64,000 bases of DNA from a virus (lineage: Duplodnaviria; Heunggongvirae; Uroviricota; Caudoviricetes). Below the pieces are notes generated by a model. The model worked only from the letters and a program-made list of their open reading frames with translations. It was not told where the DNA came from and did no database searches. Location: IMG/VR virus record IMGVR_UViG_3300027763_000047, positions 6,308 to 70,307 of that record. One strand, 5' to 3'. The position numbers and the translations under genes are program-made. This document shows positions 1 through 64,000 of this stretch, one piece after another. Position 1 is the stretch's first letter. Each line of letters opens with the position of its first letter.

Positions 1-111
1 AACTGGGCGTTGATATTACCCCTTGGATAATTGACCAGCATGAAGTTTCAGATATCCCATTACAGGATATTATTACGGCCCGCCATACCATGGCCATGTT
101 AAAGCGTTAAT

Positions 112-348
112 ATGTCTGTTACTGTTGACGTTTCCGAGCAGGTAATTTATAATGTTGGGAGAGAATTACGTAGCCCAATAGATAGATTTAACAATAGGTA
201 CGTATTGGACCGTATAGAACAACGGTATAATGTGGTAATTAATCCAATTTTTATTCGCGCAAAGGACGGTAGGCATGTTGCTTTTAAATATTCAATTGAA
301 TTTAAATCCCCAAAAGCCGCCACATTCTTTTTATTAAAGTGGTCATAA
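112..348 (+). CDS. small paralog-array protein, member 1 (LRWS family)
   Basis: 78 aa; C-term ...KAATFFLLKWS; stop overlaps next start. Confidence 0.6.
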   Translation: MSVTVDVSEQVIYNVGRELRSPIDRFNNRYVLDRIEQRYNVVINPIFIRAKDGRHVAFKYSIEFKSPKAATFFLLKWS

Positions 349-569
349 TGTCATATACATGTGAAGTCTCGGGTTTTGTAATGTTTAATGCTACATTACC
401 GCTCACTCATTATATACTTGATGAAAATTATAACTTTATTCGCCATCTGGAAGAATCATATTCATTTAAAGTTATTCGGCGGGAAATAGTTGATAGCGTT
501 CGTTGGCGATATTTAATTGAATTTAATTCCGAGGCTGAAGCTACAATGTTTTTATTGAGGTTTTCGTAA
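339..569 (+). CDS. small paralog-array protein, member 2
   Basis: C-term EAEATMFLLRFS; coupled to neighbours. Confidence 0.6.
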   Translation: MVIMSYTCEVSGFVMFNATLPLTHYILDENYNFIRHLEESYSFKVIRREIVDSVRWRYLIEFNSEAEATMFLLRFS

Positions 570-763
570 TGAAAGTTGATGTATCCCATGAGACATTTAT
601 GCTGGCCATTGAATCACTGAATGACCCTGAGCATGGTAATCCTAGTAAGTCAGAATTCCTTGCTGCCTATAATATAACCAGTGTACAAAACCACGTTCAT
701 GGGTTTACTCTTGAATTTACACCTGAGACTGCTGCCACTCTATTTTTACTGAGATTTTCGTGA
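569..763 (+). CDS. small paralog-array protein, member 3
   Basis: C-term ETAATLFLLRFS; TAATG overlap. Confidence 0.6.
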   Translation: MKVDVSHETFMLAIESLNDPEHGNPSKSEFLAAYNITSVQNHVHGFTLEFTPETAATLFLLRFS

Positions 764-978
764 TGACGCCAGTTGTAATTACGTTTACCGACACGGGTAA
801 TTATGTACCTAAACTAACGGCTATGACGGAATGGTGCGAAGATAATGCTGGGATTCAGTACACCGACTGGCAATGGGATTGGTCTCCTTCTCATTCTCTT
901 GACTATACTTGCTTGGCCGCTAAATTTAAGTTTAAGCGTCACCAGGTGGCCAGTATGTTTGCCCTAAAGTTTTCGTAA
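760..978 (+). CDS. small paralog-array protein, member 4
   Basis: C-term HQVASMFALKFS. Confidence 0.55.
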   Translation: MMTPVVITFTDTGNYVPKLTAMTEWCEDNAGIQYTDWQWDWSPSHSLDYTCLAAKFKFKRHQVASMFALKFS

Positions 979-979
979 T

Positions 980-1183
980 ATGAAAGTTAAAGTAACTGAT
1001 AAAGCATATATCAGGGCCGCTACGGCATTATTAGAGCCTGGTGAAGAATTACCCATAGATTTTAACAGATTCAAATCCTCATACAATGTAATTAGTAACC
1101 AATATGCGTGGAGGGAACCGGGAGGTATGACTGAGTTTGTATCTGAGGCTGATGCTATAATGTTTTTATTGAGGTTTAGCTGA
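980..1183 (+). CDS. small paralog-array protein, member 5
   Basis: C-term EADAIMFLLRFS. Confidence 0.6.
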   Translation: MKVKVTDKAYIRAATALLEPGEELPIDFNRFKSSYNVISNQYAWREPGGMTEFVSEADAIMFLLRFS

Positions 1184-1184
1184 T

Positions 1185-1421
1185 ATGAATTATCGAGAAA
1201 AAATGCATTATTTAATGACCCAGCATCTATTTGAACCCTGGGACGAAACGACACGAAATGATATTGAAGAGAAATTTCGAGAGCATGTTCCGGGTAATTA
1301 CCGTCTATGTTGGGACAAGAATGCTGAATCAGTATATCTCACAGACGTGCAAAGAGATTATTTCCATTTGACATTTGATGATCCCGAGGAAGAAATCATC
1401 TGGAGATTACGCAATGAGTAA
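1185..1421 (+). CDS. small paralog-array protein, member 6 (divergent C-terminus)
   Basis: C-term EEEIIWRLRNE; ATGA overlap with next gene. Confidence 0.5.
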   Translation: MNYREKMHYLMTQHLFEPWDETTRNDIEEKFREHVPGNYRLCWDKNAESVYLTDVQRDYFHLTFDDPEEEIIWRLRNE

Positions 1422-1647
1422 GATAACATTTACCGATGCAAATCGTGCTACAGATTGCATATTATGGACAATAGCTAATATAGGACCAAAGATAAGTGTT
1501 CCTGGATCTAGTATTCGCGGAGAAGGCTGGCATTTTTGGACTAATATTCCGCATGATATTTCTGAAAAATCAATAACTTTTTCTATCGAATTGAACGAGC
1601 ATGTTGATGTAGACACAAAATTACTTTTTATGTTAAAATGGTCATGA
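1414..1647 (+). CDS. small paralog-array protein, member 7
   Basis: Internal ATG at 1414 overlaps previous stop (track ORF 1375-1647); C-term KLLFMLKWS. Confidence 0.55.
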   Translation: MSKITFTDANRATDCILWTIANIGPKISVPGSSIRGEGWHFWTNIPHDISEKSITFSIELNEHVDVDTKLLFMLKWS

Positions 1648-1886
1648 TAGCAGCAGAAGTTAAGACCTCACAGTTTTTTAAATTACCCAATGGCAAATGG
1701 CCAGAACCGGATTATGAACAAATGATGGATTGGTGCCGACAAATGATTGGACCCAAAGCTGAGTTCCGTGATCAAGTGTCAGAAGAATATCCCTGGACTT
1801 ACAGTCGTAGTAACGGTAATAGCTGGAGTACATGGCATTTCGCACGAGAAGAATATGCCACAATGTTTAGATTGAAATGGTTATGA
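1638..1886 (+). CDS. small paralog-array protein, member 8
   Basis: W-C-R-Q-M-I-G-P core, C-term EEYATMFRLKWL; true start may be ATG 1644 (ATGA overlap). Confidence 0.6.
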   Translation: MVMIAAEVKTSQFFKLPNGKWPEPDYEQMMDWCRQMIGPKAEFRDQVSEEYPWTYSRSNGNSWSTWHFAREEYATMFRLKWL

Positions 1887-2158
1887 TAATTGACATAACG
1901 AAACGATTGTGGCTCCCATTACGTCATAAAGACAAACAAAGTATTAAAAGCCAAATGATATCTTGGTTTGAACAAAATGTGGGCCCTGTAGTCAACTGTG
2001 ATCTAGATAACAGCATATACACCGGAGATGAGTGGAAATGGTTTAAGCATGTGATATATGATACAGGATCACAGGGACAACAAGTAACTTATACGTCATA
2101 CTTTGTTGATATCGCAGATGAAAGAGTAGCTACTATGTTTAGGTTAAAATTTTTATGA
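1877..2158 (+). CDS. small paralog-array protein, member 9
   Basis: C-term DERVATMFRLKFL. Confidence 0.6.
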   Translation: MVMIIDITKRLWLPLRHKDKQSIKSQMISWFEQNVGPVVNCDLDNSIYTGDEWKWFKHVIYDTGSQGQQVTYTSYFVDIADERVATMFRLKFL

Positions 2159-2385
2159 GAATGTCAATTTATAATGAACGTAATGAATGTCAAGTATGGT
2201 GGAGAAACTTCCGTAAAGTGGTACTACCAGGATCTCCTAACGGCCTAGGCTATCACGAATATATGGATCTTTATGCAAAAGCTCGCGCAGCTAAGTTAGC
2301 GGAATATGGGGCTACGTATCATTCACAGCATATTACCTTTATGAATCCTGCTATGGGTACTGTATTTTTATTGAGGTGGGCATAA
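2155..2385 (+). CDS. small paralog-array protein, member 10
   Basis: C-term AMGTVFLLRWA. Confidence 0.55.
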   Translation: MRMSIYNERNECQVWWRNFRKVVLPGSPNGLGYHEYMDLYAKARAAKLAEYGATYHSQHITFMNPAMGTVFLLRWA

Positions 2386-2564
2386 TGCTAAAATTCAATG
2401 ATTATCAATATAAGATAATGTGGCATGTGTTTACCCAAAAAGGTACATGTAACATACAAGGAGTTGATGCTTGCATTCGCTCGTATGGCGGAACTGTTGA
2501 AAATGGAAATATTTCATTCCGTATTCCTGAACAAGAAACATTATTTGTATTGAGGTGGTCATGA
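2376..2564 (+). CDS. small paralog-array protein, member 11
   Basis: C-term EQETLFVLRWS; gaggtggtcATGA junction. Confidence 0.6.
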   Translation: MGIMLKFNDYQYKIMWHVFTQKGTCNIQGVDACIRSYGGTVENGNISFRIPEQETLFVLRWS

Positions 2565-2761
2565 GTATTTTGAGAGATATGCCAAAAGATGTTATCATAA
2601 TTAAAATGAATGGATTTAGAGACGCTGATAAAGCCTGCGATTGGTGTCGTAAACAATTTGGTATACGTTCAGTACCAGAAGGTATGTGGGATTATTCGGG
2701 TAGAGAATTTCTGTTTAAACGAGAAGAAGATGCGGTGTTATTCGTATTGAGGTGGTCATGA
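2555..2761 (+). CDS. small paralog-array protein, member 12
   Basis: D-W-C-R-K-Q-F-G core; C-term EEDAVLFVLRWS; likely ATG 2561. Confidence 0.65.
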   Translation: MVMSILRDMPKDVIIIKMNGFRDADKACDWCRKQFGIRSVPEGMWDYSGREFLFKREEDAVLFVLRWS

Positions 2762-3006
2762 TTGGGGTAAACCAACTAAAGGCGATGATTCGTAAGCAAT
2801 GGATGGCTGAATTCCGTGGTAAACCTGTTGTGCTGCCGGGCGAGGCAAAGTTTATTACTGGAATACCGATGAAAGATGCGCACCTACATTATTTGGCGAC
2901 AGAGGCGGGAATAGAAGTAAGACTGTCAGACGATTACAAATCCATGGAAGGATTTTATATTCTTGATGAAGCGAAACTCATGTGGTTTGCCATGAGGTGG
3001 TCATGA
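2752..3006 (+). CDS. small paralog-array protein, member 13
   Basis: C-term EAKLMWFAMRWS; likely ATG 2758. Confidence 0.6.
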   Translation: MVMIGVNQLKAMIRKQWMAEFRGKPVVLPGEAKFITGIPMKDAHLHYLATEAGIEVRLSDDYKSMEGFYILDEAKLMWFAMRWS

Positions 3007-3197
3007 AAAAATACCCCTATTCCCTGGTAATAAGATATCGTGAAGCTGCTGAAAGACTTAAATGGATGGAGAAGTTACTTCCAGGTGAGGGGATAGATCG
3101 TTGGTGTTGGGCGGATAGTGCCGAGTTTGGCGAAGGATATGAAATTTTTTTTAGAGAAGAAGCTGATTATGTGTTATACTGTCTGAGGTGGACATGA
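3003..3197 (+). CDS. small paralog-array protein, member 14
   Basis: Start at ATGA overlap 3003 (track ORF from 2982); C-term EEADYVLYCLRWT. Confidence 0.6.
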   Translation: MKKYPYSLVIRYREAAERLKWMEKLLPGEGIDRWCWADSAEFGEGYEIFFREEADYVLYCLRWT

Positions 3198-3415
3198 TTT
3201 TTCCAGCAAGAATACCCAAGATGATTGCACAAGGTGAGATAGTGGCAATGGAACATGACTGGATTAAGACATTTATTCTATTGCCACATCGTACTATTGG
3301 GCATCGCTGGGTATGGTTAAAACGCATATATGTACGCAAAGTATGGATCTGCACAGGTTTTCATATCGAGCCAGAGACGCAGTATGGTGAATTATTTGAT
3401 ATCTTAAAAACATAA
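3194..3415 (+). CDS. hypothetical small protein embedded in the array (lacks the family C-terminus)
   Basis: ATGA overlap start 3194; ends ...LFDILKT. Confidence 0.5.
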   Translation: MIFPARIPKMIAQGEIVAMEHDWIKTFILLPHRTIGHRWVWLKRIYVRKVWICTGFHIEPETQYGELFDILKT

Positions 3416-3687
3416 TGATTACCGTTGATAAACAACCCAGATTAACACATGAAGTTAGGATAGGTGACAGATCTAACCTTGAGGTTGAACGGTTATGTAC
3501 ATGGTGCCACGAACAATTTGGAATAAGATTCAGTATTGTTGATCGTCCTGATAAGCAACCAACGTTTGGCCGCGATGGAGTATGGCAATGTATATACGAT
3601 GGATTTCAAAGGGATAGAGTTCCTGCGTATAAATTCTCATTTGATCATGAACAAGATGCTATACTTTTTGCCCTGAGGTGGTCATGA
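3415..3687 (+). CDS. small paralog-array protein, member 15
   Basis: W-C-H-E-Q-F-G-I-R core; C-term EQDAILFALRWS. Confidence 0.65.
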   Translation: MITVDKQPRLTHEVRIGDRSNLEVERLCTWCHEQFGIRFSIVDRPDKQPTFGRDGVWQCIYDGFQRDRVPAYKFSFDHEQDAILFALRWS

Positions 3688-3890
3688 TAATTATCAATGG
3701 AATCTCTCCGTGTATTTATAAAGCGGCAGGATGGTTAAGAAAACGGGCGTCGACACCGCCTGGCGAGCGATTGGATGATGAGTTTGCACAATATTTTAAT
3801 TGCCGTGTGGTCAGGAACGATGTTCTTAGTTTCCATATTGAATTCGATGATGACGCAGCCGCAACAATGTTTAAGTTGAGGTGGTCATGA
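3678..3890 (+). CDS. small paralog-array protein, member 16
   Basis: C-term DDAAATMFKLRWS. Confidence 0.6.
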   Translation: MVMIIINGISPCIYKAAGWLRKRASTPPGERLDDEFAQYFNCRVVRNDVLSFHIEFDDDAAATMFKLRWS

Positions 3891-4141
3891 CTGAAATTGT
3901 GCTGGAAGATTTGCTGGATTTTAATTTTACACAATTGGTTGAAATGCAGGATTGGTTAATTGAACACTTTGGAGAAAGCCGAATAGACGATATTGGAAGA
4001 TGGACTGGCGGTAGCTGGTTTTTACATCGAGTCTGGCGACCAGTTGACGGTTATCAGCGAGTACCCAGACACTACGGGCGTTGGATAGTGCAATTTGCAA
4101 ACGAACAAGATGCTACATTATTTAGATTGAGGTGGGCATGA
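3881..4141 (+). CDS. small paralog-array protein, member 17
   Basis: D-W-L-I-E-H-F-G core; C-term EQDATLFRLRWA. Confidence 0.6.
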   Translation: MVMTEIVLEDLLDFNFTQLVEMQDWLIEHFGESRIDDIGRWTGGSWFLHRVWRPVDGYQRVPRHYGRWIVQFANEQDATLFRLRWA

Positions 4142-4383
4142 TAATGATGGGGCGAGTAGTAGAAATAAGAAATAAGAGTCCAGACGAATGGTCTGAGATT
4201 ATGGCATGGTGTACAGAACAATTCGGGCTGCGAGCACTACACATAAATGAAGTTGCTGAATTTTCTCCACGAGGGGTGCTGGGTGGAAAATGGCTGGGAT
4301 CTTACTATGCATTTATTGGATGGGGTGATGTATATTTTCGACATGAGGAAGATGCTACACTTTTTATGTTAAGGTGGCTATAA
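4132..4383 (+). CDS. small paralog-array protein, member 18
   Basis: A-W-C-T-E-Q-F-G-L core; C-term EEDATLFMLRWL. Confidence 0.65.
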   Translation: MGMIMMGRVVEIRNKSPDEWSEIMAWCTEQFGLRALHINEVAEFSPRGVLGGKWLGSYYAFIGWGDVYFRHEEDATLFMLRWL

Positions 4384-4655
4384 TGACGGAATACGAATCA
4401 CAACATGCTTACTGGCAGAAAGACCATGATGCGGTTATGAAAGAAATGCAAGCGGAAAAAGCACAGATGGAAAAATACCCTCATCAAATTAAGGTGCAGA
4501 GTGTTGTAATTGATACTGGAAATAAAGAATGGTTTGTACGATGGCACTGGTGCGGTGAGAATTTTACCAAGGAAACTTATCGGTATAGCGGTGGATATTT
4601 TCAATTCCAGCATGAACAAGATGCAATATTTTTTGCGTTAAGGTGGAGCTCATGA
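4374..4655 (+). CDS. small paralog-array protein, member 19
   Basis: C-term EQDAIFFALRWSS; probable ATG 4383. Confidence 0.6.
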   Translation: MAIMTEYESQHAYWQKDHDAVMKEMQAEKAQMEKYPHQIKVQSVVIDTGNKEWFVRWHWCGENFTKETYRYSGGYFQFQHEQDAIFFALRWSS

Positions 4656-4834
4656 AAGTTACTTTACCCTATGATCCGTTATGGAAACCTTTGGAATGGG
4701 CCATGAAATATTGCCCAAGCTATATTACCAATGATGTGCATTGTGACGGATACAACACTTATGATAATACTAAGATTGATTATTTTTTTGGAAAAGAAAA
4801 AGATGCGACATTTTTTGCGTTAAGGTGGGCATAA
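4643..4834 (+). CDS. small paralog-array protein, member 20
   Basis: C-term EKDATFFALRWA; probable ATG 4652. Confidence 0.6.
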   Translation: MELMKVTLPYDPLWKPLEWAMKYCPSYITNDVHCDGYNTYDNTKIDYFFGKEKDATFFALRWA

Positions 4835-5037
4835 TGGACAATACAGAAAAACATTACATAAAAGTTTATTTGGTTAATGATGCACCCGGGTATAATTTAA
4901 AAAGAAAACAAATGGTCAATTGGATTAAGACATGCTGTAATGATTATAAATTGATAGATTCAGCTATTGATGGATTAGCGTATTCTGTATTTTTAACGGA
5001 GCAGGATTATATTATGTTTACACTGAAATGGGAATGA
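4825..5037 (+). CDS. small paralog-array protein, member 21
   Basis: C-term EQDYIMFTLKWE. Confidence 0.6.
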   Translation: MGIMDNTEKHYIKVYLVNDAPGYNLKRKQMVNWIKTCCNDYKLIDSAIDGLAYSVFLTEQDYIMFTLKWE

Positions 5038-5213
5038 CTGAAAGGGGAATGAGCCAAGAACCATGGACTTTTGTGTCTGTATCTAACATTGATGAGCCGG
5101 CCTGGATATGGTTACGCGAACAGCTAGACTTACGAACCTGGGATCATACGTATGACGGATTTTGGTTTATGCACGAACAGGATGCCATAATGTTTACATT
5201 AAAGTGGATATAA
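5028..5213 (+). CDS. small paralog-array protein, member 22
   Basis: C-term EQDAIMFTLKWI. Confidence 0.6.
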   Translation: MGMTERGMSQEPWTFVSVSNIDEPAWIWLREQLDLRTWDHTYDGFWFMHEQDAIMFTLKWI

Positions 5214-5464
5214 TGTATAATAACACTAAACCTAAGTATCAGTTTCATCGTGCTAAATGGTTCGAGTACGAAATGTGGGAGCCGTTTCCTGCAGGAAGGC
5301 CCGTCAATCAAGATAGAGTAAAGGCAATGCTTGAATGGTGTAAGGAACAATTTGGACCTGCACCCCCCATTACTGATGCATGGACACGATGGAGTGTATC
5401 CTACAGTATCATACGATTTAGGGACGAGAAGGATTATATATTTTTTATGTTGAAATGGGCATGA
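5213..5464 (+). CDS. small paralog-array protein, member 23
   Basis: TAATG overlap start 5213 (track ORF 5162); E-W-C-K-E-Q-F-G core; C-term EKDYIFFMLKWA. Confidence 0.65.
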   Translation: MYNNTKPKYQFHRAKWFEYEMWEPFPAGRPVNQDRVKAMLEWCKEQFGPAPPITDAWTRWSVSYSIIRFRDEKDYIFFMLKWA

Positions 5465-5652
5465 TTAAACACAAATATTCTGAACTAATACACGCATGGG
5501 CAGACGGTGCGACCATACAAGTGTATTGGACTGGAAGTGGCAAAACACAGTTTGAGTGGATGGATGTAGAATTTCCAGACTGGAATATAGATAACTGTAC
5601 AACCATGGATGGTCAAGTGATTACATGGCGTCTTAGAATTAAACCAAAATAA
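5461..5652 (+). CDS. small array protein (divergent; ends WRLRIKPK)
   Basis: ATGA overlap start; weak similarity to member 6 tail. Confidence 0.45.
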   Translation: MIKHKYSELIHAWADGATIQVYWTGSGKTQFEWMDVEFPDWNIDNCTTMDGQVITWRLRIKPK

Positions 5653-5662
5653 GAGAGAAGAA

Positions 5663-5893
5663 ATGTATAAAGTATATTGGTCTTCAGAAGATGGAGCCGC
5701 CCGTAGTAAAGATTATTTAGAAATGACTGATGCCCTAACCGAGGCTAACCGTATGCGTACCATTGGTATGTCATATGTTGCCATGGTAGGTGAGAACCCT
5801 AACCAAGTGGGCAAGATGGGATGTGATAGTGTGGAAGATGGTAAACTACCAAACGGTGAAGAGTATACTTGGAAAATGCGCGGGAATCTATAA
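5663..5893 (+). CDS. hypothetical small protein
   Basis: 76-aa ORF after a short gap with GAGAAG RBS. Confidence 0.5.
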   Translation: MYKVYWSSEDGAARSKDYLEMTDALTEANRMRTIGMSYVAMVGENPNQVGKMGCDSVEDGKLPNGEEYTWKMRGNL

Positions 5894-5894
5894 C

Positions 5895-6161
5895 ATGACA
5901 ACAATGTGGATTGGTGATTTAAATCAGTATCGTGCGATACGTGAAATGTTTGACATTTATTGTACCGATATTAATAGCGAAGATTGTGCCAGCCCATTCG
6001 AAGACTATTGGAATCGCAGAATTAATTCCCCTACCATGTGTTACGTTATTGGGGTTACTAAAATAAAGGTAATGTCAGATGACGGGTCATATTATATACC
6101 ACTGCAATTATCATTTAATAGCGAAGAAGAACGAACATTTTGGTTGTTACAGAACTCATGA
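5895..6161 (+). CDS. small paralog-array protein, terminal divergent member
   Basis: ATG 5895 just after previous stop; C-term EEERTFWLLQNS. Confidence 0.5.
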   Translation: MTTMWIGDLNQYRAIREMFDIYCTDINSEDCASPFEDYWNRRINSPTMCYVIGVTKIKVMSDDGSYYIPLQLSFNSEEERTFWLLQNS

Positions 6162-7222
6162 AGATTAGATTACTGGGGCAGGCGAACGACAGCGGGATCG
6201 GTACACATTACGATAGATACACCCGAGCTTTACAATCGGTCAATGGATTGAACTCCATACTGGAGTTGTTGGATTTTACCGACGCCGATGCTGTAACGCA
6301 ATCCGCAAAATTAAGCACCGCAGGTGATATTAATATATCATTTGTCTGTGCCAATCTCAACGGATATTTTCGTGGACACAATATTAACTGGGCAGTATTT
6401 GAATCCACCCGCATACCCGATACTTTATATCAGGTAATGAATCAGCATATGCTTTGGTTACCGACAGAATGGGCACGCAAGATAGCCATAGCCCAGGGAA
6501 TTAAACCGGAACAGATAGCTGTGGTACCCGAGGGTGTGGACACTGACCTGTTCCATCCTTACGGCATACCGCAACACGAAGTCTTTAGGTTCCTAACCAT
6601 AGGCAAATACGAACAGCGTAAATCAATTGATGAAACGATTGATGCCTTTGCCCAGGTATATGGCGACAACCCTGAGGTGGAACTGGTGATTAAGTCAGAC
6701 TTTTTTCGTGAGCCCGAAGTTAAATATTACCAGTTGCTGGATAAGATTGCCAGTACCGGGGTCGACAACATACACTTGGTCTGGGGTTATCAGACACACG
6801 ACCAATTGGCCAACCTATATAGATCTGCTGATGTATTCCTAATGCCCACCAAGGCCGAGGGTTGGGGCTTGCCTTTAATTGAAGCTGCTGCCATTGGCTT
6901 ACCCATAGTGACAACGTTCCATGCGGGGCAGACAGAGTTCCTACAGCATATAAGATCCAGTTGTGTGTTTGTTGACTATCAACTGACACCCATAGCCTGT
7001 CCCGAGTACCAGGGATTTTACCCTGCTGCTGACGGTGACTACGGCAAGTGGGCAGTTTCTACTGTGCCGGCTATTGCTAAAGCTATTGAACAAGCGTATA
7101 ATAACTATGCAGCATTAAAGTCACAAGCAGTCAAGAACAGTGATGTTATCCGCACTAAATTCTCCTGGGCCAACAGCGTGACTGCATCATTGAGTACGCT
7201 CAAGCAGTGGGGTATGTTGTAA
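6158..7222 (+). CDS. glycosyltransferase, GT4 / Glycos_transf_1-like
   Basis: PTKAEGWGLPLIEAAAIGLPIVTT (E-x7-E motif); ATGA-coupled start at 6158. Confidence 0.8.
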   Translation: MKIRLLGQANDSGIGTHYDRYTRALQSVNGLNSILELLDFTDADAVTQSAKLSTAGDINISFVCANLNGYFRGHNINWAVFESTRIPDTLYQVMNQHMLWLPTEWARKIAIAQGIKPEQIAVVPEGVDTDLFHPYGIPQHEVFRFLTIGKYEQRKSIDETIDAFAQVYGDNPEVELVIKSDFFREPEVKYYQLLDKIASTGVDNIHLVWGYQTHDQLANLYRSADVFLMPTKAEGWGLPLIEAAAIGLPIVTTFHAGQTEFLQHIRSSCVFVDYQLTPIACPEYQGFYPAADGDYGKWAVSTVPAIAKAIEQAYNNYAALKSQAVKNSDVIRTKFSWANSVTASLSTLKQWGML

Positions 7223-7238
7223 ATACGCAACACACTGG

Positions 7239-7267
7239 TTGACAGTTATATGGGTATCGGCTATAAT
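7239..7267 (+). promoter_or_regulatory. consensus sigma70-type promoter (TTGACA-17-TATAAT)
   Basis: ttgacagttatatgggtatcggctataat. Confidence 0.7.
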
Positions 7268-7298
7268 AGTTATACATTAACAACACGGAGTTTACAAC

Positions 7299-7466
7299 AT
7301 GAAAACATTTAACGTATTTTACACAGCGTACGAGGAAGGCAGTTCAAGCATTATCAGTGAAGGTGTTATGCCCGTCAGCACTGACTCCAGCTACCAAGCT
7401 GAAGCAGCAGTACAAGCTATGTTCCGCGGTTGCGAAGTTATTATTCGTTACACCAACGAGGCGTAA
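7299..7466 (+). CDS. small hypothetical protein (55 aa), not in ORF track
   Basis: ATG 24 nt after -10 with GGAG RBS; MKTFNVFYTAYEEG... Confidence 0.5.
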   Translation: MKTFNVFYTAYEEGSSSIISEGVMPVSTDSSYQAEAAVQAMFRGCEVIIRYTNEA

Positions 7467-7468
7467 TA

Positions 7469-7666
7469 ATGAAAAGCCGAACCCTTGCAAAGAAGTATCA
7501 TTTTTGGTTTATCCAAGTAAATGATGTCCGCACACGATTTAATCAATACCAGGATGCAAAAGCAGCCTGGGATACTACAACAAAAGGTGTGCTGTGCAGG
7601 GGTGACGGTGCAGTATACGATTGGAAACCTTTTTGTCCTGCGTTGTATGCAGGTGTTGACAATTAA
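7469..7666 (+). CDS. small hypothetical protein
   Basis: MKSRTLAKKYHFWFIQ...; the track extension from 7430 overlaps the upstream gene. Confidence 0.5.
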   Translation: MKSRTLAKKYHFWFIQVNDVRTRFNQYQDAKAAWDTTTKGVLCRGDGAVYDWKPFCPALYAGVDN

Positions 7667-7684
7667 TTAGCTGGACCTTATAAT
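7656..7684 (+). promoter_or_regulatory. consensus sigma70-type promoter of the TTGACAATTAA family
   Basis: ttgacaattaattagctggaccttataat overlapping the 3' end of the upstream ORF. Confidence 0.7.
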
Positions 7685-7713
7685 AGTATTTTACAATTAA
7701 ATAGGAGCGAAGC

Positions 7714-8715
7714 ATGTCAAATGTGCTGATTAAGAACGGTGTTTATCGCAATACCCCGGTAGTTAACGTTTCTTTCACGCTTGTAAAAGATTTGCAAACA
7801 GGTGCCAACGGCAATTATGTGACTGTAAAGTCCAATGGTTACTTTGGCCCCGACCACGACACAGTTCGTATTCGAGTAAACGGCATGGAGGATATTGAGT
7901 TTGAAGGTAACCCAGATCCTGTTGTACCAGCTGTTGCCGAAACGGACGAAGAAGTCATGGAGCGTATTGCTGAACGTTTCGAAATCCTACATCAAATGAC
8001 TCGTGCTACCATTGCTGGTGATGTACGTGCCATGATTGTTGTTGGCCCTCCTGGTGTGGGTAAGAGCTATGGTGTTGAGTATGAGCTGGAGAAATCTGGT
8101 TTGTTTGACAAGATCAGCAGCCGCAAGATCAAGTATGAAATTATCAAGGGTGCTATCAGCCCTATTGGTCTGTACTGCACATTATACAAACACTCAGATG
8201 CTAACAACGTTCTGGTGTTTGATGACTGTGACTCTGTATTCCAAGATGAGCTGGCGCTAAACATTCTTAAGGCGGCCCTGGATTCAGGCAAGAAGCGCAG
8301 GATCCACTGGAACTCGGACTCAAGTATGTTACGTCGTGAAGGTGTGCCAGACTGTTTTGATTTTAAGGGTGGTGCTATTTTTATCACTAACCTTAAGTTT
8401 GACAACTTAAAGTCCAAGCGTATGCAGGATCACCTGGAAGCATTGCAATCACGCTGTCACTTCCTGGACTTAACTCTGGATACAATGCGTGATAAGTTTT
8501 TGCGTATCAAACAGATTTTCCGTCAGGGTCAGCTGTTTAATGACTATGATCTTAGCCCCGAAGTTGGGGAAGAGATTTTAGCATTTATGGATGCTAACAA
8601 GAATCGCCTGCGGGAAATGAGCCTGCGTATGGCGTTGAAGTTAGCTGATCTTACCAAGGTAAGTGAGACTAATTGGAAGGCGTTAGCAGTATCGACTTGT
8701 ATGAAGGGTGCCTAA
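7714..8715 (+). CDS. AAA-type P-loop ATPase
   Basis: Walker A VVGPPGVGKSYG, Walker B VLVFDDCD, sensor FITN. Confidence 0.65.
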   Translation: MSNVLIKNGVYRNTPVVNVSFTLVKDLQTGANGNYVTVKSNGYFGPDHDTVRIRVNGMEDIEFEGNPDPVVPAVAETDEEVMERIAERFEILHQMTRATIAGDVRAMIVVGPPGVGKSYGVEYELEKSGLFDKISSRKIKYEIIKGAISPIGLYCTLYKHSDANNVLVFDDCDSVFQDELALNILKAALDSGKKRRIHWNSDSSMLRREGVPDCFDFKGGAIFITNLKFDNLKSKRMQDHLEALQSRCHFLDLTLDTMRDKFLRIKQIFRQGQLFNDYDLSPEVGEEILAFMDANKNRLREMSLRMALKLADLTKVSETNWKALAVSTCMKGA

Positions 8716-8856
8716 CGTGCCCTGGTTTGTGGTAATGCTGCTGGTGTTGATGAGCTATCCACACGCAGCAGTTTGGTTAGCGTTTATTATAGTATTGATG
8801 GACGTTATGAAAATTTAACTGTACGCTAATTAGCGTATAAGTAAAAGGTAGCTCCT

Positions 8857-8917
8857 GTATCGTTTTAACAGCGATACATTTTATCAGGTGTCCCTAAAAA
8901 GACACCTGCTTTTTTTT
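8857..8917. terminator. tandem hairpins plus T-run (likely bidirectional terminator between convergent operons)
   Basis: gtatcg...cgatac and caggtgtc-cctaaaaa-gacacctg followed by ctttttttttgg. Confidence 0.6.
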
Positions 8918-9027
8918 GGATTATCGTGATGCGGCAACACCCTGCTACTAAGTTAAATGATTACGCAACACTGGCAATTATGTCAGTGTGCGAGTTTTTA
9001 CCTATAGCTTTTATAGTTTATATTCTA

Positions 9028-9348
9028 TTATAGAAAATACCAGTTTCCGGGTGCATTGGCCAGGTCTCCAGGTAAGCCATAAGGAACGGTTCTACCGGCG
9101 TCAGTAAAAAACTCTACATCAATTGCTGTATACTGATGAGTGTATAAACGAACATTATCTGCGGCGGTGCCAGTGTTGCGCCACTCCCCATAACTGTCGC
9201 CAATTCCTGGGTTAGCATGCCATTCGGCTTGACTACCGGCAACAAAAAACGGTGTCCCGGGTCCAATAGTCCCTGGTAGTTCGCCTATATTAATGCCACC
9301 ACCTATTTCAATACCGTTGCCTACTTTAATTCCTAATGGGGGTGCCAT
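9028..9348 (-). CDS. putative tail-fiber tip/adhesin paralog C
   Basis: N-term MAPPLGIKVGNGIEIGGGINIG shared with two upstream genes. Confidence 0.55.
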   Translation of the reverse strand: MAPPLGIKVGNGIEIGGGINIGELPGTIGPGTPFFVAGSQAEWHANPGIGDSYGEWRNTGTAADNVRLYTHQYTAIDVEFFTDAGRTVPYGLPGDLANAPGNWYFL

Positions 9349-9357
9349 AATAATTCC

Positions 9358-10107
9358 TTAATATCCAAATCTTGTTTTGTAAGTGTTGTATTGTGCCTGT
9401 ATTGCGCTCAAACTTAACACACCGTCCCATACCTTTACCAAGCCCACATCAGCAGTGGGAACCTCTGAACTGGTGGTGGAATTAACATATCTACCAAACA
9501 ATCTTAGGCCGTTGAATCCACCGTTGGATGTGTTGGTATCATAAGTTGTTGTTGGCACAGTTGAGTTAGCAACATAGCTTTGTGAAAATGGAGATCCGGC
9601 GTCACCGTTATATGTTGCCCATATAAATTGCCAATTGCTGTCTGCAGGAATAGAATTACCTACAAAGGCATTGTTATAAAAAACATTTTGTACGTAACTA
9701 CTACCGTTAAACCATAAGCCCGCTAGCCAGTCTGGACTGGCGCTGTTGGCGTTTAACAATCTACCTGCCGCAATTGGTTGCGATCTGTACACCATCATCA
9801 CTGTGTAAGGTTGTGATGTTACGGAGTAATCTGGTCCAAATACCAAAAAGTCTGTGTCGGCGGCTGTAGTTTTGCGGAATATTCCGCCATCAGCAGGATC
9901 CCAAGACATACTGCCACTAGGATTAAGTGTTGTTATAGTGTAAGCGCCTGATCCCGCTATAGTTGTTCCATCCGCAGGCATGGTACTATAATTGGCCGCG
10001 TCAAGATCAAGAACTAAAACAGGTGGTATAGGTATTCGAACATCTGGACCAGCATTAATGCCGCCACCAAATGTAATGCCACCGCCAATTTGTAATGGTG
10101 CTACCAT
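9358..10107 (-). CDS. putative tail-fiber tip protein with concanavalin/LamG-like lectin fold
   Basis: N-term MVAPLQIGGGITFGGGINAG; W-x-F-I-W-A-T-Y-N-G ... V-K-V-W-D-G-V-L-S pattern. Confidence 0.5.
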   Translation of the reverse strand: MVAPLQIGGGITFGGGINAGPDVRIPIPPVLVLDLDAANYSTMPADGTTIAGSGAYTITTLNPSGSMSWDPADGGIFRKTTAADTDFLVFGPDYSVTSQPYTVMMVYRSQPIAAGRLLNANSASPDWLAGLWFNGSSYVQNVFYNNAFVGNSIPADSNWQFIWATYNGDAGSPFSQSYVANSTVPTTTYDTNTSNGGFNGLRLFGRYVNSTTSSEVPTADVGLVKVWDGVLSLSAIQAQYNTYKTRFGY

Positions 10108-10110
10108 AAT

Positions 10111-10434
10111 TTAATTTCCAGTAAATGTATAAAATAACCCACTGGTAAAGATTCCCCCAGTGATAGTAATTGTTTGTGCTCCTGGATCGGTACTGACCAC
10201 AGTTGCTCCTGGAATTTGATCCACTAACCAACCTGGCCCAACATTGTTTAAATTTGGTACACCAGTTAAAGAGTTCCAATTGCCAACAAAAAAGAATCCA
10301 ACGGCATCATTGCTGCCGGCTACATTTTGTACGCTGGGCGTTGTAGTCATTCCTTGGTAAATTTCGTGATTGCCAAGTTTAATACCACCGCCTATTTCAA
10401 TACCGTTGCCTATTTTAATTCCTGGAGCTACCAT
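10111..10434 (-). CDS. putative tail-fiber tip/adhesin paralog A
   Basis: N-term MVAPGIKIGNGIEIGGGIKLG. Confidence 0.55.
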   Translation of the reverse strand: MVAPGIKIGNGIEIGGGIKLGNHEIYQGMTTTPSVQNVAGSNDAVGFFFVGNWNSLTGVPNLNNVGPGWLVDQIPGATVVSTDPGAQTITITGGIFTSGLFYTFTGN

Positions 10435-10462
10435 AATAATTCCTTTTTAATATTTAGTTTAA

Positions 10463-13400
10463 TTAATAAAGTTTTGTATAACCATAATTAACTACCACAG
10501 AGTTGCCGCTGGTGTTGTTAATGCTAAAGTCAAATCTATTAGTAGTACTACTTGGAGCAACATTGCTTCTAACTATGGCGTTGGCTGTGCCTATAAATTG
10601 ATTGGGTATGCTGACAAAATCCAACGGTGTACCGCCACCGTTGTAAACCCAAGCATATTGTGTACCCACCACTGGAACATTGGTATTAGTAATGGTAGCT
10701 AGGGCATTCCACGCAATGATGCCGTTGGGTATATTGCCAGTGACCCACATATTATATGTGCCGCTACTTACAGTAAAGCTGTAAGTGTTGGTGCCAGCGG
10801 TTACTGACCAAGAGCCGGTTGTTTGTTGGGCCACATTGGTCAAGCCTGATCCATTACCAACAAAGGTATTAGCAGTAACATTGCCGGCAGCACTGATATT
10901 TGCACCAGAGATGTTGCCAGAAGAGGGTTCAACGGTAGCATAGTTATTATACTTTATATTACCATCATAGAGCATTATACTCATATAACCATTGGAGGTA
11001 ATATCTTGTGTGACTGCTGGAGCTGGTAAACTAGTTAATTGACTACCATTACCTAAAATATAATTGCCAGTAATATTACCGTAGGCACTTAGTGATCCGC
11101 CTGACATACTTGATGGTATCGTAATATCGCCACCACTTACTGTTAATCCTTGTACTCCGGTAATGTTGGCACTGACAACTGTTAGTTCTGACCCAGATGT
11201 TATGTTGCCCGAAACGCTAATATTGCCTTGTTGTATATTAAGATTACTTAGTACATTGCCACTTAAACTTAAATTACCACCATTGATATTTTGTCCATTT
11301 ACATTGGCACCTATTATATTGCCTTCCGCGCTAATGCTACCACCCATGCCGGTATTGGAAGACATTGTAAGATTTCCACCTTCCATTGTAAGGCCATTAA
11401 CACTATAAATGTTAGCGCCATATGCAAAGATGTTGCCACTCAAACTAATATTGCCTGCGGATATATTAGCAGCATTTACATTGCCGCTTATGTTGGCATT
11501 ACTAATAATATTACCTGATAAACTTAGGTTAGCGGCATTAATATCGCCTGAGAAGTTAGCACCAAAAGCATTAAGATATCCGCCGAGGCCAGTAATTTGA
11601 TTAATATTAATATTACCAGCATTGGAAGTAATGCCTGTTACTGTGTCAATTAATAATCCAGAGGCTGTAATGTTACCTGAAGTTGATATTACGTTACTAC
11701 CAAAGTCGCCTAAGAAGTTAGCCACGTTAGCGTTGCCATAATCGCTACCACCAATTGATACCGGGGTACCATTAGCGTAGTTAACTGCAAAAGTATTAGC
11801 TGGTAGAGTCAAGTTGCCTGTGTTACCAAATAACCATTGGTTAATGTTTGGGCCAGCGTTAGTAAAAATACCAACAGAGAAGTCGCTAGTAATACCAAAG
11901 ACGCCTTCGCCTCCGCTTATTGAAGAGTTGTCAGGAAACCTTAAACCACCATTTACACCAAATGTCCATTGTGCTGAGTTACCTACATTGTCATTAGTAT
12001 TAATAACAACGTTACCTGTGTTGGCTAGCTTGACGTACAAGTCATCACTGCCGAAGAACAATTCTGTAGAGTAAAGATTACCCGAAGTCAAGTGCAGATG
12101 ATTGGCATCATTAGTGGTTGGATAAATTAATAACTGTTGATCAGCATTTGTTCCACCTGTTGGCTTTAAAGCAATGGCACTGCCGCTAAGTCCGCCGTCC
12201 GGAATGTTGGTTTCATAGACAACACTATTCAATGGCAAGGTCAAGTTACCAGTAGTGTCAAAGTTCCAAGTCTTTGTGCCACTGACATTACCAGCCTGTA
12301 TGGCCACATTGCCATCCTGTAAAACAGCAACATTGGCTTGTTCATCTGTGCCCAAAATCACATTACCAACGCCACCACCAGCTGCTACATGTATATCCGC
12401 GTTCCCAGTCAAGTAAATATTTAAATACTCATTGCTGGCACCGTTTGGTTGTAGGTTTAAGTTTCCTGTGCCAATGATGTTGACATCATCAAATGTAACA
12501 TTACCTGTATTACCACCTCCGCCACTGAATGTAACAGGATCACCATTGGCATAGTTTACAGCGAATGTATTGGCTGGTAATGTTAAGTTACCAAGGCTAT
12601 CAAATATCCAAGTATTACCAGTTGAAGTGTACCCGTTCCAAGACTGTATGGAAACATTGCCGATTGGAGAAACTCCAACCATCACATTGGCACCAGCATC
12701 TTCACCTAATATAAGACTTCCATCATTGTTGGTAACATGAAGGTCTGGTCCAGAGGTTAGGAAGATGTCCAAATATGAAGCAGCATTGGTAGGATCTGGT
12801 TGTAAGTGTAAGTTACCTGTACCAATGACATTAATATCATTGAATGTTACATTGCCTGTGTTACCACCGCCACCGCCGTATGGACTACCGTTAGCATAGT
12901 TAATACTTGAGTAATTATTTGGTAATGTTATGTTACCGTCAACGCCGAATGTCCAATCAGTCGGAGCAGTATTATTATTACCGGCATTGGCAGCAGTATT
13001 ATATTTGGTTATTACAAATGTTGCCCCACCATTACCAGCAGTCATAGTCAATACATCACCTTCGGAATAACCTGTGCCCGGATCAGTTACACCAACGTTA
13101 ACAACCTGACCACTTAAACCATAACCGTAACCTACTATCATACCTGTACCTGTGCCTCCGGAAATAGCAGAAGAACTTCCGCCACCACCGTAACCACTGC
13201 CACCAGTTAGTAATGTACAGATATTATATTGACCTGTTACTCGTAGTGTCAAGTCGTTTACATTCGGTGCAATGATAGTAGCACTGTTGGGTAGTGTTAA
13301 GTTACCATTTACACCAAAGGCCCATGTATTGGCATTGGCTGTGATATTAACGCTAGTATTACTAGTTTCACTTATTTGGCTACCTTGAGGCAATGTCAAT

Positions 13401-16400
13401 GCACCACTAGCATTAAAATCCCATAGATTAGGACCAGGGCTACCATTTTGTCCTACTGCTATTCTAACAATACCTGATCCTGGAGTAGGGTTAGCATATA
13501 CTGCCGCTATGTTGCTGATGCCAACGTTCGCATAATCTTCTATCCATATGGATACTGCCGCACCATTGGCTCCAGTTGACAATATGGACAGTGGATGATC
13601 CGTAGATGCAATAGAAGCAATATTACCAGCAGGGTCATCAGGTGTGATAACTAAATTACCTGTTGGGAATGTTAAGTTACCAGTAGTGTCAAAGTTCCAC
13701 TGTGCTGAGTTTCCGGTGGCATCATCACTGCCGATCACAACATTGCCGGCGGCTTCTAATTTTACATACTTGATATCGGAGCCAAAGTATTGATCAAAAT
13801 AAGCATTGTTGCCTGTGTCAAGGTGTATGTGTGTGGCAACATCGCCACCACGCACTCGAATATATTGTAAATTGCCCACGCTTTCGGTGCCTGGAGCCAG
13901 GTACAGGCCACTGCTGCCAACTTGATCTCCAGTGCCCACAACAGCTTGATCGTCGAATGTAACGTTGCCTGTGTTGCCGCCGCCACCAGCCGTGTCATAT
14001 GTGATCTCACCAGTAGATGCATCATAATACATGGCATTTGCTGTGTTGGCTTGTCGCACTGGTTTCACTGTGAATGTGTTGACAGTGGTTTGCTCCAGGA
14101 CTGATCCTGTGGCGTTCAATATGATTGAGTTGTTGGCTTGATTGGAGTTGCCGGCTCCGTAGCCAATGGCCACTGCGTATTGGCCCTGTGTGTCTCGCCC
14201 GGCTCCATCACCAACGGCCACGGCCGAGATGCCTTGTGTGTTGTAACCAGCATTTTCGCCAATGGCCACTGCTGAGTTGCCTTGTGTGGTTTGACCAGCT
14301 TCAAAACCAATAGCCACGCCATAGATGCCTTGTGTGGTTTGACCAGCAAGTCTTCCAAATGCTATTGCCGAGGTTCCTTGTGTGGTTGCGCCAGCCCCAA
14401 AACCAATTGCTATTGCCGAGCCACCTTGTGTGGTTTGTCCAGCTCCTTGGCCCACAGCCACCGACGATTCACCTTGTGTGGTTTTACCAGCACTATCACC
14501 GATTGCTACTGATTGGTCACCTTGACTGGTATTACCAGCTTGATAACCAATGGCCACTGATATATTACCTTGATTGACATTACCAGCCGAGTTGCCAATG
14601 GCTACTGCAACCAGGCCTTGATTGGTTAGTCCAGCACCCGAACCAAATGCCACTGCGTCACCCACAGTGTCTTGAATTGTTGCACCGTTTGTGAGTGTGA
14701 TCACGCCTGTGCTGATATTGCCTGCTGTGATATTGCCCGTGGTGCTGATTGGGTTTGATCCTAATGCAGCCAAGTTAGCAACAACATTGGCGTTGCCATA
14801 ACTTGCGGAAATACCAGTCAGTTGACTACCGTTGCCCAGAATATAACTACCAGTGATGTTGCCAACAGCACTGATGTTGCCAGGCACAGTCAAGTTACCA
14901 TCTGTGCCAAAGGTCCATGCATTACCGGCAGTTCTATCCGTGATACTATAATTGTTGCTACCATTGCCAAGAATACCAAAGTCCCATTGCTGAGTTGCGG
15001 TGGCCTGATCCTGCACTGACATATAAGCACTACGCGGAGTATTGTAGTTGTCATCGTAGCCAACCACAGTAATGCCAGGGCCAGCCACAATGCCAAAGTC
15101 TGTGCTTTCTACTCTTGGAGTATTGACCGTTATGTATGGAGTATAATCAACTCGGGGCTGGTAAGCCGTGTTACCGTTAATATCCAATAGACCATCGCCA
15201 TCGAACTGCATGGTGGTGTAGGTATCACCAGGCGTACCGCCTTGATTGGAAAAATCTCCCAACCAATTTATCTGCACCGCTCCAGAGTTGCCGCTAGGAT
15301 AACCACCGTAAGGATCGCCATTGGCATAGTTGATTGATATTTCGCTGTTACCTGGCAGTGTTAAGTTACCATCAGTGTCAAAAGCCCAGTTATAGGTGTT
15401 TGTTCCAATTGATATGTTACCACCGGATTCTAACTTGACATATTTGCTATCATCACCAAAGTATTGATCAAAATAACCATTATCGCCAGTGTCAAGATGT
15501 ATGTGTGTGGCAACATCACCACCACGCACTCTCAAGTATTGTAAATTGCCCGAGCTGTTAGCGCCAGGAGCCAAATACAAGCCACTGCCGCCGATTTCAT
15601 CGCCTGTGCCTACTACAATGTTATTATCAAATGTAACATTACCCGTATTACCGCTACCAGATGGCAGACCAGTTAATTGACTTCCATTGCCTAGGATGTA
15701 ACTTCCGGTAATATTACCAGTTGTTGAAATTACTACGTTACTGTTTGCCAAATATGTAGAAACATCAGCATTTGAGTAACTGGCTGGAAGATTAGTTAAT
15801 TGACTTCCATTACCAACGAAATAATTAGCAGTAATATTGCCGGTAGCAGATACCGTACCTACTGTAAGAACTTCTGTTCCGGAATTATACTTGAATAAAT
15901 TAGAAGTAGTAATATAACCGGTAGAATTAGCAAACGCTACAGCATTAGCATAATAATTAGGAGAGTACAGATTATTTAAAGTAACATCGCCGGCGTTGAT
16001 TGATCCTGTCGTACTAATTGTGTTGGAACCAAAGTTTGCTAAGAAACCAGCAGTATTTGCATTTCCATAATTAGAAGCAATACCAGTTAGCTGACTGCCA
16101 TTGCCAAAGAAATAACTAGCGGTGATATTGCCAGTAGTTGATATATTTGATGTTAATGCTTGTAAGTAAGATGAAACATTGCCATTAGCATATACTTGGC
16201 CTTGTAATGTAGTTATATTACTTGAATTGTTTGAAACATTAGATTGAATACTAATTATAGTATTGTCAGTTGGCAAGTATACGGCTACATTACTGTTACC
16301 ATAACTAGTAGTAACTACAATATTTGATATCAGACCGCCATCACCAATAAAATAGCCACTTGTTGTAATATTACCTACAATAGATAAATTGGCGGTTGAT

Positions 16401-17437
16401 GCTAATTGATATGCCATTCCGGCTACAACAGCTGAGTTGGCATTGTCCGCTTGAACAGCATAAGTTGCTGCGTTAGCTGTTTGTGCTATAGTGGCTGTGT
16501 TAGCAAATGATGCTAAGTTGGCATTGATTGCGAATAAAGCAGTATCAGCATTGATCGCCTGAGTAGCCAATGCTGCTAGATTAGCTACATATGCTGTGTT
16601 AGCAACAAGAGCAAACGGCACATTACCTACAATAGCATTGGCTGTAATGTTAGTGATATTGCTGCCATTGCCATACAGATAATTAGCAGTAACTCTATTA
16701 CCAACAATAGCATTGGCATATACATTCCCGGTTGTTGATACATTACCAGTGATAGATAAGGCAGATATTTGTCCAAAACTAGTTAAGTTTGAATAATTTA
16801 TGCTATTGCTGAATGTATTTCCAAGTAAAGCATTGGCCTGTACATTGGCAATAACATTGGTTAAATTGGCACCATCACCGATGAAAGTAGGTGCTGTAAT
16901 AGCAATTGTGCTATTCCAGCTGTTAGCTGAGTAATTATATGTAAAGTTAGCTCCTGCTATAGGAATTAACAGTCCGCCGCCATTAGCCTGTGCTGCATTG
17001 GCAGCACCGGTTGCTAGTGTAACATTTGAATTAGCAACAGATAAATTAGAATAGTTAACAGTAATAACATTGCCTGTTACCTGCAGGTTACCAGCTACAT
17101 AGACATTACCGGAGAACGTACCGGTGGCAGCGTTTATATATTGAGCGTAAACTGTACTGAAACGATTGGTACCCAACCCAATTGACCGGACATTGGGCAC
17201 ATCTGGTACAAAGTTGGCTGCTGGCACAACAACACCAATGCCATTTGTGGCTAATTGTAAATTGCCATTGTTATTGGTAACCTGTATGGTATTGTTGGCA
17301 ATTGTGATATTGCTGCCCACCGGGCCCGCTGCAAAAAGCTGTGTAAAATTGTAATTGGTGTCGGTAAAAGCTGTACGAAGTGGCGCACCTGTGCCATCGT
17401 TAGCGATATTGCCGGTATTGATAATTATTTGTCCCAT
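10463..17437 (-). CDS. giant tail fiber protein (2324 aa)
   Basis: N-term MGQIIINTGNIANDGTGAPLRTAFTDTNYNFTQLF fiber motif; about 13 S-A-V-A-I-G-x-x-A-G-x-T-T-Q-G repeats; multiple W-x-F-x-x-x-G-N-L-T-L-P and GNGSQLTG modules. Confidence 0.85.
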   Translation of the reverse strand: MGQIIINTGNIANDGTGAPLRTAFTDTNYNFTQLFAAGPVGSNITIANNTIQVTNNNGNLQLATNGIGVVVPAANFVPDVPNVRSIGLGTNRFSTVYAQYINAATGTFSGNVYVAGNLQVTGNVITVNYSNLSVANSNVTLATGAANAAQANGGGLLIPIAGANFTYNYSANSWNSTIAITAPTFIGDGANLTNVIANVQANALLGNTFSNSINYSNLTSFGQISALSITGNVSTTGNVYANAIVGNRVTANYLYGNGSNITNITANAIVGNVPFALVANTAYVANLAALATQAINADTALFAINANLASFANTATIAQTANAATYAVQADNANSAVVAGMAYQLASTANLSIVGNITTSGYFIGDGGLISNIVVTTSYGNSNVAVYLPTDNTIISIQSNVSNNSSNITTLQGQVYANGNVSSYLQALTSNISTTGNITASYFFGNGSQLTGIASNYGNANTAGFLANFGSNTISTTGSINAGDVTLNNLYSPNYYANAVAFANSTGYITTSNLFKYNSGTEVLTVGTVSATGNITANYFVGNGSQLTNLPASYSNADVSTYLANSNVVISTTGNITGSYILGNGSQLTGLPSGSGNTGNVTFDNNIVVGTGDEIGGSGLYLAPGANSSGNLQYLRVRGGDVATHIHLDTGDNGYFDQYFGDDSKYVKLESGGNISIGTNTYNWAFDTDGNLTLPGNSEISINYANGDPYGGYPSGNSGAVQINWLGDFSNQGGTPGDTYTTMQFDGDGLLDINGNTAYQPRVDYTPYITVNTPRVESTDFGIVAGPGITVVGYDDNYNTPRSAYMSVQDQATATQQWDFGILGNGSNNYSITDRTAGNAWTFGTDGNLTVPGNISAVGNITGSYILGNGSQLTGISASYGNANVVANLAALGSNPISTTGNITAGNISTGVITLTNGATIQDTVGDAVAFGSGAGLTNQGLVAVAIGNSAGNVNQGNISVAIGYQAGNTSQGDQSVAIGDSAGKTTQGESSVAVGQGAGQTTQGGSAIAIGFGAGATTQGTSAIAFGRLAGQTTQGIYGVAIGFEAGQTTQGNSAVAIGENAGYNTQGISAVAVGDGAGRDTQGQYAVAIGYGAGNSNQANNSIILNATGSVLEQTTVNTFTVKPVRQANTANAMYYDASTGEITYDTAGGGGNTGNVTFDDQAVVGTGDQVGSSGLYLAPGTESVGNLQYIRVRGGDVATHIHLDTGNNAYFDQYFGSDIKYVKLEAAGNVVIGSDDATGNSAQWNFDTTGNLTFPTGNLVITPDDPAGNIASIASTDHPLSILSTGANGAAVSIWIEDYANVGISNIAAVYANPTPGSGIVRIAVGQNGSPGPNLWDFNASGALTLPQGSQISETSNTSVNITANANTWAFGVNGNLTLPNSATIIAPNVNDLTLRVTGQYNICTLLTGGSGYGGGGSSSAISGGTGTGMIVGYGYGLSGQVVNVGVTDPGTGYSEGDVLTMTAGNGGATFVITKYNTAANAGNNNTAPTDWTFGVDGNITLPNNYSSINYANGSPYGGGGGNTGNVTFNDINVIGTGNLHLQPDPTNAASYLDIFLTSGPDLHVTNNDGSLILGEDAGANVMVGVSPIGNVSIQSWNGYTSTGNTWIFDSLGNLTLPANTFAVNYANGDPVTFSGGGGNTGNVTFDDVNIIGTGNLNLQPNGASNEYLNIYLTGNADIHVAAGGGVGNVILGTDEQANVAVLQDGNVAIQAGNVSGTKTWNFDTTGNLTLPLNSVVYETNIPDGGLSGSAIALKPTGGTNADQQLLIYPTTNDANHLHLTSGNLYSTELFFGSDDLYVKLANTGNVVINTNDNVGNSAQWTFGVNGGLRFPDNSSISGGEGVFGITSDFSVGIFTNAGPNINQWLFGNTGNLTLPANTFAVNYANGTPVSIGGSDYGNANVANFLGDFGSNVISTSGNITASGLLIDTVTGITSNAGNININQITGLGGYLNAFGANFSGDINAANLSLSGNIISNANISGNVNAANISAGNISLSGNIFAYGANIYSVNGLTMEGGNLTMSSNTGMGGSISAEGNIIGANVNGQNINGGNLSLSGNVLSNLNIQQGNISVSGNITSGSELTVVSANITGVQGLTVSGGDITIPSSMSGGSLSAYGNITGNYILGNGSQLTSLPAPAVTQDITSNGYMSIMLYDGNIKYNNYATVEPSSGNISGANISAAGNVTANTFVGNGSGLTNVAQQTTGSWSVTAGTNTYSFTVSSGTYNMWVTGNIPNGIIAWNALATITNTNVPVVGTQYAWVYNGGGTPLDFVSIPNQFIGTANAIVRSNVAPSSTTNRFDFSINNTSGNSVVVNYGYTKLY

Positions 17438-17584
17438 TGGCCAATCCTTGATTGTTTCAAGTATTTAGTTAAAATAGGATATCATAGTTTTTGGGCGAAT
17501 CTAGCCAAAATATTTGTTTCTGTTGTCGTTTGCGCTATAATAACGCATAGGCTTAAAAACCTAACTACTTAAAAGGAAATCGTT

Positions 17585-17854
17585 ATGATTAAGAAATTAA
17601 ACAAAGGTACCAAGTCGCACCAGTTGTTCAAGCACCTACAGACCGGCGCTCAGATTACTGCCGCAGAAGCAGCTCGTATGTTCGGTATCAAGAATATTCG
17701 TGCTGAGGTTTCACGTGTACGTCACGCAGGTTTCGCAGTATACAGTAAGTCATATACTGCTGGTAACCATGTTAAAGTTACATACTACGTTATGGGAACC
17801 CCAAGTCAAGAGATCGTAGCTGCTGGCTATCGTGCGCTCGCATTAGGTCTGTAA
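17585..17854 (+). CDS. small hypothetical protein, possible HTH DNA-binding
   Basis: 89 aa; ITAAEAARMFGIKNIRAEVSRVR helix-turn-helix-like segment. Confidence 0.45.
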   Translation: MIKKLNKGTKSHQLFKHLQTGAQITAAEAARMFGIKNIRAEVSRVRHAGFAVYSKSYTAGNHVKVTYYVMGTPSQEIVAAGYRALALGL

Positions 17855-17881
17855 TACTCCGTTCGGTGTGTTATAAGTAAA

Positions 17882-17906
17882 AGCCCCAGCAATTGGGGCT
17901 TTTTTG
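17882..17906. terminator. bidirectional rho-independent terminator
   Basis: agcccca-gcaat-tggggct followed by tttttg; lies between convergent genes. Confidence 0.7.
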
Positions 17907-17912
17907 TGACAA

Positions 17913-18425
17913 TTACAGGAAGAACTTTTCATTCTCATAGAATATTCTACCGGAGATACTGAATCTTATCTTCCCAGGTTCAATACCACGTACTGCGTGA
18001 GGCTCGCTAACCTGTAGTATATGCCATCTATGTGGCTCGATATTCATTGATTGAACTTTTTCATGCGTCTTACCATCGTAAAATTCCGTAAGAACATTGT
18101 CGCCGCCTGTTTCAAAAATATAAGATATTTTTACAAGGGTAAGGTCTGTATGTGGAGCTAGGTCTCCATCTATAAATTGAAATCCCCAGGTTGTATCTGG
18201 TATTACGTTTTCATCACACCATTTGGCTATGGGACTTCCCATAATATTGGTACGTTTATAATTATCCCATTGATATAGATCTTCACCATGATATGTAGTA
18301 TAATCTCGACTGAGATTTGCTATTAGTTCTTCTGGAATTTTTGGGAGATTTATATATCTAATTGGTGAATTTTTCATGGTGCGCCTACTGTTTGAATATT
18401 TACTATAATTATTCACACTTGACAA
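17913..18425 (-). CDS. 2OG-Fe(II) oxygenase/cupin-like protein
   Basis: APHTDL (HxD) and distal EPHAV histidine. Confidence 0.45.
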   Translation of the reverse strand: MSSVNNYSKYSNSRRTMKNSPIRYINLPKIPEELIANLSRDYTTYHGEDLYQWDNYKRTNIMGSPIAKWCDENVIPDTTWGFQFIDGDLAPHTDLTLVKISYIFETGGDNVLTEFYDGKTHEKVQSMNIEPHRWHILQVSEPHAVRGIEPGKIRFSISGRIFYENEKFFL

Positions 18426-18447
18426 TTAAATAGACCCAGCATACAAT
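18419..18447 (+). promoter_or_regulatory. sigma70-type promoter of the TTGACAATTAA family
   Basis: ttgacaattaaatagacccagcatacaat. Confidence 0.6.
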
Positions 18448-18475
18448 AACTATAATTAAACAACGAGGAATTAGC

Positions 18476-18796
18476 ATGACAGATTTTTGGTTGGGATTGG
18501 TAATTGGGTTTGTGGTCGCACTGGTGCTGGCTTACCTGATAACGGATTATTTAGGCACACGACTGTTACGTAGACTGCAACAGGAGATGGCGGCAGAAGA
18601 TTCTGTACAAGAAGAAGTTGTTGTCAGAGTCGAACGTGTGGGTGATGTCATCTATTGTTACGATGAGGCCAACCAGTTTGTTTGTCAGGGTAGAGATGTA
18701 AAAGAAATCGAACAGGCATTTAGAGACCGTTATCCCAATAGATACTGCGTACTGATACTACGTGGTGAGCAAGACGTATTGGGGGAAATGAAATAA
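18476..18796 (+). CDS. small membrane protein
   Basis: N-terminal TM FWLGLVIGFVVALVLAYLI. Confidence 0.55.
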   Translation: MTDFWLGLVIGFVVALVLAYLITDYLGTRLLRRLQQEMAAEDSVQEEVVVRVERVGDVIYCYDEANQFVCQGRDVKEIEQAFRDRYPNRYCVLILRGEQDVLGEMK

Positions 18797-18815
18797 TATC
18801 ATAACTTAGATTTTG

Positions 18816-18844
18816 GTTGACAATTAATTCAGTTAATTGTAAAC
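18816..18844 (+). promoter_or_regulatory. sigma70-type promoter of the TTGACAATTAA family
   Basis: ttgacaattaattcagttaattgtaaact. Confidence 0.6.
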
Positions 18845-18862
18845 TAGTGGTATTATAAATTA

Positions 18863-19999
18863 ATGGAGAATGTAGTGGACGAGCTTAAAATACGTGAGGA
18901 CGAGGGCAAGCATTATGTGTACTTTAACGGACCTTTTGGATCATGTGCCTACCAGTCAGATGCATTTGATACCTTAGCCGAAGCAGAGGCCTTTCGTCAA
19001 GAGCAACTGGATTCAGCAGATTACTCCGAAAATAATACGGAAAAGATGTATTGCTATTTGTGGCACGAAAAGACCGACATTGACGAATGTAAGTTTGGTG
19101 AACGTTGGGTCAAAGAAGGCCAAGATCCTAAGAAAGAAGTACTCAAGCGTATTAAAGACTCTGTTGGTGTTCGCAAGGACAAGATCAACGACGGCACCAT
19201 TGAACTGGTAGCTATCTGGGACGTTACCGAATTAGCAAAAGAGGTTGGTCGTTTCAAGATACACGGCCGGGTTGACGACTATATCCGTGAACACGTAGGG
19301 TTTCGTAAAGGTACAACAGGCGAAGTTCACACCCTGTCAGCAGTAGATATGGCTTTTAAAGTCAACGAGTTCCTTAAGAAACAGAATCAGCCGTTGATTG
19401 AAGCAGGATTGAGCCAGAATCAGTATAGTGCCGCAGAGAATGTTCTTGCTGCTATTGCAGACGGCAAACGTACTATTGTTGCTGAATTGTGCGCTCGCTT
19501 TGGTAAGACTATTTGGTCAGGTGTGTTGGCAAAAGAAACTAATCGTCCGTTGACTATTGTTGCGTCCTATGTGCTGACAAGTTTTGCATCTTTTAAGAAA
19601 GACCTGAGCGCCTTTGAACAGTTCCGTGACTTTGAATTAATCGATGCCGGTGAAAACGAATGGGAACTTAAGATTGAACAGGCCATTGGCGAAGGTAAAC
19701 AGGCTGTGGTGTTCTTGTCAATGTGTGCTGGTGGCCGCCGACAAGATAAGATCGATTTTCTATTTGGGCAACCTGTGAACAAGTTAGTGATCATTGACGA
19801 AGCTGACTTTGGTGTTCACCAAATTAAACAGAGCACACCACTGATTGAAGCACGTGGTGACGATGACATTGTGGTGCTTATGACTGGTACAAACGGTGAC
19901 AAAGCCGCAAGCATTTGGCCTGTAGATCACTACCTCAGCGTAACCTACCCAGAATTGCTTATGGAGAAACACGCAGATCGCCTGGTTGACACAGTGTGA
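18863..19999 (+). CDS. SF2 helicase N-terminal (ATP-binding) core with a unique N-terminal domain
   Basis: motif I ELCARFGKT, Ia PLTIVAS, II IIDEADF. Confidence 0.65.
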   Translation: MENVVDELKIREDEGKHYVYFNGPFGSCAYQSDAFDTLAEAEAFRQEQLDSADYSENNTEKMYCYLWHEKTDIDECKFGERWVKEGQDPKKEVLKRIKDSVGVRKDKINDGTIELVAIWDVTELAKEVGRFKIHGRVDDYIREHVGFRKGTTGEVHTLSAVDMAFKVNEFLKKQNQPLIEAGLSQNQYSAAENVLAAIADGKRTIVAELCARFGKTIWSGVLAKETNRPLTIVASYVLTSFASFKKDLSAFEQFRDFELIDAGENEWELKIEQAIGEGKQAVVFLSMCAGGRRQDKIDFLFGQPVNKLVIIDEADFGVHQIKQSTPLIEARGDDDIVVLMTGTNGDKAASIWPVDHYLSVTYPELLMEKHADRLVDTV

Positions 20000-20014
20000 T
20001 TTTGGTGCTATAAT
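19986..20014 (+). promoter_or_regulatory. perfect consensus sigma70 promoter
   Basis: ttgacacagtgtgattttggtgctataat. Confidence 0.7.
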
Positions 20015-20045
20015 ATACACATACACTAAGCAAATAGGAACAATT

Positions 20046-21302
20046 ATGTTGAAACACTTTAAGGTAGATGTTAGTAGGCACCTACTTGTAGTAGATGTAG
20101 AGTTCTATCAAATGAACTTAGCATCTGTGGTTGAGATTGCTCGCACAGCAGAACCTGATGCATTCGTAGAGGATGGAGTGTTCCTGCCAGCGTGGAGTAA
20201 GTTTGCCGCTAATCCTGTAAAGGCCAAGGGATTCTTTACCAATATGCTTCAGGCATTATTTGAAGGCAAAGGCGGCGATGACAGTCTCAACGTAGACTAT
20301 CAAACTGGTCGCAAGGCCAAAGAAGGCATGAAGGTTGCTATGATGTTCCTGCCTGGTAGCACAACTAATGCTAACCTACAAGAGATCAAACCCATCGCTG
20401 AACAAGCCCTGCGTGGTTTCCGTGTTGTATTGGTTAGTGGTGCTGAAGATATCAGCAATGCCACAGCAGAGAAGTCTGTTAAGGAAGAGATTGAGAAAGC
20501 AGAGAAAACAGGACAGCACGTTCTGATTCTATCAGCAGGTATGGCACAGCGTAGCTTCAGTATCCCAGAAATCACTGAACTGTACCTTGCCTACGACACG
20601 GGTGACAATGGTGCTACTATACAAAAGATGAGCCGCACACTTACACCACACAAAGCAGGCAAGATAGGCCGTGTAGTTAGCCTGAGTTTTGATCCTAACC
20701 GTGATGACAAGTTCGATGCCATGATGATCGAAACAGCTCAAAACTACAAAAAGAATCACGGCATCAAAGACCTTAAGCAGGCCCTGCGTGATGTGTTACG
20801 CACAGTAGATATCTTTAAGTGCCAACAAGACGGCGCAGTTAAGATTGAGATTGATGAGTATCTAGAGCAGGCATTGTCACGCAAGAGTATTGATCGAGTG
20901 ATTGGTAAGATTGCTCCTGTGAATGATCTGTCTGCTGACGAAGTTCGTGCCCTTGCTGGCGGCAATGTTGATGTGTTTCGTGCCGCACGTAAGGAAGCGG
21001 CTGCACGTGGCAAGACACGCCTAAATGTTGCCAAGAAAAAGTCTGGTGCTAACAAGACTGATGCCAGCGAGAAAGAGTTGAAGTTGGCACGTGAGATGAT
21101 TGTTACAATTAGTCAGAACATTGACATCATTAGGTTCTACGGCGGTAGCACTATTGAAGAAGCCTTTGCCCTAATGGATGCTGATGGTCAGTCTATACAA
21201 GATGACGTCTCGGAACAGTTTGGAGTCCCTTATACCATGGTTAAAGAGTTAGTGCTCACTAACTTTATTAACCGTGATCTGCTTGATCTCAAGTTTGCTT
21301 GA
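20046..21302 (+). CDS. SF2 helicase C-terminal domain-like protein
   Basis: Start moved to ATG 20046 downstream of the promoter; HVLILSAG...ITELYLAYDTG...QKMSRTLTP resembles helicase motifs IV-VI. Confidence 0.55.
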   Translation: MLKHFKVDVSRHLLVVDVEFYQMNLASVVEIARTAEPDAFVEDGVFLPAWSKFAANPVKAKGFFTNMLQALFEGKGGDDSLNVDYQTGRKAKEGMKVAMMFLPGSTTNANLQEIKPIAEQALRGFRVVLVSGAEDISNATAEKSVKEEIEKAEKTGQHVLILSAGMAQRSFSIPEITELYLAYDTGDNGATIQKMSRTLTPHKAGKIGRVVSLSFDPNRDDKFDAMMIETAQNYKKNHGIKDLKQALRDVLRTVDIFKCQQDGAVKIEIDEYLEQALSRKSIDRVIGKIAPVNDLSADEVRALAGGNVDVFRAARKEAAARGKTRLNVAKKKSGANKTDASEKELKLAREMIVTISQNIDIIRFYGGSTIEEAFALMDADGQSIQDDVSEQFGVPYTMVKELVLTNFINRDLLDLKFA

Positions 21303-21331
21303 GTGTAGTTAAAATACAACAGCCTTAGTGG

Positions 21332-21360
21332 TTGACATGGTACCATTTTGGCAGTATAAT
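21332..21360 (+). promoter_or_regulatory. perfect consensus sigma70 promoter
   Basis: ttgacatggtaccattttggcagtataat; leader nearly identical to the 19986 cassette. Confidence 0.7.
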
Positions 21361-21391
21361 TAACACATACACACAAACAGTTGGAACGATT

Positions 21392-22429
21392 ATGTTAAGC
21401 AGAATGAAGTTTGAGATTGAACCACTGGTTGTAGAAATACTTGATCAGTTGCCCGACTCTGTTTGGTCTAGCAAGACCTCAACATTCTTTGATCCTGCAA
21501 TTGGTGGCGGTCAGTTTGTTCGTGCCATTGAACAACGGCTCCGTAATACCGGTCACAGTGATGCTAATATTCGCAGTCGAGTTTTTGGCTTCGAAGAAAG
21601 CGATTTACATATTCGCTTCGCAGTAAATAAGTACAAGCTCGTAGGCCAGTATATTCGTAAGCCCTACGACAAGTTCTTTGAATTGGACAATAGTATGAAA
21701 TTCGATGTAGTCATAGGCAACCCACCCTTTCAAAAATCAGGAGGTACCGCCAAACGTTGGACTCTGTGGGAACAGTTCCTGCAGAAATGTTTGACCCTAG
21801 ATGCAGGGATTGTAACCCTAGTGGTGCCACAAAGCCTGACTAGCCCAGGAGCAGCATTCGATAGTATTAAATCAAGATGCAGGGTATTAAATCTTGCAGT
21901 TAAGCGACATTTTAAGGTAGGATCAACCTTTTGTTATTTCATTGTTGACCTAACACAAGAAGTAACCGAAACATTGTTGATCACCGAAGATGGACAACGT
22001 ATGCTAGATATCAGAAATCTACCATTTGTTCCGGGCGAGGTGACAGACCAATCATTGGCGTTACTTGATAAACTATTATCTAGACAAAAACGGTCATGGT
22101 GGCGCGGTGAACTACACACAAGCAGACAGGATCTTTTCAGCGACACCGGTGAATATTCGGTAATTCACACTAATGCACAAACATTGAAAACAGATACTAT
22201 TCATTCAAATTTGAATAAGATTCGTGTGGTGGTGACTCTTAGTGGTTACCCCAAGTTTCAGGTGATCACCAATGCGTATGCATCACAGGCCACATTCTGG
22301 TGTGAGTTTGAGAGTATTGGGGCCGCGGAGGAATTTGCAGCAGAATGTAATGGAGATGAAATACAAAATATGCTAAATTTATTCAAATGGTCAGGTTGGA
22401 ATAGTCGTGAGGTAATTAGTTTATTGTAA
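21392..22429 (+). CDS. DNA N6-adenine methyltransferase (gamma-like order of motif I then IV)
   Basis: FFDPAIGGGQF (motif I) and VIGNPPFQ (motif IV). Confidence 0.8.
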   Translation: MLSRMKFEIEPLVVEILDQLPDSVWSSKTSTFFDPAIGGGQFVRAIEQRLRNTGHSDANIRSRVFGFEESDLHIRFAVNKYKLVGQYIRKPYDKFFELDNSMKFDVVIGNPPFQKSGGTAKRWTLWEQFLQKCLTLDAGIVTLVVPQSLTSPGAAFDSIKSRCRVLNLAVKRHFKVGSTFCYFIVDLTQEVTETLLITEDGQRMLDIRNLPFVPGEVTDQSLALLDKLLSRQKRSWWRGELHTSRQDLFSDTGEYSVIHTNAQTLKTDTIHSNLNKIRVVVTLSGYPKFQVITNAYASQATFWCEFESIGAAEEFAAECNGDEIQNMLNLFKWSGWNSREVISLL

Positions 22430-22442
22430 ACAAAAATATTGG

Positions 22443-22471
22443 TTGACAATTAAATCACGATAGTCTATAAT
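22443..22471 (+). promoter_or_regulatory. perfect consensus sigma70 promoter
   Basis: ttgacaattaaatcacgatagtctataat. Confidence 0.7.
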
Positions 22472-22555
22472 AGCTGTAACAATTGGAGCAAATATGTACA
22501 TGGACAGACAAAGAATTGTTTGATCACTTTGGTTTAACAGAAGAGGAGGTAAACC

Positions 22556-23020
22556 TTGTTACAGGATCTATCTAATATAATCGATCACATCCGAAATCGT
22601 ACTTACATGGGCGGAGTAGAGCGTGATAAGTTAAGAGTAAAGTCCACAGGTGAAGTATTCACTCCCACTGAACTGGTGCGTGAGATGCTGGAGCAGATTC
22701 CTATCGAACAATTTACGGATCCTACTAAAACTTTTCTAGATCCCAGTTGCGGAGATGGCCAGTTCTTAGGAGAAGTCCTAATCCGTAAGATGGAAAATGG
22801 TAGTACCTTTGAACAAGCGTTATCTACTACATACGGTGTTGATCTAATGCAAGACAACGTAGACTTATGCCGTAAGCGATTGTTATGCGGCAGAGAAGAT
22901 CTGCGACACATTGTTGAACGCAACATAGTCTGTCACGATGCACTGACCTATGACTATAGCTTTAACGGAACCAACATGAACCAGAATGATCTAACCTGGA
23001 ATCAACTATTTGAAATATGA
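22556..23020 (+). CDS. truncated methyltransferase-like protein (AdoMet-binding N-half only)
   Basis: TTG start with GAGGAGG RBS; motif X EVFTPTELV and motif I FLDPSCGDGQF; no NPPY/F motif. Confidence 0.5.
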   Translation: MLQDLSNIIDHIRNRTYMGGVERDKLRVKSTGEVFTPTELVREMLEQIPIEQFTDPTKTFLDPSCGDGQFLGEVLIRKMENGSTFEQALSTTYGVDLMQDNVDLCRKRLLCGREDLRHIVERNIVCHDALTYDYSFNGTNMNQNDLTWNQLFEI

Positions 23021-23065
23021 AATTTGGTGGTGTAATTGGCAATGCGCGGACTACATCTATATCTC

Positions 23066-23094
23066 TTGACATTCAATTGTTGGTTAGTTAAAAT
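23066..23094 (+). promoter_or_regulatory. sigma70-type promoter
   Basis: ttgacattcaattgttggttagttaaaat. Confidence 0.65.
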
Positions 23095-23119
23095 ATAAGA
23101 ATAACCTAACGGAAATAAA

Positions 23120-23896
23120 ATGAGAGTAAACGTAATTTCGGATTTGCATTTAGAGTTCAGTACGGACTTCACACTACCCGGCGGTGAGGTCTTGATCTTG
23201 GCTGGTGATTTATGCGAGGCCAAGAACTTAAAACATGCCAATTATCAAGATTGGATTTTTGAGAACCTTACCAAGTATCGTGATGTGTTGTATGTCTTGG
23301 GTAACCATGAAAGTTATGGTATGCGGATCGATAGAACAAAGGAACTGGTTGAAGAATACATGCCGGACAATGTTCGCGTGATGGAAAACCAAACACACAT
23401 CATTGATGATGTTGTGTTTGTGGGTGGGACACTCTGGACAGATATGAATAAAGGTGACCCCATGACTTCCCTACGTTGCCGTGAAGGTATGTCGGACTAT
23501 AAACATATCACCATGCACAACCGAGCAAAGGATGTGTATCATAAGCTCACGCCCGAGCATACCACTGTGCTGCATCGTGCCACAAGGGATCACATCATTG
23601 AGACCGCGCAGGCTAATAAGGACCGAAAGGTGGTAATGATCACGCATATGCTACCCAGTATGGCAGCTATCTCGGAACAATATCGAGAAGACTACCATTT
23701 GAATGGTGCATTTGCATCGGACCTGGATTACATCTTTATGGAGAATCCCAACATCAAGGTGGCCGTATTCGGGCATACACATGACTTTAAAGACTTTGTA
23801 GTGGGCGAAACTCGCTTGTTGTGTAATCCGCGTGGGTACGCTGGTTATGAACAACGAGTACAGGAGTTTGATCCAGCCTTTGGATTTGACATTTAA
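23120..23896 (+). CDS. calcineurin-like metallophosphoesterase
   Basis: ISDLHLE, LAGDL, VLGNHE motifs. Confidence 0.75.
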   Translation: MRVNVISDLHLEFSTDFTLPGGEVLILAGDLCEAKNLKHANYQDWIFENLTKYRDVLYVLGNHESYGMRIDRTKELVEEYMPDNVRVMENQTHIIDDVVFVGGTLWTDMNKGDPMTSLRCREGMSDYKHITMHNRAKDVYHKLTPEHTTVLHRATRDHIIETAQANKDRKVVMITHMLPSMAAISEQYREDYHLNGAFASDLDYIFMENPNIKVAVFGHTHDFKDFVVGETRLLCNPRGYAGYEQRVQEFDPAFGFDI

Positions 23897-23943
23897 ATCA
23901 TCTTCGCTTACAATAGTTATAACTTAACAAAACGGATTAAAAA

Positions 23944-24633
23944 ATGAACAAGTATGAAGAAGCCATTCGCCTAGTGGATGCGTGTCGTGTATGCGATCCT
24001 AAAGATCAAGAGCTGTGGGATCAAATTATTAGTTATGATGACAATCCATTTTGTTGGTACACTACAATGTCGCAACATCCAGATTTTAAAAGAGTGACTG
24101 ACGAGGCCACACAAAGATTGGATGTGTTGATGGAACACCTTCGTCAGACTTTTGGTACACCATCCACCAAGCCCTATATTAGAAAGGTAAAGTATAACTC
24201 AGCCGCCAAGAAAAAAGTCGTGTCTCCTGAAACGGTTGAAGCTTGTAGGAAAATCTTAGGAACTCGGAAATCAACCAACCCAGAGCTTGTGGCGGAAATT
24301 GTAGCGGGAATTCGTGGGAATCCACCCAGTGTATCAGATGAAATCTATCCAATTGCTGTGATTAAATTAGTAATGGGTCATTATCGTGTTCCAGAAAGGA
24401 CATATAAGCTGGCAAATTTTGATTGGTTTTATGATACATATGGCCATATTATTATGGCAGCGAGTGCCAATGACGAGGTCACTACTCCAGAAAAAGAAGC
24501 AGAGGAAAATGAACGGATAGACAAAATCCGGGCAAGATATGCTCTTGAACAAGAGTACAGGAAAAGACATGAAGCCGGCGATAAGAACGCTGCGGCAGAT
24601 TGGAGACAGTACATTTCTGAATTCAAAATTTAA
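23944..24633 (+). CDS. hypothetical protein
   Basis: 229-aa ORF. Confidence 0.5.
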   Translation: MNKYEEAIRLVDACRVCDPKDQELWDQIISYDDNPFCWYTTMSQHPDFKRVTDEATQRLDVLMEHLRQTFGTPSTKPYIRKVKYNSAAKKKVVSPETVEACRKILGTRKSTNPELVAEIVAGIRGNPPSVSDEIYPIAVIKLVMGHYRVPERTYKLANFDWFYDTYGHIIMAASANDEVTTPEKEAEENERIDKIRARYALEQEYRKRHEAGDKNAAADWRQYISEFKI

Positions 24634-24639
24634 GGTTAT

Positions 24640-24835
24640 CATGGGACAAGCTATTGTAATTTACGAAAGTCCAGAGTTGTTGGTAACTATTGACAGTGAT
24701 GCGCTTGAAACAAAGACTCAGGAAGAGATTGATGAAATTATTCGTCAAGCTAAAATAGCCGCTGACACTGGTGAAAGTGATTTCTTTGGTGAAGTCACAC
24801 ACGGTGTTAACCCTGAACCTGTGCGTAGGAGTTAA
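24640..24835 (+). CDS. small hypothetical protein
   Basis: ATG after previous stop (MGQAIVIYESPELL...). Confidence 0.45.
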
Positions 24836-24941
24836 ACATGGTGTTTAGGACAATTATGTGGTTTACCGTATACCTATTGTTGTTGGGTACCTGTTCAGTT
24901 CGTGCTGAATATTCAGATGGACTGGTAATTAAATTTAAAGG

Positions 24942-25373
24942 ATGGCTGGTAAAATGAAAATAGGCTTGAGTTATAGTCGTTGTGTTAGAGAGATCATTGA
25001 AGGCAAGGTCGATATCAATGATGTGTTGATTATTATTGCACGGACTAATTTTGATCCACATGATGATGCACAGTGGACAGGCATTTGGCGTGGATACAGT
25101 AATGATGCTTTCTTCAGTTATCCAGAATGGGGCAATTATGAAGATACAGATGAACAAAGATTTAGAGATGTAACCATTGAGTTATATGATTCTGGTCGTT
25201 TACATCAGCCACGCAAGTTTGGAGCACATCCGGTACGCCGTAATGAGGTTTGGCTTGAGGCTGTATTACCCAGTAGTGAACTTGAACGAAATACTGCGGC
25301 CAAAACAGCATGGGATCATTTCCAAACTGTGGCTGGCCTTACCAACGTAACCCTGGATAGGAATTACCGATGA
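24942..25373 (+). CDS. hypothetical protein
   Basis: 143-aa ORF; alternative ATG at 24954. Confidence 0.5.
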   Translation: MAGKMKIGLSYSRCVREIIEGKVDINDVLIIIARTNFDPHDDAQWTGIWRGYSNDAFFSYPEWGNYEDTDEQRFRDVTIELYDSGRLHQPRKFGAHPVRRNEVWLEAVLPSSELERNTAAKTAWDHFQTVAGLTNVTLDRNYR

Positions 25374-25570
25374 AATCAAAATACATTGAGCAGTATAAGG
25401 CGGACTGGGGGCCAGAGTTCGCTGAACTGGCTGGAGTTGAATATCGTCCCGAACATGACGAGATAGCAGCCATGGGTTGTTATACTCTAATGAATTATAT
25501 TGCCTATAACTTTCTCAACGGTGAGTGTAGAGCGGAAATCTTAAAAATGTGTGGAGTTGAAGAATGTTAA
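25370..25570 (+). CDS. small hypothetical protein
   Basis: ATGA coupling. Confidence 0.45.
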   Translation: MKSKYIEQYKADWGPEFAELAGVEYRPEHDEIAAMGCYTLMNYIAYNFLNGECRAEILKMCGVEEC

Positions 25571-25764
25571 AAGATAGAATTGTATTACTAGACGAAGAAA
25601 TTAAAAAACACACGGCCTACTGTGGTATGTTGTACAAGGAATTGGCCATTGTTAATTGGATTGTAGAAGGTCGCACAGAATATGATGCAGCACTAGCACG
25701 ATTGAATACAATGCTGGCAGAACGGCATGTGATTGAAGAGATGATTCGGTTGGGCCATCCATAA
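25564..25764 (+). CDS. small hypothetical protein
   Basis: coupled ORF. Confidence 0.45.
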   Translation: MLKDRIVLLDEEIKKHTAYCGMLYKELAIVNWIVEGRTEYDAALARLNTMLAERHVIEEMIRLGHP

Positions 25765-25766
25765 AA

Positions 25767-25961
25767 ATGTCAAGACTAACTAAGTGGTTGCGCAATTCAG
25801 GAATTAATGTTACACTAATGTTTAATCCTTGCCATTGGCATTGGGTACCAAAAGCATACAAGGACAACACCCAAGAGTGGCCTGATGGCTGGTTACATTC
25901 GTGGCATGCTAGCTGGTTATTTGTACGTATTAATATTTGGATCGATAACGGAGAATGGTAA
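25767..25961 (+). CDS. small hypothetical Trp-rich protein
   Basis: 64-aa ORF. Confidence 0.4.
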   Translation: MSRLTKWLRNSGINVTLMFNPCHWHWVPKAYKDNTQEWPDGWLHSWHASWLFVRINIWIDNGEW

Positions 25962-25962
25962 A

Positions 25963-26664
25963 TTGAAAGTTTATATTGGACCCTACAAAAATTGGTTTGG
26001 CCCCTACCAAATAGCCGAGAAGTTATGTTTCTGGGCTAAGAAAGAAAAGGATGAATATGGCATTATGCGGCATCCTGAGTGGGTTCACAACTTTGGTGAA
26101 TGGTTAGGTGGCAAAGATGACCATGACACTTGGCTAACCAAAGCGTGTCAGTGGATCGGATCGAAACGTAAGCAAACCATCAAGGTAAAGATCGATCGCT
26201 GGGATACCTGGAGCATGGACCATACCCTGTCACATATCGTCCTGCCCATGCTTAAACAGTTGAATGAGTCAAAGCATGGCGCACCTTTCGTTGATGACGA
26301 AGATGTACCCGAAGGTGTCGGTCTCCGCAGTACAGAAGCCGGCCCAAAAGAAAATGAGTATGATACCGATGATAATCACTTCAAACGCTGGGACTGGGTC
26401 ATGGGGGAAATGATCTTTGCCTTTGAATGTAAGGTCGATGATTCCTGGGAAGATGCATTCCGCTCGGGTGATTTCGATACTGTTTGGCTTCCCGTGGACC
26501 GAGAGGGTAATCCTGTCCCCGAGAAAGAAGCTAAACTTTTTCAAATGGCTGATGGTCCCAACCATACATACAAGTGTGACTATGAAGGTATGCGGGTAGT
26601 TGAAACTCGCATCCAGAATGGCTTCCGTTTATTCGGCAAGTACTATCAGGGACTGTGGGATTAA
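25963..26664 (+). CDS. hypothetical protein
   Basis: Proposed TTG start with GGAG 8 nt upstream, directly after previous stop; track ORF extends to 25885 and overlaps the upstream gene. Confidence 0.45.
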   Translation: MKVYIGPYKNWFGPYQIAEKLCFWAKKEKDEYGIMRHPEWVHNFGEWLGGKDDHDTWLTKACQWIGSKRKQTIKVKIDRWDTWSMDHTLSHIVLPMLKQLNESKHGAPFVDDEDVPEGVGLRSTEAGPKENEYDTDDNHFKRWDWVMGEMIFAFECKVDDSWEDAFRSGDFDTVWLPVDREGNPVPEKEAKLFQMADGPNHTYKCDYEGMRVVETRIQNGFRLFGKYYQGLWD

Positions 26665-26903
26665 TGAGCGCCTGGGCAAACATCGTGAATCAATTAAGCA
26701 ATTCAGAAAACAGAATGGGACCAAAACATATTAGTCAGGAACAATATGAAATTTGGAAAAAGGATGCGGTCTTTGACGGTCTTCGTGGATTACGATATGG
26801 CCAGAGTTTTTGTAACAGCTTTGGTATAACAGATAATATTCTGTTCTTTACCCTGAATCATGTAGATGCAGACGAGTATATTAGGCGGCTCTACATTGCA
26901 TGA
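26655..26903 (+). CDS. small hypothetical protein
   Basis: 82-aa ORF. Confidence 0.45.
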   Translation: MGLMSAWANIVNQLSNSENRMGPKHISQEQYEIWKKDAVFDGLRGLRYGQSFCNSFGITDNILFFTLNHVDADEYIRRLYIA

Positions 26904-26934
26904 TCCTGCATTTACACACACAGTTACGGTGTGC

Positions 26935-27147
26935 ATGGCACTTGATGATCAAGACATTCAACACTGGAATGAAATGTGTTCACGTGCGGTGGATCTATTC
27001 GGTTTACCGGGTGATCGTTTTATAACTAATGTTACTGTAGTAGATGACAAATATTCATTCGCTGGTGTTACTGCCATGGAATGGATCTTCCGCGAAGAAC
27101 ATGACGCTATTCTGTTTAAATTAAAATTTGGTGAGGTTTGTGTTTGA
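26935..27147 (+). CDS. dispersed member of the LRWS paralog family
   Basis: H-W-N-E-M-C-S-R-A-V-D-L-F-G core; C-term EHDAILFKLKF. Confidence 0.5.
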   Translation: MALDDQDIQHWNEMCSRAVDLFGLPGDRFITNVTVVDDKYSFAGVTAMEWIFREEHDAILFKLKFGEVCV

Positions 27148-27353
27148 TCATTGACTCAGGCTTCCAGTACGTCAAAACGATTCACAAACCCAAGGGGAGT
27201 CTGGATCGAATAATCGATTGGTGCAAACAGGAGACCCAGGGCGAGTGGCGATGGCAGTTAATTGCTGTTAGCAGCGAACATACCCCGGGCGAGTACATCT
27301 TTTATTTCGATTCCGAACGCGATTACCTTTCATTCCTAATGAAATGGTCTTGA
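27138..27353 (+). CDS. dispersed member of the LRWS paralog family
   Basis: I-D-W-C-K-Q-E core; C-term ERDYLSFLMKWS. Confidence 0.55.
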   Translation: MCLIIDSGFQYVKTIHKPKGSLDRIIDWCKQETQGEWRWQLIAVSSEHTPGEYIFYFDSERDYLSFLMKWS

Positions 27354-27378
27354 CAATTAATTCACCATAAACTATAAT
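27350..27378 (+). promoter_or_regulatory. perfect consensus sigma70 promoter
   Basis: ttgacaattaattcaccataaactataat. Confidence 0.7.
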
Positions 27379-27406
27379 AGTTGTACATTAACAAATGGAG
27401 TGCAGC

Positions 27407-27574
27407 ATGAGTTTTATGCAAGAAGCAGTTCGTGAGTGGGCGTGGATTGTGGGTCAAGATCGAGAAGATCAACAATGGATTCTTTCCGATTATGATACTT
27501 GGGAACGTAATCCACATTACCGTGGCCCGGATCTGGGTCATCCTGAAGATTGCTATTACGGAGATGAAGAATGA
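27407..27574 (+). CDS. small hypothetical protein (55 aa), not in ORF track
   Basis: GGAG RBS 7 nt upstream; stop overlaps next ATG. Confidence 0.5.
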   Translation: MSFMQEAVREWAWIVGQDREDQQWILSDYDTWERNPHYRGPDLGHPEDCYYGDEE

Positions 27575-27912
27575 AAATGAAAAGCTATCGTTATCTTGGT
27601 GATAACATTGAAATTTTAGGTCAACGATTAGATGGTGCTCGTAAAGCACTGGCTAATTCTAAAACTGACTGGGCAAAGGGTTACTGGAATAATGTTATTG
27701 AATGTCTAGTGGCACAATGGCACTTGTTGCCGGTGTTGCATGACTGTGATGCCGTTTTCACGGATAAGCCACGCTGGACTGTTAAGTATGATTTCATTGA
27801 AGGTGATCTTGACGAGCGTGGTGGTTGGATCAGTAATCTTTATCAGCGTGATGTTAACTTCAACTGGAGCTGGGACAATGTTCGTGCTCAGCGATTAGCT
27901 AAATCTCAATAA
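27571..27912 (+). CDS. hypothetical protein
   Basis: ATGA-coupled. Confidence 0.5.
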   Translation: MKMKSYRYLGDNIEILGQRLDGARKALANSKTDWAKGYWNNVIECLVAQWHLLPVLHDCDAVFTDKPRWTVKYDFIEGDLDERGGWISNLYQRDVNFNWSWDNVRAQRLAKSQ

Positions 27913-28124
27913 TGGAAATTGATATGACAGAATTTGTTCTTACCCGTAAACAAGTGTTACAATTATCGGAAATTGCTAGCAAGTTTCCACATGTACAACA
28001 TTACACCATCTCCTTTAGTAATGAATCTGGAATTGGCACTAGTGTAACAGCTAAGTTTGTATTATTTGACGATGCCAAAGACTTTGATGCAACAGTGGAT
28101 CTCACGGATTTAGGTTCATGGTGA
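27912..28124 (+). CDS. small hypothetical protein
   Basis: 70 aa. Confidence 0.45.
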   Translation: MEIDMTEFVLTRKQVLQLSEIASKFPHVQHYTISFSNESGIGTSVTAKFVLFDDAKDFDATVDLTDLGSW

Positions 28125-28181
28125 TAAGGAGATATAAATGCCAATACGAACTAGAACTATATTTAATTAATAGGACAAAAA

Positions 28182-28598
28182 ATGCTTGATTGTTTGATTG
28201 TAGGCGATTCAATCGCCGTTGGTACTAAGATGTTTATGCCCCACTGCCAGTTACAGGGCAAAGGTGGTATTAATACCTGGCAGTTTAATAAGATGTACAA
28301 GGGCAGTTTTTATGCTGATACAGTTATTATCAGTCTAGGTTCAAACGACCATAAAGGTGTAAAGACCTATGATGAACTGTTTGAAATGCGTCAGCGTGTA
28401 GGTGCTAAGAATGTATTTTGGGTATTGCCAGCAGGCAATAATCCTGCAGGTGGTGTATCAATTGAAAAAATTCAAAGTATCGTGAAAGAAATCGCCAGTA
28501 GTTATGGTGATACAGTATTGCCTATTACACGATTACAACCTGATGGAATTCATCCATCATGGGCAGGTTACAAAAATATTGCAGAGAAAGCAAAATGA
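28182..28598 (+). CDS. SGNH/GDSL-type hydrolase
   Basis: LIVGDSIAVG, SLGSNDH, C-terminal DGIHP. Confidence 0.6.
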   Translation: MLDCLIVGDSIAVGTKMFMPHCQLQGKGGINTWQFNKMYKGSFYADTVIISLGSNDHKGVKTYDELFEMRQRVGAKNVFWVLPAGNNPAGGVSIEKIQSIVKEIASSYGDTVLPITRLQPDGIHPSWAGYKNIAEKAK

Positions 28599-28825
28599 AC
28601 GAACAGAAGATTAAAGAATTGGTGCTAGCCGCAGGTGCTGAGTATCATTTTGGAGGGGATATTTTGGTAAACAATGTGCATATATTTGCTGAAAAGTTGA
28701 TTGAGTTGACTGTTAAGGAATGTATTTCTGTCTTAGAAGAAGAAGTTGTGGGGTCGATTGACCGGCATGGCGATAACGTCTACCTGGACCTTATATTAAA
28801 CAAACATTTTGGAGTTGACAAATGA
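28595..28825 (+). CDS. small protein of the HFGVEE paralog family
   Basis: FAEKLIELTVKECI ... LNKHFGVDK; ATGA coupled. Confidence 0.5.
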   Translation: MNEQKIKELVLAAGAEYHFGGDILVNNVHIFAEKLIELTVKECISVLEEEVVGSIDRHGDNVYLDLILNKHFGVDK

Positions 28826-29013
28826 ATTTTTTAATTACCTTATACAATAATACTTTGGATTGGCTGGAACGTCATGAAAAAATAGTATTGGGATTTATCT
28901 TGGGAGTAATCTCATTCACTGTGCTGATGTTATTACTAAACGCACATTGGGTCGCAGCAGGTATTTTTGCTGTGCTTACATTTCTTAATTTTTACCTCAA
29001 CAGAAACAAATAA
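28822..29013 (+). CDS. small membrane protein
   Basis: two hydrophobic segments. Confidence 0.45.
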   Translation: MNFLITLYNNTLDWLERHEKIVLGFILGVISFTVLMLLLNAHWVAAGIFAVLTFLNFYLNRNK

Positions 29014-29018
29014 GTAAT

Positions 29019-29171
29019 ATGAAAACTTTAATTCACTCCGGATGGGTTATAACTTGGCTATTTGGAATAGTATTAGCTAAAGGTTTTTGGAGTACATTAG
29101 TTGCAGTAATCTTCCCACTATGGGGATACTACTTGGTAGCTGAATACGTAGTACTGAAGTACTTACAATAG
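29019..29171 (+). CDS. small membrane protein (50 aa), not in track
   Basis: MKTLIHSGWVITWLFGIVLAKGFW... Confidence 0.35.
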   Translation: MKTLIHSGWVITWLFGIVLAKGFWSTLVAVIFPLWGYYLVAEYVVLKYLQ

Positions 29172-29179
29172 GAGTTATT

Positions 29180-29371
29180 ATGAATGCAGATCGCAGAATG
29201 GTAGCAGAAGCTGTAGTACAAGGTCTAGTTAGTGAAGAACATTTGACCTTATCAGAGTTAAATGAGATGATTGAAATATTAAGCGATGTATCAATTCATC
29301 AAGGACTTGAAGACGCTCGTCTTCGTGGATGTATTGTATTTTATGGATTTGACATAGAAACAATACATTAA
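29180..29371 (+). CDS. small hypothetical protein
   Basis: 63 aa. Confidence 0.4.
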   Translation: MNADRRMVAEAVVQGLVSEEHLTLSELNEMIEILSDVSIHQGLEDARLRGCIVFYGFDIETIH

Positions 29372-29503
29372 GTACCGCTATAACTACCATTATATGCGTA
29401 GTTATAGCAGTTAAGTACAAGGTTATTCAAAAGATTTGTTAGTTAAATAATCTTGCTATATAATATGTTACTCAATGTAGTTCAATTTAAAAAAGGAAAA
29501 GTA

Positions 29504-30673
29504 ATGAAATTTACTCAAAAAATGCTGGCAGCAGCTTTACTGGCACTAGGTCTTGGATCTAGCGCAGCTCACGCCGCAGACTCGTCTGTGACACTATACG
29601 GTATCTTAGATGCCGGTCTCCAAGGCTCTTCACAAAGTTTGTCCAACGGTTACTCATCAAGTAATGTTGGATTGGCCTCTGGTGTGCAGTCAGGCAATCG
29701 CTTTGGTATCAAAGGTTCGGAAGATTTAGGTTCAGGTCTTCGTGCTACTTTTGCTCTTGAAGCAGGCTTCAACTTAGGTAGTGGTGTTAGTCAGCAAAAT
29801 GGCACCTTGTTTGGTCGTCAATCATGGGTTGGTGTTGAAAGCAGCTCGTTAGGTTACGCTCGTGTAGGTAAGCAATATAACTTTGCAACAGACTATGTTG
29901 GCGCAATTGATCCATTCCTCTTGGGATTTGGTCAGGCTAATATGGGTACCACATTCGGTGCTGCTAATACTACCCGTTATAACAACATGGTTAAGTATCA
30001 GACACCAACATGGAATGGCTTAACAGCTGGTGTTGGTTATTCGTTTGCTAACGGCTTGGCTAGTTTGTATGCTGATCCAGCTAACTACGGTGGATATGTT
30101 GCTGCTAACACATACAACTATGCCACAGCTAACAACGCTCGTACATTAACAGCTGGTATTAAGTATGCGTCTGGTCCCGTGACTGTTGTTGGTTCATATG
30201 ATGTTATGTATGGTCCTGAAAACATTGTTGGTTCAAATGCTGCTAATCCATCACAGTGGATTGTGGGCGGTGCGTATGACTTCTCAGTTGCTAAAATTGC
30301 TGCTGCGTACAGTCAGTCACGTAACGGTTGGATCAATGGACAAGCTAGTGTAGACCCAACATTCACAGCCAACACTTATAACAGTGGTGCCGGTGCCGTG
30401 TTGTATAGTCCTTCGTTTGGTGCTAACAGCTATCTAGTAGGTGCTACTGTTCCTGTAACAGGCGCACAGAAAGTATTTGCCAGCTATCAATATGCTACTC
30501 CGGTCGCATCAATGGCTGCTGCTGCTAATCTGAGCATTTATTCAGTTGGTTATCAATATGACTTGTCAAAGCGTACCAATGCGTATGCCTATGCTAGTCA
30601 GGCTCAAAACTATGCGTTCTTAGACGGTGCCAAGAGCACAGTTTATGGACTTGGTTTACGGCATCAGTTCTAG
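29504..30673 (+). CDS. Gram-negative outer-membrane porin (betaproteobacterial porin_4-like)
   Basis: signal peptide ending AHA-AD; VTLYGILDAG; C-terminal ...GLRHQF; start at ATG 29504 after AAGGAAAAG. Confidence 0.75.
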   Translation: MKFTQKMLAAALLALGLGSSAAHAADSSVTLYGILDAGLQGSSQSLSNGYSSSNVGLASGVQSGNRFGIKGSEDLGSGLRATFALEAGFNLGSGVSQQNGTLFGRQSWVGVESSSLGYARVGKQYNFATDYVGAIDPFLLGFGQANMGTTFGAANTTRYNNMVKYQTPTWNGLTAGVGYSFANGLASLYADPANYGGYVAANTYNYATANNARTLTAGIKYASGPVTVVGSYDVMYGPENIVGSNAANPSQWIVGGAYDFSVAKIAAAYSQSRNGWINGQASVDPTFTANTYNSGAGAVLYSPSFGANSYLVGATVPVTGAQKVFASYQYATPVASMAAAANLSIYSVGYQYDLSKRTNAYAYASQAQNYAFLDGAKSTVYGLGLRHQF

Positions 30674-30688
30674 AAGTAAAAGGATAAC

Positions 30689-31228
30689 ATGAACAAGTTT
30701 TTATCAATCGTTATCCTAGCACTGGCTTCCGCTTCAGCGGTTGCTGGTGGCTATGTAACAGCAACCGACGGCAGCATCGTTAAGACTGGTAGTGATTTGT
30801 GTTTACACACAGGTTATTACACAGCTACTGATGCAGTTAAAGGTTGTGACGCAGTTCCAGTTACCCCAGCTAAGCCAGCATCAATCACGCTTGACTCAGA
30901 TGTATTGTTTAAGTTTGATTCGGCAACGCTAACCGCAGACGGTGTGAAAGCACTGGACGTGGTTGCAGCCAAAGCCGGTGGCGTTGTAATCATCGTAGGA
31001 CACACTGATCGTATTGGATCTAGTCGATACAATCAATCTTTAAGTGTTGCTCGTGCTGACACCGTTGCAAAATATGTAGGTGCAAAGGCAAAAGCAGATT
31101 ACTCAGTAACTGGAGTTGGATCCACACAACCAAGTGGCAAAACAAAACAATGTATTGGCCCTATGAGCCCGCAACTTATTGCTTGTTTAGCACCTGATCG
31201 TCGTGTAGTTATTACTATCGTTAAGTAA
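30689..31228 (+). CDS. OmpA-family C-terminal domain protein (signal peptide)
   Basis: VIIVGHTDRIGSSRYNQSLSVARADTV OmpA-like motif. Confidence 0.75.
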   Translation: MNKFLSIVILALASASAVAGGYVTATDGSIVKTGSDLCLHTGYYTATDAVKGCDAVPVTPAKPASITLDSDVLFKFDSATLTADGVKALDVVAAKAGGVVIIVGHTDRIGSSRYNQSLSVARADTVAKYVGAKAKADYSVTGVGSTQPSGKTKQCIGPMSPQLIACLAPDRRVVITIVK

Positions 31229-31331
31229 CATGGCTTGGGCCTCTGCGGTTTAACCGTACGCCTGAGTTTTCTAAATATAGCAACAAAACCCTACCCTGCC
31301 TCTCGCAGAAGCACACTTTGGAGGGTTACTC

Positions 31332-31362
31332 GGGACACAGTAATGTGTCCCATTTCTTTCTC
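31332..31362 (+). terminator. rho-independent terminator
   Basis: gggacaca-gtaa-tgtgtccc followed by atttctttctc. Confidence 0.65.
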
Positions 31363-31391
31363 TTGACATTTAATTCATCAACAACTATACT
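31363..31391 (+). promoter_or_regulatory. sigma70-type promoter
   Basis: ttgacatttaattcatcaacaactatact. Confidence 0.6.
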
Positions 31392-31451
31392 GTTATTATA
31401 GCAGTAAGAAGAATTTTATGCAGGTAACTCTCAAGATTAGGAACTATTATA

Positions 31452-31628
31452 ATGATTAGACTTTGGTTAATATTTGTTGTACTTTCAATATTAATTCATT
31501 TGGGTATCTCCACCTGGAGAAATATGAAAGGTAAGGATCGATGGGCATTGACTAAGTCCATTGGTTATAGTATAATTGTTGCATTACTAGTTGTTCTATT
31601 CTTAACTTCAATCGTTATTTTATTCTAA
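31452..31628 (+). CDS. small two-TM membrane protein (58 aa), not in track
   Basis: MIRLWLIFVVLSILIHLG... Confidence 0.4.
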   Translation: MIRLWLIFVVLSILIHLGISTWRNMKGKDRWALTKSIGYSIIVALLVVLFLTSIVILF

Positions 31629-31636
31629 GGAATTAT

Positions 31637-32434
31637 ATGAAACAAATTTTTAAATTGGCAGTTGTAGCAGGTCTTATCGCAACCACAGTTGGTTGTCAGC
31701 GTATTGAAACCGGCGAAGTAGGTGTACGAGTTGGCTTTGATAAACAAGTAAAACCAGGCGAGTTGCAACCAGGTTCTTTTAATCAAACACTAATTGGTGA
31801 TGTACTTACATTCCCTGTTCGTGATGTATCAGTTAAGATTGATGACATGACTCCGCTTGCCAAAGACAACAGCACTATGAAAGACATGGATGTTACTGTT
31901 ATCTATAACATCAATCCAACGCAAGTTAGCGAATTGTATGTTAGCAAGAACCGTAGCTTTCACGTTAAGCACAATGGTGACACTTACTTGATGTACAACT
32001 ACATTTTCAATGCCGCACGAAATGCTGCTTACAAAGCTGCTCGTAAGTATGACGCATTGACTATGAACGACAGTCGTGCGTTAATGGAACAGGATATGAA
32101 AGACATCATTGCCAAGACCTTGGCAGATGAAAATCTTGCTGGTTCAATTACAGTAAGCCAAGTTCTTATTCGTGCGCTAACTCCAGCAGACTCAGTGGTT
32201 GCGTCAGCCAATGAATTGGTACGTTCTAAGAACGAGCTGTTGCAAAAGGAGGTTGAAGTCAAAACAGCCGAAGCAGAATCTCGTCGTATGGCAGCACTTA
32301 CCAATCAAAGCTCGGCCAGTATTGCTTACATGAATGCTCAGGCTGCGTTAAACATCTCCGAAGGTGTCAAGAACGGTAAGGTGCAGACCATTATTGTTCC
32401 CAGCAACATGACCGGCTTGATGATTGGCAAGTAA
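31637..32434 (+). CDS. SPFH/band-7 domain lipoprotein
   Basis: lipobox LIATTVGC; ETGEVGVRVGF...DVTVIYNINP SPFH-like core. Confidence 0.55.
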   Translation: MKQIFKLAVVAGLIATTVGCQRIETGEVGVRVGFDKQVKPGELQPGSFNQTLIGDVLTFPVRDVSVKIDDMTPLAKDNSTMKDMDVTVIYNINPTQVSELYVSKNRSFHVKHNGDTYLMYNYIFNAARNAAYKAARKYDALTMNDSRALMEQDMKDIIAKTLADENLAGSITVSQVLIRALTPADSVVASANELVRSKNELLQKEVEVKTAEAESRRMAALTNQSSASIAYMNAQAALNISEGVKNGKVQTIIVPSNMTGLMIGK

Positions 32435-32684
32435 TATGAACGAACGATTTCAGCAACTATTGAAACAGAGTACCAATCCTCCCTGGGATGGTGAGCAGGG
32501 CCCAATGAACGAATTTAATTTGGAACGGTTCGCTGAGTCGATTGTAAGAGAATGTGCCAAGTATATCAATGAACGCACTCAAGACTGGGATGCCGATTTG
32601 CGGTGGATCTTCAATGACGGTTCTGGTGATATGGCAGTCAATGTTGACGAATTATTAAATAGACATTTCGGAGTTGAAGAATGA
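32424..32684 (+). CDS. small protein of the HFGVEE family
   Basis: FAESIVRECAKYI ... LNRHFGVEE. Confidence 0.55.
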   Translation: MASNMNERFQQLLKQSTNPPWDGEQGPMNEFNLERFAESIVRECAKYINERTQDWDADLRWIFNDGSGDMAVNVDELLNRHFGVEE

Positions 32685-32878
32685 ACGAACGAATTAGAGA
32701 GCTTGCTGATGATGCTGGATTTATGGATTCTTGGTTTTCCGAATCCGGTGATGATTGTGAACGAGAACTTAAAAAGTTCGCCGAGTTGATTGTCGAAGAA
32801 TGTATTAATATTTGTATTTCCAATAGAAACGATGACTCTGCCCAGTACATCGAAAAACATTTCGGAGTTGAAGAATGA
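32681..32878 (+). CDS. small protein of the HFGVEE family
   Basis: FAELIVEECINICI ... IEKHFGVEE. Confidence 0.55.
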   Translation: MNERIRELADDAGFMDSWFSESGDDCERELKKFAELIVEECINICISNRNDDSAQYIEKHFGVEE

Positions 32879-33138
32879 ACTTAGAACTGGTAGCCAAGCT
32901 ATACGAGCAATCATATAAGACAGTACCACATAACCCCACCAGCGGCTTTGATGCTAAATTGGAGGATCGTGTGTTTGTACCAGAGTTGTTCGCCGAGTTA
33001 CTGGTCATGGAATGCTATGAAAGTTGCAGAAGTCAGGTACTTGATAAAGAAACTGCTGACACAAACGAACTAACATATAATGATGCTGTTGGTGATTGTG
33101 CAATTGGGTTATTACAACATTTTGGGATGATGGAATGA
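32875..33138 (+). CDS. small protein of the HFGVEE family
   Basis: FAELLVMECYESC ... LLQHFGMME. Confidence 0.5.
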   Translation: MNLELVAKLYEQSYKTVPHNPTSGFDAKLEDRVFVPELFAELLVMECYESCRSQVLDKETADTNELTYNDAVGDCAIGLLQHFGMME

Positions 33139-33281
33139 AGAAAACATTGGCTGTGCTACTTACAATTACTTTCCCAATTTGGTGTATCCCTGCTGTGCTG
33201 GGGTCACTAGCTTACTTGGCAGTGGCTACACTATATAAAGAAATGTTGGCATTTTTAGAATGGCTTGGAGTTAAAGAATGA
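33135..33281 (+). CDS. small membrane peptide
   Basis: ATGA-coupled; ends LEWLGVKE using the same junction cassette. Confidence 0.4.
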   Translation: MKKTLAVLLTITFPIWCIPAVLGSLAYLAVATLYKEMLAFLEWLGVKE

Positions 33282-33733
33282 CAAATCGTAGAGGATTTTT
33301 ACAATCAGTATCGGCAGCATTGGGGTCAACCCTGTTGTCTGGTAGTACAGTTGCATCAGTATTGACAGCCGCACCTGTAGCATCAGGAGTAGCCACAGTG
33401 GCCGCAGTTGCGGCAGTGGCCAGACAGTTTAAGTCGAGTGGTGTTGTTCTTGATGCTGCCACGCTTGAACCAATATCTCGGGTGGTGATATTTAATGGAG
33501 ACGAGTCAGTAATTAAAGAAGACGTGAAGTATTCTGAGATATTTGACGATCCGGCAAGACTAGCAGAAATTGAAGAATTGGATAAATTATATCCTAATTC
33601 CAATGTGCATAGTAAATGGACCTTGGCGGCGACACGTTTGGTACTGGAAAAGAAAGGCATGCCACCACTTACTGCCGAGGAAGAAATTATGATTATTGAA
33701 GGTCGAAAGCCCGTGGTTGGAGTCGAGGGATGA
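33278..33733 (+). CDS. Tat-signal (twin-arginine) secreted protein
   Basis: MTNRRGFLQSVSAALGSTLLSG... Confidence 0.5.
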   Translation: MTNRRGFLQSVSAALGSTLLSGSTVASVLTAAPVASGVATVAAVAAVARQFKSSGVVLDAATLEPISRVVIFNGDESVIKEDVKYSEIFDDPARLAEIEELDKLYPNSNVHSKWTLAATRLVLEKKGMPPLTAEEEIMIIEGRKPVVGVEG

Positions 33734-34302
33734 CGTGGCCATTGGCTTCTCCATTGAAAGAAAATACCAACTGGATCGTTAGGGATAACGTCTTTAGTAA
33801 TATTGAGCTTGATCAAATAATTAAATTAGGCAACAGTATTACCTCCAGTACCGGTACGATAGGTTCTGAAATAACTAACGAATATCGTAAATCCAGTATA
33901 GCCTGGCTGGATACTGAAGATCCAGAATTCGATTGGATATATGCCACGCTTGCACCAGTGATTACTGAAATCAATGATGCATATTATCGATTTGATCTGA
34001 AGTCCCTCCAGACTTTACAGTTTACCCGGTATACCACCGCTGGCGTATATAAACCGCATACCGATCTGGGTAGGCAAAAGCCCACTAGAAAGTTGAGTTT
34101 TACTGTACAATTATCTGATACGACAAATTACGAAGGTGGAGATTTGCGTTTTTTAAATTTAAAGACAACCCCCGAGTCAGCCCCCAGGGCTCGAGGAAAA
34201 ATTATTTTCTTCCCCAGCTGGATGACTCACGAGATAACTCCCGTGACCCAGGGTACACGATATAGTCTAGTTGGGTGGGTAGAAGGACCGTTATTCAGAT
34301 GA
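33730..34302 (+). CDS. 2OG-Fe(II) oxygenase (prolyl-4-hydroxylase-like)
   Basis: YKPHTDL (HxD), WMTHEI (His), RYSLVGW (Arg). Confidence 0.7.
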   Translation: MTWPLASPLKENTNWIVRDNVFSNIELDQIIKLGNSITSSTGTIGSEITNEYRKSSIAWLDTEDPEFDWIYATLAPVITEINDAYYRFDLKSLQTLQFTRYTTAGVYKPHTDLGRQKPTRKLSFTVQLSDTTNYEGGDLRFLNLKTTPESAPRARGKIIFFPSWMTHEITPVTQGTRYSLVGWVEGPLFR

Positions 34303-34417
34303 CGTCGGTAACGGCATCTGTATCGTTTTTGGCTAACCAGGTCAAGATGAATACTAAATTCAGATGAAATCTGCATGATGTGGATCAGTACGCTGTATCG
34401 GTATAAATACTATTATC

Positions 34418-36358
34418 ATGAAAATACACGAAATTACCTTGTTATTCGAGGGTTATCCCCAAGCTCAAGATGCTTTTATTCAGCAATCGGGCGGTGATAC
34501 TGCATCAGTACAAAAAACTATCGCCGACTTTCGTCAGTTGGTGAATAGAAATCAGATCAAAGACACAAACCAAAAGAATATCGATTGGTGGGCCAAACAG
34601 GGCTGGGATAAGTTCAATGCTTTTGTCAATCAGGCATCAGCAATACCCAGCAAGACGCAAATGACCAGAAAGAAAATACCTGGGCAAAGCATCAACTTGG
34701 TGGATGATGCTCAGTGGCTCATCGTTGTGCCACTGGACAAGGAAGCCAGCTGTTTTCATGGAAGAAACAGCAGTTGGTGTACTACTAAAGTTCATCAGGA
34801 ACATTTTGAAAATTACTTCTACAACAATGAAGTAACCTTGATATATTGCTTTAATAAAGCCACTGGTGGTATGTGGGCTATAGCGGCACATAAAAGAACA
34901 GATCGCATGGAAATGTTTACACAACAAGATGCATCAATATCGGCAGAACAATTTACACAACTGACTGGTCTAGATCCTCAACAGTTACGATCCATGGCTC
35001 TGGGTGACGTTCATCAACCTGCAGTACAGGCATCCAGAGATCAATGGAAGGAATCTGTAGCATTGACAAAACAATTGATGGCTACAATGCCACGCGGCAC
35101 CAGATCGGCAGAAATAGAAAAGCAATTGGAGTATAATAAAGTAGGGGGATTATGCTTTGATTATATCTACCGATTTCAGTCAATTGAATCCAAAGACTTT
35201 CCGTTGTCGATACAGATATCGGCAATTAACAAAAATGGTGCCGTATTGGACCGAATCAATAATCCTGTTCAAGCTGTGCAACTGGCAGCAGTCAAGAAGG
35301 AAAATCTTGGGTTGAAAACCATCATTGCTCATGGAGCCAAGCCCAATGAAGCCGTACAACTGGCAGCAGTCACACAACACGGTCCTGCTATAGGTTTCCT
35401 GAAAGCCGCCGGCATCACTCCCAGCGAGGCTGTTCAAATGGCAGCAGTAAATCAGAGCGGTACTGCTATACATTCCATCATATCGAATGGTATCGTGCCC
35501 AGTGATGAGGTGCAAATAGCAGCAGTAACTCAGAATCCAGAAGCAATAAAATTCATAATCACAGATTTGGGCACTGAGCCAAGTCATGCTGTGCAAATGG
35601 CAGCAGTCAAACGTTACGGCGGAACGTTTCGAATGTTGATGAATCATGGAATTGTTCCCAGCAAAGACGTTCAAGAAGAAGCAATAGCCAGGGACGGCCT
35701 TAGTATACAATATTTGAAAAATCCCAATGAGAGATTACAATTGGCCGCAGTTAGCAATGTTGGCAGGGCTATATTGTTTATTCTCCGGGCCGGCATCAGA
35801 CCAAGTCACGCGGTGCAATTGGCAGCAGTGACGCAGGATGGGCTGGCACTCGATTATATCTTACAGGATAAAATTAAACCAGAGTATGATGTGCTATTAG
35901 CAGCAGTGACCCAGGATGGCCGTGCCATTGAATATATCCAAAATCCCGACGAGCGATTACAGATAGCCGCAGCCAAGAGAAATAGTGGTGCATTAAAACT
36001 TTTAATGAAAGCTGGAATAACCCCCAGTTATGCCGTACAGATGGCGTCAGTTACTCATGATCCCTGGTCTATAAAATATTTGAAAAATCCCGATGAGAGA
36101 TTACAATTGGCCGCAGTCAACAATCATGGTGGTGCATTACATGAAATAATCAAATCTGGAATTCTTCCCAGCGAGGCGGTACAATTGGCCGCGGTCAAAT
36201 CAAGCCCCATAGTATTACGTATGATCCAAAATCCCAGCATGGCGGTTCGCGACGCTGCACACATAGCAGCACAAGAGAAAAAAGCTCAAGAGGATGCTGC
36301 TATAAACGCTGCCAGAGCTGCCAGAGCTGCTCAAGGTGCCCAAGCAGCACCGGCCTAA
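34418..36358 (+). CDS. repeat protein with about 14 tandem ~37-aa repeats (DUF4116-like)
   Basis: repeats P-S-x-A-V-Q-[LM]-A-A-V-x-Q-x-G-x-A-[IL]-x-[YF]-[IL]; TATAAATA 10 nt upstream. Confidence 0.55.
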   Translation: MKIHEITLLFEGYPQAQDAFIQQSGGDTASVQKTIADFRQLVNRNQIKDTNQKNIDWWAKQGWDKFNAFVNQASAIPSKTQMTRKKIPGQSINLVDDAQWLIVVPLDKEASCFHGRNSSWCTTKVHQEHFENYFYNNEVTLIYCFNKATGGMWAIAAHKRTDRMEMFTQQDASISAEQFTQLTGLDPQQLRSMALGDVHQPAVQASRDQWKESVALTKQLMATMPRGTRSAEIEKQLEYNKVGGLCFDYIYRFQSIESKDFPLSIQISAINKNGAVLDRINNPVQAVQLAAVKKENLGLKTIIAHGAKPNEAVQLAAVTQHGPAIGFLKAAGITPSEAVQMAAVNQSGTAIHSIISNGIVPSDEVQIAAVTQNPEAIKFIITDLGTEPSHAVQMAAVKRYGGTFRMLMNHGIVPSKDVQEEAIARDGLSIQYLKNPNERLQLAAVSNVGRAILFILRAGIRPSHAVQLAAVTQDGLALDYILQDKIKPEYDVLLAAVTQDGRAIEYIQNPDERLQIAAAKRNSGALKLLMKAGITPSYAVQMASVTHDPWSIKYLKNPDERLQLAAVNNHGGALHEIIKSGILPSEAVQLAAVKSSPIVLRMIQNPSMAVRDAAHIAAQEKKAQEDAAINAARAARAAQGAQAAPA

Positions 36359-36441
36359 AAGGCAGCATAATTTAAATGAGGACCTTGGCGCTCTATGTAT
36401 CAGTTTTGGCTAACTAGGTCAAGAAAAATAATAAATTATGG

Positions 36442-36470
36442 TTGACATTTAATCAAAGGTCAGCTATAAT
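36442..36470 (+). promoter_or_regulatory. perfect consensus sigma70 promoter
   Basis: ttgacatttaatcaaaggtcagctataat. Confidence 0.7.
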
Positions 36471-36542
36471 GTAGTTGTAGTATGTAGTTAAGTTTAACTT
36501 TTATTTTAATCAACTTTGAAAGGCATCTTAGAAAGGCATCTT

Positions 36543-36866
36543 ATGAAACAAGAAAATTTATTTAAAGTAGCAGGTACCTCCAACCATAATGGAGAAATTA
36601 AAGTACGTTTTGCCAATGACTTGGTATCGCGTATTAAGGCCCTGCATCGCGCAGGTCACACTGATGTTAACCTCGTTGAGCTACCCAAGCCAATGACCAA
36701 ACTGGAAGCAGTTCAGTATCTGCAGTCAGTTGGATACAATCAAGGTGACGTTGGTTATATCGTATCAGCTAAATTGGCTGAGAAAACCAAAATCGCCAAG
36801 AAAGGCGAAGTTAAGGTTAAGTCTGCAAAGGTTAGTAAACCAGCTAAAGTCGCTGAAACAGTTTAA
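36543..36866 (+). CDS. small protein with lysine-rich C-terminal tail (possible DNA-binding)
   Basis: KTKIAKKGEVKVKSAKVSKPAKV tail; alternative ATG 36516. Confidence 0.45.
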   Translation: MKQENLFKVAGTSNHNGEIKVRFANDLVSRIKALHRAGHTDVNLVELPKPMTKLEAVQYLQSVGYNQGDVGYIVSAKLAEKTKIAKKGEVKVKSAKVSKPAKVAETV

Positions 36867-36878
36867 TTTTTCAGCAAA

Positions 36879-36904
36879 AAGGCGGCTAACAAGCCGCTTT
36901 TCCA
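36879..36904 (+). terminator. rho-independent terminator
   Basis: ggcggct-aaca-agccgc followed by ttttcc. Confidence 0.55.
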
Positions 36905-36925
36905 CGAACTCGAATAATTAAATAT

Positions 36926-37168
36926 ATGAGTGAACAGGAAGTAGTGGAACCATTTCGGTTAGCCATCATGGAGATCATGATGATTTTACATAAACATGGT
37001 ATTAGGGAAGTACACATAGGTGCTATGATGCGCCTAGTCGGCGTGGAAGAAGAAGATGCAAAAATCTGTGATGATGAGCGTATTATGTTAACCGAAGACT
37101 TTACCGAATATGTAAATCAAGTGTTGGCGTTATCATCTGTCAGCAGTGAAAATCAAACTTTACATTAA
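36926..37168 (+). CDS. small hypothetical protein
   Basis: 80 aa. Confidence 0.45.
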   Translation: MSEQEVVEPFRLAIMEIMMILHKHGIREVHIGAMMRLVGVEEEDAKICDDERIMLTEDFTEYVNQVLALSSVSSENQTLH

Positions 37169-37410
37169 TGTCCGTCCCAGTATTTAAGAATATCGAATCA
37201 GTATATATTGTTATCTTACGGACGCAGGACGCAAAAAGTCTACTTCAAAAATGGCTATCATCAAATCGTTACGCATCGGCTCGTGTTGATGACAATCGAC
37301 TGTATATAAACGATCATAATACTTACAATTTGTTCCTGGTCACATGGTCACATGGTTGGGATAACATCTTAGTATGGGATTGTTATATGAAGCGACACAT
37401 TTACATTTAA
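37168..37410 (+). CDS. small hypothetical protein
   Basis: 80 aa. Confidence 0.45.
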   Translation: MSVPVFKNIESVYIVILRTQDAKSLLQKWLSSNRYASARVDDNRLYINDHNTYNLFLVTWSHGWDNILVWDCYMKRHIYI

Positions 37411-37471
37411 CCAAAAAATTTGTAGTATATGTCGTATAGTGTATAATTAACAATACTATAAAGGAAATACT

Positions 37472-37660
37472 ATGTCAACACATGAACAAATCGTAGCAGC
37501 TTACGAAAACTACTTGGCTGAAAATGCTAAGTTCAGCGACAAAGGTGTTAAAGCCGCCGCCGCCCGTGCCAGAAAATCTCTACAGGAAATCGCCAAGGCT
37601 GTCAAAGTACGCCGTGCTGAGATCACCACAGAAAAAGAAGCACTGACTCCAGCGAAGTAA
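37472..37660 (+). CDS. small basic protein
   Basis: KAAAARARKSLQEIAKAVKVRRAEI. Confidence 0.4.
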   Translation: MSTHEQIVAAYENYLAENAKFSDKGVKAAAARARKSLQEIAKAVKVRRAEITTEKEALTPAK

Positions 37661-37851
37661 TGACTACGCACACACGTATCGTTATGGAAAACCCAGAAAA
37701 TCCAGAGGAATTAATTCTGGACCTGGGTGAAGAAATTTGTGGTCCCCTCGGTTGGAAAGAGGGTGACACAATAGTATGGACAGATATGGGAAATGGATCA
37801 TGGCAGCTAACAAAGCAACAAACGACCCTAACAACACCACAGCAACAGTAG
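37660..37851 (+). CDS. small hypothetical protein
   Basis: 63 aa. Confidence 0.4.
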   Translation: MTTHTRIVMENPENPEELILDLGEEICGPLGWKEGDTIVWTDMGNGSWQLTKQQTTLTTPQQQ

Positions 37852-38264
37852 CCCCCTCACTGACCTCTGTAATTAACGGCGGGTATGTTACCACCAGTAC
37901 CACTGGTCCGGTGTACTACACTGGTGGTGGCATTGTCGGCGGCGGCGGCTATGCCGGTGGTGCTGGATTTGGCGGTGGTAATACTGCTATAGGCATTGGG
38001 TCATGGTCCAGTCAGCCAGCACCAGCCACAATCACTGCCGGCACACTAGAGCTATCGGGCGATAAAGCTGATATTAAAATCAATGGTGTCAGTCTAAATG
38101 ACACTTTAACAGCTATACAAAAAAAATTAGATGTATTAACCGTCAATCCTAAATTAGAAAATGAATGGGACAAGCTCAAGGAATTGGGTGAACAATATCG
38201 CAAGCTGGAAGCCGAACTTGCAGAAAAATCTCGTATGTGGGCAGCTTTAAAAAAGACTGAGTGA
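37776..38264 (+). CDS. glycine-rich protein with C-terminal coiled coil
   Basis: GGGIVGGGGYAGGAGFGGG; start uncertain (overlaps previous ORF). Confidence 0.4.
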   Translation: MDRYGKWIMAANKATNDPNNTTATVAPSLTSVINGGYVTTSTTGPVYYTGGGIVGGGGYAGGAGFGGGNTAIGIGSWSSQPAPATITAGTLELSGDKADIKINGVSLNDTLTAIQKKLDVLTVNPKLENEWDKLKELGEQYRKLEAELAEKSRMWAALKKTE

Positions 38265-38830
38265 TGAAAATTAAATATTTTTCATTACTGGTCTTGTTGG
38301 GATTGGGCGGGTGTTTAACTACACCCGTTCTAGACTCTACACTAACATCGGTTGACTATGAATTAATGGATGCATTGATCTATGAAAGAACACCAACTCC
38401 ATTGGTTAAAACTCCACTATTTTCTCCCAAGGACATTGAATGTCTGGCCCGGAATATATATTACGAATCAGGAGCAGAGCCACTTGAAGGCAAAGTTGCT
38501 GTGGCTGTGGTAACCATCAATCGCTCGAAAGATGAGAGATTTGGTTCAAAAACGCTATGCGGCATTATATACACAAGAACAAATATAGGCAAGGGTGTGA
38601 TAGTTTGCCAGTTTAGCTGGACCTGTGGTACTAAAATTCCAATTAAAAAAGATAGTGAGCATTGGCGGTTATCCAAGGAAGTTGCTGAGAACATAGCTCG
38701 TGGCGATTACAGTGAGTACTCGTACAAATATCGAAAAGCCCTATTCTTTCACGCTGTATCAGTCAAGCCATCATGGGCTTATGTCAAGCGTGTAGTAGCC
38801 CGTATCGGCGGCCATGTATTTTATGAATAG
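38261..38830 (+). CDS. SleB-like cell-wall hydrolase (Hydrolase_2), lipoprotein
   Basis: lipobox LLGLGGC; ECLARNIYYESGAEPLEGKVAVAVVTINR...QFSW. Confidence 0.65.
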   Translation: MMKIKYFSLLVLLGLGGCLTTPVLDSTLTSVDYELMDALIYERTPTPLVKTPLFSPKDIECLARNIYYESGAEPLEGKVAVAVVTINRSKDERFGSKTLCGIIYTRTNIGKGVIVCQFSWTCGTKIPIKKDSEHWRLSKEVAENIARGDYSEYSYKYRKALFFHAVSVKPSWAYVKRVVARIGGHVFYE

Positions 38831-38831
38831 C

Positions 38832-38860
38832 TTGACAATTAAATCCGCTGTTACTATAAT
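38832..38860 (+). promoter_or_regulatory. perfect consensus sigma70 promoter
   Basis: ttgacaattaaatccgctgttactataat; ATG 38867 only about 6 nt after the -10. Confidence 0.65.
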
Positions 38861-38866
38861 AGCTTT

Positions 38867-39259
38867 ATGACAATGCATCTACTCCCCCCGCTGTATTCGA
38901 CCACAGGCAAAAAGAAAGGTCGCTATAAATTCGCATCTGCTGAGCAAAAACAGCAAGCTGAAGCTAATAAGGAAGAGTGGCAGCGTAAACTAAATGAATT
39001 TAATCGACTATCACCCTCTGTAAGGACGTCAAAGAGCCCTATGCCCACACTAAGCAAATCGCTACCCCGTATTCCCACCAGCCGTCAAACAGCTCACATT
39101 GAGTCCCTAGTAACCACCTGGGGTCCTTGCCTTAAGGTAGAAGATATGCAGTACACTGGCAACAAAATTAAGGGCATTGGCACAATGCATAAATCAAATG
39201 CGGTGCCGGTATTCAGTGACGAAGAAGCTGTTGAAATTTCACAAATGCGGAGAGGCTAA
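38867..39259 (+). CDS. hypothetical basic protein
   Basis: 130 aa. Confidence 0.45.
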   Translation: MTMHLLPPLYSTTGKKKGRYKFASAEQKQQAEANKEEWQRKLNEFNRLSPSVRTSKSPMPTLSKSLPRIPTSRQTAHIESLVTTWGPCLKVEDMQYTGNKIKGIGTMHKSNAVPVFSDEEAVEISQMRRG

Positions 39260-39260
39260 G

Positions 39261-39710
39261 ATGAGCGTAACAGATAATACAACCGATTTATTTACAACTT
39301 TATTTGATTTTGATTCGACCAGTGAGCTTTTGAAGACTAAACCAACTGCACCTCGCCCAACATGTGTAAATCATGGATGTAGTAAGCCAGTTGCATCGGA
39401 TGGTAAGCGTTGGCGTATTCATTGCGGACATTGCCAAGGTGCAAGTTACGGAAGAAACCCTCACGCAGCCGGAGTTACCCCATTAAAAACAGGTATTTGT
39501 TCAAATATTGATGGACATTTAGGATTTCCCTGTGTGATAGACTGGAAAAAAGTTCCAGAATTTGCTAAAGGCATGACTGAAATTGACCATATTGACGGCA
39601 ATCATTTGAATAATTCTATTAGCAACCTTAAAGAACTATGTCCCATTTGTCATAAACTTAAAGGACAACGAGCCGGCGATTTTAAACGCGGTAGATACAC
39701 ACATAAATAA
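39261..39710 (+). CDS. HNH endonuclease
   Basis: Cys-rich; IDHIDGNHLNN...LCPICH motif. Confidence 0.7.
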   Translation: MSVTDNTTDLFTTLFDFDSTSELLKTKPTAPRPTCVNHGCSKPVASDGKRWRIHCGHCQGASYGRNPHAAGVTPLKTGICSNIDGHLGFPCVIDWKKVPEFAKGMTEIDHIDGNHLNNSISNLKELCPICHKLKGQRAGDFKRGRYTHK

Positions 39711-39739
39711 CTGCTCATAACAGGAGATAATAAAACAAA

Positions 39740-39961
39740 TTGAGTAAATCAGATGATGTAATTAAAATGGAGGGTGTAATCACCGAAGTATTACGAAACA
39801 CGAATTATCGTGTTAAAATTGAAAACATTGAAAATCACATTCTCGCTACACTAAGCGGGAGAATACGCCAAAATAATATCAAAGTACTTACAGGCGACAG
39901 AGTACAGTTAGATATATCACCCTACGACCTATCTCGTGGTAGAATTACACGTAGGCTATGA
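39740..39961 (+). CDS. infA: translation initiation factor IF-1 homolog
   Basis: EGVITEVLRNTNYRVKIEN...LSGRIRQNNIKVLTGDRVQLDISPYDLSRGRI aligns with bacterial IF-1; TTG start. Confidence 0.85.
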   Translation: MSKSDDVIKMEGVITEVLRNTNYRVKIENIENHILATLSGRIRQNNIKVLTGDRVQLDISPYDLSRGRITRRL

Positions 39962-40521
39962 TTTTAATAAATACCTACATGAGAGATTTATTAAACTTAG
40001 TGGAAGCAGCAACCGTTTCAGCTAAACTGGAAACTACCCCACTACCCTACGCACATAAAGATCTGGCTCCCATAATGAGCGCAGACACAATAGAATACCA
40101 CTACGAGCACCTGGCTAAAGGCTACGCTAAAAAGTACAATGCCGGCGAAGGTGATGCCGATTTCAACCGTGCTGGCAGCTTCTTACACAACAAATTCTTT
40201 CCCCAATTGCAAGCACCAAAAGGTGCCAACCGTCCCAAGGGTGCGGTGCTAGAACTCATTGAAGCTAACTTCAAAACTTACGAAGATTTCAAGGTAGCGT
40301 TCAAAGAAGCTGCCATGAAGATTCAGGGATCGGGTTGGGTTTATCTCAGCACAGGTGGAACTATTAAAACCATACGAAATCATCAGGTTCGTACCGATAT
40401 TTGTGTACTGGTTGACTGGTGGGAACATTCATGGTCGACGGATTACAAGTGGGATAAAGAAAAGTATCTAGATAATATCTGGAAAATTATCAACTGGAAC
40501 GTATGTTCGGAGAGAATATGA
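39958..40521 (+). CDS. divergent Fe/Mn superoxide dismutase-like protein
   Basis: [37 protein letters not shown] resemble SOD N- and C-domain signatures. Confidence 0.65.
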
Positions 40522-40844
40522 TCACACTAACTGAAAACGCCGCGATTAAAATTAAAGATTTATTAGCAGAAGAAAACAATCCCAAGCTAAAACTTCGTGT
40601 ATTCGTTCAGGGCGGCGGATGCAGTGGAATGCAGACAGGCTTTACCATGGATGAAGAACAAGCTGACGATGACTGGGAGGTCGAAGTCAATGGCGTTCAT
40701 TTGTTAGTAGATAGTATGAGTAGTAATTATTTAAAAGGTTCAACCGTGGATTATCGCGATGATATCAATGGATCTGCCTTTGTTATCACTGGCATGGAAG
40801 CCACAACGACATGTGGCTGTGGTAGTAGTTTTTCACCATATTAA
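40518..40844 (+). CDS. Fe-S cluster insertion protein, ErpA/IscA/HesB family
   Basis: [14 protein letters not shown]...CGCGSSF conserved cysteines. Confidence 0.8.
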
Positions 40845-40901
40845 GCCCCGAATGACATAGACATTACTTTAGCTAAATAATAAGAGCTAAAGAGGACGGA
40901 T

Positions 40902-42323
40902 ATGTCGCAACAAATTATTAATGTAGGTACGGCGCCCAACGATGGTTTGGGAACTCCAATACGTACTGCTTTTCAGTACACAAATAATAACTTCACGCAA
41001 CTGTTTTCGTTGCCGAATCCTACACCCCCAACTACCCTAGTGGGCAAAGCGGGCGATGTCCCGGGTATGTATGCATACAGCGCGGCATATTTTTACTACT
41101 GTTTTGGAACTTATGATGGTTCCACTGTTATTTGGGCACAGATTGCCCAGGGTAATACCTCAATCTCAAATATCGTTAATGGCACTAGTAATGTAAGAAT
41201 CGGTAGTGCCAATGCCAATGTAACCGTGGGAGTAAACGGTACAGCAAATATTGCAGTTTTCAGTAATACTGGAGTATCAGTAACTGGTAATATTAGAACC
41301 TCTGGACAAATAACAGCCACTGGTAATGTATATGGTAATGCCATTGTCGGCACTTACTTGTACGGAGATGGCAGCAATATTAGTAACATATCAGGTGGCG
41401 GGAATTACAGTAATACCAATGCAGCAGCATATCTACAGGTACTAACTTCAAATGTATCAACAACTGGCAACATAACCGGAAGTTATATTTTAGGCAATGG
41501 TAGAAATTTAACTGGATTACCGTTAACCTATGGCAATGCTAACGTTGCTAACTTTTTACCAGTATTTACTGGTAACATATTATCAAGTAATATGACCGCT
41601 ACTGGAAACGTGCATGCCGGAAATATTAAAACGGTGGGAATAGTTTCAGCAACAGGAAACATCACTACTGACGGATATTTTATTGGCAATTTCGTTGGGA
41701 ACATATCAGGTAACTTAGTAGTGCCTGGATCGAATACTCAAGTACTTTATAATGATAATGGAAATGCTGGAGCAAGCGCCGGGTTAATATTTAACTCTGC
41801 ATCAAACATTTTATCAGTAACGGGAAATGTGTATGGCAATTATTTTCTTGGTAACGGTAGTCAATTAACAGGGTTACCAGTTACGTATGGCAATGCCAAT
41901 GTGGCTGCTTATCTACCAACTTATACCGGCAACATAACAGCAGGTAATATCAGTACCACTGGAAATATAACAGCTAGCTATATTTTAGGTAATGGTAGTC
42001 AATTAACTGGCATCGCCGCCACCGGCATAAATGCAAACGCACTAACTGGATCTACCTTATCAAGCAATGTTACTACCAGCAGCTTGACTTCTGTTGGTAC
42101 TTTGGCAAATTTAAGTGTAACCGGCAATGTAGTGGCATCTGGGGTAGTGACTTCTACCGGCACATTTAGATTGCCTAGTTATACTACCGCACAAATTGCC
42201 AACATATCAGCGGTAGAAGGAGATATGGTTTATAATTCAACTGTACAACAAATACAAGCATATCAAGCAAATGCCACAGGTAACGTAACATGGGTAAGTT
42301 TAAGTGTGTCTACTTACCAGTAA
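40902..42323 (+). CDS. tail fiber protein
   Basis: N-term MSQQIINVGTAPNDGLGTPIRTAFQYTNNNFTQLF; ILGNGSQLTG modules shared with the giant fiber. Confidence 0.8.
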   Translation: MSQQIINVGTAPNDGLGTPIRTAFQYTNNNFTQLFSLPNPTPPTTLVGKAGDVPGMYAYSAAYFYYCFGTYDGSTVIWAQIAQGNTSISNIVNGTSNVRIGSANANVTVGVNGTANIAVFSNTGVSVTGNIRTSGQITATGNVYGNAIVGTYLYGDGSNISNISGGGNYSNTNAAAYLQVLTSNVSTTGNITGSYILGNGRNLTGLPLTYGNANVANFLPVFTGNILSSNMTATGNVHAGNIKTVGIVSATGNITTDGYFIGNFVGNISGNLVVPGSNTQVLYNDNGNAGASAGLIFNSASNILSVTGNVYGNYFLGNGSQLTGLPVTYGNANVAAYLPTYTGNITAGNISTTGNITASYILGNGSQLTGIAATGINANALTGSTLSSNVTTSSLTSVGTLANLSVTGNVVASGVVTSTGTFRLPSYTTAQIANISAVEGDMVYNSTVQQIQAYQANATGNVTWVSLSVSTYQ

Positions 42324-42334
42324 TGGAGTAACTT

Positions 42335-45076
42335 ATGACAGCACAGCCTATTTGGATTACTCCCCCTGGTAGTTTAGGTACTGTACCAGAAGGTGCTTAC
42401 TACGAAGTACCACTGCGTGTTACCGATACGTTTACCACTGACCTCATAGGTATCGTGGGTAGTGGATCTTCAGTCACAGCTACATTTTATACTCAGACAG
42501 TATCCATGTTCCAACCTGGTGATACTGTTGTGGTCACTGGAGTTAACCCGTCATCTTATAACGGTAGCTTTATAGTAACCAAATGTACCACTACACAAAT
42601 TACATATACGAGTTCGGCTACCGGTACTTGGATCGGTGGCGGTACTATCACTTCCGTGCCATCGACTGTATATTTTGAATCTATTGCTGGCGCATTACCC
42701 GATGGTATTGAATGCACGACATCTGGCGTACTACAGGGTACTCCTACCAATGTGGTTACAGTGGCAGATGAAGCATTGGTAGTGGGAGTCAATGTTACCA
42801 GTAAATTTGCTATTAGGGCCTATACAACCAAAACAGTTGGTGGCATTACTGTCATTAATAGATTAGCCGATAGAACATTTACTATAACGGTCGCTGGGCA
42901 AAATCTACCCAGTTGGATCACACCTGCGGGCGAACTTAGTCAGCTATGGGTAGGTGAATTGTTGTCCCCAGGTATACAATTAGATTATACTACTGATAAT
43001 ACAACTGGAATTCCGCCGGCTATCAGCTTGTATTCGGGGAGTTTGCCCCCGGGAATTACAGTTAGTGATACTGGCTTAATTTCTGGATTTGTTGGCTTAA
43101 ATCCAACAACATCTGCTCAACCTGGATTCAGTGTTAACGGTCAAGGATTTAGTACATACCCATTTGATTTTGATATAGAAGCACAAAATTCCACATATAC
43201 ATTTACACTACAGGTTACTGATGGTCGAATATCTGCATTACGAGAATTTAGCCTATTCGTATGGAGTACTGAGGCATTTACTGCTGACACTACCTTGATC
43301 ACAGCTGATAACACCTATCTAACAGCCAGCATATCCAGTGTTAATACCCCAGTGATAACAAACCCTCAGGGATCTATTGGCACCACATACAGCAATACAT
43401 ATTTTGCTTACCAATTTGTGGGGAAGAATATTACCGGAGACACTATAGGGTATACTGGTGCTTCGTTACCCACAGGGTTAACACTTAATTCAACAACTGG
43501 ATGGTTAACCGGATACTTACCTACAATTGGGCTATTCGAATCTACTTTTGATTTTACAGTAACCGCATACCTAACCAACTCGCCATCAGTGACTAGTGAT
43601 CCATATGATTTTAGCCTGACAGTTGAAGGACCTATATTCTCCAATGTGACCTGGCTCACACCCTCCAACTTGGGCACCATTGCCAATGGGTCCACCAGTA
43701 TATTTTATGTTGAGGCGACCAATACTACTAACACAAATTTACAGTATCAATTAGTATCAGGATCAGATTCAAAATTACCGCAGGGATTAACTCTATTGCC
43801 ATCAGGTAATATTGCTGGGCGTGTAAGTTTTAATGCATACCCCACCCCCGCTCAGTATGGTAGCACAGTATACACCTTTACAGTAAACGCTTACAGTACT
43901 AATGGATTTATCAGTGTTAATAAAACGTTCTCCATCACGGTGGAGCGTGTCTACGAGACACCTTATCAAAACTTGTATATCCAATGTATGCCGCCGGTTG
44001 ATGATCGAGAATTGATTGCTAGTTTACTGCAAAATTCTACTATCTTTACTCCGTCACTACTATATCGTCCCGATGATACTAACTTTGGATTGAGTCGCAA
44101 TGTCGTGTATCATCATGCATATGGATTAAATGCTGCCAGCGTGGATACCTATGTATCCTCACTTCAACTTAACCACTACTGGAAGAATTTACTCTTGGGA
44201 GAAATTAAAACAGCACAAGCTGTCGACCCTTTAACAGGTAATGTAGTGTACGAAGTAGTATATTCGGAAATCATAGATAGCTTAGTCAACAATGACAATC
44301 TAAGTGTTGGCAAAGAAGTGGTGCTGGCCTATCCAATAGAAGAGCAAACAATTGATGTAGTGTACCCTAATTCGCTTGATAACATGAGAGATCAGGTAAT
44401 TGACGTAGTGGGACAGGAGAGTGACCTGTTACCGTTATGGATGCAGAGTTCCCAAGCAGATGGTAAAGTTTTAGGGTTTATCCCAGCATGGGTAATTGCA
44501 TATACAATACCAGGGGCGTCGGGGCAGATACAATACAATATACAGACACAGTTTGGAATCCAATTAAATCTAGTGGATTTTGTAGCCGATCGGTATGAGC
44601 TTGATAACGCTCTTACAGTTAACTGGGATGGCAACACACAAAGTTGGGTACCAAGCCCACCGGAGACGACATCATTTGACATCAATTACCACTATAATGT
44701 CACTATAGGCACAGCAGGCAATGTATACCTAGCGGGTGATCAAATTAAGATCTTAGGCTCGTCACTGGGCGGGGTAACTCCTGCTAATGATTTACTCATA
44801 ACGGTCAATACTGTAAATACCAATGGTGCCATCCTTGATGCATTCTATTATGGTACTGCCAATAGCGCAGCGGCTGGTAATTCCTATGATAACTTAGCCG
44901 GGGTAAATGTAGTTGGTCCAGGCACTGGGGCCACTTGGGATATTACTGTAGTACCAGGAGTCGAAACTGTATTTGACGGGGGAAGCGTTACCTTTATTGC
45001 TCCAGCAGATACAGATACCAGCTCCACTGCTAACGACAAATACTTGTTGTATCCCAAATACAATATATTAGTTTAA
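42335..45076 (+). CDS. tail fiber/structural protein (913 aa)
   Basis: Ser/Thr/Gly/Asn-rich beta-rich composition; directly downstream of fiber gene. Confidence 0.55.
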   Translation: MTAQPIWITPPGSLGTVPEGAYYEVPLRVTDTFTTDLIGIVGSGSSVTATFYTQTVSMFQPGDTVVVTGVNPSSYNGSFIVTKCTTTQITYTSSATGTWIGGGTITSVPSTVYFESIAGALPDGIECTTSGVLQGTPTNVVTVADEALVVGVNVTSKFAIRAYTTKTVGGITVINRLADRTFTITVAGQNLPSWITPAGELSQLWVGELLSPGIQLDYTTDNTTGIPPAISLYSGSLPPGITVSDTGLISGFVGLNPTTSAQPGFSVNGQGFSTYPFDFDIEAQNSTYTFTLQVTDGRISALREFSLFVWSTEAFTADTTLITADNTYLTASISSVNTPVITNPQGSIGTTYSNTYFAYQFVGKNITGDTIGYTGASLPTGLTLNSTTGWLTGYLPTIGLFESTFDFTVTAYLTNSPSVTSDPYDFSLTVEGPIFSNVTWLTPSNLGTIANGSTSIFYVEATNTTNTNLQYQLVSGSDSKLPQGLTLLPSGNIAGRVSFNAYPTPAQYGSTVYTFTVNAYSTNGFISVNKTFSITVERVYETPYQNLYIQCMPPVDDRELIASLLQNSTIFTPSLLYRPDDTNFGLSRNVVYHHAYGLNAASVDTYVSSLQLNHYWKNLLLGEIKTAQAVDPLTGNVVYEVVYSEIIDSLVNNDNLSVGKEVVLAYPIEEQTIDVVYPNSLDNMRDQVIDVVGQESDLLPLWMQSSQADGKVLGFIPAWVIAYTIPGASGQIQYNIQTQFGIQLNLVDFVADRYELDNALTVNWDGNTQSWVPSPPETTSFDINYHYNVTIGTAGNVYLAGDQIKILGSSLGGVTPANDLLITVNTVNTNGAILDAFYYGTANSAAAGNSYDNLAGVNVVGPGTGATWDITVVPGVETVFDGGSVTFIAPADTDTSSTANDKYLLYPKYNILV

Positions 45077-45121
45077 CAATCAAATACGCTAAATAATAGA
45101 AACAATTAAGGAATACAGAAC

Positions 45122-46024
45122 ATGACCAGTGCAATAAATCCAAACAACATCAATGGCGCTTACCCAGTAGCGGGCCAAGATAATAATTCACAGGGGTTTC
45201 GTACTAATTTTACAAATACTTCGACCAACTTCCAGTATGCAGCACAAGAAATCACAGACTTACAGGGCAAAGTCGTGGTAAATGCACAGTTATCTGGCGG
45301 CGCGAACTTGTCAGTTCAAAACAACATGTTAAACTCTCCACTAACCAATGCGTTGGTAGCTGATTTTGCCTACACCACCGTTGGCCTTGGTAGTGTAAGC
45401 GGATCGTTTACTGTAAATTATGCAGTGGGTCATTATCAAACAGCCACACTAGCTGGCAGTGCAAGTGTAGCATTTACCAACTGGCCTATCTCCGGACAGA
45501 CAGGTGTGGTAACTTTGCAGGTTACCGTACCAAATACAGCATATACCCTGACACTACCCACGGCAGTCAGTCAAAATATTAACGGGATACAGGGTCTTGT
45601 GTATCCAGCAGGTGCTAGCCCAGTGATTCAATTTGCCGCGACCGGAGTTTATACTTTTGTATTCTCTACTAGCACAAATGGATCTACTATTATCATTAAT
45701 CAAAACAATGAAATACTGACCCCACTAAACAGCTCTAAAGAATCTGTAACAAGTGCCGCTGCTGCTAGCCTAGCAACAACTACCTCATTCTTTACCACAG
45801 CAGGAACCGCCACGCTGGCCAACGGAGTCGAGGGTCAGATCAAAGTGTTCACGCAAACTGCATCAGCCTCCATGGTTATTACGGTGGCCAGTGCCGGTTG
45901 GAACTCAGCAACATCGGGAACTTCTGGTACTATTACGCTGGCAGCTAGAGGTGCTGGATGCACCCTACAGTATACCAATTCGGTTTGGTACTGTATTGGT
46001 AATAACGGCGCTACGTTTGGTTAA
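45122..46024 (+). CDS. structural (fiber-like) protein
   Basis: Ser/Thr/Ala-rich 300 aa; CTAAATAATA late-promoter-like motif upstream. Confidence 0.5.
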   Translation: MTSAINPNNINGAYPVAGQDNNSQGFRTNFTNTSTNFQYAAQEITDLQGKVVVNAQLSGGANLSVQNNMLNSPLTNALVADFAYTTVGLGSVSGSFTVNYAVGHYQTATLAGSASVAFTNWPISGQTGVVTLQVTVPNTAYTLTLPTAVSQNINGIQGLVYPAGASPVIQFAATGVYTFVFSTSTNGSTIIINQNNEILTPLNSSKESVTSAAAASLATTTSFFTTAGTATLANGVEGQIKVFTQTASASMVITVASAGWNSATSGTSGTITLAARGAGCTLQYTNSVWYCIGNNGATFG

Positions 46025-46069
46025 TCAAAACTGTTGATTTACTACCGTCATTCCTGTACAATTTAATGT

Positions 46070-46294
46070 ATGGAACATCCACTTATCCCCAGCATCGATA
46101 ACCTTACCACTGAAGAACTATTGGATAAGGTTAACGAACTAAACAAAAAACTTGGCATAGCGCATCGTTTGGGTAATTACCATTTATGCACCCAAATTCG
46201 CATGGCCATAGAAACTTACCAAAACAAATATACAGACAAACTACGTGCTAGTCAGTCTGGTAAAGACACCGATGGAATCATTGATATATCATGA
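46070..46294 (+). CDS. small hypothetical protein
   Basis: 74 aa. Confidence 0.45.
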   Translation: MEHPLIPSIDNLTTEELLDKVNELNKKLGIAHRLGNYHLCTQIRMAIETYQNKYTDKLRASQSGKDTDGIIDIS

Positions 46295-46896
46295 ACGTTA
46301 GAATAGTTTGCCCCTTGAGTTTTATCGCCGGTATACACTATAACGGTGAATTACAAATGAATAGTTATACTGTTAAGTTATTCATTTTAACCAATAGTTT
46401 AGATGGAACTATCAATAACATTGCACTTGATAGAATAAAATACTTTGTCTATCGAGAAATGGATAGTACTATTTTTATCAACAGCAAAGAAGAAGATCAG
46501 TGTCGATTATATCTTGACGCTAACATCAAAATTACCACCATACCCGAAGAACCTATTGATCAACTGGTGGGTATAATGCTGTTTAATAAACTGACTGCCA
46601 TTGTTGAAGATAGACTTATTATTGATGAAATAGAAATAAGTTCTGGTCTTGGCGACGGTATAATTTACATGCATAGTCAAGAAGAAAATGTAGATGATTT
46701 ACCCATACCCGATTGGTGGGCAACTTCTGACCTAGCACATTGTGATGCTAAATTCCTTGACGCTGATGAATATATTACTCTAGCCAATGTAACTATATGG
46801 CGAGATTTAGAGTTGCAATGGCCCGACGAAGCTGAACCCGAAGTTGGAAATACTGTTGTATTTGCGGATTTTAAATTACTAGATGAAAAAGAATAA
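46291..46896 (+). CDS. hypothetical protein
   Basis: 201 aa. Confidence 0.5.
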   Translation: MNVRIVCPLSFIAGIHYNGELQMNSYTVKLFILTNSLDGTINNIALDRIKYFVYREMDSTIFINSKEEDQCRLYLDANIKITTIPEEPIDQLVGIMLFNKLTAIVEDRLIIDEIEISSGLGDGIIYMHSQEENVDDLPIPDWWATSDLAHCDAKFLDADEYITLANVTIWRDLELQWPDEAEPEVGNTVVFADFKLLDEKE

Positions 46897-47407
46897 TTAC
46901 GGGGAAATGATTTTTAATGAGAATGATGTCCTTGATCAATTGATGAAGGGGCGTGCCGTTGATTCATTGAAAGGTATGCTGGTGGATGAAACTGTTGATA
47001 TCGAACAGATAGTATATTTTGTGGATCACTTTCCAACTACGTTTATGCCATACAAATTTACTCCTGATCAAGTTGTCTCGGTGCCCGCATGGGATGCCGC
47101 TCAACAGAAGACCTGGCATATGCCCCAGCAGTATCAGGATATGGACATAGCAGAATACGTGTTAAGTTTATGTGTTGATGATGCCGAACTACAAAGGTGT
47201 GGGGAAGAGCTATTGCTGTACCAACAGCACAACCTATTTAATCTACTGAAATATTTAAAATATTTGGTGGATGTAATGAAAGAGAACCACGTAATTTGGG
47301 GTGTCGGGCGAGGCAGTAGTGTGGCCAGCTTTGTACTGTATAAATTAGGCGTACACCGTATAAACAGTATGTACTATAATTTATCCATCACCGAATTTTT
47401 ACGTTAA
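46883..47407 (+). CDS. hypothetical protein
   Basis: 174 aa. Confidence 0.5.
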   Translation: MKKNNYGEMIFNENDVLDQLMKGRAVDSLKGMLVDETVDIEQIVYFVDHFPTTFMPYKFTPDQVVSVPAWDAAQQKTWHMPQQYQDMDIAEYVLSLCVDDAELQRCGEELLLYQQHNLFNLLKYLKYLVDVMKENHVIWGVGRGSSVASFVLYKLGVHRINSMYYNLSITEFLR

Positions 47408-47431
47408 ATATAATGAATTCAGGAGAATATC

Positions 47432-47899
47432 ATGACAACAAAAGTCTATAAAACCGCAAAAGGTAAACCAGTAGACCTTGGAGCATTACGTTTACAAAAC
47501 GAAAATGTTCGAGCAGTTGGTAATATGAATGTAAATGCCCGTGGGGATAGGATCGACGCTGATGGCAACGTAATTGACCCTCGTAATCAACAGATTCAAC
47601 GACGAATACAACGACAAACTAATGTGGCCAGCGGACCGGTACACTCAAGCTCACGTGCTCAACAAGCGGAACAGGTAGCAGCAGAAAATCCAGTGATGCC
47701 CACACGACCAGTAGCACCGGCTGCGGATCCACTCCCTATTCCAGCGGCTCCTCCGGTTGCAACTAGGGAAACAATCGTTACCCAAGATAATGCATTTGCC
47801 GCGGCAATGGGACGTACCAAGACAGTTACACAGACGTTAGAATTAACCGAACGTCAGAAATTAGAAAATCAAATAGCGCAAGCAAAAAAGGGAAAATGA
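47432..47899 (+). CDS. hypothetical protein
   Basis: 155 aa; Pro/Ala-rich middle. Confidence 0.5.
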   Translation: MTTKVYKTAKGKPVDLGALRLQNENVRAVGNMNVNARGDRIDADGNVIDPRNQQIQRRIQRQTNVASGPVHSSSRAQQAEQVAAENPVMPTRPVAPAADPLPIPAAPPVATRETIVTQDNAFAAAMGRTKTVTQTLELTERQKLENQIAQAKKGK

Positions 47900-48291
47900 A
47901 AGCACAGTACGCACCACATAAAGTAGAAAAGCAGAAACTTAAAGTATTACAAAACAATGTTCTGGTATCGGATATGGTGTTTGATGAACGTATCAGTACA
48001 GGCGGTATCTTACTGTTAAATGACAATGGCAAAGGCAATGGTATTCGCCCACGCTGGGGTCGTGTATACGCAGTAGGTCCAGAACAAAAAGATGTTAACG
48101 TAGGTGATTGGGTATTGGTAGCACATGGTCGTTGGACTAGGGGTTTAGATCTCGAAGACGAAAATGGCAAATTAACCGTTCGTAAGATTGATCCTAAAGA
48201 TATCCTACTAGTATCAGATGACGAAGAGTGCCCCACAGTCGAAGGCATTAGTTCTGCCGTGCATGTAGATCGTAAGGAAATGCCTAATTAA
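47896..48291 (+). CDS. co-chaperonin GroES-like (Cpn10)
   Basis: TGGILL, RVYAVGPE...VNVGDWVLV, KDILLV match GroES core. Confidence 0.6.
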   Translation: MKAQYAPHKVEKQKLKVLQNNVLVSDMVFDERISTGGILLLNDNGKGNGIRPRWGRVYAVGPEQKDVNVGDWVLVAHGRWTRGLDLEDENGKLTVRKIDPKDILLVSDDEECPTVEGISSAVHVDRKEMPN

Positions 48292-48364
48292 ACCAAAGTG
48301 TTTGCTTTTATCATCTGCTCCATGTATAATTGTATTATGAATTTTAAAAAGCATGGAGCATTAA

Positions 48365-49291
48365 ATGAATGATTTATGGACAGAAAAGTACAGACCCAAT
48401 ACAGTCGATGGATATGTTTTTACAGACGATGCACAACGACAGCAAGTACAACATTGGATTAAGCAAGGCAGTATCCCACACTTATTACTAAGTGGTAGTC
48501 CCGGCACTGGTAAAACTACCCTGGCTAAATTACTGATCAATGAGCTTGGGGTAGATGAATTTGATGTGCTATACTCAAATGGATCTAAAGATGCCCGTAA
48601 ACTAGATTGGGTGGACAAACTGATTGGCTTTTGTAGTACTATGCCTTTTGGTAAATTTAAAGTGGTATTGGTTGATGAAGCGGATTTTATGAATCCAAAT
48701 TCTGTACAACCAGCACTTAGAAACCTAATGGAAGACTACAGTGAAAGCGTCAGATTTATCCTGACCTGTAACTATCCCAATAAGATACTGCCAGCATTGC
48801 ACAGTCGGTGTCAAGGGTTTCACATGCAAAAGACAGATCTTGTGGAATTTACAGCTCGTCTAGCAACTGTATTGATCAGCGAAGAAATAGATTTTGACTT
48901 GCCCACACTTGATTTATTTGTAACAGCCACATATCCAGATCTACGTAAATCGTTAAATTTGCTACAGGCTAATTCAACAACAGGAAAACTTGTTGAGCCC
49001 AGTTCAACTGAACAGTCAGTTGATAATTGGAGACTGCAAGCAGTATCGTTATTCAAAGCTGGTAATATCAATGAAGCACGTAAGGTTATCTGCAATCAAG
49101 CAAACATTGAAGATATGGATAGCATGTATCGATGGATGTATGATAACCTTTCGCTATGGAGTGACACACAGGAAGGACAAGACCGAGCGATTATTATTAT
49201 TAGAAACTCGCTGGCTAACGTTCATTTGATGTCAGATCAAGAAATCAACTTATCAGCAACGCTTTGCGAATTAACTCAAATAGGAAATTAA
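48365..49291 (+). CDS. clamp-loader ATPase (RFC/gp44-like)
   Basis: WTEKYRP, Walker A SGSPGTGKTT, VLVDEADF. Confidence 0.75.
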   Translation: MNDLWTEKYRPNTVDGYVFTDDAQRQQVQHWIKQGSIPHLLLSGSPGTGKTTLAKLLINELGVDEFDVLYSNGSKDARKLDWVDKLIGFCSTMPFGKFKVVLVDEADFMNPNSVQPALRNLMEDYSESVRFILTCNYPNKILPALHSRCQGFHMQKTDLVEFTARLATVLISEEIDFDLPTLDLFVTATYPDLRKSLNLLQANSTTGKLVEPSSTEQSVDNWRLQAVSLFKAGNINEARKVICNQANIEDMDSMYRWMYDNLSLWSDTQEGQDRAIIIIRNSLANVHLMSDQEINLSATLCELTQIGN

Positions 49292-49594
49292 ATGCGATAC
49301 TTAGTTATCATGTATATTAAAAAGCCCGATGGGCAAGTAGATGAAGCAACAACTGTTACAAAATCACTTAAATCAAAAGACTTGTCTATGGGTAGTGTAA
49401 TCCTTGACTTTAAAGAAAAGAAAATTGTTAAAGCCAGCTTTAGTGGCACACTGGCTGAGAAACGCTGGGATAAGATTCGAGATTTTTATTACGAGTTTTA
49501 CCCAAAGTACATTGACCTGCTGGAAGCAGCCTATCAAACTATAGAAGAGATTCAAAATGAAGTATCTACCGAAACAGAAAATAATCCTAACTGA
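49292..49594 (+). CDS. small hypothetical protein (possible clamp-loader partner)
   Basis: 100 aa directly downstream. Confidence 0.4.
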   Translation: MRYLVIMYIKKPDGQVDEATTVTKSLKSKDLSMGSVILDFKEKKIVKASFSGTLAEKRWDKIRDFYYEFYPKYIDLLEAAYQTIEEIQNEVSTETENNPN

Positions 49595-50162
49595 TTGTGA
49601 CGGAGTATGTTTAGATTGGGAATGGGCATTTAATATCTGGATGTATCAACACGGATTTGAAGAAATTCCTGGTGCCAAACTAAACTATGACATGTCTGTA
49701 CGTTATGGCATTCCGCGTGAACAAGTAGTTAAACTGATCCGCATTTTTAATGAAAGTGCGTCTATCGGATTCTTGCCGCCCATGCGTGATGCCATGTATT
49801 ATATCAAAAGATTGCATGAAGAATTTGGTTATAAGTTTCATGCCATTACTTCATTGAGTTTAGATCCTAATGCTCAGAAGCTAAGGGAAATGAATCTTCA
49901 TAAGTTATTTGGTCCTACCGCATTTGAGCGTATTGTATGTTTAGATACTGGTGCTGATAAAGATGAGGCGTTGGCAGAATATAAAGACTCCGGATATTAT
50001 TGGATTGAAGATAAGTGGGCCAATGCTGAAGCCGGCTATAAAGCCGGCCTCAGGTGTATCGTGTTAGAACATGGTCATAATATGTACGAGTATCATCCAG
50101 AAATTACTATCTTAAAAAACTGGAAAACAATATTTGACCATATTACCGATCAGTCGGAATAA
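49557..50162 (+). CDS. HAD-superfamily phosphatase (5'-deoxynucleotidase-like)
   Basis: IILTDCDGVCLDW (DxDG motif). Confidence 0.5.
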   Translation: MKYLPKQKIILTDCDGVCLDWEWAFNIWMYQHGFEEIPGAKLNYDMSVRYGIPREQVVKLIRIFNESASIGFLPPMRDAMYYIKRLHEEFGYKFHAITSLSLDPNAQKLREMNLHKLFGPTAFERIVCLDTGADKDEALAEYKDSGYYWIEDKWANAEAGYKAGLRCIVLEHGHNMYEYHPEITILKNWKTIFDHITDQSE

Positions 50163-50935
50163 AGGCGAAGCACGGAATCAATGATTCTGTGCCGCTGTAT
50201 GTCGCGACTATCTAGCTCGCACACAGCTATTCCATTTACACCTCCTTTCAACAATCTTTGGCATAAATCTGCGAGGCCGTTGTTACCTTTAGTGCGGTCA
50301 GCTTGTTCAATATCTCCCGTAATGACGATTTTACTGCCTTCGCCGATACGTGTCATTAGCATCTTACATTGTGCCGGAGTAGCATTCTGCATCTCATCAG
50401 CTATAATGTATGCGTTTTTAAAGGTTCTACCCCTCATAAACGCAAGTGGTGCTATCTCTATTTTTTGATCCTCTAACATACCAGCAATATCCTGCTGACG
50501 ATAATATTCACGAAGAATATCAGTTAAGGGCCTTACCCATGGATCCATCTTTTGGTTTAAATCTCCTGGTAAAAATCCATGTTTTTCATCTTCTACGCCA
50601 ACTGCTGGTCGTGTTAGGATTATACGATCAACTTCTCCTTCGCGGAATGCCTTAACAGCGGCTAGCATAGCAAGGTAAGTTTTACCTGTACCAGCTGGAC
50701 CTGCTGTGATTACAATATGTTGACTTTCATCTTGCAATGCCAATACCAATCGCTCTTGATTTCGTGTACGGGGCACGATATCAATGGGACGTTGTTTTAA
50801 GGGTTTTGCTTGATTGAAGTTTATTGTATTTTCTTGAAATACCGTATCACGGCGTTGTGATTTTACTGCTTTGTGTCTACTCATTAAAGCCTCATGTAGA
50901 AGTAAGTTACTGCTATCAGCACCTTGCTGACCCAA
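50150..50935 (-). CDS. phoH: PhoH-like ATPase
   Basis: ITAGPAGTGKTYLAM and YIIADEMQN. Confidence 0.85.
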   Translation of the reverse strand: MGQQGADSSNLLLHEALMSRHKAVKSQRRDTVFQENTINFNQAKPLKQRPIDIVPRTRNQERLVLALQDESQHIVITAGPAGTGKTYLAMLAAVKAFREGEVDRIILTRPAVGVEDEKHGFLPGDLNQKMDPWVRPLTDILREYYRQQDIAGMLEDQKIEIAPLAFMRGRTFKNAYIIADEMQNATPAQCKMLMTRIGEGSKIVITGDIEQADRTKGNNGLADLCQRLLKGGVNGIAVCELDSRDIQRHRIIDSVLRLYSD

Positions 50936-51063
50936 GTATTTACATCAGTGTATTTTTATATTCTATGAGTAGTAAAAAGGTGTTATAAGTTGATAAGTAT
51001 TAGGCTATACTGTAAATTCTTACATTCCCAATATTATGCCATATTCGCAACTACACTAAATAC

Positions 51064-51684
51064 TTGACTATGGCAAACAAAGCATTCGATTCAGAAATAT
51101 TCAAAGATCACCAAGATTATTGGCAAGTGGCCCAAAACATCAAGGACATATACCTATCCGAGGGTACGCTATTGACCCTGTTAGACTTCGAGCGTGTATT
51201 AGATTCCATGGATCTATACGCATTTAAAAACTGGGATATCGGTGAGCTGGTACAAGGCCCAACAGTGGGAAAATATCACGTTAGTTGTATATTTCTCTGG
51301 CCCGAAAACTTAATGCCCGATCCACGTGGTGGACGTAGATTATTACCGTTTGATTGTACTGTAAAGTACAAGAAAACTGACATGAAGATTCCCATTAAAA
51401 TTGATGATCCTAGCGATTATCGCCCGGGAACAAAAATAGCAAGAATCATTGAGAAAAAGGTATGGTTGGTGGAAATCACCATGCCCAAAACTTTGATGAG
51501 CGATATACGTACAGGCAGTATTGATCTTGAAGAACAGGAACTTGATCTACAAGAATTAGATAACGCTTATTCGGTTGATGAACGTGGTACTGCACCTAGC
51601 GCACCGCCTGGAGCAGCACCGGCCCCAGCGGCACCTGCTGCTGCCGCAGCAGCCGCACCGGCCGCACCCCCCACTGGCGCATAA
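51064..51684 (+). CDS. hypothetical protein with Pro/Ala-rich C-terminus
   Basis: 206 aa; CTAAATACTTGA motif just upstream. Confidence 0.5.
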   Translation: MTMANKAFDSEIFKDHQDYWQVAQNIKDIYLSEGTLLTLLDFERVLDSMDLYAFKNWDIGELVQGPTVGKYHVSCIFLWPENLMPDPRGGRRLLPFDCTVKYKKTDMKIPIKIDDPSDYRPGTKIARIIEKKVWLVEITMPKTLMSDIRTGSIDLEEQELDLQELDNAYSVDERGTAPSAPPGAAPAPAAPAAAAAAAPAAPPTGA

Positions 51685-51686
51685 AA

Positions 51687-52244
51687 ATGACTAATAAACC
51701 ATCAAATTTTAACTTTGTTTTCGAAGGATTAGGATATAAGGATATGGATGGCTTGATCAAGCCTATTGTCCATGTTGATGAATTTACCAGTAAAATGGGT
51801 GACGATGATGATGTCATTGTATTATCTTTTTTCCTACGTGATCCTACCGCAGCCAAGGACCTAATGAATTGGTTTGAACGTGGCTATGATTTTATTATTG
51901 ATGCTGATCGTAGCCCAGGTGAAATCAAAACAAATAGATACCTAGTATTTGTTGAAATACGTCGACGCAGTACAGCCGGCGCACATGTCAACCGATTATT
52001 AGAAGACCTGAGTACACTAACAGAACATGATGTAGAAGATTGGAAAATGGTGTACGATGGTAAGGAATTTCCCTTTAGCCAGGAAGAGTTTGAAAAAATA
52101 GTTCCACTATCGCCAAAAGCATATCGCGAGGCACACGATGGTGAATTAAATGAAATGCGTACCGCAGCTGGATTACCAGTAAAAACATATTATGAGCAGG
52201 ATAACGATATTAAATCAATACAATCTGCTGCGGGGATACTGTAA
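51687..52244 (+). CDS. hypothetical protein
   Basis: 185 aa. Confidence 0.5.
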   Translation: MTNKPSNFNFVFEGLGYKDMDGLIKPIVHVDEFTSKMGDDDDVIVLSFFLRDPTAAKDLMNWFERGYDFIIDADRSPGEIKTNRYLVFVEIRRRSTAGAHVNRLLEDLSTLTEHDVEDWKMVYDGKEFPFSQEEFEKIVPLSPKAYREAHDGELNEMRTAAGLPVKTYYEQDNDIKSIQSAAGIL

Positions 52245-52474
52245 TGAAAATGTCAGAAATATTAAGAATAATAGCGGACACCATTGAGCCACTAGAAGAG
52301 TACGATCCTGCAGAAGTTACTCCTGACAATCCTGTAGAAGACCCTGCTCCTGGGATCGCATTGATCGTTCACCATGAACCGGAAATGGAACCTGAAATGC
52401 AGCAGGCCCCCGAACAAGAACTTCCTGCTGGACTAAGTGATATACTTAGGCTCGCCGGTGGCCCTGGTTGCTAG
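52244..52474 (+). CDS. small acidic protein
   Basis: 76 aa. Confidence 0.4.
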   Translation: MKMSEILRIIADTIEPLEEYDPAEVTPDNPVEDPAPGIALIVHHEPEMEPEMQQAPEQELPAGLSDILRLAGGPGC

Positions 52475-52492
52475 AATCTGGTGTCTATAAAT

Positions 52493-52753
52493 TTATTTTA
52501 CTGAATCAAATATCTTTTTTTGTTCTATATACCAGTTATTCCACGCATCAACTTTGTAACTACATTCATGATATTTTCCATAGTTTGTAGTTACATTAGA
52601 TATTAAAACACTTAGTTTATTAGTTATAGGAGCAGCAGTAAGCTGTTCACATGCTGTGGTCAATGATGGCGGAACAGATGGAAAATTTCTTTCAACCGGC
52701 GTTGCGACACAGCCTGTTAAAAATAATAAAGATAAAATTATAACTGATTTCAT
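52493..52753 (-). CDS. o-spanin-like outer-membrane lipoprotein
   Basis: lipobox LFLTGC; ATGA overlap with upstream gene. Confidence 0.5.
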   Translation of the reverse strand: MKSVIILSLLFLTGCVATPVERNFPSVPPSLTTACEQLTAAPITNKLSVLISNVTTNYGKYHECSYKVDAWNNWYIEQKKIFDSVK

Positions 52754-53196
52754 TTCTTAACTCCTACTAATGCTGATTGATTTAGTATGTCAATAGCCAA
52801 TGGATCAACTTTACAAGTTAAGTCAAGTTTAGCAGCATTTTTGGCAATGCGATTTTTAACTACATACTGAACTTCTTTCACAATTTTAACACGATCAACA
52901 TACACCGTTTCAATTTTGCCATTAGCTTCAGCGGCCTCCTTCTCTGCCTTAGCAACCTTTATTTCAAGTTCGGCAACTCTTGCTGCCCATTTGGCTTCAT
53001 TTGCAATTCCGCCTTCTATCCACACACAAAATACAATAAGCACGGCACTAGCAATACGAATTACAAATGCATTGGTTGTGATAAAAGGAATCATTTTAAG
53101 AATGTAGCTGGCCCCAAATGCTAGTATAGCAAATATTAACAATAGATGATATACAAAATCAGGTAATAAAGATAACAGCCACATTATTTGCCACAT
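52750..53196 (-). CDS. i-spanin-like membrane protein with coiled coil
   Basis: N-terminal TM(s) then AARVAELEIKVAKAEKEAAEANGKIE coiled coil; directly downstream of endolysin. Confidence 0.45.
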   Translation of the reverse strand: MWQIMWLLSLLPDFVYHLLLIFAILAFGASYILKMIPFITTNAFVIRIASAVLIVFCVWIEGGIANEAKWAARVAELEIKVAKAEKEAAEANGKIETVYVDRVKIVKEVQYVVKNRIAKNAAKLDLTCKVDPLAIDILNQSALVGVKK

Positions 53197-53197
53197 A

Positions 53198-53827
53198 TCA
53201 TGCCCCTAGTACGTGACAAGCATGTTGATAGTGTTTTTCTCTGTCAGCAAGGCCAATGGTGCCACCATTGATTCGTTTAGTTAATGTTAAAATATCACCT
53301 GCGTCAGCAAATTGATTTAGTCCATTAGTTTCCCAGAACCAACATGCGCTCTGAACAGCGCCTTCAAATGTACCTAGGTACTCTGGCAATTGTTCAACAG
53401 GAGTTTCTATACTTTCCGCAAAGCGTGTATAATTATCTTTGCCTGTTAACTGGATAAGACCCTTGCCTGCGTAACGCCATCCATCACCACTTTCTTCTGG
53501 ACCATTGCCCATGCGGTCACAATAAGCACGATTGGCTATCATTTCTTGATTGTGTGCGTATTGCTCTGCAATAGCAGGCGGAAAACGACTAGGCCAGACA
53601 CGGCTTAATGATGCTGCTGTGTAGTTTAAGTTTTCTTTTAATGCTGTAAAATTAGCACTCTCGTGGGCACATTGAGCTAAAAAAGCAGCTACCCTAGGTA
53701 CTGTGTTAATTTCGTAATCAGGTAATATACGTGATATAGCATCATACCACTCTGCCACATACGGATTGTTAGGTATAATTTGTGCCAGTTGTTCTGGTGT
53801 AAAGTTGAATGCGAATCCTTGACTCAT
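53198..53827 (-). CDS. GH19 (chitinase-like) endolysin
   Basis: AAFLAQCAHESANF and YAGKGLIQLTGKDNY signatures. Confidence 0.8.
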   Translation of the reverse strand: MSQGFAFNFTPEQLAQIIPNNPYVAEWYDAISRILPDYEINTVPRVAAFLAQCAHESANFTALKENLNYTAASLSRVWPSRFPPAIAEQYAHNQEMIANRAYCDRMGNGPEESGDGWRYAGKGLIQLTGKDNYTRFAESIETPVEQLPEYLGTFEGAVQSACWFWETNGLNQFADAGDILTLTKRINGGTIGLADREKHYQHACHVLGA

Positions 53828-53838
53828 TTAATTTTCCT

Positions 53839-54195
53839 TTATTTTTTAGGTACTAGGTGACCAAACTGAGCTTCAGCACGGCGTGTGCCTGGACCAGTAA
53901 TTCCATCTGCTGTGATCTTAGCTCCGGCAGCAATTAGTTCTTTTTGACGTTTCTGAACAGCAGCATCAAAACCAGGTGGTTTAGCAGCTGGCTTGGCAGG
54001 TGCCTTAGCTGGTACTGCTGTGCCTTCGTATTTCTTGTGTACCTTAATAGTACGGCAAGTTTGCTTAGTTGTCCCATCTTTATTTAATACAACATGACCA
54101 GCTTTGTCTTTAACTGGATTACATACTTGTTTAGTTTCGGCGGCATTAGCAGAAGATGCTATGCCTAATATGATTATTGCAAATAGAGTTTTCAT
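53839..54195 (-). CDS. secreted protein with PG_binding_1-like domain
   Basis: signal peptide; DGITGPGTRRAEAQFG. Confidence 0.5.
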   Translation of the reverse strand: MKTLFAIIILGIASSANAAETKQVCNPVKDKAGHVVLNKDGTTKQTCRTIKVHKKYEGTAVPAKAPAKPAAKPPGFDAAVQKRQKELIAAGAKITADGITGPGTRRAEAQFGHLVPKK

Positions 54196-54204
54196 TATTA
54201 TTCC

Positions 54205-54729
54205 TTATAAGGGTTGATCTACTTGTGCTGCTGGACCTGGTTTGCCAGCATACATAGTTTTTGTTGGTGCGCTGTTAAACCCGGGAGATGGACTGTTAAA
54301 TCCATTTGAGGGACTATTGAATCCAGGTGATGGGCTACCAAATCCAGATGATGGACTGTTAAGCCCGGTTGACGGACTGTTAAATCCTGACGATGGGCTA
54401 CCATATCCATTTGATGGATTATTACCATACCCTGTATTCATGCCATTGTTGACCCCGGCTAATTTTTCTTGGGTACGCCCAAATGCCGCTACTCCTATTA
54501 TGGCACCCATTGCCATATGAAATAGTCCTGCTCCTTGAAGAGTGATTGGTTGCCATTGTGTTTCAACACGGCCACCATGTGCTGCTTGTATTAAACTCCA
54601 TAGTATAGGAAATACCACAAAATCACACATACAGACAAACATATACATCCACCCCATCATAGGGCGCCATTTGCTGTTCATCCAATCTTCTTTTTTCTTT
54701 TCGCTTTCAGATTGTACTGTTTCTGACAT
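54205..54729 (-). CDS. holin-like membrane protein with C-terminal SPSxGFN heptad repeats
   Basis: two TM segments; 7 tandem S-P-S-x-G-F-N repeats; first gene of lysis cluster. Confidence 0.4.
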   Translation of the reverse strand: MSETVQSESEKKKEDWMNSKWRPMMGWMYMFVCMCDFVVFPILWSLIQAAHGGRVETQWQPITLQGAGLFHMAMGAIIGVAAFGRTQEKLAGVNNGMNTGYGNNPSNGYGSPSSGFNSPSTGLNSPSSGFGSPSPGFNSPSNGFNSPSPGFNSAPTKTMYAGKPGPAAQVDQPL

Positions 54730-54779
54730 ACTAAATCCTCGAATTGTACAGATATTTATCTAGATTCACCAAAGCTAGA

Positions 54780-54808
54780 TTGACATAAATATCGTTTTAC
54801 TATACAAT
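54780..54808 (+). promoter_or_regulatory. sigma70-type promoter
   Basis: ttgacataaatatcgttttactatacaat. Confidence 0.6.
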
Positions 54809-54840
54809 ACACCCATGACTATCTTATACCCTGTTACCAT

Positions 54841-55638
54841 ATGAGTAATCCTTACGATACACTGGGCGTGCCTAAAAACGCCACTACTGACGAAATTAAA
54901 AAGGCTTACCGCAAGTTGGCTAGTCAACATCATCCTGACAAAGGTGGCGATACCAAAAAATTCCAAGACATACAAACAGCTTACGAGACACTGGGTGACG
55001 AACAAAAACGTGCTCAGTATGATAGACCACAGCCGCAAGGTGTGCATTTTGAATTTGGTGGACCGGGAGGATTCGATCTCGGTAGTATATTCAATATGTT
55101 CGGGGCGAAGGGATTTCAAAATCATCCTCCTGGTCAGCCACCAAGACAACAGCACACACGCATGAGCTTGTGGATTACCTTATCAGACATTGCATCGGGC
55201 GGAAAACGTACAGTAGCCATTGGCGGTAGCCACGGTAGTATGAACATTGAAATCGAAATCCCCATGGGTATCAATGATGGAGACAATGTTCAGTATGGAG
55301 GAATTGGTCCGGGAAATACGGATCTAATTATTAACTTCCGTATTCATCCTCACCCCAAATGGCAACGTAATGGATTGACACTAATTGCCGAACAAACGGT
55401 ATCCATCTGGGACTGTTTAGTAGGCGGTGAAACAATTGTAAAAGATTTACTGAATAATCAATATACTATTAGTGTTCCCCCATTAACTCAACCAGGGAGT
55501 TTATTAAGATTAAAAGACAAAGGGTTGCGTAACAGGCAAGGTCAGTCCGGAGATCTACTGATTAGGATTCAGGCTAAAATGCCAGAATCTATCAGCCAAG
55601 AGCTATCGGAACTGATTAAAGAGCAGCAGGAAAAATAG
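54841..55638 (+). CDS. J-domain protein (DnaJ/CbpA-like, no zinc finger)
   Basis: YDTLGV...AYRKLASQHHPDKGG (HPD motif) plus DnaJ C-terminal-like domain. Confidence 0.8.
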   Translation: MSNPYDTLGVPKNATTDEIKKAYRKLASQHHPDKGGDTKKFQDIQTAYETLGDEQKRAQYDRPQPQGVHFEFGGPGGFDLGSIFNMFGAKGFQNHPPGQPPRQQHTRMSLWITLSDIASGGKRTVAIGGSHGSMNIEIEIPMGINDGDNVQYGGIGPGNTDLIINFRIHPHPKWQRNGLTLIAEQTVSIWDCLVGGETIVKDLLNNQYTISVPPLTQPGSLLRLKDKGLRNRQGQSGDLLIRIQAKMPESISQELSELIKEQQEK

Positions 55639-55701
55639 TCTTATCACTTGTATTTAAAATATTTTTACTATATACTATAACGGTACTGGATAAAGGATAC
55701 C

Positions 55702-57981
55702 ATGCAAAACAACAAAGAAATTGAAGCAATTGTAGGGCAGGCGGTTTCGATTGCTCGGATTAAACATCACGAGTATGTGCTAACCGAACATATATTATTG
55801 GCCTTAATACGCCACATTCCTTTCCGCAAAGTACTGGAAGGATTCGGTACAAGTATTGCACTCATGGACGAGGAATTAGATGTCTATTTGGACAGTTTAA
55901 CCAGTATAGTTACATCTAAGTCAGAATTTCAACCACGTAAAACTAACGCCCTTGAACGTTGTTTTAATCGGGCTATGACACAGGTGTTATTTACTGGCCG
56001 CCGTTCAGTAACCACATTTGATTTGTATCTTGCTATGATGAGTGAGACAAACAGTCACGCACATTACTTCCTGATGAAGTATGGAGTTAAGAAAGCCGAG
56101 TTTATGGAATACTGGCAGCAAAATTATAAAGCTGAAGATGCCGAGGTTAGTGCTTCTGAAGCTGATGCCATCTTAACTGAATTTTGTACAAACCTAACCA
56201 AAATGGCTACTGAAGATAAGTTAGAGCCAATGATTGGCCGCTCAGCTGAACTAGACGAAATCATTACTGTACTGGCTCGAAAGTTTAAAGCTAACGTACT
56301 AATGGTGGGCGATCCGGGTGTAGGCAAAACTGCCATCGCAGAAGGGCTTGCCCAGGAAATTGTAAACAACCGTGTACCCGCATTCCTTAACGGACATGAA
56401 GTATGGAGTTTGGAAATCGGCTCATTGTTAGCCGGCAGTAAGTATCGTGGCGAATTTGAGGAAAAGTTTAAACAGGTCATTGGTGCATTAGAAGCCAAGA
56501 AAAATTGTATCTTATTTGTTGATGAAGCACATACAATGAAAGGCGCTGGCGCAAGTTCACAATCATCACTAGACTTTGCTAATATGCTAAAGCCAGCTAT
56601 TACCAAGGGTTATCTTAAGGTAATTGCGTCAACTACCTGGGAAGAATTCTATGAGTCATTTGAAAAGGATCGTGCGCTAATGCGTCGATTCCATCGTGTG
56701 TCCATTGACGAACCCACGCCAGAAGTAACGGAGCAAATCTTAATCGGCTTATCACCTCGCTTGGAAAAATTCCACGATGTGTTGATTGATACTGATGCTA
56801 TTAAAGCAGCAGTAGACTTGTCGGGTCGTTACATACATGATCGCAAGAATCCAGATAAGTCAATTGACTTGCTAGACGGTGCATGTGCCAAGGAACGTGT
56901 TAAAGATATAGGCACTACTACTGTGACTAAAGACATGATCATGGCACAGTTGAGTCGTATTACTGAGGTTCCCATGGATCGTTTACAAAACGAACGTTCG
57001 GCTAATATTGTGGAACTGGAAGGTAATATTAAACAGAAGTTGTATGGCCAAGACGAAGCTGTTAATTCGGTACTTGAGCGGGTATACATTAACTTCTCGG
57101 GTATTGGTAACGAAAACAAACCAATTGCCAGCTTCTTATTCTTGGGACCAACTGGCACAGGTAAGACAGAATTGGCCAAGTTATTGGCTGAGCATTTAGA
57201 TATGCAGTTGTTGAAATATGACATGAGTGAGTTCCAGGAGAAGCATACTGTTAGCTCATTGATTGGTGCTCCCCCAGGATACGTTGGGTTTGAAGATGGT
57301 AATGTGGGTGGTGGAAAACTTATTAGTGATGTCAGTAAGAACCCTTATTCAATCTTGTTGTTTGATGAAATTGAAAAGGCACATCCGGATGTAGTTAACC
57401 TTATGTTGCAAATGTTGGATGAAGCTCGCATCACCAGTGCCAATGGTAAAACTGTTAACCTGAAGAACTGCATCATTATTATGACCAGTAACTTAGGTGC
57501 TCGCGACAATGAGAATAACAACATTGGCTTTGGGCAGACACTGGAAAAGACAGGATCAGAACACAAGGCAATGAAGGATTTCTTTAAACCTGAATTACGT
57601 AATCGTATTGATCAAATCTGTCGCTTTAAGAAACTAGATACACTGGCTGTTAAGAAAATTGTTGTTAAATTTGTTGATCAACTACAAACCAGTTTAAGCA
57701 CAAAGAATATTCGTCTTAACTTATCCGAGCCAGTAATCGACATGCTGGTTGAAAAAGGCTATGATAACAAGATGGGTGCTCGACCATTAAATCGTAAGAT
57801 TGATGAACTTATTCGCGTACCATTGAGTAAGAAAATTCTCTTTGAACGATTAAGTGACTGTGTAATTACAGCGGACATGGTTAATGATCAAATTGACTTT
57901 ATCATCATACCTAATCCCGCATTAGCTATTGTCGACAACTCAGGAATTATTTTACTTGATGGCGAATCTTCCACCGTTTAA
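55702..57981 (+). CDS. ClpA-like AAA+ unfoldase (two AAA domains)
   Basis: Clp-N LTEHILLALI; D1 GDPGVGKTAIAEGLA; D2 GPTGTGKTELAKLLAE, LLFDEIEKAHPDV; 759 aa. Confidence 0.85.
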   Translation: MQNNKEIEAIVGQAVSIARIKHHEYVLTEHILLALIRHIPFRKVLEGFGTSIALMDEELDVYLDSLTSIVTSKSEFQPRKTNALERCFNRAMTQVLFTGRRSVTTFDLYLAMMSETNSHAHYFLMKYGVKKAEFMEYWQQNYKAEDAEVSASEADAILTEFCTNLTKMATEDKLEPMIGRSAELDEIITVLARKFKANVLMVGDPGVGKTAIAEGLAQEIVNNRVPAFLNGHEVWSLEIGSLLAGSKYRGEFEEKFKQVIGALEAKKNCILFVDEAHTMKGAGASSQSSLDFANMLKPAITKGYLKVIASTTWEEFYESFEKDRALMRRFHRVSIDEPTPEVTEQILIGLSPRLEKFHDVLIDTDAIKAAVDLSGRYIHDRKNPDKSIDLLDGACAKERVKDIGTTTVTKDMIMAQLSRITEVPMDRLQNERSANIVELEGNIKQKLYGQDEAVNSVLERVYINFSGIGNENKPIASFLFLGPTGTGKTELAKLLAEHLDMQLLKYDMSEFQEKHTVSSLIGAPPGYVGFEDGNVGGGKLISDVSKNPYSILLFDEIEKAHPDVVNLMLQMLDEARITSANGKTVNLKNCIIIMTSNLGARDNENNNIGFGQTLEKTGSEHKAMKDFFKPELRNRIDQICRFKKLDTLAVKKIVVKFVDQLQTSLSTKNIRLNLSEPVIDMLVEKGYDNKMGARPLNRKIDELIRVPLSKKILFERLSDCVITADMVNDQIDFIIIPNPALAIVDNSGIILLDGESSTV

Positions 57982-58003
57982 TCACTTTGAACACAGGAGT
58001 ACT

Positions 58004-58654
58004 GTGCTCAAAGATCGATTATTTTATGATAAATTCAAATACTGTATCTCCTTCGTAATGGATGAGATTACAATATTAATTAAACCCGTTACTCATTATG
58101 ATATTGATCGCTTGATTGATATTCGTAATGAGTATCGAAGACAGTATTCAAGGAATAGCCGACCATACAAAGTTCCGGATATTGCCTTGGATATACGACA
58201 ACAGATTCACGAAATAGCCGATATATTGATCAAGACAACGGAAGATTACAAATTCAATACATCATATAGAACAATGTGGTTGTATACCAACAGCGAAGAT
58301 CTTATTAACAAGTTGGATAAATTAGAATTTATTAGTAACATAAAAGTAAGCGAAGCTATTGTAAACCGACCCAGAGGTACTGTTAAACTAAAGAATCCCG
58401 AACACACGCATCGCAGCTATTTTCGTTTTCTTAGGCCCACTGTTGATGATCGCAGGAGAATTGTTAATTTCCTAGACACTCACTCCTCCCATATTAAGCC
58501 CAGTCCGGCATTGTCACGATATCTGCTCAACGACGGCTTTCCTTTTATTCTGGAATATTTTTTTATAGATTATACAGGTGAGAGTTGGGTAACTGTTTTG
58601 ACCTTGTTGTATCCGGGATTAATTAGGAAGACCCTACCAATTATCCCAGCATAA
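58004..58654 (+). CDS. hypothetical protein
   Basis: GTG start with GGAG RBS; track extension from 57929 overlaps clpA-like 3' end. Confidence 0.45.
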   Translation: MLKDRLFYDKFKYCISFVMDEITILIKPVTHYDIDRLIDIRNEYRRQYSRNSRPYKVPDIALDIRQQIHEIADILIKTTEDYKFNTSYRTMWLYTNSEDLINKLDKLEFISNIKVSEAIVNRPRGTVKLKNPEHTHRSYFRFLRPTVDDRRRIVNFLDTHSSHIKPSPALSRYLLNDGFPFILEYFFIDYTGESWVTVLTLLYPGLIRKTLPIIPA

Positions 58655-58664
58655 ATAATAGACT

Positions 58665-59033
58665 ATGACAACCTTCACAAATCAACAATTACTGCCGCCC
58701 ACTACATTTGGTACACCATCGGGAAATTACGATGGTTCAAGTTCCAGTTTCACGGGTAACGCTATTCCGGCAGCAAACTATTACGGTGGGCAAGGGTCTG
58801 CGCAAACAAACATTATACAAACAACCGGATTTCAGGGTGTCATTACTATTGAAGCATCACTAAATGACCTAACTCAACAGGCACTTTGGTTTGAAGTTGC
58901 CGCTTATGGCAATGCCAGCACACCCACTACCGACACGCAGGCACTCAATGTCATCGGTAACTTTGTTTGGATACGAGCCCATGTTACAGATTTTACTGCT
59001 GGCACGGTAAATTCAGCTAACGTGGTTTATTAA
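58665..59033 (+). CDS. hypothetical protein
   Basis: 122 aa; ATAAATAATA motif upstream. Confidence 0.45.
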   Translation: MTTFTNQQLLPPTTFGTPSGNYDGSSSSFTGNAIPAANYYGGQGSAQTNIIQTTGFQGVITIEASLNDLTQQALWFEVAAYGNASTPTTDTQALNVIGNFVWIRAHVTDFTAGTVNSANVVY

Positions 59034-59034
59034 T

Positions 59035-59871
59035 ATGAACGTCATCGTAGTATATCCAGGGCGTTTTGAACCACCACATCGTGGACATAAATCCAGCTAT
59101 AATGAGCTGCAAAAAGCATTTCCCGGGGCTAAGATACTAATTGCATCCAGTGGCATCACTGCGCCTATAACTCATCCTTTTAAGTTTGAAGACAAGGTAG
59201 CACTATTTACCAAACTGGGTGTTCCTGCTACCAACATAATTTTGTCCAAGAGCCCGTACCAAATGCCTGAATTACGTGCAGATGTAAGTGAAGAAGAACA
59301 GGCTAATATTGTATTGATATTTGCTGTTAGCAAGAAAGACCAACAAAACAATCCCGAAGCAGGCAAGAAGCCGCGTTTTGCATACGGTCTTAAAAAGAAT
59401 GGGGAAAAGAGTTATATGCAACCCTACCCAGGCAGTATCAAACAATGTCTGCCTATGACAAAACATGCGTATGTTTACGAAACAGAAACCAAGACATTTA
59501 AAGTACTGGGCAAAGACGCTGAAGGCGCTACCGCTATACGCGATGCATATACCAACGGCAATGAAAATGAACGCGAGCATATCATACATGATTTGTATGG
59601 TAAAGACGACCACGCAATTAAAGACCTATTCGATCAGAGATTGGGCGTTGCCAAAAAGCTCAAGGATATCGTAATACAAGAACCTAACATAGACGGAGAT
59701 GTTATTGAACAACCCATGCCCGTAGTACGCACAGAAAGCAAAGCTAAACTGGCTAAACTATTGGAATCAGCATTATCAGCCGAACGTGCAGCAAACCGCA
59801 GTTATACCACCATCAAAGAAGACTTAGCCCCCAACTATGTAGACGAAAAAACAGGCAGAAAATTTTACTAG
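59035..59871 (+). CDS. HxGH-motif nucleotidyltransferase (cytidylyltransferase-like; possible NMN or pantetheine adenylyltransferase)
   Basis: VVYPGRFEPPHRGH resembles (T/H)xGH nucleotidyltransferase signature. Confidence 0.55.
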   Translation: MNVIVVYPGRFEPPHRGHKSSYNELQKAFPGAKILIASSGITAPITHPFKFEDKVALFTKLGVPATNIILSKSPYQMPELRADVSEEEQANIVLIFAVSKKDQQNNPEAGKKPRFAYGLKKNGEKSYMQPYPGSIKQCLPMTKHAYVYETETKTFKVLGKDAEGATAIRDAYTNGNENEREHIIHDLYGKDDHAIKDLFDQRLGVAKKLKDIVIQEPNIDGDVIEQPMPVVRTESKAKLAKLLESALSAERAANRSYTTIKEDLAPNYVDEKTGRKFY

Positions 59872-59916
59872 CCCTGACAAGTAGTGTAAATAGTTTACAC
59901 TTTATAAGAGGAAACC

Positions 59917-60843
59917 ATGGCATCAACCCAAGCAGCATCACCCGAAGTTCAAGCTACACCAACCGCACCAGCAGCACCCGTAGACCAAGCACCACAACAA
60001 GGACAAGTACAGGTCAACGTTGATTTTCTTAAGACCACCCGTGTTCACATCTGCATGCCCTGCTACGGTGGTATGCTTACTGAATCTACTTTCATGAGTT
60101 ATATTAAATGGGCCAATACAGCTCGTCAATTAGGCATTGACTGGACTATGGAAACAATGACAAACGAATCATTGATTTCTCGTGCTCGTAACACACTTAC
60201 AGCTAAGTTCCTTTCAAATCCAGACTCAACGCACTTAATGTTTATCGATGCTGATATTGGCTGGGAGCCATGGCATTTGTTAGTCCTGTTGAATCGTGAC
60301 GTGGACGTTATCGGAGGATTATATCCTATGAAATCACTGCCGGTCAAATGGTGTGTCAACGGATTTGACGGTGCAGAAGAAGGCCCAGATGGCTTACAAG
60401 AAGTTACCAAAACTGGCACTGGCTTCTTGCTAATGAAGCGTGGTGTATTTGAGAAATTAAATGCTCACCCTGCGGTTAAGCCATTCAATAGTGATATCGG
60501 CCTTCCCCCAGAGTTAAACGTTTACATGAAAACCTACTTTGATACAGCAGTTCGTGAGAACCGTTACTACTCAGAAGATTGGACATTCTGCGAAAATTGG
60601 CGTGATTTAGGTGGTAAAGTATGGGTTGACAAACGTATATTATTACGTCACACTGGTACATACGTGTTTGACTTTGCTACACAAGATCAGTTATACAAAG
60701 ATCTACATGCGTTAGCCATGCAGAATCAATCTCAATCGGTGGTACAAGCCGCTCCTGTTGTAGCAGATACATCAGCCCCCCAGGCTCCTGTTGACCCAAT
60801 AGCAAAAGTAGTGGCAACCAGTAAAGGTAAAAAGAAAAAGTAA
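59917..60843 (+). CDS. hypothetical protein with low-complexity termini, possible DxD glycosyltransferase
   Basis: LMFIDADIGW DxD-like motif; weak. Confidence 0.35.
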   Translation: MASTQAASPEVQATPTAPAAPVDQAPQQGQVQVNVDFLKTTRVHICMPCYGGMLTESTFMSYIKWANTARQLGIDWTMETMTNESLISRARNTLTAKFLSNPDSTHLMFIDADIGWEPWHLLVLLNRDVDVIGGLYPMKSLPVKWCVNGFDGAEEGPDGLQEVTKTGTGFLLMKRGVFEKLNAHPAVKPFNSDIGLPPELNVYMKTYFDTAVRENRYYSEDWTFCENWRDLGGKVWVDKRILLRHTGTYVFDFATQDQLYKDLHALAMQNQSQSVVQAAPVVADTSAPQAPVDPIAKVVATSKGKKKK

Positions 60844-60867
60844 AACTACTCGCATAGTTTTATAAAG

Positions 60868-60908
60868 AAACCGCTATAGTTGATTCTGTAGCGGTTTCTG
60901 CTTTTTGG
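60868..60908 (+). terminator. rho-independent terminator
   Basis: gaaaccgcta...tagcggtttc followed by tgctttttgg. Confidence 0.7.
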
Positions 60909-60919
60909 TAAATATTACT

Positions 60920-63379
60920 ATGAATATTGAACAACTTGAATCTTATAACTTAGCAGATGCTGTTAAGTTTCATGACCGTCTGAACCCATTACTATGGGAT
61001 AGTCGTGAGAATCTGCACCCTGAAATACACAGTAAGTTGTTGAAAATTGCTGATGATTTTCGTGATTCGCTGGGCGTAAATGATTTAGAGCTTAAAGATA
61101 TCACTATATCAGGTAGTAATGCTGCTTATTCCTATACTCCACATTCAGACATAGATTTACATTTAATTGTTGATTTATCCGGGGTAGATCACCCAGAAAT
61201 CTACAGAGAATTATTTGATGCTAAAAAAGCCATTTACAACAATGAGCATACAATTACAATCAAGGGAATTCCAGTGGAATTGTATGTGCAGGATGCTGCT
61301 CAAGATCATCATAGTCAGGGCATTTATAGTATAATAAACAATGACTGGATACAGATCCCACGTAGAGTACAAGCTGATATCGACGATATGAGTGTGCGTA
61401 GCAAATACGAAGATTTAAGTAACCGTATTGACAAAGTTGTCAAAACTGAAAATCTTACTAAGATGGATGAACTTGCAGCAAAAATTAAAAAAATGCGACA
61501 AGAGGGATTAGCGGAACACGGTGAGTTTGGTCCCGAGAATTTAGTATTTAAAATGTTACGCAATCAGGGTCACATTGAAGAATTACGAACAGCACGCCAT
61601 GAAGCAAAAAGTAAAGAACTAAGTCTAAAAGAACGTGTCGGCAAACCTAAAACAATATATGGATACGGTCGAGACTTTGTGGATGAGGTTGCACTAACAC
61701 CCGGTGGTGTGTCAGATCATACTAAAATGTTTGTGGAAAAAGAAGAAGCTCCGGTTAACTCACAACAGGAAATTATTGAAGATTTCATTGATTTTTGTTC
61801 GGCACAGTTATCATTAGCAAAAGAAATCAACTTACGAATTCGACGTGACCCCGAGTGGTCTGTACGCAACAAGACATTTGGTAGATATGACCAACAGACC
61901 AATGAGTTAAATGTTGGGGTCAGTGGTCGTCATACCATGGACATACTGCGTACCGTAGCACATGAGCTGGTGCATCAACGACAAAATGAAACTCAGGAAA
62001 TGCCGCCGGATGCTGGAGCGGATGGTAGCGAATATGAAAATGAAGCCAATGCGCGGGCCGCTGTATTGATGCGTAAGTATGGTAAGCTACATCCTGAATT
62101 ATTCGTACCATCTGAATTGAATGAAGAATTAGAAAAGCCAGTTACTGCTCATGGTTATATGTACAATCGACAAGATCAGCGTATAGCATGGACCAAAGAA
62201 TTTGCTAGTGAGGCGGCGGCCAAGGAATGGGCACGCCGTCGTAATGCTACTTTATTAAGTATTGTTTCCAAACAATTGGAAGCAGTGGGTAATTTCACTG
62301 CCGACCCCCAACAGCAGGCTAGGATGTATCTGCAATACCATACTGGTACGTTTGATCCAGCAACAATGCCCAAATTTTTGGCAATTAAACCTGGCGTTTC
62401 TTTATCCGTACAGCCTCCACCTCCTGGATCTTCTGGCTCGCATGAAGAAACATTGGCATATTTGTCAGCAGCTAATAAAAAGTTGCCCAAAGAGCTACAA
62501 GTTGGGTGGGATGAATTAAAGAATATCGGCGGCGTTAGTAACACAATTAAATTGACCGGTGAACCACATCCTGACAAATACAATCCAGCCACTGATCCTA
62601 CCGTTGCCAATCCAGTTGCTACACCGTTCAAGGTACAGGAAAATGGGTTAGGTGGCTTGGCGGAAGGCTTAAATGAAGCATCCGGCTACATTCCAACCGA
62701 AGCAGAAAGCGCAAAACAAATAAACTGGATTAAGCCCAACTTTGATTTTGAATGGCACGAAGTTGAAGAACAATCTAAGATGAAGCAAGTACCGCCCGAA
62801 GTAAGAAAATATTATCAAAAACATTTTCCCAACAAAGCCGCATGGCTTGCCGCAGTTCAAAATGGTAGAGCAGTTGTTGTGCCGCCTGATCATTCGTATG
62901 AGATTAGAAATGCCCCCCATGATAAGAAATCACTACTGCAAGTCTTGGCTCCTACTTCTCATGAAGGCGCTATTGGACCTGCCAAACAGAAAAGGGTCAA
63001 CGCACTATTTTCTAAAGGTGGTCCGATAGAAATGCCTATCATACTAAAAACAAGTAAAGGTTTGTGGTTAATTGGCGGTAAGACCAGACTAGGAACCGCA
63101 AATTACATCAAAGGAATTCCTGCTAAAGTATGGATGATTGACGGTGACCAAGATGTGACGAAAGGTTTAAAAGAATCATCCGGTTATATTCCAACCGCAG
63201 CAGAAGCCAATGATCCACGTTTTGAGATGGCATTGACAGTTGATGTCAGACCAGGCGCATTAGGCAAGGCTGCTAACAGTTTCCTATTGAATACAGATAG
63301 GCAGGGTCATCCTCAAGAACTACGTCCTGATGGATTGGTCAATCGTATGATGGTGGAATATTTAGAGTTTAAACAATGA
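60920..63379 (+). CDS. large multidomain protein: N-terminal nucleotidyltransferase-fold motif and HExxH motif
   Basis: GSNAAYSYTPHSDIDLHLIVD (GS-x10-DxD); VAHELVHQRQ; duplicated SGYIPT(E/A)AE repeats. Confidence 0.5.
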   Translation: MNIEQLESYNLADAVKFHDRLNPLLWDSRENLHPEIHSKLLKIADDFRDSLGVNDLELKDITISGSNAAYSYTPHSDIDLHLIVDLSGVDHPEIYRELFDAKKAIYNNEHTITIKGIPVELYVQDAAQDHHSQGIYSIINNDWIQIPRRVQADIDDMSVRSKYEDLSNRIDKVVKTENLTKMDELAAKIKKMRQEGLAEHGEFGPENLVFKMLRNQGHIEELRTARHEAKSKELSLKERVGKPKTIYGYGRDFVDEVALTPGGVSDHTKMFVEKEEAPVNSQQEIIEDFIDFCSAQLSLAKEINLRIRRDPEWSVRNKTFGRYDQQTNELNVGVSGRHTMDILRTVAHELVHQRQNETQEMPPDAGADGSEYENEANARAAVLMRKYGKLHPELFVPSELNEELEKPVTAHGYMYNRQDQRIAWTKEFASEAAAKEWARRRNATLLSIVSKQLEAVGNFTADPQQQARMYLQYHTGTFDPATMPKFLAIKPGVSLSVQPPPPGSSGSHEETLAYLSAANKKLPKELQVGWDELKNIGGVSNTIKLTGEPHPDKYNPATDPTVANPVATPFKVQENGLGGLAEGLNEASGYIPTEAESAKQINWIKPNFDFEWHEVEEQSKMKQVPPEVRKYYQKHFPNKAAWLAAVQNGRAVVVPPDHSYEIRNAPHDKKSLLQVLAPTSHEGAIGPAKQKRVNALFSKGGPIEMPIILKTSKGLWLIGGKTRLGTANYIKGIPAKVWMIDGDQDVTKGLKESSGYIPTAAEANDPRFEMALTVDVRPGALGKAANSFLLNTDRQGHPQELRPDGLVNRMMVEYLEFKQ

Positions 63380-64000
63380 TACTCAGTGACTTTACCCCCG
63401 CCCGAAGAGCACGATTTAGCCGTGAACAACTAGACGGATTACTAGCCGACCTTTGCGGAATGATTATTGATGGTCAAAAAGATAATTCGGATTTCTATGG
63501 CATGGTAGCAGCAGCAGTAATAGATCCCATGGGTCGAGTAGCAACAGGCGTAAACTATCTATATGGCAATGAACGCATACATGCCGAACGAGCTGCCGTA
63601 GACAACTATGAAAGAGAATACGGTGAGCTACCAGCGGGGTCTGTAGTGGTCACTACACTAAGCCCCTGTAATCAAGATACAGGTGACGTTAAAGAAACAA
63701 CCTGTACCAGCGAATTAAATGAAAAACATGTTAAGATGGCCTATTGCGGATATCGTGATCCCACGCAGCATGATGAACACAACGACTTCGCTATTGTCAT
63801 CACAGAAAATAACAAGCTACGGCATTTATGCAAAAAGTTTGCTGATACATTTTTGAAAAAAGATGTAGATGAAGCAGGTATCGGTATCAACGTATACGAA
63901 AACTTTGCTGATGGTAAAGGTCCAGGCCGCCCCGGTGACAGCGTTAGACACGGTATACCCAAACATGCTACAAAAGCAGAATTAACTAAAGCAAGCCACG
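63376..64000 (+). CDS. partial ORF (runs off window), CDA-fold deaminase-like
   Basis: ATGA-coupled start, no stop before window end; HAERAAV ... SPC. Confidence 0.4.
   Translation, partial: MILSDFTPARRARFSREQLDGLLADLCGMIIDGQKDNSDFYGMVAAAVIDPMGRVATGVNYLYGNERIHAERAAVDNYEREYGELPAGSVVVTTLSPCNQDTGDVKETTCTSELNEKHVKMAYCGYRDPTQHDEHNDFAIVITENNKLRHLCKKFADTFLKKDVDEAGIGINVYENFADGKGPGRPGDSVRHGIPKHATKAELTKASH

Follow-up and report, generated by a model that had tools for sequence, protein, structure and literature searches.

The window analysed here is the whole of a 64,000-nucleotide stretch of a Caudoviricetes record (IMGVR_UViG_3300027763_000047), and all of the features described below lie on its + strand. 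Four small genes of one family are found in this genome of an uncultured lake phage: g28595 (28595–28825; 76 aa), g32436 (32436–32684; 82 aa), g32681 (32681–32878; 65 aa), which is the shortest of the four and the nearest to the family consensus, and g32875 (32875–33138; 87 aa). The last is followed by g33135 (33135–33281), which encodes a 48-aa membrane peptide. The first-pass annotation had started the second gene at a TTG codon at 32424, which is wrong; the true start is the ATG at 32436, as supported by the MNERF sequence that opens all homologs and by gene callers, which return 82 aa. In phage L003 an in-frame stop lies 15 nt 5' of the ATG of the g32436 homolog. The ATG of g28595 overlaps the stop of a GDSL-like gene and its own stop overlaps the start of a gene for a 63-aa membrane protein, both as ATGA, while the ATG of g32436 is located 2 nt past the stop of a Band_7 gene. 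The neighbours in the window include GDSL-like, porin, OmpA, Band_7 and 2OG oxygenase genes. A perfect sigma-70 consensus (TTGACA-17-TATAAT, 12/12; 27350–27378) is situated upstream of the operon containing the GDSL-like gene and g28595. A second promoter-like site, with an 11/12 match to the consensus (TTGACA-17-TATACT; 31363–31391), directly follows a terminator-like hairpin at 31332–31351 and probably heads an operon of Band_7, g32436, g32681, g32875 and g33135. Promoter-like sites were observed at operon heads only.

The shared FAE...EC motif that had been claimed for these genes is present in g32436 (FAESIVREC, 32529–32555), g32681 (FAELIVEEC, TTCGCCGAGTTGATTGTCGAAGAATGT, 32777–32803) and g32875 (FAELLVMEC, 32989–33015). 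It is also present in g28595 (28685–28723), which reads MNEQKIKEL...FAEKLIELTVKEC...KHFGVDK, but there it carries a 4-residue insertion (FAEKLIEL-TVKEC), a feature that the claimed pattern does not include. The HFG tails were recovered in all four genes, as KHFGVDK (g28595), RHFGVEE (g32436), KHFGVEE (g32681) and QHFGMME (g32875). The 1,056 six-frame ORFs of the window were all searched with leave-one-out profiles, and each time the left-out gene was the top non-training match (E = 2.7e-4, 1.1e-8, 1.9e-5 and 3.0e-5), with all following matches at E > 1. An independent profile, built from 130 homologs from other contigs and zero window sequences, matched the four genes over their full length (E = 1.4e-21, 7.5e-20, 2.2e-10 and 1.1e-9) and no further window ORF at E < 1. 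The first-pass annotation had named a lack of significant similarity beyond the terminal pentapeptide as the outcome that would speak against a common family; both the leave-one-out and the window-free profiles give significant similarity beyond it, and by these profile comparisons g28595, g32436, g32681 and g32875 are confirmed as true paralogs.

The family to which they belong is very large and undescribed, and its carriers are uncultured freshwater tailed phages, in which multiple copies per genome are usual and tandem arrangements frequent. At E up to 1e-3 it comprises 5,210 representatives at 50% identity, with at least 4,922 family matches among 8,000 candidates, and it is found on freshwater viral contigs. 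A total of 297 members were counted in 84 loci plus the window, with a maximum of 14 per locus. None of 134 members matched Pfam-A, PHROGs v4 or NCBIfam 20 at E up to 1e-3. The top sequence match in the PDB, at only E = 0.028 over ~20 residues, was not significant, and BFVD returned mostly uncharacterized proteins of 'uncultured Caudovirales phage', none of them reaching E = 0.001. Furthermore, no literature match was found for the family motif strings. Neither the scale of the family nor its mosaic construction had been noticed in the first-pass annotation.

Judged from the sequences, every member follows a constant–variable–constant–variable–constant plan over ~65–90 aa, which at the protein level reads MNERI(K/R)EL..., V1, KFAELIVREC, V2 and a terminal HFGVEE, where V1 is a variable segment of about 15–35 aa and V2 one of about 20–40 aa. 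The consensus of the 5' block is ATG AAC GAA CGA ATT AAA GAA CTT GC. (MNERIKELA), that of the central block is AAG TTC GCC GAG TTG ATT GTN CGG GAA TGT (KFAELIVREC) and that of the 3' block is CAT TTC GGA GTT GAA GAA TGA (HFGVEE and stop). All four window genes carry the three blocks in this order with the characteristic codons, with the central insertion in g28595 and a degenerate N-block (MNLEL...) and tail in g32875. In g32436 and g32681 the 5' block is ATGAACGAACGA..., the central block is TTCGC(T/C)GAGT(C/T)GATTGT...GAATGT and the 3' block is CATTTCGGAGTTGAAGAATGA.

Codon usage was examined in 57 genes from 42 loci in which V1 and V2 are mutually unrelated, with the same codons elsewhere in the same genes as background. 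Within the blocks CGA is used at 96% versus 11.5% in the background (p = 5e-40), GCC at 88% versus 19%, GAG at 90% versus 24.5%, TTG at 89% versus 23% and GTT at 96% versus 38.5%, and GGA in the 3' block at 96.5% versus 22% (p = 5e-34). The bias recurs in 196 genes that served as no retrieval seed, and conservation at third codon positions in the blocks is about equal to that at first positions. Each of the exact 30- and 31-nt block strings is contained in at least 120 IMG/VR stretches, while nucleotide similarity extends beyond the blocks in only 473 of 3,160 locus pairs. Block identity is not higher within a locus than between loci, and there is thus no sign of local gene conversion. In addition, since the N-terminal and central blocks are equally conserved at synonymous sites and have no role in ribosome binding, the conservation, including the GGA/GTT/GAA bias of the 3' block, is not creditable to Shine–Dalgarno (SD) function alone. 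The median exact run common to random members is only 12–14 nt, which is short for efficient homologous recombination.

The AF2 model of g32681 contains helices at residues 3–11, 27–47 and 53–61 (pLDDT 79, pTM 0.66), and a second AF2 model contains helices at 3–11, 29–48 and 70–78 (pLDDT 73, pTM 0.61). In both models, which are of medium confidence, the helices coincide with the constant blocks; the block helices are amphipathic with a hydrophobic pattern and are the parts with the highest pLDDT. The constant blocks would accordingly form three core helices, V1 and V2 would be inserts that the models predict poorly, and the terminal four residues (GVEE) would fall outside the last helix. The proteins are acidic, with a median pI of 4.8 and a pI below 7 in 271 of 274. 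Acidity and sigma-70 promoters are weak indicators of function.

These features could in principle belong to ordinary fast-evolving small phage proteins, in which motifs are kept for the fold or for a common partner, genes are packed as tightly as usual and modules are shared through normal descent combined with fast divergence of the loops. The location of the motifs on predicted helices with a hydrophobic pattern agrees with such an origin, as do the conservative substitutions where block residues vary (K/R/Q at position 6 and I/L/V in the central block) and the frequency of ATGA overlaps throughout the window. However, ordinary divergence does not lead one to expect block synonymous sites that are near-fixed on codons rare elsewhere (CGA, GCC, GAG, TTG, CGG and GGA), the conservation of third positions at about the level of first positions or flanking DNA that is mostly unrelated. 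It also sits poorly with the reciprocal chimeras that cross over within the 30-nt block and with the 95.7%-identical single-gene island in a ~77% background, both of which are described below, and it is considered an unlikely explanation.

At their 3' ends the family genes place GGAG 7 nt 5' of an ATG that overlaps the TGA stop, in agreement with the first-pass annotation. This cassette, GGAGTTGAAGAATGA, is exact at 32670–32684 and 32864–32878 and has two mismatches at 28811–28825; allowing up to three mismatches, nine matches occur in the window against 2.26 expected, a number reached in 0 of 100 shuffles. ATGA is found at all five junctions (28825, 32684, 32878, 33138 and 33281), in four of them with GGAG 7 nt upstream, which is the structure of coupled overlapping pairs (ATGA with an SD 5–9 nt upstream inside the upstream gene). 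In the tandem junction at 32661–32716 the 3' block of g32436, AGACATTTCGGAGTTGAAGAATGA, is contiguous with the 5' block of g32681, ATGAACGAACGAATT..., and GGAG is 7 nt ahead of the overlapped ATG; the exact 31-nt tandem-junction consensus is found in at least 120 IMG/VR stretches. The 3' blocks of g32681 (32855–32878, AAACATTTCGGAGTTGAAGAATGA) and g28595 (28802–28825, AAACATTTTGGAGTTGACAAATGA) supply the SD and ATGA start for g32875 and for the 63-aa membrane protein, respectively, and that of g32875 (33115–33138, CAACATTTTGGGATGATGGAATGA) is a diverged variant that overlaps g33135 as ATGA. An intergenic ribosome-binding site of this genome, TAGGAGTTATTATG, ahead of the gene at 29180, likewise has GGAG-N7-ATG.

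The same arrangement was followed in 227 distinct homologs with an FG tail, counting downstream ORFs of at least 35 aa. In 178 of them the 3' block CATTTCGGAGTTGAAGAATGA puts GGAG 7 nt 5' of a start overlapped as ATGA, and the remaining junctions mostly overlap shorter ORFs or GTG starts. The Gly codon of the tail is GGA in 96% of the homologs, compared with 22% in the rest of these genes. Only 52–56 of the genes downstream of these 178 junctions are family members, and about three quarters are non-family genes. ATGA overlaps are a genome-wide habit (34 in the window), and the overlap by itself is therefore ordinary. From the position of its SD, the 3' block would couple translation of the next gene, whatever the identity of that gene. 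In most prokaryotic groups an SD typically precedes the downstream start of overlapping pairs, and SD removal lowered reinitiation in four of five Escherichia coli pairs (Huber et al., 2019; PMC6728339). The family junctions resemble ATGA pairs with an intragenic SD in their 4-nt overlap, in the GGAG within the upstream 3' end and in the 7-nt spacing. Unlike in the usual pairs, however, one fixed 15–21-nt cassette is common here to hundreds of non-orthologous genes, sets the family-wide C-terminal GVEE and also occurs on unrelated genes.

One such gene is g33135, which is undetected by every family profile, matches by its tail alone and was rejected as a family member. Its tail (...LEWLGVKE, GGAGTTAAAGAATGA; 33267–33281) has one mismatch to GGAGTTGAAGAATGA, bearing out the earlier proposal that this peptide reuses the cassette, and gives the SD and ATGA for a 151-aa gene at 33278. 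A homolog of g33135 with 58% identity, P0271, ends in ...ISKHFGVEG, coded by AAACATTTCGGAGTTGAAGGATAG, and this canonical KHFGVEG tail indicates that the tail of g33135 is family-derived and not a coincidence. A further copy, GGAGATGAAGAATGA (27560–27574), ends the non-family gene at 27395–27574 (...YYGDEE) and overlaps a start at 27571, and a looser copy, GGAGTCGAGGGATGA (33719–33733), ends the non-family 151-aa gene (...VVGVEG) and overlaps the start of the 2OG-Fe(II) oxygenase gene.

An alternative is that the blocks are primarily cis-acting RNA or DNA signals, with coding secondary, for example a translational operator common to the family, the target of an RNase that shuts off the family's mRNAs in a coordinated way, or recognition sites for a dedicated recombinase or nuclease. 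Models for coordinated shut-off are provided by RegA and RegB of phage T4, the latter of which cuts at GGAG. Such signals would fit the conservation of the three blocks at the nucleotide level in unrelated phages, as well as their placement, with a start codon covered by the 5' block and the following start by the 3' block, and the absence of homogenisation within loci fits purifying selection on sequence better than gene conversion. However, the junctions lack stable or conserved RNA structure; none was predicted, and they fold like shuffles (z from -0.85 to +1.77). A hidden ORF was sought in the central block and none was found; moreover, the blocks are read in a single fixed frame, encode amphipathic helices and have the highest pLDDT. 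No candidate binding protein or nuclease was identified among the neighbours, which were viewed unsystematically. A primarily cis-acting role for the blocks thus appears improbable.

Exchange between genes is seen directly in two chimeras. P0016 consists of the 5' half of g32436 (91.7% nucleotide identity) and the 3' half of g32875 (93.6%), and P0045 is its reciprocal counterpart. The overlap between the matching segments, of 28 and 32 nt, falls exactly on the central block; the flanking sequences are unrelated. The g32436 matches end at 32555 and begin at 32523, and the g32875 matches begin at 32988 and end at 33014, which places the crossover sites of both chimeras at the central blocks of these two genes. 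Each chimera is present in 2–3 independent assemblies. Furthermore, g32436 is 95.7% identical at the nucleotide level to phages L003/L004 over exactly 32429–32685, whereas the neighbouring genes are 76–79% identical; according to this alignment, it is a single-gene insert in a phage that is otherwise about 77% identical. Pairs sharing one V module but not the other number in the thousands, with V2-sharing counts inflated by the ranking of the protein hits, which favoured similarity to the modules of the window itself. In the slot after the GDSL-like gene, different family members are found in three or four phages. These nucleotide alignments demonstrate recombination at the constant blocks, and it may be recombination that keeps the blocks identical.

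Single-gene transfer with breakpoints at gene ends would also be left by selfish mobile cassettes that spread between co-infecting phages, with the conserved ends as homology for insertion or homing and no gain for the phage. The occupation of the slot after the GDSL-like gene by different members and the terminal blocks grafted onto unrelated membrane peptides are in keeping with this. On the other hand, a gene of 200–260 nt encodes neither a nuclease nor a recombinase, none is reliably adjacent in the loci viewed, and reading frames are intact, with protein-level constraint, in thousands of copies. Selfish spread is therefore regarded as very unlikely.

The design of the family recalls several known systems. 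The gp38 adhesins of T-even phages have hypervariable segments between conserved glycine-rich motifs; it was proposed that these motifs make up the structural core, and recombination between phages exchanges the segments (Trojet et al., 2011; PMC3157838). The design logic of short conserved motifs and swappable hypervariable segments is the same, but there is no sequence or fold relation: the family motifs are helical and not glycine-rich, and the proteins are ~75-aa, multi-copy products of accessory genes with two variable segments, whereas gp38 is a tail-fibre adhesin with four. A gp38-type adhesin is ruled out by the helical, non-glycine-rich blocks and by neighbours outside a tail-fibre locus, the likeness being in design only. 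The PeSL cassettes of T4-type phages are intergenic promoter-plus-stem-loop motifs proposed to mediate modular shuffling via homologous recombination (Arbiol et al., 2010, PMC2839356; Comeau et al., 2014, PMC4122927). Both systems have short conserved repeats around small ORFs with no assigned function in variable genome regions; however, the family repeats sit inside ORFs, are translated and lack a stem-loop, and one block divides the gene into two exchangeable halves. With intra-ORF blocks, unstructured junctions and promoters only at operon heads, the family does not correspond to a PeSL-type cassette. Nor does it correspond to the target of a diversity-generating retroelement, whose variable region has a fixed length and departs from a template repeat chiefly at adenines, as V1 and V2 vary in length and are unalignable between members. 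The internal proteins of phage T4 (IPI–III and Alt) carry a conserved N-terminal capsid-targeting sequence; they are small and polymorphic, with ~10 conserved N-terminal residues containing (I/L)-x-E before hypervariable sequence. The targeting peptide of such proteins is cut at (L/I)xE by the prohead protease, and the proteins are present in virions. By this description they resemble the family, with its MNER-I-K-E start ahead of variable sequence. The match of I-(K/R)-E at family residues 5–7 to the targeting motif is of three residues only, and the family differs in also having conserved central and C-terminal blocks.

The reading favoured here, with moderate confidence, is that of a three-helix acidic accessory protein in which the blocks serve as structural core, recombination joints and translational-coupling cassette. 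At the protein level, the blocks would be the three helices that form the core of the fold. The unstructured tail would in effect be a ribosome-binding cassette that is translated as codons, with GGAG followed by a 7-nt A/T-rich spacer and then by an ATG over TGA, such that ribosomes ending a family gene could start the next gene at the overlapped ATG. At the DNA level, the blocks are near-identical stretches common to otherwise unrelated phages, in which homologous recombination appears to swap V1 or V2 half-genes as well as whole genes between paralogs and phages, and this swapping would yield a combinatorial, hypervariable repertoire. From the sigma-70 host-type promoters and the accessory-gene setting, the proteins most likely act early, are dispensable and serve in host interaction, displaying variable loops on a constant scaffold; this is the weakest step of the reading.

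A more far-reaching version, which is possible but rather doubtful, is that the blocks are cis elements of a population-level cassette-shuffling system. The 30-nt in-frame joints would be kept identical across freshwater phage lineages while V1 and V2 are freely recombined in co-infection, yielding small binders against fast-evolving host targets (for example defence systems), and the last joint would at the same time act as a portable module that supplies a ribosome-binding site and start to any gene located behind it. Such shuffling may be likened to antigenic-variation cassettes and to the segment swapping of gp38, here in a tiny, multi-copy, cytoplasmic protein. If the favoured reading is right, a single ORF of ~230 nt would be under three layers of selection, namely for protein fold, downstream translation and recombination potential.

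Counting over 5,000 clusters at 50% identity, the family is among the larger unannotated protein families of freshwater viromes, and its three blocks could be used by annotation pipelines to recognize it. The fixed GGAGTTGAAGAATGA tail would constitute a compact, portable coupling module. The family also offers a clean natural setting in which to quantify the effect of short in-frame homologies on mosaicism among phage accessory genes, and its hypervariable V1/V2 segments are candidates to be screened for host-interaction or anti-defence activity.

The four family genes of the window lie on the plus strand at 28595-28825 (g28595, 76 aa), 32436-32684 (g32436, 82 aa), 32681-32878 (g32681, 65 aa) and 32875-33138 (g32875, 87 aa). 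The first-pass annotation had started the second of these at a TTG at 32424; the true start is the ATG at 32436, as the products of its homologs start with MNERF and are called with a length of 82 aa, and in a second phage an in-frame stop is located just 5' of the ATG of the g32436 homolog. All four products share an N-terminal MNE(R/Q)..., a central FAE(L/S/K)(I/L)(V/I)xEC, which has a 4-residue insertion in g28595, and a C-terminal (K/R/Q)HFG(V/M)(E/D/M)(E/K) directly before the stop codon. When leave-one-out profiles were searched against the 1,056 six-frame ORFs of the window, the left-out gene was the top non-training match in 4/4 cases (E-values of 2.7e-4, 1.1e-8, 1.9e-5 and 3.0e-5; following matches had E >1). 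Furthermore, when 130 homologs from other contigs, and no window sequence, were made into a profile, it matched only these four genes, over their full length, with E-values of 1.4e-21 to 1.1e-9. The paralogy that had been proposed therefore goes beyond chance, and the overall reading of HFGVEE paralogs with a coupling cassette is supported as a real finding. The hydrophobic 48-aa peptide encoded directly after the four genes (g33135, 33135-33281, plus strand) matched no family profile in any search, and a gene at 25370-25570 that shares the cassette is not detectable as a member, matching at E 3.6-4.7 over the tail only.

Many more members were found outside the window. At E <=0.01, at least 4,922 proteins were retrieved with a profile, all metagenomic, annotated as 'hypothetical' and without Pfam domains, on contigs of up to 344 kb. 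Of 1.84 billion cluster representatives searched exhaustively with HMMER, 5,210 matched at E <=1e-3 and 141 at E <=1e-10, nearly all of 60-100 aa; the match to P0126 (1,964 aa, 21 matching stretches) was discarded as that of a eukaryote-like repeat protein with a spurious summed score. By protein profile, 297 members were located in 80 IMG/VR loci and the window, with up to 14 in one 16-kb locus and overlapping tandem copies being common. No match was obtained for 134/134 diverse members in Pfam, PHROGs and NCBIfam or for the family in a sequence search of the PDB, and the motif strings were not found in a literature text search. In 185,579 scanned species genomes the family was limited to 14 loci, each on a contig of a metagenome-assembled genome, with lake names on at least some of them; the family is therefore apparently not carried by prophages of sequenced isolates, and a prophage or host origin was rejected, with 0 isolate genomes containing a family locus. 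Among the INPHARED cultured phages, no match to 27500-34500 was obtained by megablast, or to two members by tblastn; a consensus-like member gave one weak match, to a metagenomic Caudoviricetes record.

Alignments of the family follow a strict plan, MNERI(K/R)ELAEQA(G) - V1 - (E)KFAELIVREC - V2 - (I)K.HFGVEE-stop, in which three constant blocks (N, central and 3') are separated by variable segments V1 (~15-35 aa) and V2 (~20-40 aa), both unalignable between members. FG(V/I/M/L) falls within the final 8 residues in 248/297 members. A diversity-generating-retroelement (DGR) target was ruled out because the V lengths differ and the segments cannot be aligned. AlphaFold2 models of g32436 (pLDDT 73, pTM 0.61) and g32681 (pLDDT 79, pTM 0.66) both place predicted helices on the three blocks (residues 3-11; 29-48 or 27-47; 70-78 or 53-61), with pLDDT peaking in the blocks and lowest in V1 and V2 and with the terminal GVEE outside the last helix; on these models the blocks would pack as a structural core. 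Fold searches gave no solved structural relative, and BFVD matches, 0 of them at E 0.001, were mainly to uncharacterized 'uncultured Caudovirales phage' proteins. The family is acidic (median pI 4.8; net charge -7 to -11 in the window members). Pairing of the invariant Cys with the His in a zinc site is not a general feature, as 99/274 members have a single Cys. The I-(K/R)-E motif of the N block is a lead towards a possible targeting role like that of T4 internal proteins.

The three blocks are conserved at the DNA level, the last of them doubling as a ribosome-binding and start cassette. In a test set of 57 genes from 42 loci, with V1 and V2 mutually <35% identical, codon choice within the blocks was nearly fixed and sharply unlike that in the remainder of the same genes. 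In the N block, AAC (Asn2) was used at 89.5% versus 26% in the background, CGA (Arg4) at 96% versus 11.5% (p 5e-40) and CTT (Leu8) at 65% versus 17%; in the central block, the values were 90% versus 37.5% for AAG, 72% versus 21% for TTC, 88% versus 19% for GCC, 90% versus 24.5% for GAG, 89% versus 23% for TTG and 61% versus 11% for CGG; and in the 3' block, 98% versus 65% for CAT, 96.5% versus 22% for GGA (p 5e-34), 96% versus 38.5% for GTT and 98-100% versus 75.5% for GAA. Retrieval bias is excluded as the cause, as the codon bias persists in 196 non-seed genes and occurs in the N block, which was never a search pattern. Third and first codon positions are about equally conserved (0.73 versus 0.74, 0.81 versus 0.86 and 0.86 versus 0.83), and an exact 31-nt tandem junction and an exact 30-nt central block each recur in at least 120 IMG/VR stretches. 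With the family genes masked, nucleotide similarity was detected in only 473/3,160 locus pairs and reached at least 1 kb in only 90. An ordinary protein family, improbable as an explanation, is contradicted by these synonymous sites. Nor does GAATGT of the central block open a hidden overlapping ORF from its internal ATG: such frames run for a median of 5 codons and at most 28. The central block, ...GAGTTGATTGT.(C/G)..GAATGT, and the terminal block, GGAGTTGAAGAATGA, have GAGTTGA and GAATG in common (e.g. 32786-32803 and 32864-32878); in g32681, IVEEC is encoded by GTCGAAGAATGT and GVEE-stop by GTTGAAGAATGA. This likeness, although very short, might go back to an old duplication within the gene or to the joining of two units.

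With regard to the 3' block, ATGA stop/start overlaps occur at five consecutive junctions (28825, 32684, 32878, 33138 and 33281), and GGAG lies 7 nt before the ATG at 4/5 of them. The 15-mer GGAGTTGAAGAATGA has nine window matches at <=3 mismatches versus 2.26 expected, a number reached in 0/100 shuffles. Among 227 distinct FG-tail members, 178 have an ATG overlapping the TGA and opening an ORF of at least 35 aa, and in the others the overlap is mostly with a shorter ORF or a GTG start. TGA is the stop codon used in 87%. The earlier claim that the terminal codons supply a Shine-Dalgarno (SD) sequence and an overlapping start thus holds in the window and in most of the homologs. The cassette serves any downstream gene, as only 52-56 downstream genes belong to the family. 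Unchanged or nearly so, it also ends genes outside the family: one at 27395-27574 (plus strand, ...YYGDEE), g33135 (plus strand, ...LGVKE), a 151-aa gene at 33278-33733 (plus strand, ...VVGVEG, GGAGTCGAGGGATGA), which overlaps the 5' end of a 2OG-Fe(II) oxygenase gene (33730-34302), and a minus-strand gene ending at 52750. No Pfam match was obtained for the 151-aa protein, whose N-terminus, MTNRRGFLQSVSAALG, is twin-arginine-like. The 66-aa gene at 25370-25570 (plus strand) contains EFAEL and ends ...CGVEEC, with the 3' end GGAGTTGAAGAATGTTAA; the next start, ATG 25564, lies within its Glu-Cys codons (GAATGT) and TAA follows, so the cassette is used here with a different stop arrangement. An intergenic ribosome-binding site, TAGGAGTTATTATG, is present upstream of the gene at 29180. 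RNA structure was rejected, the junction RNAs being unstructured. A special tie to downstream membrane peptides is not supported, as only 22 of ~140 non-family downstream ORFs look membrane-like. Since the other two blocks are equally fixed, codon bias in the tail is not by itself proof of SD selection; the case for a coupling cassette rests on position, spacing and reuse. Judged from this arrangement, ribosomes would couple at the cassette. A second, larger tandem array at 100-6160 (plus strand), presumably the 'first' paralog family of the first-pass annotation, comprises ~25 small genes of 60-100 aa whose products end ...(D/E)A.(L/M)F.L(R/K)(W/F)(S/A/L), encoded by ...TTGAGGTGGTCATGA; this different conserved end likewise contains an SD, GAGGTGG, together with an ATGA overlap.

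Crossovers were located at the central block. The homolog P0016 combines the 5' half of g32436 (32436-32555, 91.7% nucleotide identity) with the 3' half of g32875 (32988-33143, 93.6%), and these matches have 28 nt in common, which coincide exactly with this block. P0045 is the reciprocal chimera (32875-33014 at 75.7% and 32523-32695 at 85.6%, with a 32-nt overlap). Outside the chimeras, the P0016 contig has no other detectable similarity to the window, and that of the P0045 contig is limited to a diverged GDSL-like gene (~70% identity) and a 150-nt stretch. Assembly artefacts are unlikely because each chimera recurs with unchanged neighbours in 2-3 independent assemblies. Single genes are transferred as well: in two related phage loci (L003/L004), identity to the window is 76-79% in the GDSL-like and lysis-region genes, whereas g32436 is 95.7% identical across exactly 32429-32685 and directly follows the GDSL-like gene, in the slot of g28595. 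P0045 occupies the same slot on a 333-kb contig. The block 28595-32435 is missing as a whole from L003/L004. When sharing was scored at >=80% identity with the other module <35%, V2 alone was shared by 2,284 pairs, a count inflated by the ranking of protein hits, and V1 alone by 54; both were shared by 400. Chimeras, whole-gene exchange and module sharing agree in pointing to the blocks as probable recombination joints. Block identity is the same within and between loci, which argues against simple local gene conversion and excludes concerted evolution within genomes; the exact runs shared are typically no longer than 12-14 nt and never exceed 33. We infer that the synonymous sites are kept fixed by recombination rather than by an RNA- or DNA-level function; that the blocks are cis-acting operator or nuclease sites is unlikely.

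The blocks are grafted onto unrelated ORFs as well. The reuse of the cassette by g33135, as first proposed, is borne out by its own tail and by that of its homolog P0271, which ends ...ISKHFGVEG, encoded by AAACATTTCGGAGTTGAAGGATAG, and is followed by a terminator-like hairpin, not a gene; another membrane peptide has both MNE... and ...KHFFGVE. At the viral locus L104 (1327-1709), a member ending HFRVEE (AGAG for GGAG) is followed by P0271 as an ATGA-overlapped membrane peptide with a canonical 3' block, and then by the hairpin and a promoter-like site, the block thus persisting with no overlapped gene behind it. That the genes are selfish cassettes is distinctly unlikely, as such cassettes would lack any enzyme.

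Gene pairs with an ATGA overlap and an intragenic SD are a known arrangement (PMC6728339), and the family tail resembles this textbook coupled overlap in sequence anatomy; unlike ordinary coupled overlaps, however, it is a fixed portable module common to hundreds of unrelated junctions. The constant/variable design and exchange at conserved motifs resemble both the GRM/HVS arrangement of gp38 adhesins (PMC3157838) and the PeSL cassettes, which have been proposed to mediate shuffling in T4-type phages (PMC2839356, PMC4122927). The family nevertheless falls outside both groups, as its joints are intragenic, translated and predicted to be helical, are neither glycine-rich as in gp38 nor stem-loop promoters as in PeSL, and divide a 75-aa ORF into two exchangeable halves. 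As read here, it would be a variant of two known kinds of system, linker-mediated modular shuffling and translational coupling.

The window comes from a large uncultured phage genome, and lake metagenomes contain identical segments. The gene order is GDSL-like esterase, g28595, two small membrane proteins, a 63-aa ORF, a Gram-negative porin, an OmpA-like protein, a 58-aa membrane protein, an SPFH/Band_7 lipoprotein, g32436, g32681, g32875, g33135, the 151-aa protein, the 2OG-Fe(II) oxygenase and a DUF4116 repeat protein. The genes from the porin (GBP family; Porin_4, E 1.9e-41) to the lipoprotein form an envelope-gene cluster at 29504-32434 (plus strand), and among the small genes of the region, only that for the 50-aa membrane peptide at 29019-29171 (plus strand) matches a PHROG, namely phrog_16613 of unknown function (E 2.8e-16). 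The closest named relatives of the porin are Achromobacter porins (46-47% identity), and this likeness suggests a freshwater Burkholderiales host. Perfect sigma-70 consensus sites (TTGACA-17-TATAAT, 12 of 12) are located on the plus strand at 27350-27378 and, within 13 kb of it, at 36442-36470; a promoter-like site (11 of 12) at 31363-31391 (plus strand) immediately follows a terminator-like hairpin at 31332-31351. With promoter- and terminator-like sites so placed, the family genes lie in operons readable by host RNA polymerase, a setting that would fit early accessory genes. Elsewhere in the window, a 759-aa protein at 55702-57981 (plus strand) has a nearly full-length match to phrog_4871, 'ATP-dependent protease' (E 2.9e-232); in two related contigs (L099 and L102) a ClpP-family gene lies shortly downstream of family members. 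A 2,324-aa ORF at 10463-17437 (minus strand) has no PHROG match at E <=1e-5, as is also the case for ORFs at 40902-42323 (473 aa), 42335-45076 (913 aa) and 45122-46024 (300 aa).

Speculatively, the members may be early host-interaction factors, with the V1 and V2 loops carrying specificity. The result is larger than the local array first described: the genes belong to an undescribed, very abundant and mosaic family of freshwater phages.

Follow-up and report, generated by a model that had tools for sequence, protein, structure and literature searches.

The host-derived part of the region at 29504-33733 is a two-gene operon that encodes a general porin and an RmpM-like protein, and the region as a whole consists of two modules rather than of one host-derived island. 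The window, by which we mean the whole 64,000-nucleotide stretch of DNA analysed here, comes from a very large uncultured phage genome and carries as phage markers a clamp loader, virion proteins, a ClpA-like gene and jumbo-phage homologs. In the first module, the porin and RmpM-like genes have a promoter of their own and are followed by a structured 3′ RNA element that shows covariation and by a terminator. The second, made up of a Band_7 protein, a Tat-motif protein and a 2OG oxygenase, is phage-typical and separate from the host-type pair (Table 1). A sequence-only reading had described one island of host-like cell-envelope genes within a phage genome. All four genes that it named (porin, OmpA-like, SPFH lipoprotein and Tat-motif) lie on the + strand where it had placed them, and the first two are indeed of host type, but the SPFH and Tat-motif genes are phage-typical.

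Table 1. Features of the porin operon and of the module downstream of it
Feature	Coordinates	Strand	Evidence or remark
Sigma-70-like promoter of the porin operon, TTGTTA-17-TATAAT	29436..29464	+	10/12 hexamer matches
Porin precursor, 389 aa	29504..30673	+	Pfam Porin_4 E 1.9e-41; Porin_1 E 2.4e-13
RmpM / Bordetella-OmpA-type protein, 179 aa	30689..31228	+	PF00691 E 4.4e-11
Structured 3′ RNA element, three hairpins	31229..31362	+	MFE -44.3 kcal/mol, z = -3.96
Phage consensus promoter, TCTTGACATTTAATTC ... TATACT, heading the downstream module	31361..31391	+	11/12 matches
58-aa protein with two hydrophobic segments, directly 5′ of Band_7	31452..31628	+	ORF
SPFH/Band_7 lipoprotein	31637..32434	+	Band_7 E 3.8e-21 (76.4 bits, cutoff 23.6); phrog_200 'lipoprotein' E 1.5e-30
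Three tandem small paralogs (32424-32684, 32678-32878, 32872-33138), HFGVEE / HFGMME ends	32424..33138	+	
Tat-motif protein, 151 aa	33278..33733	+	Start MTNRRGFLQ; twin-arginine motif and long hydrophobic N-region
2OG-Fe(II) oxygenase	33730..34302	+	PF13640 E 1.4e-16; phrog_61 E 2.6e-34

The window porin is intact and has the 16 strands of a general porin; it is of the betaproteobacterial type (Omp38/Omp32/PorB), as had been proposed from its sequence signature and C-terminal Phe. Its profile scores lie above the curated cutoffs for both families (143.3 bits against 27 for Porin_4, and 50.7 against 23.7 for Porin_1). The sequence AAAGGAAAAGTA precedes the ATG at 29504. Judged by inspection, the precursor opens with a Sec signal peptide of approximately residues 1-24 ending in ...AHA/AD (MKFTQKMLAAALLALGLGSSAAHA/AD). 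At its other end the protein closes on ...GLGLRHQF, a terminal-Phe β-signal in which G384, R386, H387 and F389 are invariant among 24 sequences. The AF2 model (pLDDT 79.6, pTM 0.80) shows 16 barrel strands by DSSP once a short strand at 51-59 is assigned, by us, to loop L1. Its best Foldseek matches are BpsOmp38, Omp32 and PorB (E 5e-23 to 1e-17), with TM-scores on the target of 0.73-0.80 (8wv0, 2fgq, 3wi5). The phage porin is predicted to act as a trimeric diffusion channel.

The gene for the anchor protein starts 16 nt past the porin stop. Its product is built from a signal peptide, a Cys-bridged N-domain of about 35 residues, a Pro-rich linker and an OmpA-C peptidoglycan-binding domain, and has no membrane barrel. 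Residues 20-56 hold the conserved Cys pair, and the linker PVTPAKPA comes next. The OmpA-C-like character claimed for this protein is supported by the PF00691 score (43.4 bits, cutoff 27.2) and by comparison with PDB sequences, where the best match is an OmpA C-terminal domain (E 1.5e-18) and RmpM is also found (1r1m, E 1.1e-8). Modelling bears out the OmpA-C fold (4rha, E 7e-12; 1r1m, E 1.7e-9), so that both folds on which the sequence-only reading had depended, barrel and OmpA-C, are recovered. C38, C53 and the GHTDRIG...YN..LS..RA motif, including D107 and R122, are invariant in the alignment. The NCBIfam model OmpABordt (NF045787) matches residues 9-148, N-domain included (E 5.3e-21), but the score of 75.2 bits falls below the equivalog cutoff of 200, and the anchor is hence a relative in architecture and not an equivalog. 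Its most conserved part is the N-domain, with a mean distance of 0.31 compared with 0.45 for the C-domain. By analogy with its bacterial counterparts, the N-domain would hold porin trimers and the OmpA-C domain would hold the cell wall. The strong conservation of the N-domain and the persistent adjacency of the two genes in phages lend indirect support to such an association with porin.

The signals that flank the pair are also conserved. In six related phages the TATATAAT box, the upstream CAAAAnATTTG and the ribosome-binding site are kept, while an alignment shows that the flanks vary. At the 3′ end, a terminator scan identified the last hairpin of the RNA element (31332-31351) and the T-run after it as the intrinsic terminator of the operon. 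The predicted pairs are respected in 98.9% of alignment cells and 8 of the 34 show compensatory change, a covariation score reached by none of 500 shuffles. The 74-nt core of the element is 92% identical in the related contig L008, though the OmpA protein there is only ~46% identical. Neither this conserved structured RNA after the operon nor the functional pairing of a porin with a porin-associated anchor had been part of the sequence-only reading.

Among related contigs with enough DNA downstream of the porin, porin and anchor genes are adjacent in 15 of 17 distinct phage loci and split by insertions in the other two (L017 and L107). In contrast to these phage loci, not one of the 80 bacterial porin loci examined carries an OmpA-like homolog less than 4 kb from the porin. 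Both phage genes have intact reading frames and evolve under purifying selection (dN/dS 0.11-0.19). Their GC3 values, 0.33 and 0.29, fall inside the phage range and outside that of the bacterial homologs (0.50-0.88), which answers the codon-usage comparison that had been called for. Ameliorated GC3 and sustained selection suggest that the pair is old in phages and not a recent capture. It is therefore extremely improbable that it represents passenger DNA or an artefact, whether a fragment recently taken from a host, a chimeric assembly or genes in decay without a phage role. The slightly raised GC of the 30-31 kb bin (0.456, as against 0.414 in the whole window) and the host-like proteins would fit such an origin, but the closest bacterial porins found are only ~52% identical or less, and the promoter and ribosome-binding site are conserved. 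Furthermore, assemblies made independently from other samples (L107, L111 and L003) have the same gene order, which shows that the contig is not chimeric at the porin locus, a possibility that had been raised against the island. The data on conservation and selection already refute this explanation.

A search of 50,697 GenBank phage records yielded no OmpA-like homolog and a single porin match, a weak fragment in an unclassified faecal-metagenome contig. Porin and OmpA-like genes are thus rare in deposited phages, as had been stated for porins. The nearest relatives of the window porin belong to Alcaligenaceae of the Zwartia/Sheuella type; the porin type points to a betaproteobacterial host, as previously suggested, and more exactly to this group. 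The phylogeny that had been proposed to separate a host-derived from a phage clade supports the host type, but gives no single phage clade: none of 300 bootstraps recovered phage-only monophyly, and clade C groups with the Zwartia group at 1.00. Phage porins are thus polyphyletic and interleaved with Zwartia-type Alcaligenaceae host porins, implying repeated exchange with hosts. The trees of porin and anchor agree only in part (r = 0.48), so the two proteins are not tightly co-evolving partners.

The downstream module has a different distribution. The SPFH/Band_7 lipoprotein, which carries by inspection a lipobox-like ...TTVGC with Cys at residue 20, as expected from its first description, belongs to a phage-typical family that is widespread in phages, with homologs in 189 phage records. 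The Tat-motif gene adjoins or nearly adjoins Band_7 in L107, L111, L114 and L115, and this adjacency is kept in relatives that lack a porin in the 10 kb examined on either side. Both observations speak against a single host-like island. The start of the oxygenase gene overlaps the stop of the Tat-motif gene. On the other side of Band_7, the 58-aa protein has a homolog at the same position in L001 and L002, and matched no family in Pfam and PHROG profile searches.

The Tat-signal assignment of the earlier reading stands in part. The protein satisfies the pattern S/T-R-R-x-F-L-K plus hydrophobic region (TNRRGFLQ), and RRGFLQ, including R4, R5, F7 and L8, is invariant in 16 aligned homologs. Its hydrophobic region, the most conserved part of the protein, is however ~40 residues long, which is unusual for a signal peptide; this region may anchor the protein in the membrane or serve another purpose. 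None of its 112 homologs contains a Pfam domain, and all are metagenome entries save one, UFOVP190_194 of an uncultured Caudovirales phage. The claim that phage-style small paralogs and a phage consensus promoter are interleaved with these genes proved correct. A fourth small paralog lies at 28544-28825, all four ORFs end in HFG[VM][DEM][EK], and the paralogs cross-match in related phages. As for the promoter, the extended -35 consensus TCTTGACATTTAATTC occurs at 7 window sites when up to 3 mismatches are tolerated, all on the + strand, where 1.17 are expected and 0 of 100 shuffles reach 7. Six of these sites were checked, and each lies shortly upstream of an ORF start.

The most likely of the roles considered, to which we give about an even chance, is that the pair supplies the major porin-anchor complex of the host while a long jumbo-phage infection runs its course, so that solute influx and the tethering of the outer membrane are sustained. 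Two major outer-membrane proteins of Bordetella are the porin OmpP and the RmpM homolog BP0943, and RmpM associates both with porins and with peptidoglycan (PMC8610307). Under this proposal, host RNA polymerase would transcribe the pair from its sigma-70-like promoter, a type from which we infer the timing of operon expression, and both products would be exported through their putative Sec signal peptides. The outer-membrane insertion machinery of the host would then place the porin, with its barrel, constriction loop and terminal-Phe β-signal, as a trimeric diffusion channel. The RmpM/BP0943-like anchor would grip the periplasmic face of porin trimers through its short N-domain and the cell wall through its OmpA-C domain, whose peptidoglycan-binding motif is intact. 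In this way the phage would itself provide the porin-anchor complex that dominates an Alcaligenaceae-type envelope, and solute influx would be kept up or raised, and the outer membrane kept tied to the wall, throughout a long and costly infection. An uptake role is supported by the gene neighbourhood in related phages, where genes for a PstS-like binding protein or for a TctA transporter lie no more than a few kb downstream of it (these genes are found in the relatives, not in this window) and NAMPT and PRPP synthetase sit between the pair and Band_7. Curli-secretion genes are also found close beside the pair in related phages. The gain in influx may nevertheless be small, since new porins merely add to the existing host porins within one lytic cycle.

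The main rival to this supply role is receptor replacement or superinfection exclusion, which we regard as unlikely. Here the phage porin would, like Lc of PA-2 and NmpC of DLP12, take the place of a host porin that serves this phage or its competitors as receptor, or would dilute it, and the structured RNA at the operon end would act like IpeX, lowering host porin synthesis. The polyphyly of phage porins and their interleaving with host porins fit a receptor-type conflict acting on porins. So would the surface loops L1, L4, L5 and L7, the most variable of the porin (within-clade identity 0.60-0.77), and the 5′ leader and signal-peptide coding region of host porin genes, which are almost invariant and absent from all phage copies. 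The covarying RNA 3′ of the operon can be read in the same way, as IpeX is likewise a non-coding RNA that arises within a phage porin transcript, and it controls OmpC (PMC12197685). On the other hand, nothing in the window reaches the gathering score of any Rfam family, IpeX included, the 3′ element shows no significant duplex energy with the 5′ regions of host porins (z = -1.0 to -1.6), and the element is limited to the window's own phage clade whereas the gene pair is much more widespread. The window genes that were scanned include no recognisable integrase, repressor or other lysogeny gene, and lysogeny is not known in the cultured relatives found. Outer-membrane porins are stable, moreover, and lytic infection cannot remove existing receptors.

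Somewhat less probable still is mechanical maintenance of the envelope only. Extra porin-anchor complexes and the SPFH module would stiffen the link between outer membrane and wall, with channel activity being incidental, so that the infected cell neither blebs nor lyses before the giant virions are done. Proteins of the RmpM type fasten the outer membrane to peptidoglycan, a link that is weaker when they are lost (PMC8610307). Consistent with this, the peptidoglycan-binding motif of the anchor is invariant, its N-domain is the most constrained part, and profile searches show that envelope genes are grouped at this locus. However, the porin constriction loop L3 (residues 126-157) is among the most conserved porin segments, with a within-clade identity of 0.93, which argues that the pore itself matters. 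In addition, the anchor could work on host porins by itself, which leaves the constant carriage of a porin unexplained, and the SPFH module is present without the pair in relatives.

The closest parallels to the porin-anchor pair are Neisseria PorB-RmpM and Bordetella OmpP-BP0943. The window porin is of the same fold class as betaproteobacterial general porins, and the anchor has the same short N-domain, linker and OmpA-C build as RmpM and BP0943. In bacteria, the porin and the RmpM-type protein together make up the major complex by which the outer membrane is tethered to the wall (PMC8610307). In contrast, the window pair is phage-encoded and contained in one operon, with porin-anchor binding predicted by analogy; its anchor is below the NCBIfam cutoff for Bordetella OmpA and its porin is at most 52% identical to bacterial porins. 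Lc and NmpC, with IpeX, offer another likeness, a phage-carried general porin followed by structured RNA in the porin transcript. These are enterobacterial OmpC/OmpF-type porins of temperate lambdoid phages, and no anchor gene is known for them, whereas the window porin is of the Porin_4/Alcaligenaceae type, has an RmpM-like partner and resides in a jumbo-phage-like genome; its RNA element is unrelated to IpeX. Like the auxiliary uptake gene pstS of cyanophages, the pair is host-derived and kept under selection in phage genomes. PstS-like genes are thought to sustain nutrient supply in infection and PstS acts in the periplasm or inner membrane, while the pair would act at the outer membrane and cell wall. 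Finally, Lom and Bor of lambda, Llp of T5 and Cor are phage proteins targeted to the host envelope, but they are small, single exclusion or virulence factors that are not homologous to the pair, whereas the window system is a full diffusion channel with its anchor, conserved across a clade of large phages.

The porin gene and, behind it, the gene of an RmpM-like protein of the OmpA-C type (hereafter the anchor) stand in a long run of plus-strand genes (see table), and the named genes, small paralogs and repeated phage promoter of the sequence-only reading are all present as it described them. A C-terminal HFGV[DE][EK] or HFGMME is found in four ORFs of the window. The GDSL/SGNH-type hydrolase near the pair recurs near it in four distant relatives (L013, L015, L021 and L023; 62-90% identity).

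Features of the window around and beyond the porin-anchor pair (window positions)
Feature	Position	Strand	Remarks
ORF, 2324 aa	10463-17437	-	zero Pfam or PHROG matches
GDSL/SGNH-type hydrolase	28182-28598		138 aa, without signal peptide
11-bp inverted repeat	29377-29408		between upstream gene and porin promoter
Porin	29504-30673	+	Pfam Porin_4, E 1.9e-41
OmpA-family anchor	30689-31228	+	starts 16 nt past porin stop; OmpA family match
Structured RNA (3' element)	31229-31362		after anchor gene
Hydrophobic protein, 58 aa	31452-31628	+	between anchor and Band_7 genes
SPFH/Band_7 protein	31637-32434	+	after the 58-aa hydrophobic protein; phrog_200
Three small paralogs and one small hydrophobic protein		+	between Band_7 and Tat-motif genes
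Tat-motif protein, 151 aa	33278-33733	+	begins MTNRRGFLQ
2OG-Fe(II) oxygenase, then DUF4116 repeat protein		+	downstream of Tat-motif gene
Extended -35 consensus copies	7654, 18815, 23064, 23884, 27348, 31361, 38830	+

The AF2 model of the porin (pLDDT 79.6, pTM 0.80) has 16 barrel strands, a count that rests on assigning one short DSSP strand to loop L1, and its closest structures, Burkholderia Omp38, Delftia Omp32 and Neisseria PorB (E 5e-23 to 1e-17), are also the top PDB matches by sequence. Conserved parts of it are the signal peptide, loop L3 and a C-terminal GxRHxF. The anchor lacks a membrane barrel and consists of a signal peptide, a ~35-residue domain with two invariant cysteines, a proline-rich linker and a domain of OmpA-C fold, whose nearest structures are the Salmonella OmpA C-domain (E 7e-12) and RmpM (E 1.7e-9) and whose peptidoglycan-binding motif is intact and invariant. 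A search for solved structures resembling the N-domain gave chance-level matches only; the NCBIfam Bordetella OmpA model matches anchor residues 9-148, N-domain included (E 5.3e-21, under the equivalog cutoff). In Bordetella, the 23-kDa protein BP0943 is a homolog of RmpM, whose C-domain binds peptidoglycan and whose N-domain presumably binds porins, and this homolog and the porin OmpP are two major outer-membrane proteins (PMC8610307). By this parallel, the phage encodes the two members of the principal porin-anchor complex of this bacterial lineage.

Phage markers elsewhere in the window include a clamp loader (phrog_168, E 5e-77), a DNA polymerase fragment and two virion structural proteins; tRNA genes are absent from it. 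Its ClpA-like ATPase is ~40% identical to the counterparts in jumbo phages PA5oct and Phosso, and the DUF4116 protein has cultured relatives only in phages of 440-490 kb (Salicola SCTP-2, Agrobacterium Atu_ph07). The DNA of 28000-36500, searched for near-identical stretches among GenBank phages, had zero matches, and an exact look-up of the window porin among public assemblies returned none. On the contig L107 (148.6 kb), the closest long relative, the order is GDSL hydrolase, small genes, porin, OmpA-like protein, Band_7, Tat-motif protein, oxygenase and DUF4116, onward to a He_PIG protein, and L111 carries porin, OmpA-like protein (97% identical to the window anchor), Band_7, Tat-motif protein and oxygenase. 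Since independent assemblies from other samples share the gene order, the contig is not chimeric here.

Porin homologs at 69-94% identity are metagenome-derived without exception, and those of their contigs that we opened are all phage-like (RNA ligase, HNH endonucleases, NAMPT, Hc1, many small genes). The anchor gene follows also where the porin is only ~50% identical, on contigs of 104-285 kb. Porin and anchor are adjacent in 15 of 17 distinct phage loci and split by insertions in the other two (L017 and L107). The phage contigs with the pair are 100-285 kb long and represent at least four lineages of the porin. In L107 the intervening stretch (4928-7808) encodes two proteins of 616 and 68 aa and, on the minus strand, an HNH endonuclease. 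In 80 bacterial loci, all from Alcaligenaceae (Zwartia, Sheuella, Achromobacter, Bordetella) with porins 43-52% identical, no homolog of the anchor lies 4 kb or less from the porin. Among 50,697 deposited phage records we found no real homolog of porin or anchor, and tblastn of the anchor against phages gave zero matches. Large uncultured phages of an entire clade keep a porin and its wall anchor in a single transcription unit under selection; unsaturated comparisons give dN/dS of 0.11-0.19 (porin) and 0.16-0.19 (anchor). GC3 is 0.33 and 0.29, respectively, against a mean of 0.377 (sd 0.063) for the remaining genes of the window and a range of 0.50-0.88 for homologs in bacteria. Judged from their sequences, the two genes have long resided in phage genomes. 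A chimera or host junction was rejected on gene order in independent assemblies, dN/dS and phage-like GC3.

In a neighbour-joining tree (a simple method, run with our own distance code and 300 bootstraps), phage porins and Zwartia-type Alcaligenaceae porins form one clade (1.00), with Achromobacter and Bordetella outside. Phage porins were monophyletic within it in 0 of 300 bootstraps: one phage group joins Zwartia hollandica-type porins (1.00), and the window's clade is a separate deep branch. Some 'bacterial' MAG contigs are possibly mis-binned; the isolates Zwartia panacis, Z. vadi and Z. hollandica show the same picture. Porin and anchor trees agree partly (r = 0.48), and tight co-evolution of the two was rejected on this value and on recombination that is clear in L010 and L023, among others. 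The comparison of window and L107 shows a mosaic: dS reaches 0.41 in the porin and 1.14 in the anchor gene, but only 0.04-0.18 in the downstream Tat-motif, oxygenase and DUF4116 genes. Polyphyly, partial tree agreement and the dS contrast together make the locus a recombination hot spot, and porin alleles, as far as sequence comparison tells, are repeatedly exchanged between hosts and phages. The window porin points to a Zwartia-type Alcaligenaceae host, which bears on host assignment.

Around the porin start (-100 to +63) of 17 Zwartia-type Alcaligenaceae genomes (L027-L041, L052, L103), the signal-peptide coding region is nearly invariant (mean 97% of nucleotides), with ungapped identities of 69% for the 100-nt leader and only ~41% for the mature region; flank GC of these genes is 0.49 to 0.61. 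This conserved segment, perhaps a site of regulation or recombination, is missing from every phage porin copy. Upstream of the porin the flanks vary among six phages, but all six keep a TATATAAT box, a -35 region that contains TTG, and a ribosome-binding site. The inverted repeat before the promoter (GCTATAACTAC ... GTAGTTATAGC) is kept in L107 and partly in L003.

The genes downstream are of another kind. According to the sequence-only reading, 29504-33733 was an island of host-like envelope genes; this stands for the porin and anchor, which are of host type, but not for the Band_7/Tat-motif module, which is separate from them, typical of phages and headed by a consensus promoter of its own (TCTTGACATTTAATTC at 31361). 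Indeed, the SPFH lipoprotein has homologs in 189 phage records, and the Tat-motif gene adjoins Band_7 even in distant relatives with no porin within 10 kb. The extended -35 consensus, TCTTGACA(A/T)TTAATTC, has seven plus-strand copies with up to 3 mismatches, against 1.17 expected, and each of the six copies checked lies shortly upstream of an ORF start; these copies probably make up a single temporal class of phage promoters, transcribed by the polymerase of the host. No Pfam domain matches the Tat-motif protein; of its 112 homologs the sole named one is from an uncultured Caudovirales phage. Its most conserved part is the N-terminal 50 residues, RRGFLQ plus a long hydrophobic region, which hints at a role beyond that of a cleaved signal peptide. 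In L114 (9214-10444) the Tat-motif protein is 66% identical and the adjacent Band_7 34%. Band_7 alleles also differ, with 265 aa and a separate 58-aa gene in the window and 354 aa in L107 and L111.

The RNA after the anchor gene folds into three hairpins (z = -3.96), the last an intrinsic terminator. Across nine distinct sequences 98.9% of cells pair, with compensatory changes in 8 of 34 pairs; zero shuffles reached its covariation score, and shifted pairings collapse. Its 74-nt core is 92% identical in L008, even though the anchor protein there is only ~46% identical. The element is restricted to the window's own phage clade, and an Rfam search of the whole window gave nothing. As a structured RNA on a phage porin transcript it recalls IpeX, an OmpC-controlling RNA made within the transcript of a prophage porin (PMC12197685). 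The duplex energies of its pairing with 5' regions of candidate host porins were not significant against shuffles (z = -1.0 to -1.6).

The analysis establishes what the proteins are, how they fold, which motifs they carry and how the operon is built, and that it is conserved and under selection. We infer that the products would be exported, inserted into the outer membrane and joined in a complex; the purpose we favour is that the phage would supply this complex so that solute influx and outer-membrane tethering are sustained during infection. The main rival is that the phage porin replaces a receptor or excludes superinfecting phages, to which porin polyphyly, surface loop variation and the structured RNA after the operon all lend weight; pre-existing porins, however, are in general stable through the lytic cycle, and a scan of the window genes revealed no lysogeny genes. 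A purely mechanical role of the porin-anchor complexes is a third option. A further reading, a complete cassette for outer-membrane reprogramming, seems unlikely. In it, the polyphyly would arise because the phage repeatedly captures whichever porin allele its host carries at the time; the ultra-conserved host leader and signal-peptide segment would be stripped off, so that the copy would escape host post-transcriptional control; the porin would be coupled to the phage's own anchor; and the co-transcribed 3' RNA would act in trans, like IpeX, to shut down host porin synthesis. If so, the phage would come to dictate the permeability and the receptor surface of infected cells. A defence-system reading was rejected, since PADLOC gave generic matches only (MotB/ZorB-domain, 2OG).

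In relatives, the slot after the pair holds a PstS-like protein, a TctA transporter, NAMPT and PRPP synthetase, or a CsgF/CsgG/curlin set. This last set, which looks like a phage-borne curli secretion set, directly follows the pair in L014 (9858-14186), L006 (7900-13164) and L018 (9824-11678), and L014 and L006 add a protein with a FecR domain and a PstS-like binding protein (Pfam E in L014, in the order CsgF, CsgG, curlin-repeat, FecR-domain, PstS-like: 2e-18, 5e-51, 2e-6, 2e-12, 7e-35). In L024 (2690-4944, on a 216.7 kb contig) the pair is immediately followed by a TctA tricarboxylate transporter (E 8.5e-59) and a 295-aa signal-peptide protein that has no Pfam match and, by eye, looks like a Bug/TctC receptor. 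Together with the conserved 3' RNA, the curli-secretion, PstS and TctA genes are leads for experiments.

If the products reach the outer membrane, these phages remodel the main permeability barrier of their host and its outer-membrane-to-wall tether, with a bearing on nutrient flux in infected cells of natural waters and on the evolution of porins as phage receptors. In the literature we searched there was no prior description of jumbo-phage porins or of a phage porin-RmpM pair, which is not proof of absence. Phage-borne porins are known mainly from a few temperate coliphages, with Lc and NmpC as precedents. The protein families are known; what the searched literature does not describe is a conserved operon, in large phages of lytic type, that couples a porin to an RmpM-like anchor, with repeated host exchange and a structured RNA of its own.

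Follow-up and report, generated by a model that had tools for sequence, protein, structure and literature searches.

A phage gene pair encoding a small protein with a twin-arginine-like N-terminus and a 2OG-Fe(II) oxygenase

Genes and junctions of the locus

The window, i.e., the whole stretch of 64,000 nucleotides of virus record IMGVR_UViG_3300027763_000047 that was analysed, carries two overlapping genes on the plus strand. ORF A (33278-33733) encodes an orphan small protein of 151 aa with a Tat-like N-terminus and a predicted folded C-terminal domain; ORF B (33730..34302) encodes a PF13640/prolyl-hydroxylase-like 2OG-Fe(II) oxygenase of 190 aa. The preliminary description of this DNA proposed that the genes are translationally coupled and specify an exported substrate and its modifying enzyme. 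The overlap itself is real: the TGA of ORF A (33731-33733) and the ATG of ORF B (33730-33732) share the tetranucleotide ATGA (33730..33733, plus strand), which follows a degenerate copy of the junction cassette, GTTGGAGTCGAGGG. Because 4-nt overlaps occur at no fewer than 12 of the 81 same-strand junctions in the window (1-nt overlaps were found at five more), the translational coupling of ORF A and ORF B is ordinary for this genome. The start of ORF A also overlaps the stop of its own upstream gene by a 4-nt ATGA, and the cassette leading into it (33264..33280, plus strand) is composed of a GGAG Shine-Dalgarno sequence, located inside the C-terminal codons of the upstream gene, and the ATGA. 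This junction is one of six copies of the cassette pattern TTYGGAGTTGAMRAATG present in the window, against 0.09 expected.

The genes upstream, all on the same strand, encode envelope proteins. The segment 29453..31228 contains a Porin_4 Gram-negative porin (probable start 29504) and an OmpA-like protein, both with Sec-type signals. It is followed by an SPFH/Band-7 lipoprotein with the lipobox TVGC (31637..32434; PF01145 at 3.8e-21, phrog_200) and by a small membrane protein (33096..33281), which is 61 aa long by the first start codon and probably shorter, and whose stop overlaps the ORF A start. The small membrane protein is also kept in loci L015 and L103, and the porin/OmpA block likewise occurs in L010 and L015. 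A comparison of the phage porin with genome contigs, made for host inference, gave no match. Among the genes that precede ORF A homologues, the SPFH gene recurs most consistently: it is present upstream in seven of nine distinct contexts and belongs to three mutually divergent SPFH types. In L001/2 no SPFH gene lies in the 5 kb upstream, and in L006 there is none in the 3.7 kb upstream. This link may be plain conserved synteny.

ORF A and its N-terminal region

ORF A has 112 homologues of 141-160 aa, every one of metagenomic or phage origin. Long sequences with such a homologue include LIAN20-1 scaffold_3 (342 kb), the UFOVP190 genome (365 kb), and the JGI contig of P0051 (424 kb). An exhaustive search of 1.84 billion cluster representatives with the ORF A profile revealed nothing beyond its own family; P0237, a 1494-aa tandem-repeat protein retrieved by the profile search, proved spurious on inspection of its sequence and was dropped. 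Zero matches were found in Pfam and PHROG, and neither tblastn of ORF A nor megablast of positions 32000-36500 gave a match among 50,697 phage records. A metagenome scan based on alignment A1 returned nothing, its patterns being dominated by generic signal-like peptides; a second one, based on the ORF A mature domain, returned four loci. In the AF2 model, residues 1-48 are unstructured and residues 49-147 are folded. The folded domain (residues 49-151; 33422..33730, plus strand) is predicted to begin with three beta strands and continue with four helices, and it includes the invariant motif G127-x-P129-P130-L131-T132-x-E134-E135 (33656-33682, plus strand). ORF A represents an orphan family without a known fold.

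The folded domain is preceded by an Ala/Val/Pro-rich stretch, APVASGVATVAAVAAVA (residues 32-48; 33371..33421, plus strand), where pLDDT falls below 50 and which is most likely a flexible linker. In the window copy, the 19-residue hydropathy peaks at 1.84 at residues 28-47, which is borderline for a membrane helix. In other family members a charged or polar sequence is substituted for residues 32-48, namely AVTAAETWFRPRKFR in L007/L008/P0070 and PPYSPQVAATAAAITATGVATVRE in P0235, and with such variants a conserved membrane helix in this second Ala/Val stretch was ruled out.

The N-terminus of ORF A reads M-T-N-R-R-G-F-L-Q. The RR pair (codons 4-5; 33287-33292, plus strand) stands after the n-region MTN and is followed by 43 uncharged residues up to R49, which bears out the earlier observation of a twin-arginine motif with a hydrophobic stretch behind it. 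Residues 1-31 (33278..33370, plus strand) constitute a putative Tat-type signal peptide, as judged by motif conservation and hydropathy. The segment T2-N3-R4-R5-G6-F7-L8-Q9 agrees with the Tat consensus (S/T)-R-R-x-F-L-K, with Q in place of the usual K. When a simple rule was applied (RR-x-hydrophobic-hydrophobic within the first 35 residues, then at least 13 uncharged residues), the RR N-terminus of ORF A was unique among the 203 window ORFs of at least 60 aa. R4, R5, F7, and L8 are invariant in the alignment, and RRxFL is kept by approximately 109 of the 112 homologues. At position 21, a near-invariant P21 (then G22) is found among the homologues and S21 in the window copy. The uncharged stretch of 43 residues exceeds the minimum of 13 for a Tat h-region, and, as in Tat signals, the h-region is only moderately hydrophobic: the mean Kyte-Doolittle value of residues 9-31 is 1.03 versus 0.72-1.05 in six E. 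coli Tat signals, and the peak 10-residue hydropathy is 1.65 versus 2.45-3.02 in four Sec/lipoprotein signals of the same gene block.

The claim of a Tat signal is upheld by this motif and h-region architecture but not by the two curated Tat HMMs, both of which score below cutoff. With TIGR01409, ORF A obtains 7.4-10.3 bits (cutoff 16.7); with PF10518, the window ORF A has no match and one homologue reaches 11.5 bits (cutoff 22.7). The E. coli Tat controls passed in six of nine cases with TIGR01409 and in two of four with PF10518, and the proven Tat substrates AmiA, AmiC, FdnG, and SufI likewise fail at least one of the two models. The weak HMM matches of ORF A are to TAT_signal and to the leader of L2 beta-lactamase, an enzyme exported by the Tat pathway. 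Candidate cleavage sites, read off the -3/-1 rule, are VAS27|V and LTA31|A, located after the P21-G22 of the homologues. There is no classical AxA at the usual distance from RR; the sole AxA, AVA48|R, would give a signal of 48 residues. In codons 1-48, pN is well below pS (pS 0.4-0.5), indicating purifying selection. Conservation is higher across these 48 residues than in the mature domain, and this is unusual for a signal peptide that is to be discarded. An invariant RRxFL at the very start of the protein, with at least 30 uncharged residues behind it in every family member, is the hallmark of a targeting signal. From these sequence features, export of ORF A appears likely and the Tat route plausible.

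The conservation of the N-terminus can also be read as that of a permanent membrane anchor, whether of the type II signal-anchor kind or formed as a hairpin of helices by residues 6-48. ORF A would then be an inner-membrane protein that organises or regulates the SPFH scaffold, in a role functionally analogous to that of NfeD. This we consider unlikely, though not negligible. The first 48 residues, which evolve under purifying selection, are better conserved than any other part of ORF A, the long uncharged stretch attains the borderline hydropathy mentioned above, basic residues stand at both of its ends (RR and R49/K52), and the SPFH gene precedes ORF A in most contexts. Bacterial SPFH genes usually pair with the membrane partner NfeD. 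However, the first segment, given its mean hydropathy and the near-invariant Pro21 and Gly22, lacks the hydrophobicity that a stable helix would need, and in several members of the family the second is replaced by charged or polar residues. Moreover, ORF A has no PF01957 match, nor any Pfam match at E <=0.1, and the fold predicted for it differs from an OB-fold.

It is quite improbable that ORF A stays in the cytoplasm, with RR-G-F-L and the Ala/Val stretch forming a short interaction helix and an L7/L12-like flexible hinge. The failure of both Tat HMMs would agree with this, as would the absence of a helix from residues 1-48 in AF2 and an L12-like gene nearby in L003. The sole match of ORF A in the PDB sequence profile search is also the L7/L12 hinge, but at E 0.08 this match lacks significance and reflects the Ala/Val composition. 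The targeting-signal hallmark, kept throughout the family, and the envelope proteins encoded by the adjoining genes argue instead for the export of ORF A.

The oxygenase and the conservation of the gene pair

ORF B matches PF13640 over residues 96-184 with 61.6 bits (gathering threshold 27; E 1.4e-16). By alignment, its iron ligands are H110 (34057-59), D112 (34063-65), and H167 (34228-30), and its 2OG-binding residues are R177 (34258-60) and S179 (34264-66), all on the plus strand. The pattern H110-x-D112...H167...R177-x-S179 is invariant in alignment A3, and H167 and R177 align with their counterparts in PiuC; the ligands of the oxygenase are therefore intact, as was first described. The predicted structure has the double-stranded beta-helix fold and is closest to protein prolyl hydroxylases. 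ORF B is presumed to be cytoplasmic because a signal peptide is absent. It matches phrog_61 at 2.6e-34, and relatives of it occur in 361 phage records. In aquatic phages, few auxiliary genes are as common as the PF13640 oxygenases, whose role in phages has not yet been investigated (PMC9602691). The pair had been called unusual for a phage, which can apply at most to the Tat-like signal, the oxygenase being commonplace. JGI annotates ORF B homologues as "PKHD-type hydroxylase". In the PKHD equivalog models (NF003972-5), the best score of ORF B is 65.4 bits, far under the cutoff, which stands at 143, and only residues 91-185, in the C-terminal half, are aligned.

Loci with the oxygenase next after ORF A are confined to L010-12, L015, and L102-104, where ORF A is 76-96% identical. 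L013/14, with an 88% identical ORF A, have a different gene downstream; the downstream gene is also not an oxygenase in L003-5, L007, L008, and L105 (ORF A identity 66-68%) or in L001/2 and L009 (41-44%). The C-terminal tail of ORF A changes with the downstream gene, and the tail ..GVEG is found in 12 of the 112 family clusters; using this tail as a proxy, 12 of 112 clusters are estimated to be paired with the oxygenase. Neither the 186-aa gene that overlaps the L003 ORF A homologue nor a 170-aa gene lying upstream in L001 proved, when checked, to be a diverged oxygenase. Viewed from the oxygenase, a Tat-like gene lies upstream of the homologues in 0 of 79 cases (86 other phage loci), and the upstream genes across these 86 loci are of at least 15 kinds. 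In L016 and L020, a family of basic 53-aa peptides is encoded upstream. These data concern neighbouring genes, and phages without an adjacent oxygenase may carry one elsewhere in the genome. The conserved adjacency or co-occurrence across relatives that such an operon would display was not found. At the level of gene order, the comparison shows ORF A and ORF B to be neighbours through gene shuffling and not a conserved substrate-enzyme pair, and the initial interpretation of the two as substrate and modifying enzyme is not sustained: the pairing is limited to a narrow clade, Tat-like genes are not found upstream of other oxygenase homologues, and the overlap is routine.

In its most explicit form, that interpretation would have ORF B act in the cytoplasm on ORF A that is already folded, hydroxylating for instance the invariant Pro-Pro of G(M/L)PPLTxEE before Tat export, with the coupling ensuring co-synthesis. 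Tat exports folded proteins, so that modification could come before export. The ATGA coupling with its upstream SD, the predicted fold of ORF B, the invariant PP motif, and the folded state of Tat cargo, which would permit prior hydroxylation of ORF A, all suit the scheme. The pairing also holds over the whole 76-96% range of ORF A identity, even where genes further downstream differ, as in L103, which has no DUF4116 gene downstream of the pair. Yet ORF A homologues without an adjacent oxygenase keep the PP motif just as invariantly, the close L013/14 relatives have another gene in this place, and several oxygenase contigs of 93-262 kb are not among the four IMG/VR contigs in which an ORF A relative was found. 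With no Tat-like upstream gene at the other oxygenase loci and with an overlap that is the default junction style of the genome, we regard the scheme as very improbable.

Least credible of all is a heterodimer in which the signal-less, iron-loaded oxygenase rides on the Tat signal of ORF A to a periplasmic or envelope target, in the manner of the small and large hydrogenase subunits: heterodimeric Tat substrates with a single signal peptide are an established precedent (PMC10924467), cofactor-containing enzymes are typical Tat cargo, coupling would suit equimolar synthesis, and oxygenase homologues elsewhere adjoin genes for a porin and a parvulin-type rotamase, but the pairing is not conserved, the homologous oxygenases of other phages have no signal-bearing partner, and a supply of 2-oxoglutarate and Fe(II) in the periplasm seems doubtful.

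Proposed model and comparison with known systems

The explanation that we favour, and which has somewhat better than even prospects as a whole, is that ORF A and ORF B are independent genes, one for an envelope-directed Tat-type protein and the other for a mobile cytoplasmic auxiliary enzyme, brought together by mosaic gene shuffling in a lineage of uncultured freshwater jumbo phages. According to this model, the N-terminal ~27-31 residues of the small ORF A protein would serve as a twin-arginine export signal and carry the already folded beta3-alpha4 domain of ~100 residues, with the Ala/Val-rich linker as its tether, into the periplasm of a Gram-negative host. In that compartment, ORF A would act together with the phage porin, the OmpA-like protein, the SPFH/Band-7 scaffold, and small membrane proteins, its most plausible partner being the SPFH protein, which would face the periplasm. 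ORF B would remain in the cytoplasm as a protein-hydroxylase-like enzyme using Fe(II) and 2-oxoglutarate. Its class, PF13640, is widespread and mobile among aquatic phages, and in one sub-clade the gene was probably inserted 3' of ORF A via the standard SD-plus-ATGA junction of the genome.

As a bolder and rather speculative extension, ORF A may be the founder of a jumbo-phage-specific family of Tat-exported periplasmic proteins, each the partner of a phage-encoded SPFH/Band-7 scaffold that faces the periplasm, and thereby a non-homologous analogue of NfeD. It would belong to a module, built by the phage from its own porin, OmpA-like protein, and SPFH, for remodelling the host envelope in the course of infection, and in the sub-clade of the window its invariant Pro-Pro might perhaps be hydroxylated by ORF B before export.

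True Tat export of ORF A would document, for a jumbo phage of the lytic type, the use of the host export route for folded proteins; a non-exhaustive search of the literature for phage-encoded Tat substrates found nothing specific. The exported protein would then have no recognised fold and would belong to a phage-made envelope block (porin, OmpA-like, SPFH), which hints at a rebuilding of the host envelope by such phages. In practical terms, the analysis is mostly of negative value. Comparative genomics gives no backing to the idea of a substrate beside its hydroxylase, and the pair is therefore unfit to assign a substrate to the common, uncharacterised PF13640 oxygenases of phages.

When compared with the bacterial Tat signals of CueO, SufI, and NapA, ORF A shares S/T/N-R-R-x-F-L a few residues from the N-terminus, and with E. 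coli Tat signals it shares a Gly/Ser/Thr/Ala-rich h-region of equal mean hydropathy. Like Tat substrates, it has a folded, cofactor-independent domain after the putative signal. Unlike bacterial Tat signals, it has Gln for Lys after F-L, an unusually long uncharged stretch, and an unusually conserved h-region; it is also phage-encoded, with a mature domain that has no known relatives. The likeness to the SPFH-NfeD pairs of bacteria and archaea lies in the length of ~150 aa, the hydrophobic N-terminus, the soluble C-terminal domain, and the adjoining SPFH gene in most contexts, whereas the ORF A domain is predicted to be beta3-alpha4 and not an OB-fold, and its hydrophobic part resembles a signal and not the two or three membrane helices of NfeD.

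Structurally, ORF B was compared with Pseudomonas PPHD (4iw3, substrate EF-Tu), HIF PHDs, the viral collagen P4H of PBCV-1, and OGFOD1; the identities are 12-21%, and the predicted model behind this comparison is of medium confidence (pLDDT 75). The top sequence matches in the PDB (PiuC, 6e-6) and NCBIfam (NF003974) are PKHD-type proteins, YbiX/PiuC/CciO, and, like CciO (PMC12004947), ORF B is presumably cytoplasmic. As with PKHD-type enzymes, ORF B homologues often adjoin a gene for an outer-membrane protein (a porin in L016 and L020), and elsewhere they also adjoin a parvulin-type rotamase gene; PKHD-type hydroxylases are partners of TonB-dependent receptors in iron uptake, whereas no such receptor gene is near ORF B. 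With the 2OG-Fe(II) oxygenase genes of cyanophages and pelagiphages, ORF B has 33-39% identity and a common single-domain layout of ~190 aa. Unlike these genes, it falls into a freshwater subfamily of at least 341 members with 50-95% identity, carried by other kinds of phage contigs.

Gene structure and the ORF B oxygenase

ORF A (33278–33733, + strand) encodes a small protein of 151 aa with the N-terminus MTNRRGFLQSVSAALGSTLLSGSTVASVLTAAPVASGVATVAAVAAVARQFK, and ORF B (33730–34302, + strand) encodes a protein of 190 aa. The ORF B start codon overlaps the TGA stop of ORF A as ATGA (33730–33733), so the stop/start overlap noted in the preliminary description is correct at its stated coordinates. 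ORF B matches PF13640 (2OG-FeII_Oxy_3; E-value 1.4e-16, 61.6 bits with a gathering score of 27) and PHROG 61 ('2OG-Fe(II) oxygenase', 2.6e-34). Residues H110, D112, H167, R177, and S179 are invariant in an alignment of 21 homologues (51–76% identity); the first three are the HxD...H iron triad, and R177 and S179 are the RxS 2-oxoglutarate clamp. The matches and the five invariant residues bear out the assignment of ORF B as a prolyl-hydroxylase-like enzyme with intact ligands. No N-terminal signal sequence was found on ORF B, and the enzyme, an Fe(II)/2OG hydroxylase from a class common in aquatic phages, would be cytoplasmic.

Among solved structures, the PKHD/PiuC enzymes are the closest sequence relatives of ORF B, which scores below the NCBIfam equivalog cutoff for this type (65 vs. 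143). CciO, a cytoplasmic enzyme of the PKHD/PiuC type, partners an iron receptor of the outer membrane (PMC12004947). Relatives of ORF B were found in 361 phage records, for the most part cyanophages and pelagiphages; the role of this oxygenase class in phages is uninvestigated (PMC9602691).

N-terminal region of ORF A

Residues 2–9 of ORF A are T-N-R-R-G-F-L-Q, with R4, R5, F7, and L8 invariant. The RRxFL motif is present in about 109 of the 112 homologues, and the exceptions seem truncated. The arginine pair is followed by 43 uncharged residues. The mean Kyte–Doolittle hydropathy of residues 9–31 is 1.03, on a par with six E. coli Tat signals (0.72–1.05). The peak 10-residue hydropathy is 1.65 vs. 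2.45–3.02 in four Sec/lipoprotein signals of the same gene block, which carry Lys, not Arg-Arg. ORF A is the sole carrier of this architecture among the 203 window ORFs of at least 60 aa. Synonymous changes are abundant in codons 1–48 (pS 0.39–0.51) and nonsynonymous changes are few (pN 0.07–0.27); therefore, the conservation is at the protein level. In the AlphaFold2 model, residues 1–48 are unstructured (pLDDT below 50), and residues 49–147 form a confident fold (pLDDT about 85) of three strands and four helices.

ORF A did not reach the cutoffs of the curated Tat models: TIGR01409 gave 7.4–10.3 bits (cutoff 16.7), and with PF10518 (cutoff 22.7) the window copy had no match and a homologue reached 11.5 bits. 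Among E. coli control signals, six of nine passed TIGR01409 and two of four passed PF10518. Since the proven Tat substrates AmiA, AmiC, FdnG, and SufI also fail one or both models, the scores of ORF A are not decisive. ORF A is likely exported; the chances that it uses the Tat route specifically are about even.

ORF A lacks an AxA site at the customary spacing from the RR. The candidate cleavage sites, VAS27↓V and LTA31↓A, both lie after the position of the near-invariant Pro21-Gly22 pair of the homologues. Conservation is stronger in residues 1–48 than in the mature domain; signal peptides rarely show such a pattern, which would be accounted for if the N-terminus were a permanent membrane anchor or hairpin and not a cleaved signal; we regard this as the less probable reading, with perhaps one chance in several. 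Less probable still is a purely cytoplasmic ORF A with an L7/L12-like Ala/Val hinge, for which the grounds are an insignificant L7/L12 match and the sub-threshold Tat HMM scores.

The Ala/Val-rich stretch of residues 33–48 (19-residue hydropathy 1.84) is a borderline membrane helix in the window copy. Because several family members have charged or polar sequence in its place (AVTAAETWFRPRKFR; PPYSPQVAATAAAITATGVATVRE), a linker is the better reading.

Gene neighbourhoods and the ORF A/ORF B junction

The preliminary description proposed a secreted or periplasm-targeted substrate and its modifying enzyme. Across the roughly ten distinct contexts collected for ORF A homologues, the oxygenase was found downstream only in close relatives (ORF A identity 96% in loci L010-12 and L102, 95% in L103, 88% in L104, and 76% in L015). 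In L013/14 (88%), ORF A is followed by a 130-aa unknown gene and a methyltransferase; in L003-5, L007, L008, and L105 (66–68%), by an overlapping gene for a membrane and Ser-rich protein of about 180 aa without similarity to the oxygenase; and in L001/2 and L009 (41–44%), by other small genes. The C-terminal tail of ORF A varies with the downstream gene (...VVGVEG in 12 of 112 clusters), which places a recombination joint inside the ORF A 3' end.

Viewed from the oxygenase side, the outcome is unchanged: its subfamily is far more widespread, with at least 341 clusters. Upstream of oxygenase homologues in 86 loci (30–61% identity), there are at least 15 kinds of gene, among them one for a 53-aa basic peptide that follows a parvulin rotamase, others for a 136-aa protein and a 600-aa enzyme, and, in marine phages, one for a 148-aa protein. 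A Tat-like N-terminus occurs in none of 79 upstream ORFs, and 22 of the junctions overlap by 1 or 4 nt.

In the window, overlaps of 4 nt occur at no fewer than 12 of 81 same-strand junctions, and a junction cassette, TTYGGAGTTGAMRAATG(A), is present in six copies vs. 0.09 expected (25550–25566, 27557–27573, 28808–28824, 32667–32683, 32861–32877, and 33264–33280, the last at the junction into ORF A). It comprises the ...FGVEE end of the upstream protein with its stop codon, a GGAG Shine–Dalgarno sequence within the last codons, and the ATGA overlap; the A/B junction itself has a degenerate version (33715–33732). The A/B coupling is therefore the default small-gene junction of this genome and is not a mark of a dedicated partnership. 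The cassette may serve both translational coupling and, as short homology, the shuffling of small genes.

With adjacency limited to close relatives and ordinary coupling, modification of ORF A by ORF B is improbable and conceivable for this sub-clade only. Co-export of the oxygenase on the signal of ORF A, a mechanism known for other Tat cargo, is unsupported here and very improbable. The preliminary observation holds, and its interpretation is partly supported: the P4H-like oxygenase is intact and the export signal is plausible, and the substrate–enzyme pair is without support.

Three tandem, translationally coupled small acidic paralogues (32424–32684, 86 aa; 32681–32878, 65 aa; 32875–33138, 87 aa) share the ending HFG(V/M)(E/M)E; in L001, L009, and L013, scattered copies of this family also occur close to the ORF A homologue. 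In the freshwater phage loci L016 (2827–3259) and L020 (3567–4001), a parvulin-type peptidyl-prolyl isomerase (89 aa) precedes the oxygenase homologue, with a lysine- and proline-rich peptide of 53–54 aa whose stop overlaps the oxygenase start; a Porin_4 gene also adjoins. This 'proline-chemistry' neighbourhood is more suggestive than that of the window.

Envelope block and the SPFH neighbour

Positions 32000–36500 have no nucleotide match among 50,697 phage records, and the gene content of the window is indicative of a large uncultured phage. The PHROG matches include a glycosyltransferase, a methyltransferase, and a full-length ClpA/B-like ATPase (55702–57981, phrog_4871 at 2.9e-232); many ORFs are orphans, and a 2,324-aa ORF (10463–17437, − strand) has no PHROG match. 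ORF A has relatives on metagenomic contigs as long as 424 kb; one such contig was deposited under the name 'uncultured Caudovirales phage UFOVP190'.

Envelope proteins are encoded immediately before ORF A: a phage Gram-negative porin (Porin_4, 2.3e-41) and an OmpA-like peptidoglycan-binding protein (29453–31228), an SPFH/Band-7 lipoprotein (31637–32434), and small membrane proteins. The presence of such genes, including the porin, implies a Gram-negative host. L010 and L015 share this conserved porin/OmpA-like/SPFH block. In seven of nine distinct contexts, the ORF A homologue has an SPFH/Band-7 gene 0–2.7 kb upstream, and ORF A is more strongly associated with SPFH than with the oxygenase. 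These SPFH genes are of three mutually divergent types, namely two lipoproteins of 265 and 261 aa that share about 34% identity and a 354-aa membrane-anchored protein without significant similarity to either; the SPFH domain would be periplasmic in all three. Mosaicism is sharp: the SPFH protein of L009 (6010–6804) is 96% identical to that of the window, whereas the ORF A homologue that lies 1.2 kb beyond it (8001–8420) is only 41% identical; in L010, conversely, ORF A is 96% identical and the SPFH protein is of the unrelated 354-aa type.

The SPFH link fits a periplasmic ORF A, and it may be conserved synteny only. In the most likely mechanism, ORF A would be synthesized and folded in the cytoplasm, moved in the folded state to the periplasm through its RR signal, and act there in the phage envelope programme, possibly on or with an SPFH scaffold. 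We consider the envelope block and the ORF A–SPFH association the most interesting part of this finding.

Further downstream, a 646-aa protein (34418–36358) combines an N-terminal phrog_17056 domain with many DUF4116-like repeats of about 33 residues (...GI.PS.AVQLAAV.Q.G.AI..I...); it accompanies the oxygenase in L010 and L015 and is absent from L103. Beyond it lie a Hydrolase_2 (SleB-like cell-wall hydrolase) with a lipoprotein-type N-terminus MMKIKYFSLLVLLGLGGC (38261–38830), a phage Fe/Mn superoxide dismutase (39958–40521; Sod_Fe_C, 3.8e-20), and a small protein (40503–40844). In several loci, a Hydrolase_2 gene lies 2.7–4.5 kb downstream of the ORF A homologue.

ORF A has no Pfam or PHROG family and no tblastn match among isolated phages. 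Its homologues form 112 clusters (each 141–160 aa), all metagenomic, and when 1.84 billion cluster representatives were searched exhaustively with a profile, nothing beyond this small family was found. The mature part of the family is most conserved at G127-x-P-P-L-T-x-E-E. Homology to NfeD, the usual membrane partner of bacterial SPFH proteins, was rejected, as there is no PF01957 match and the fold is not an OB-fold. ORF A would be a new orphan among signal-bearing exported proteins, and the gene beside it, ORF B, is a phage auxiliary gene of a familiar kind.
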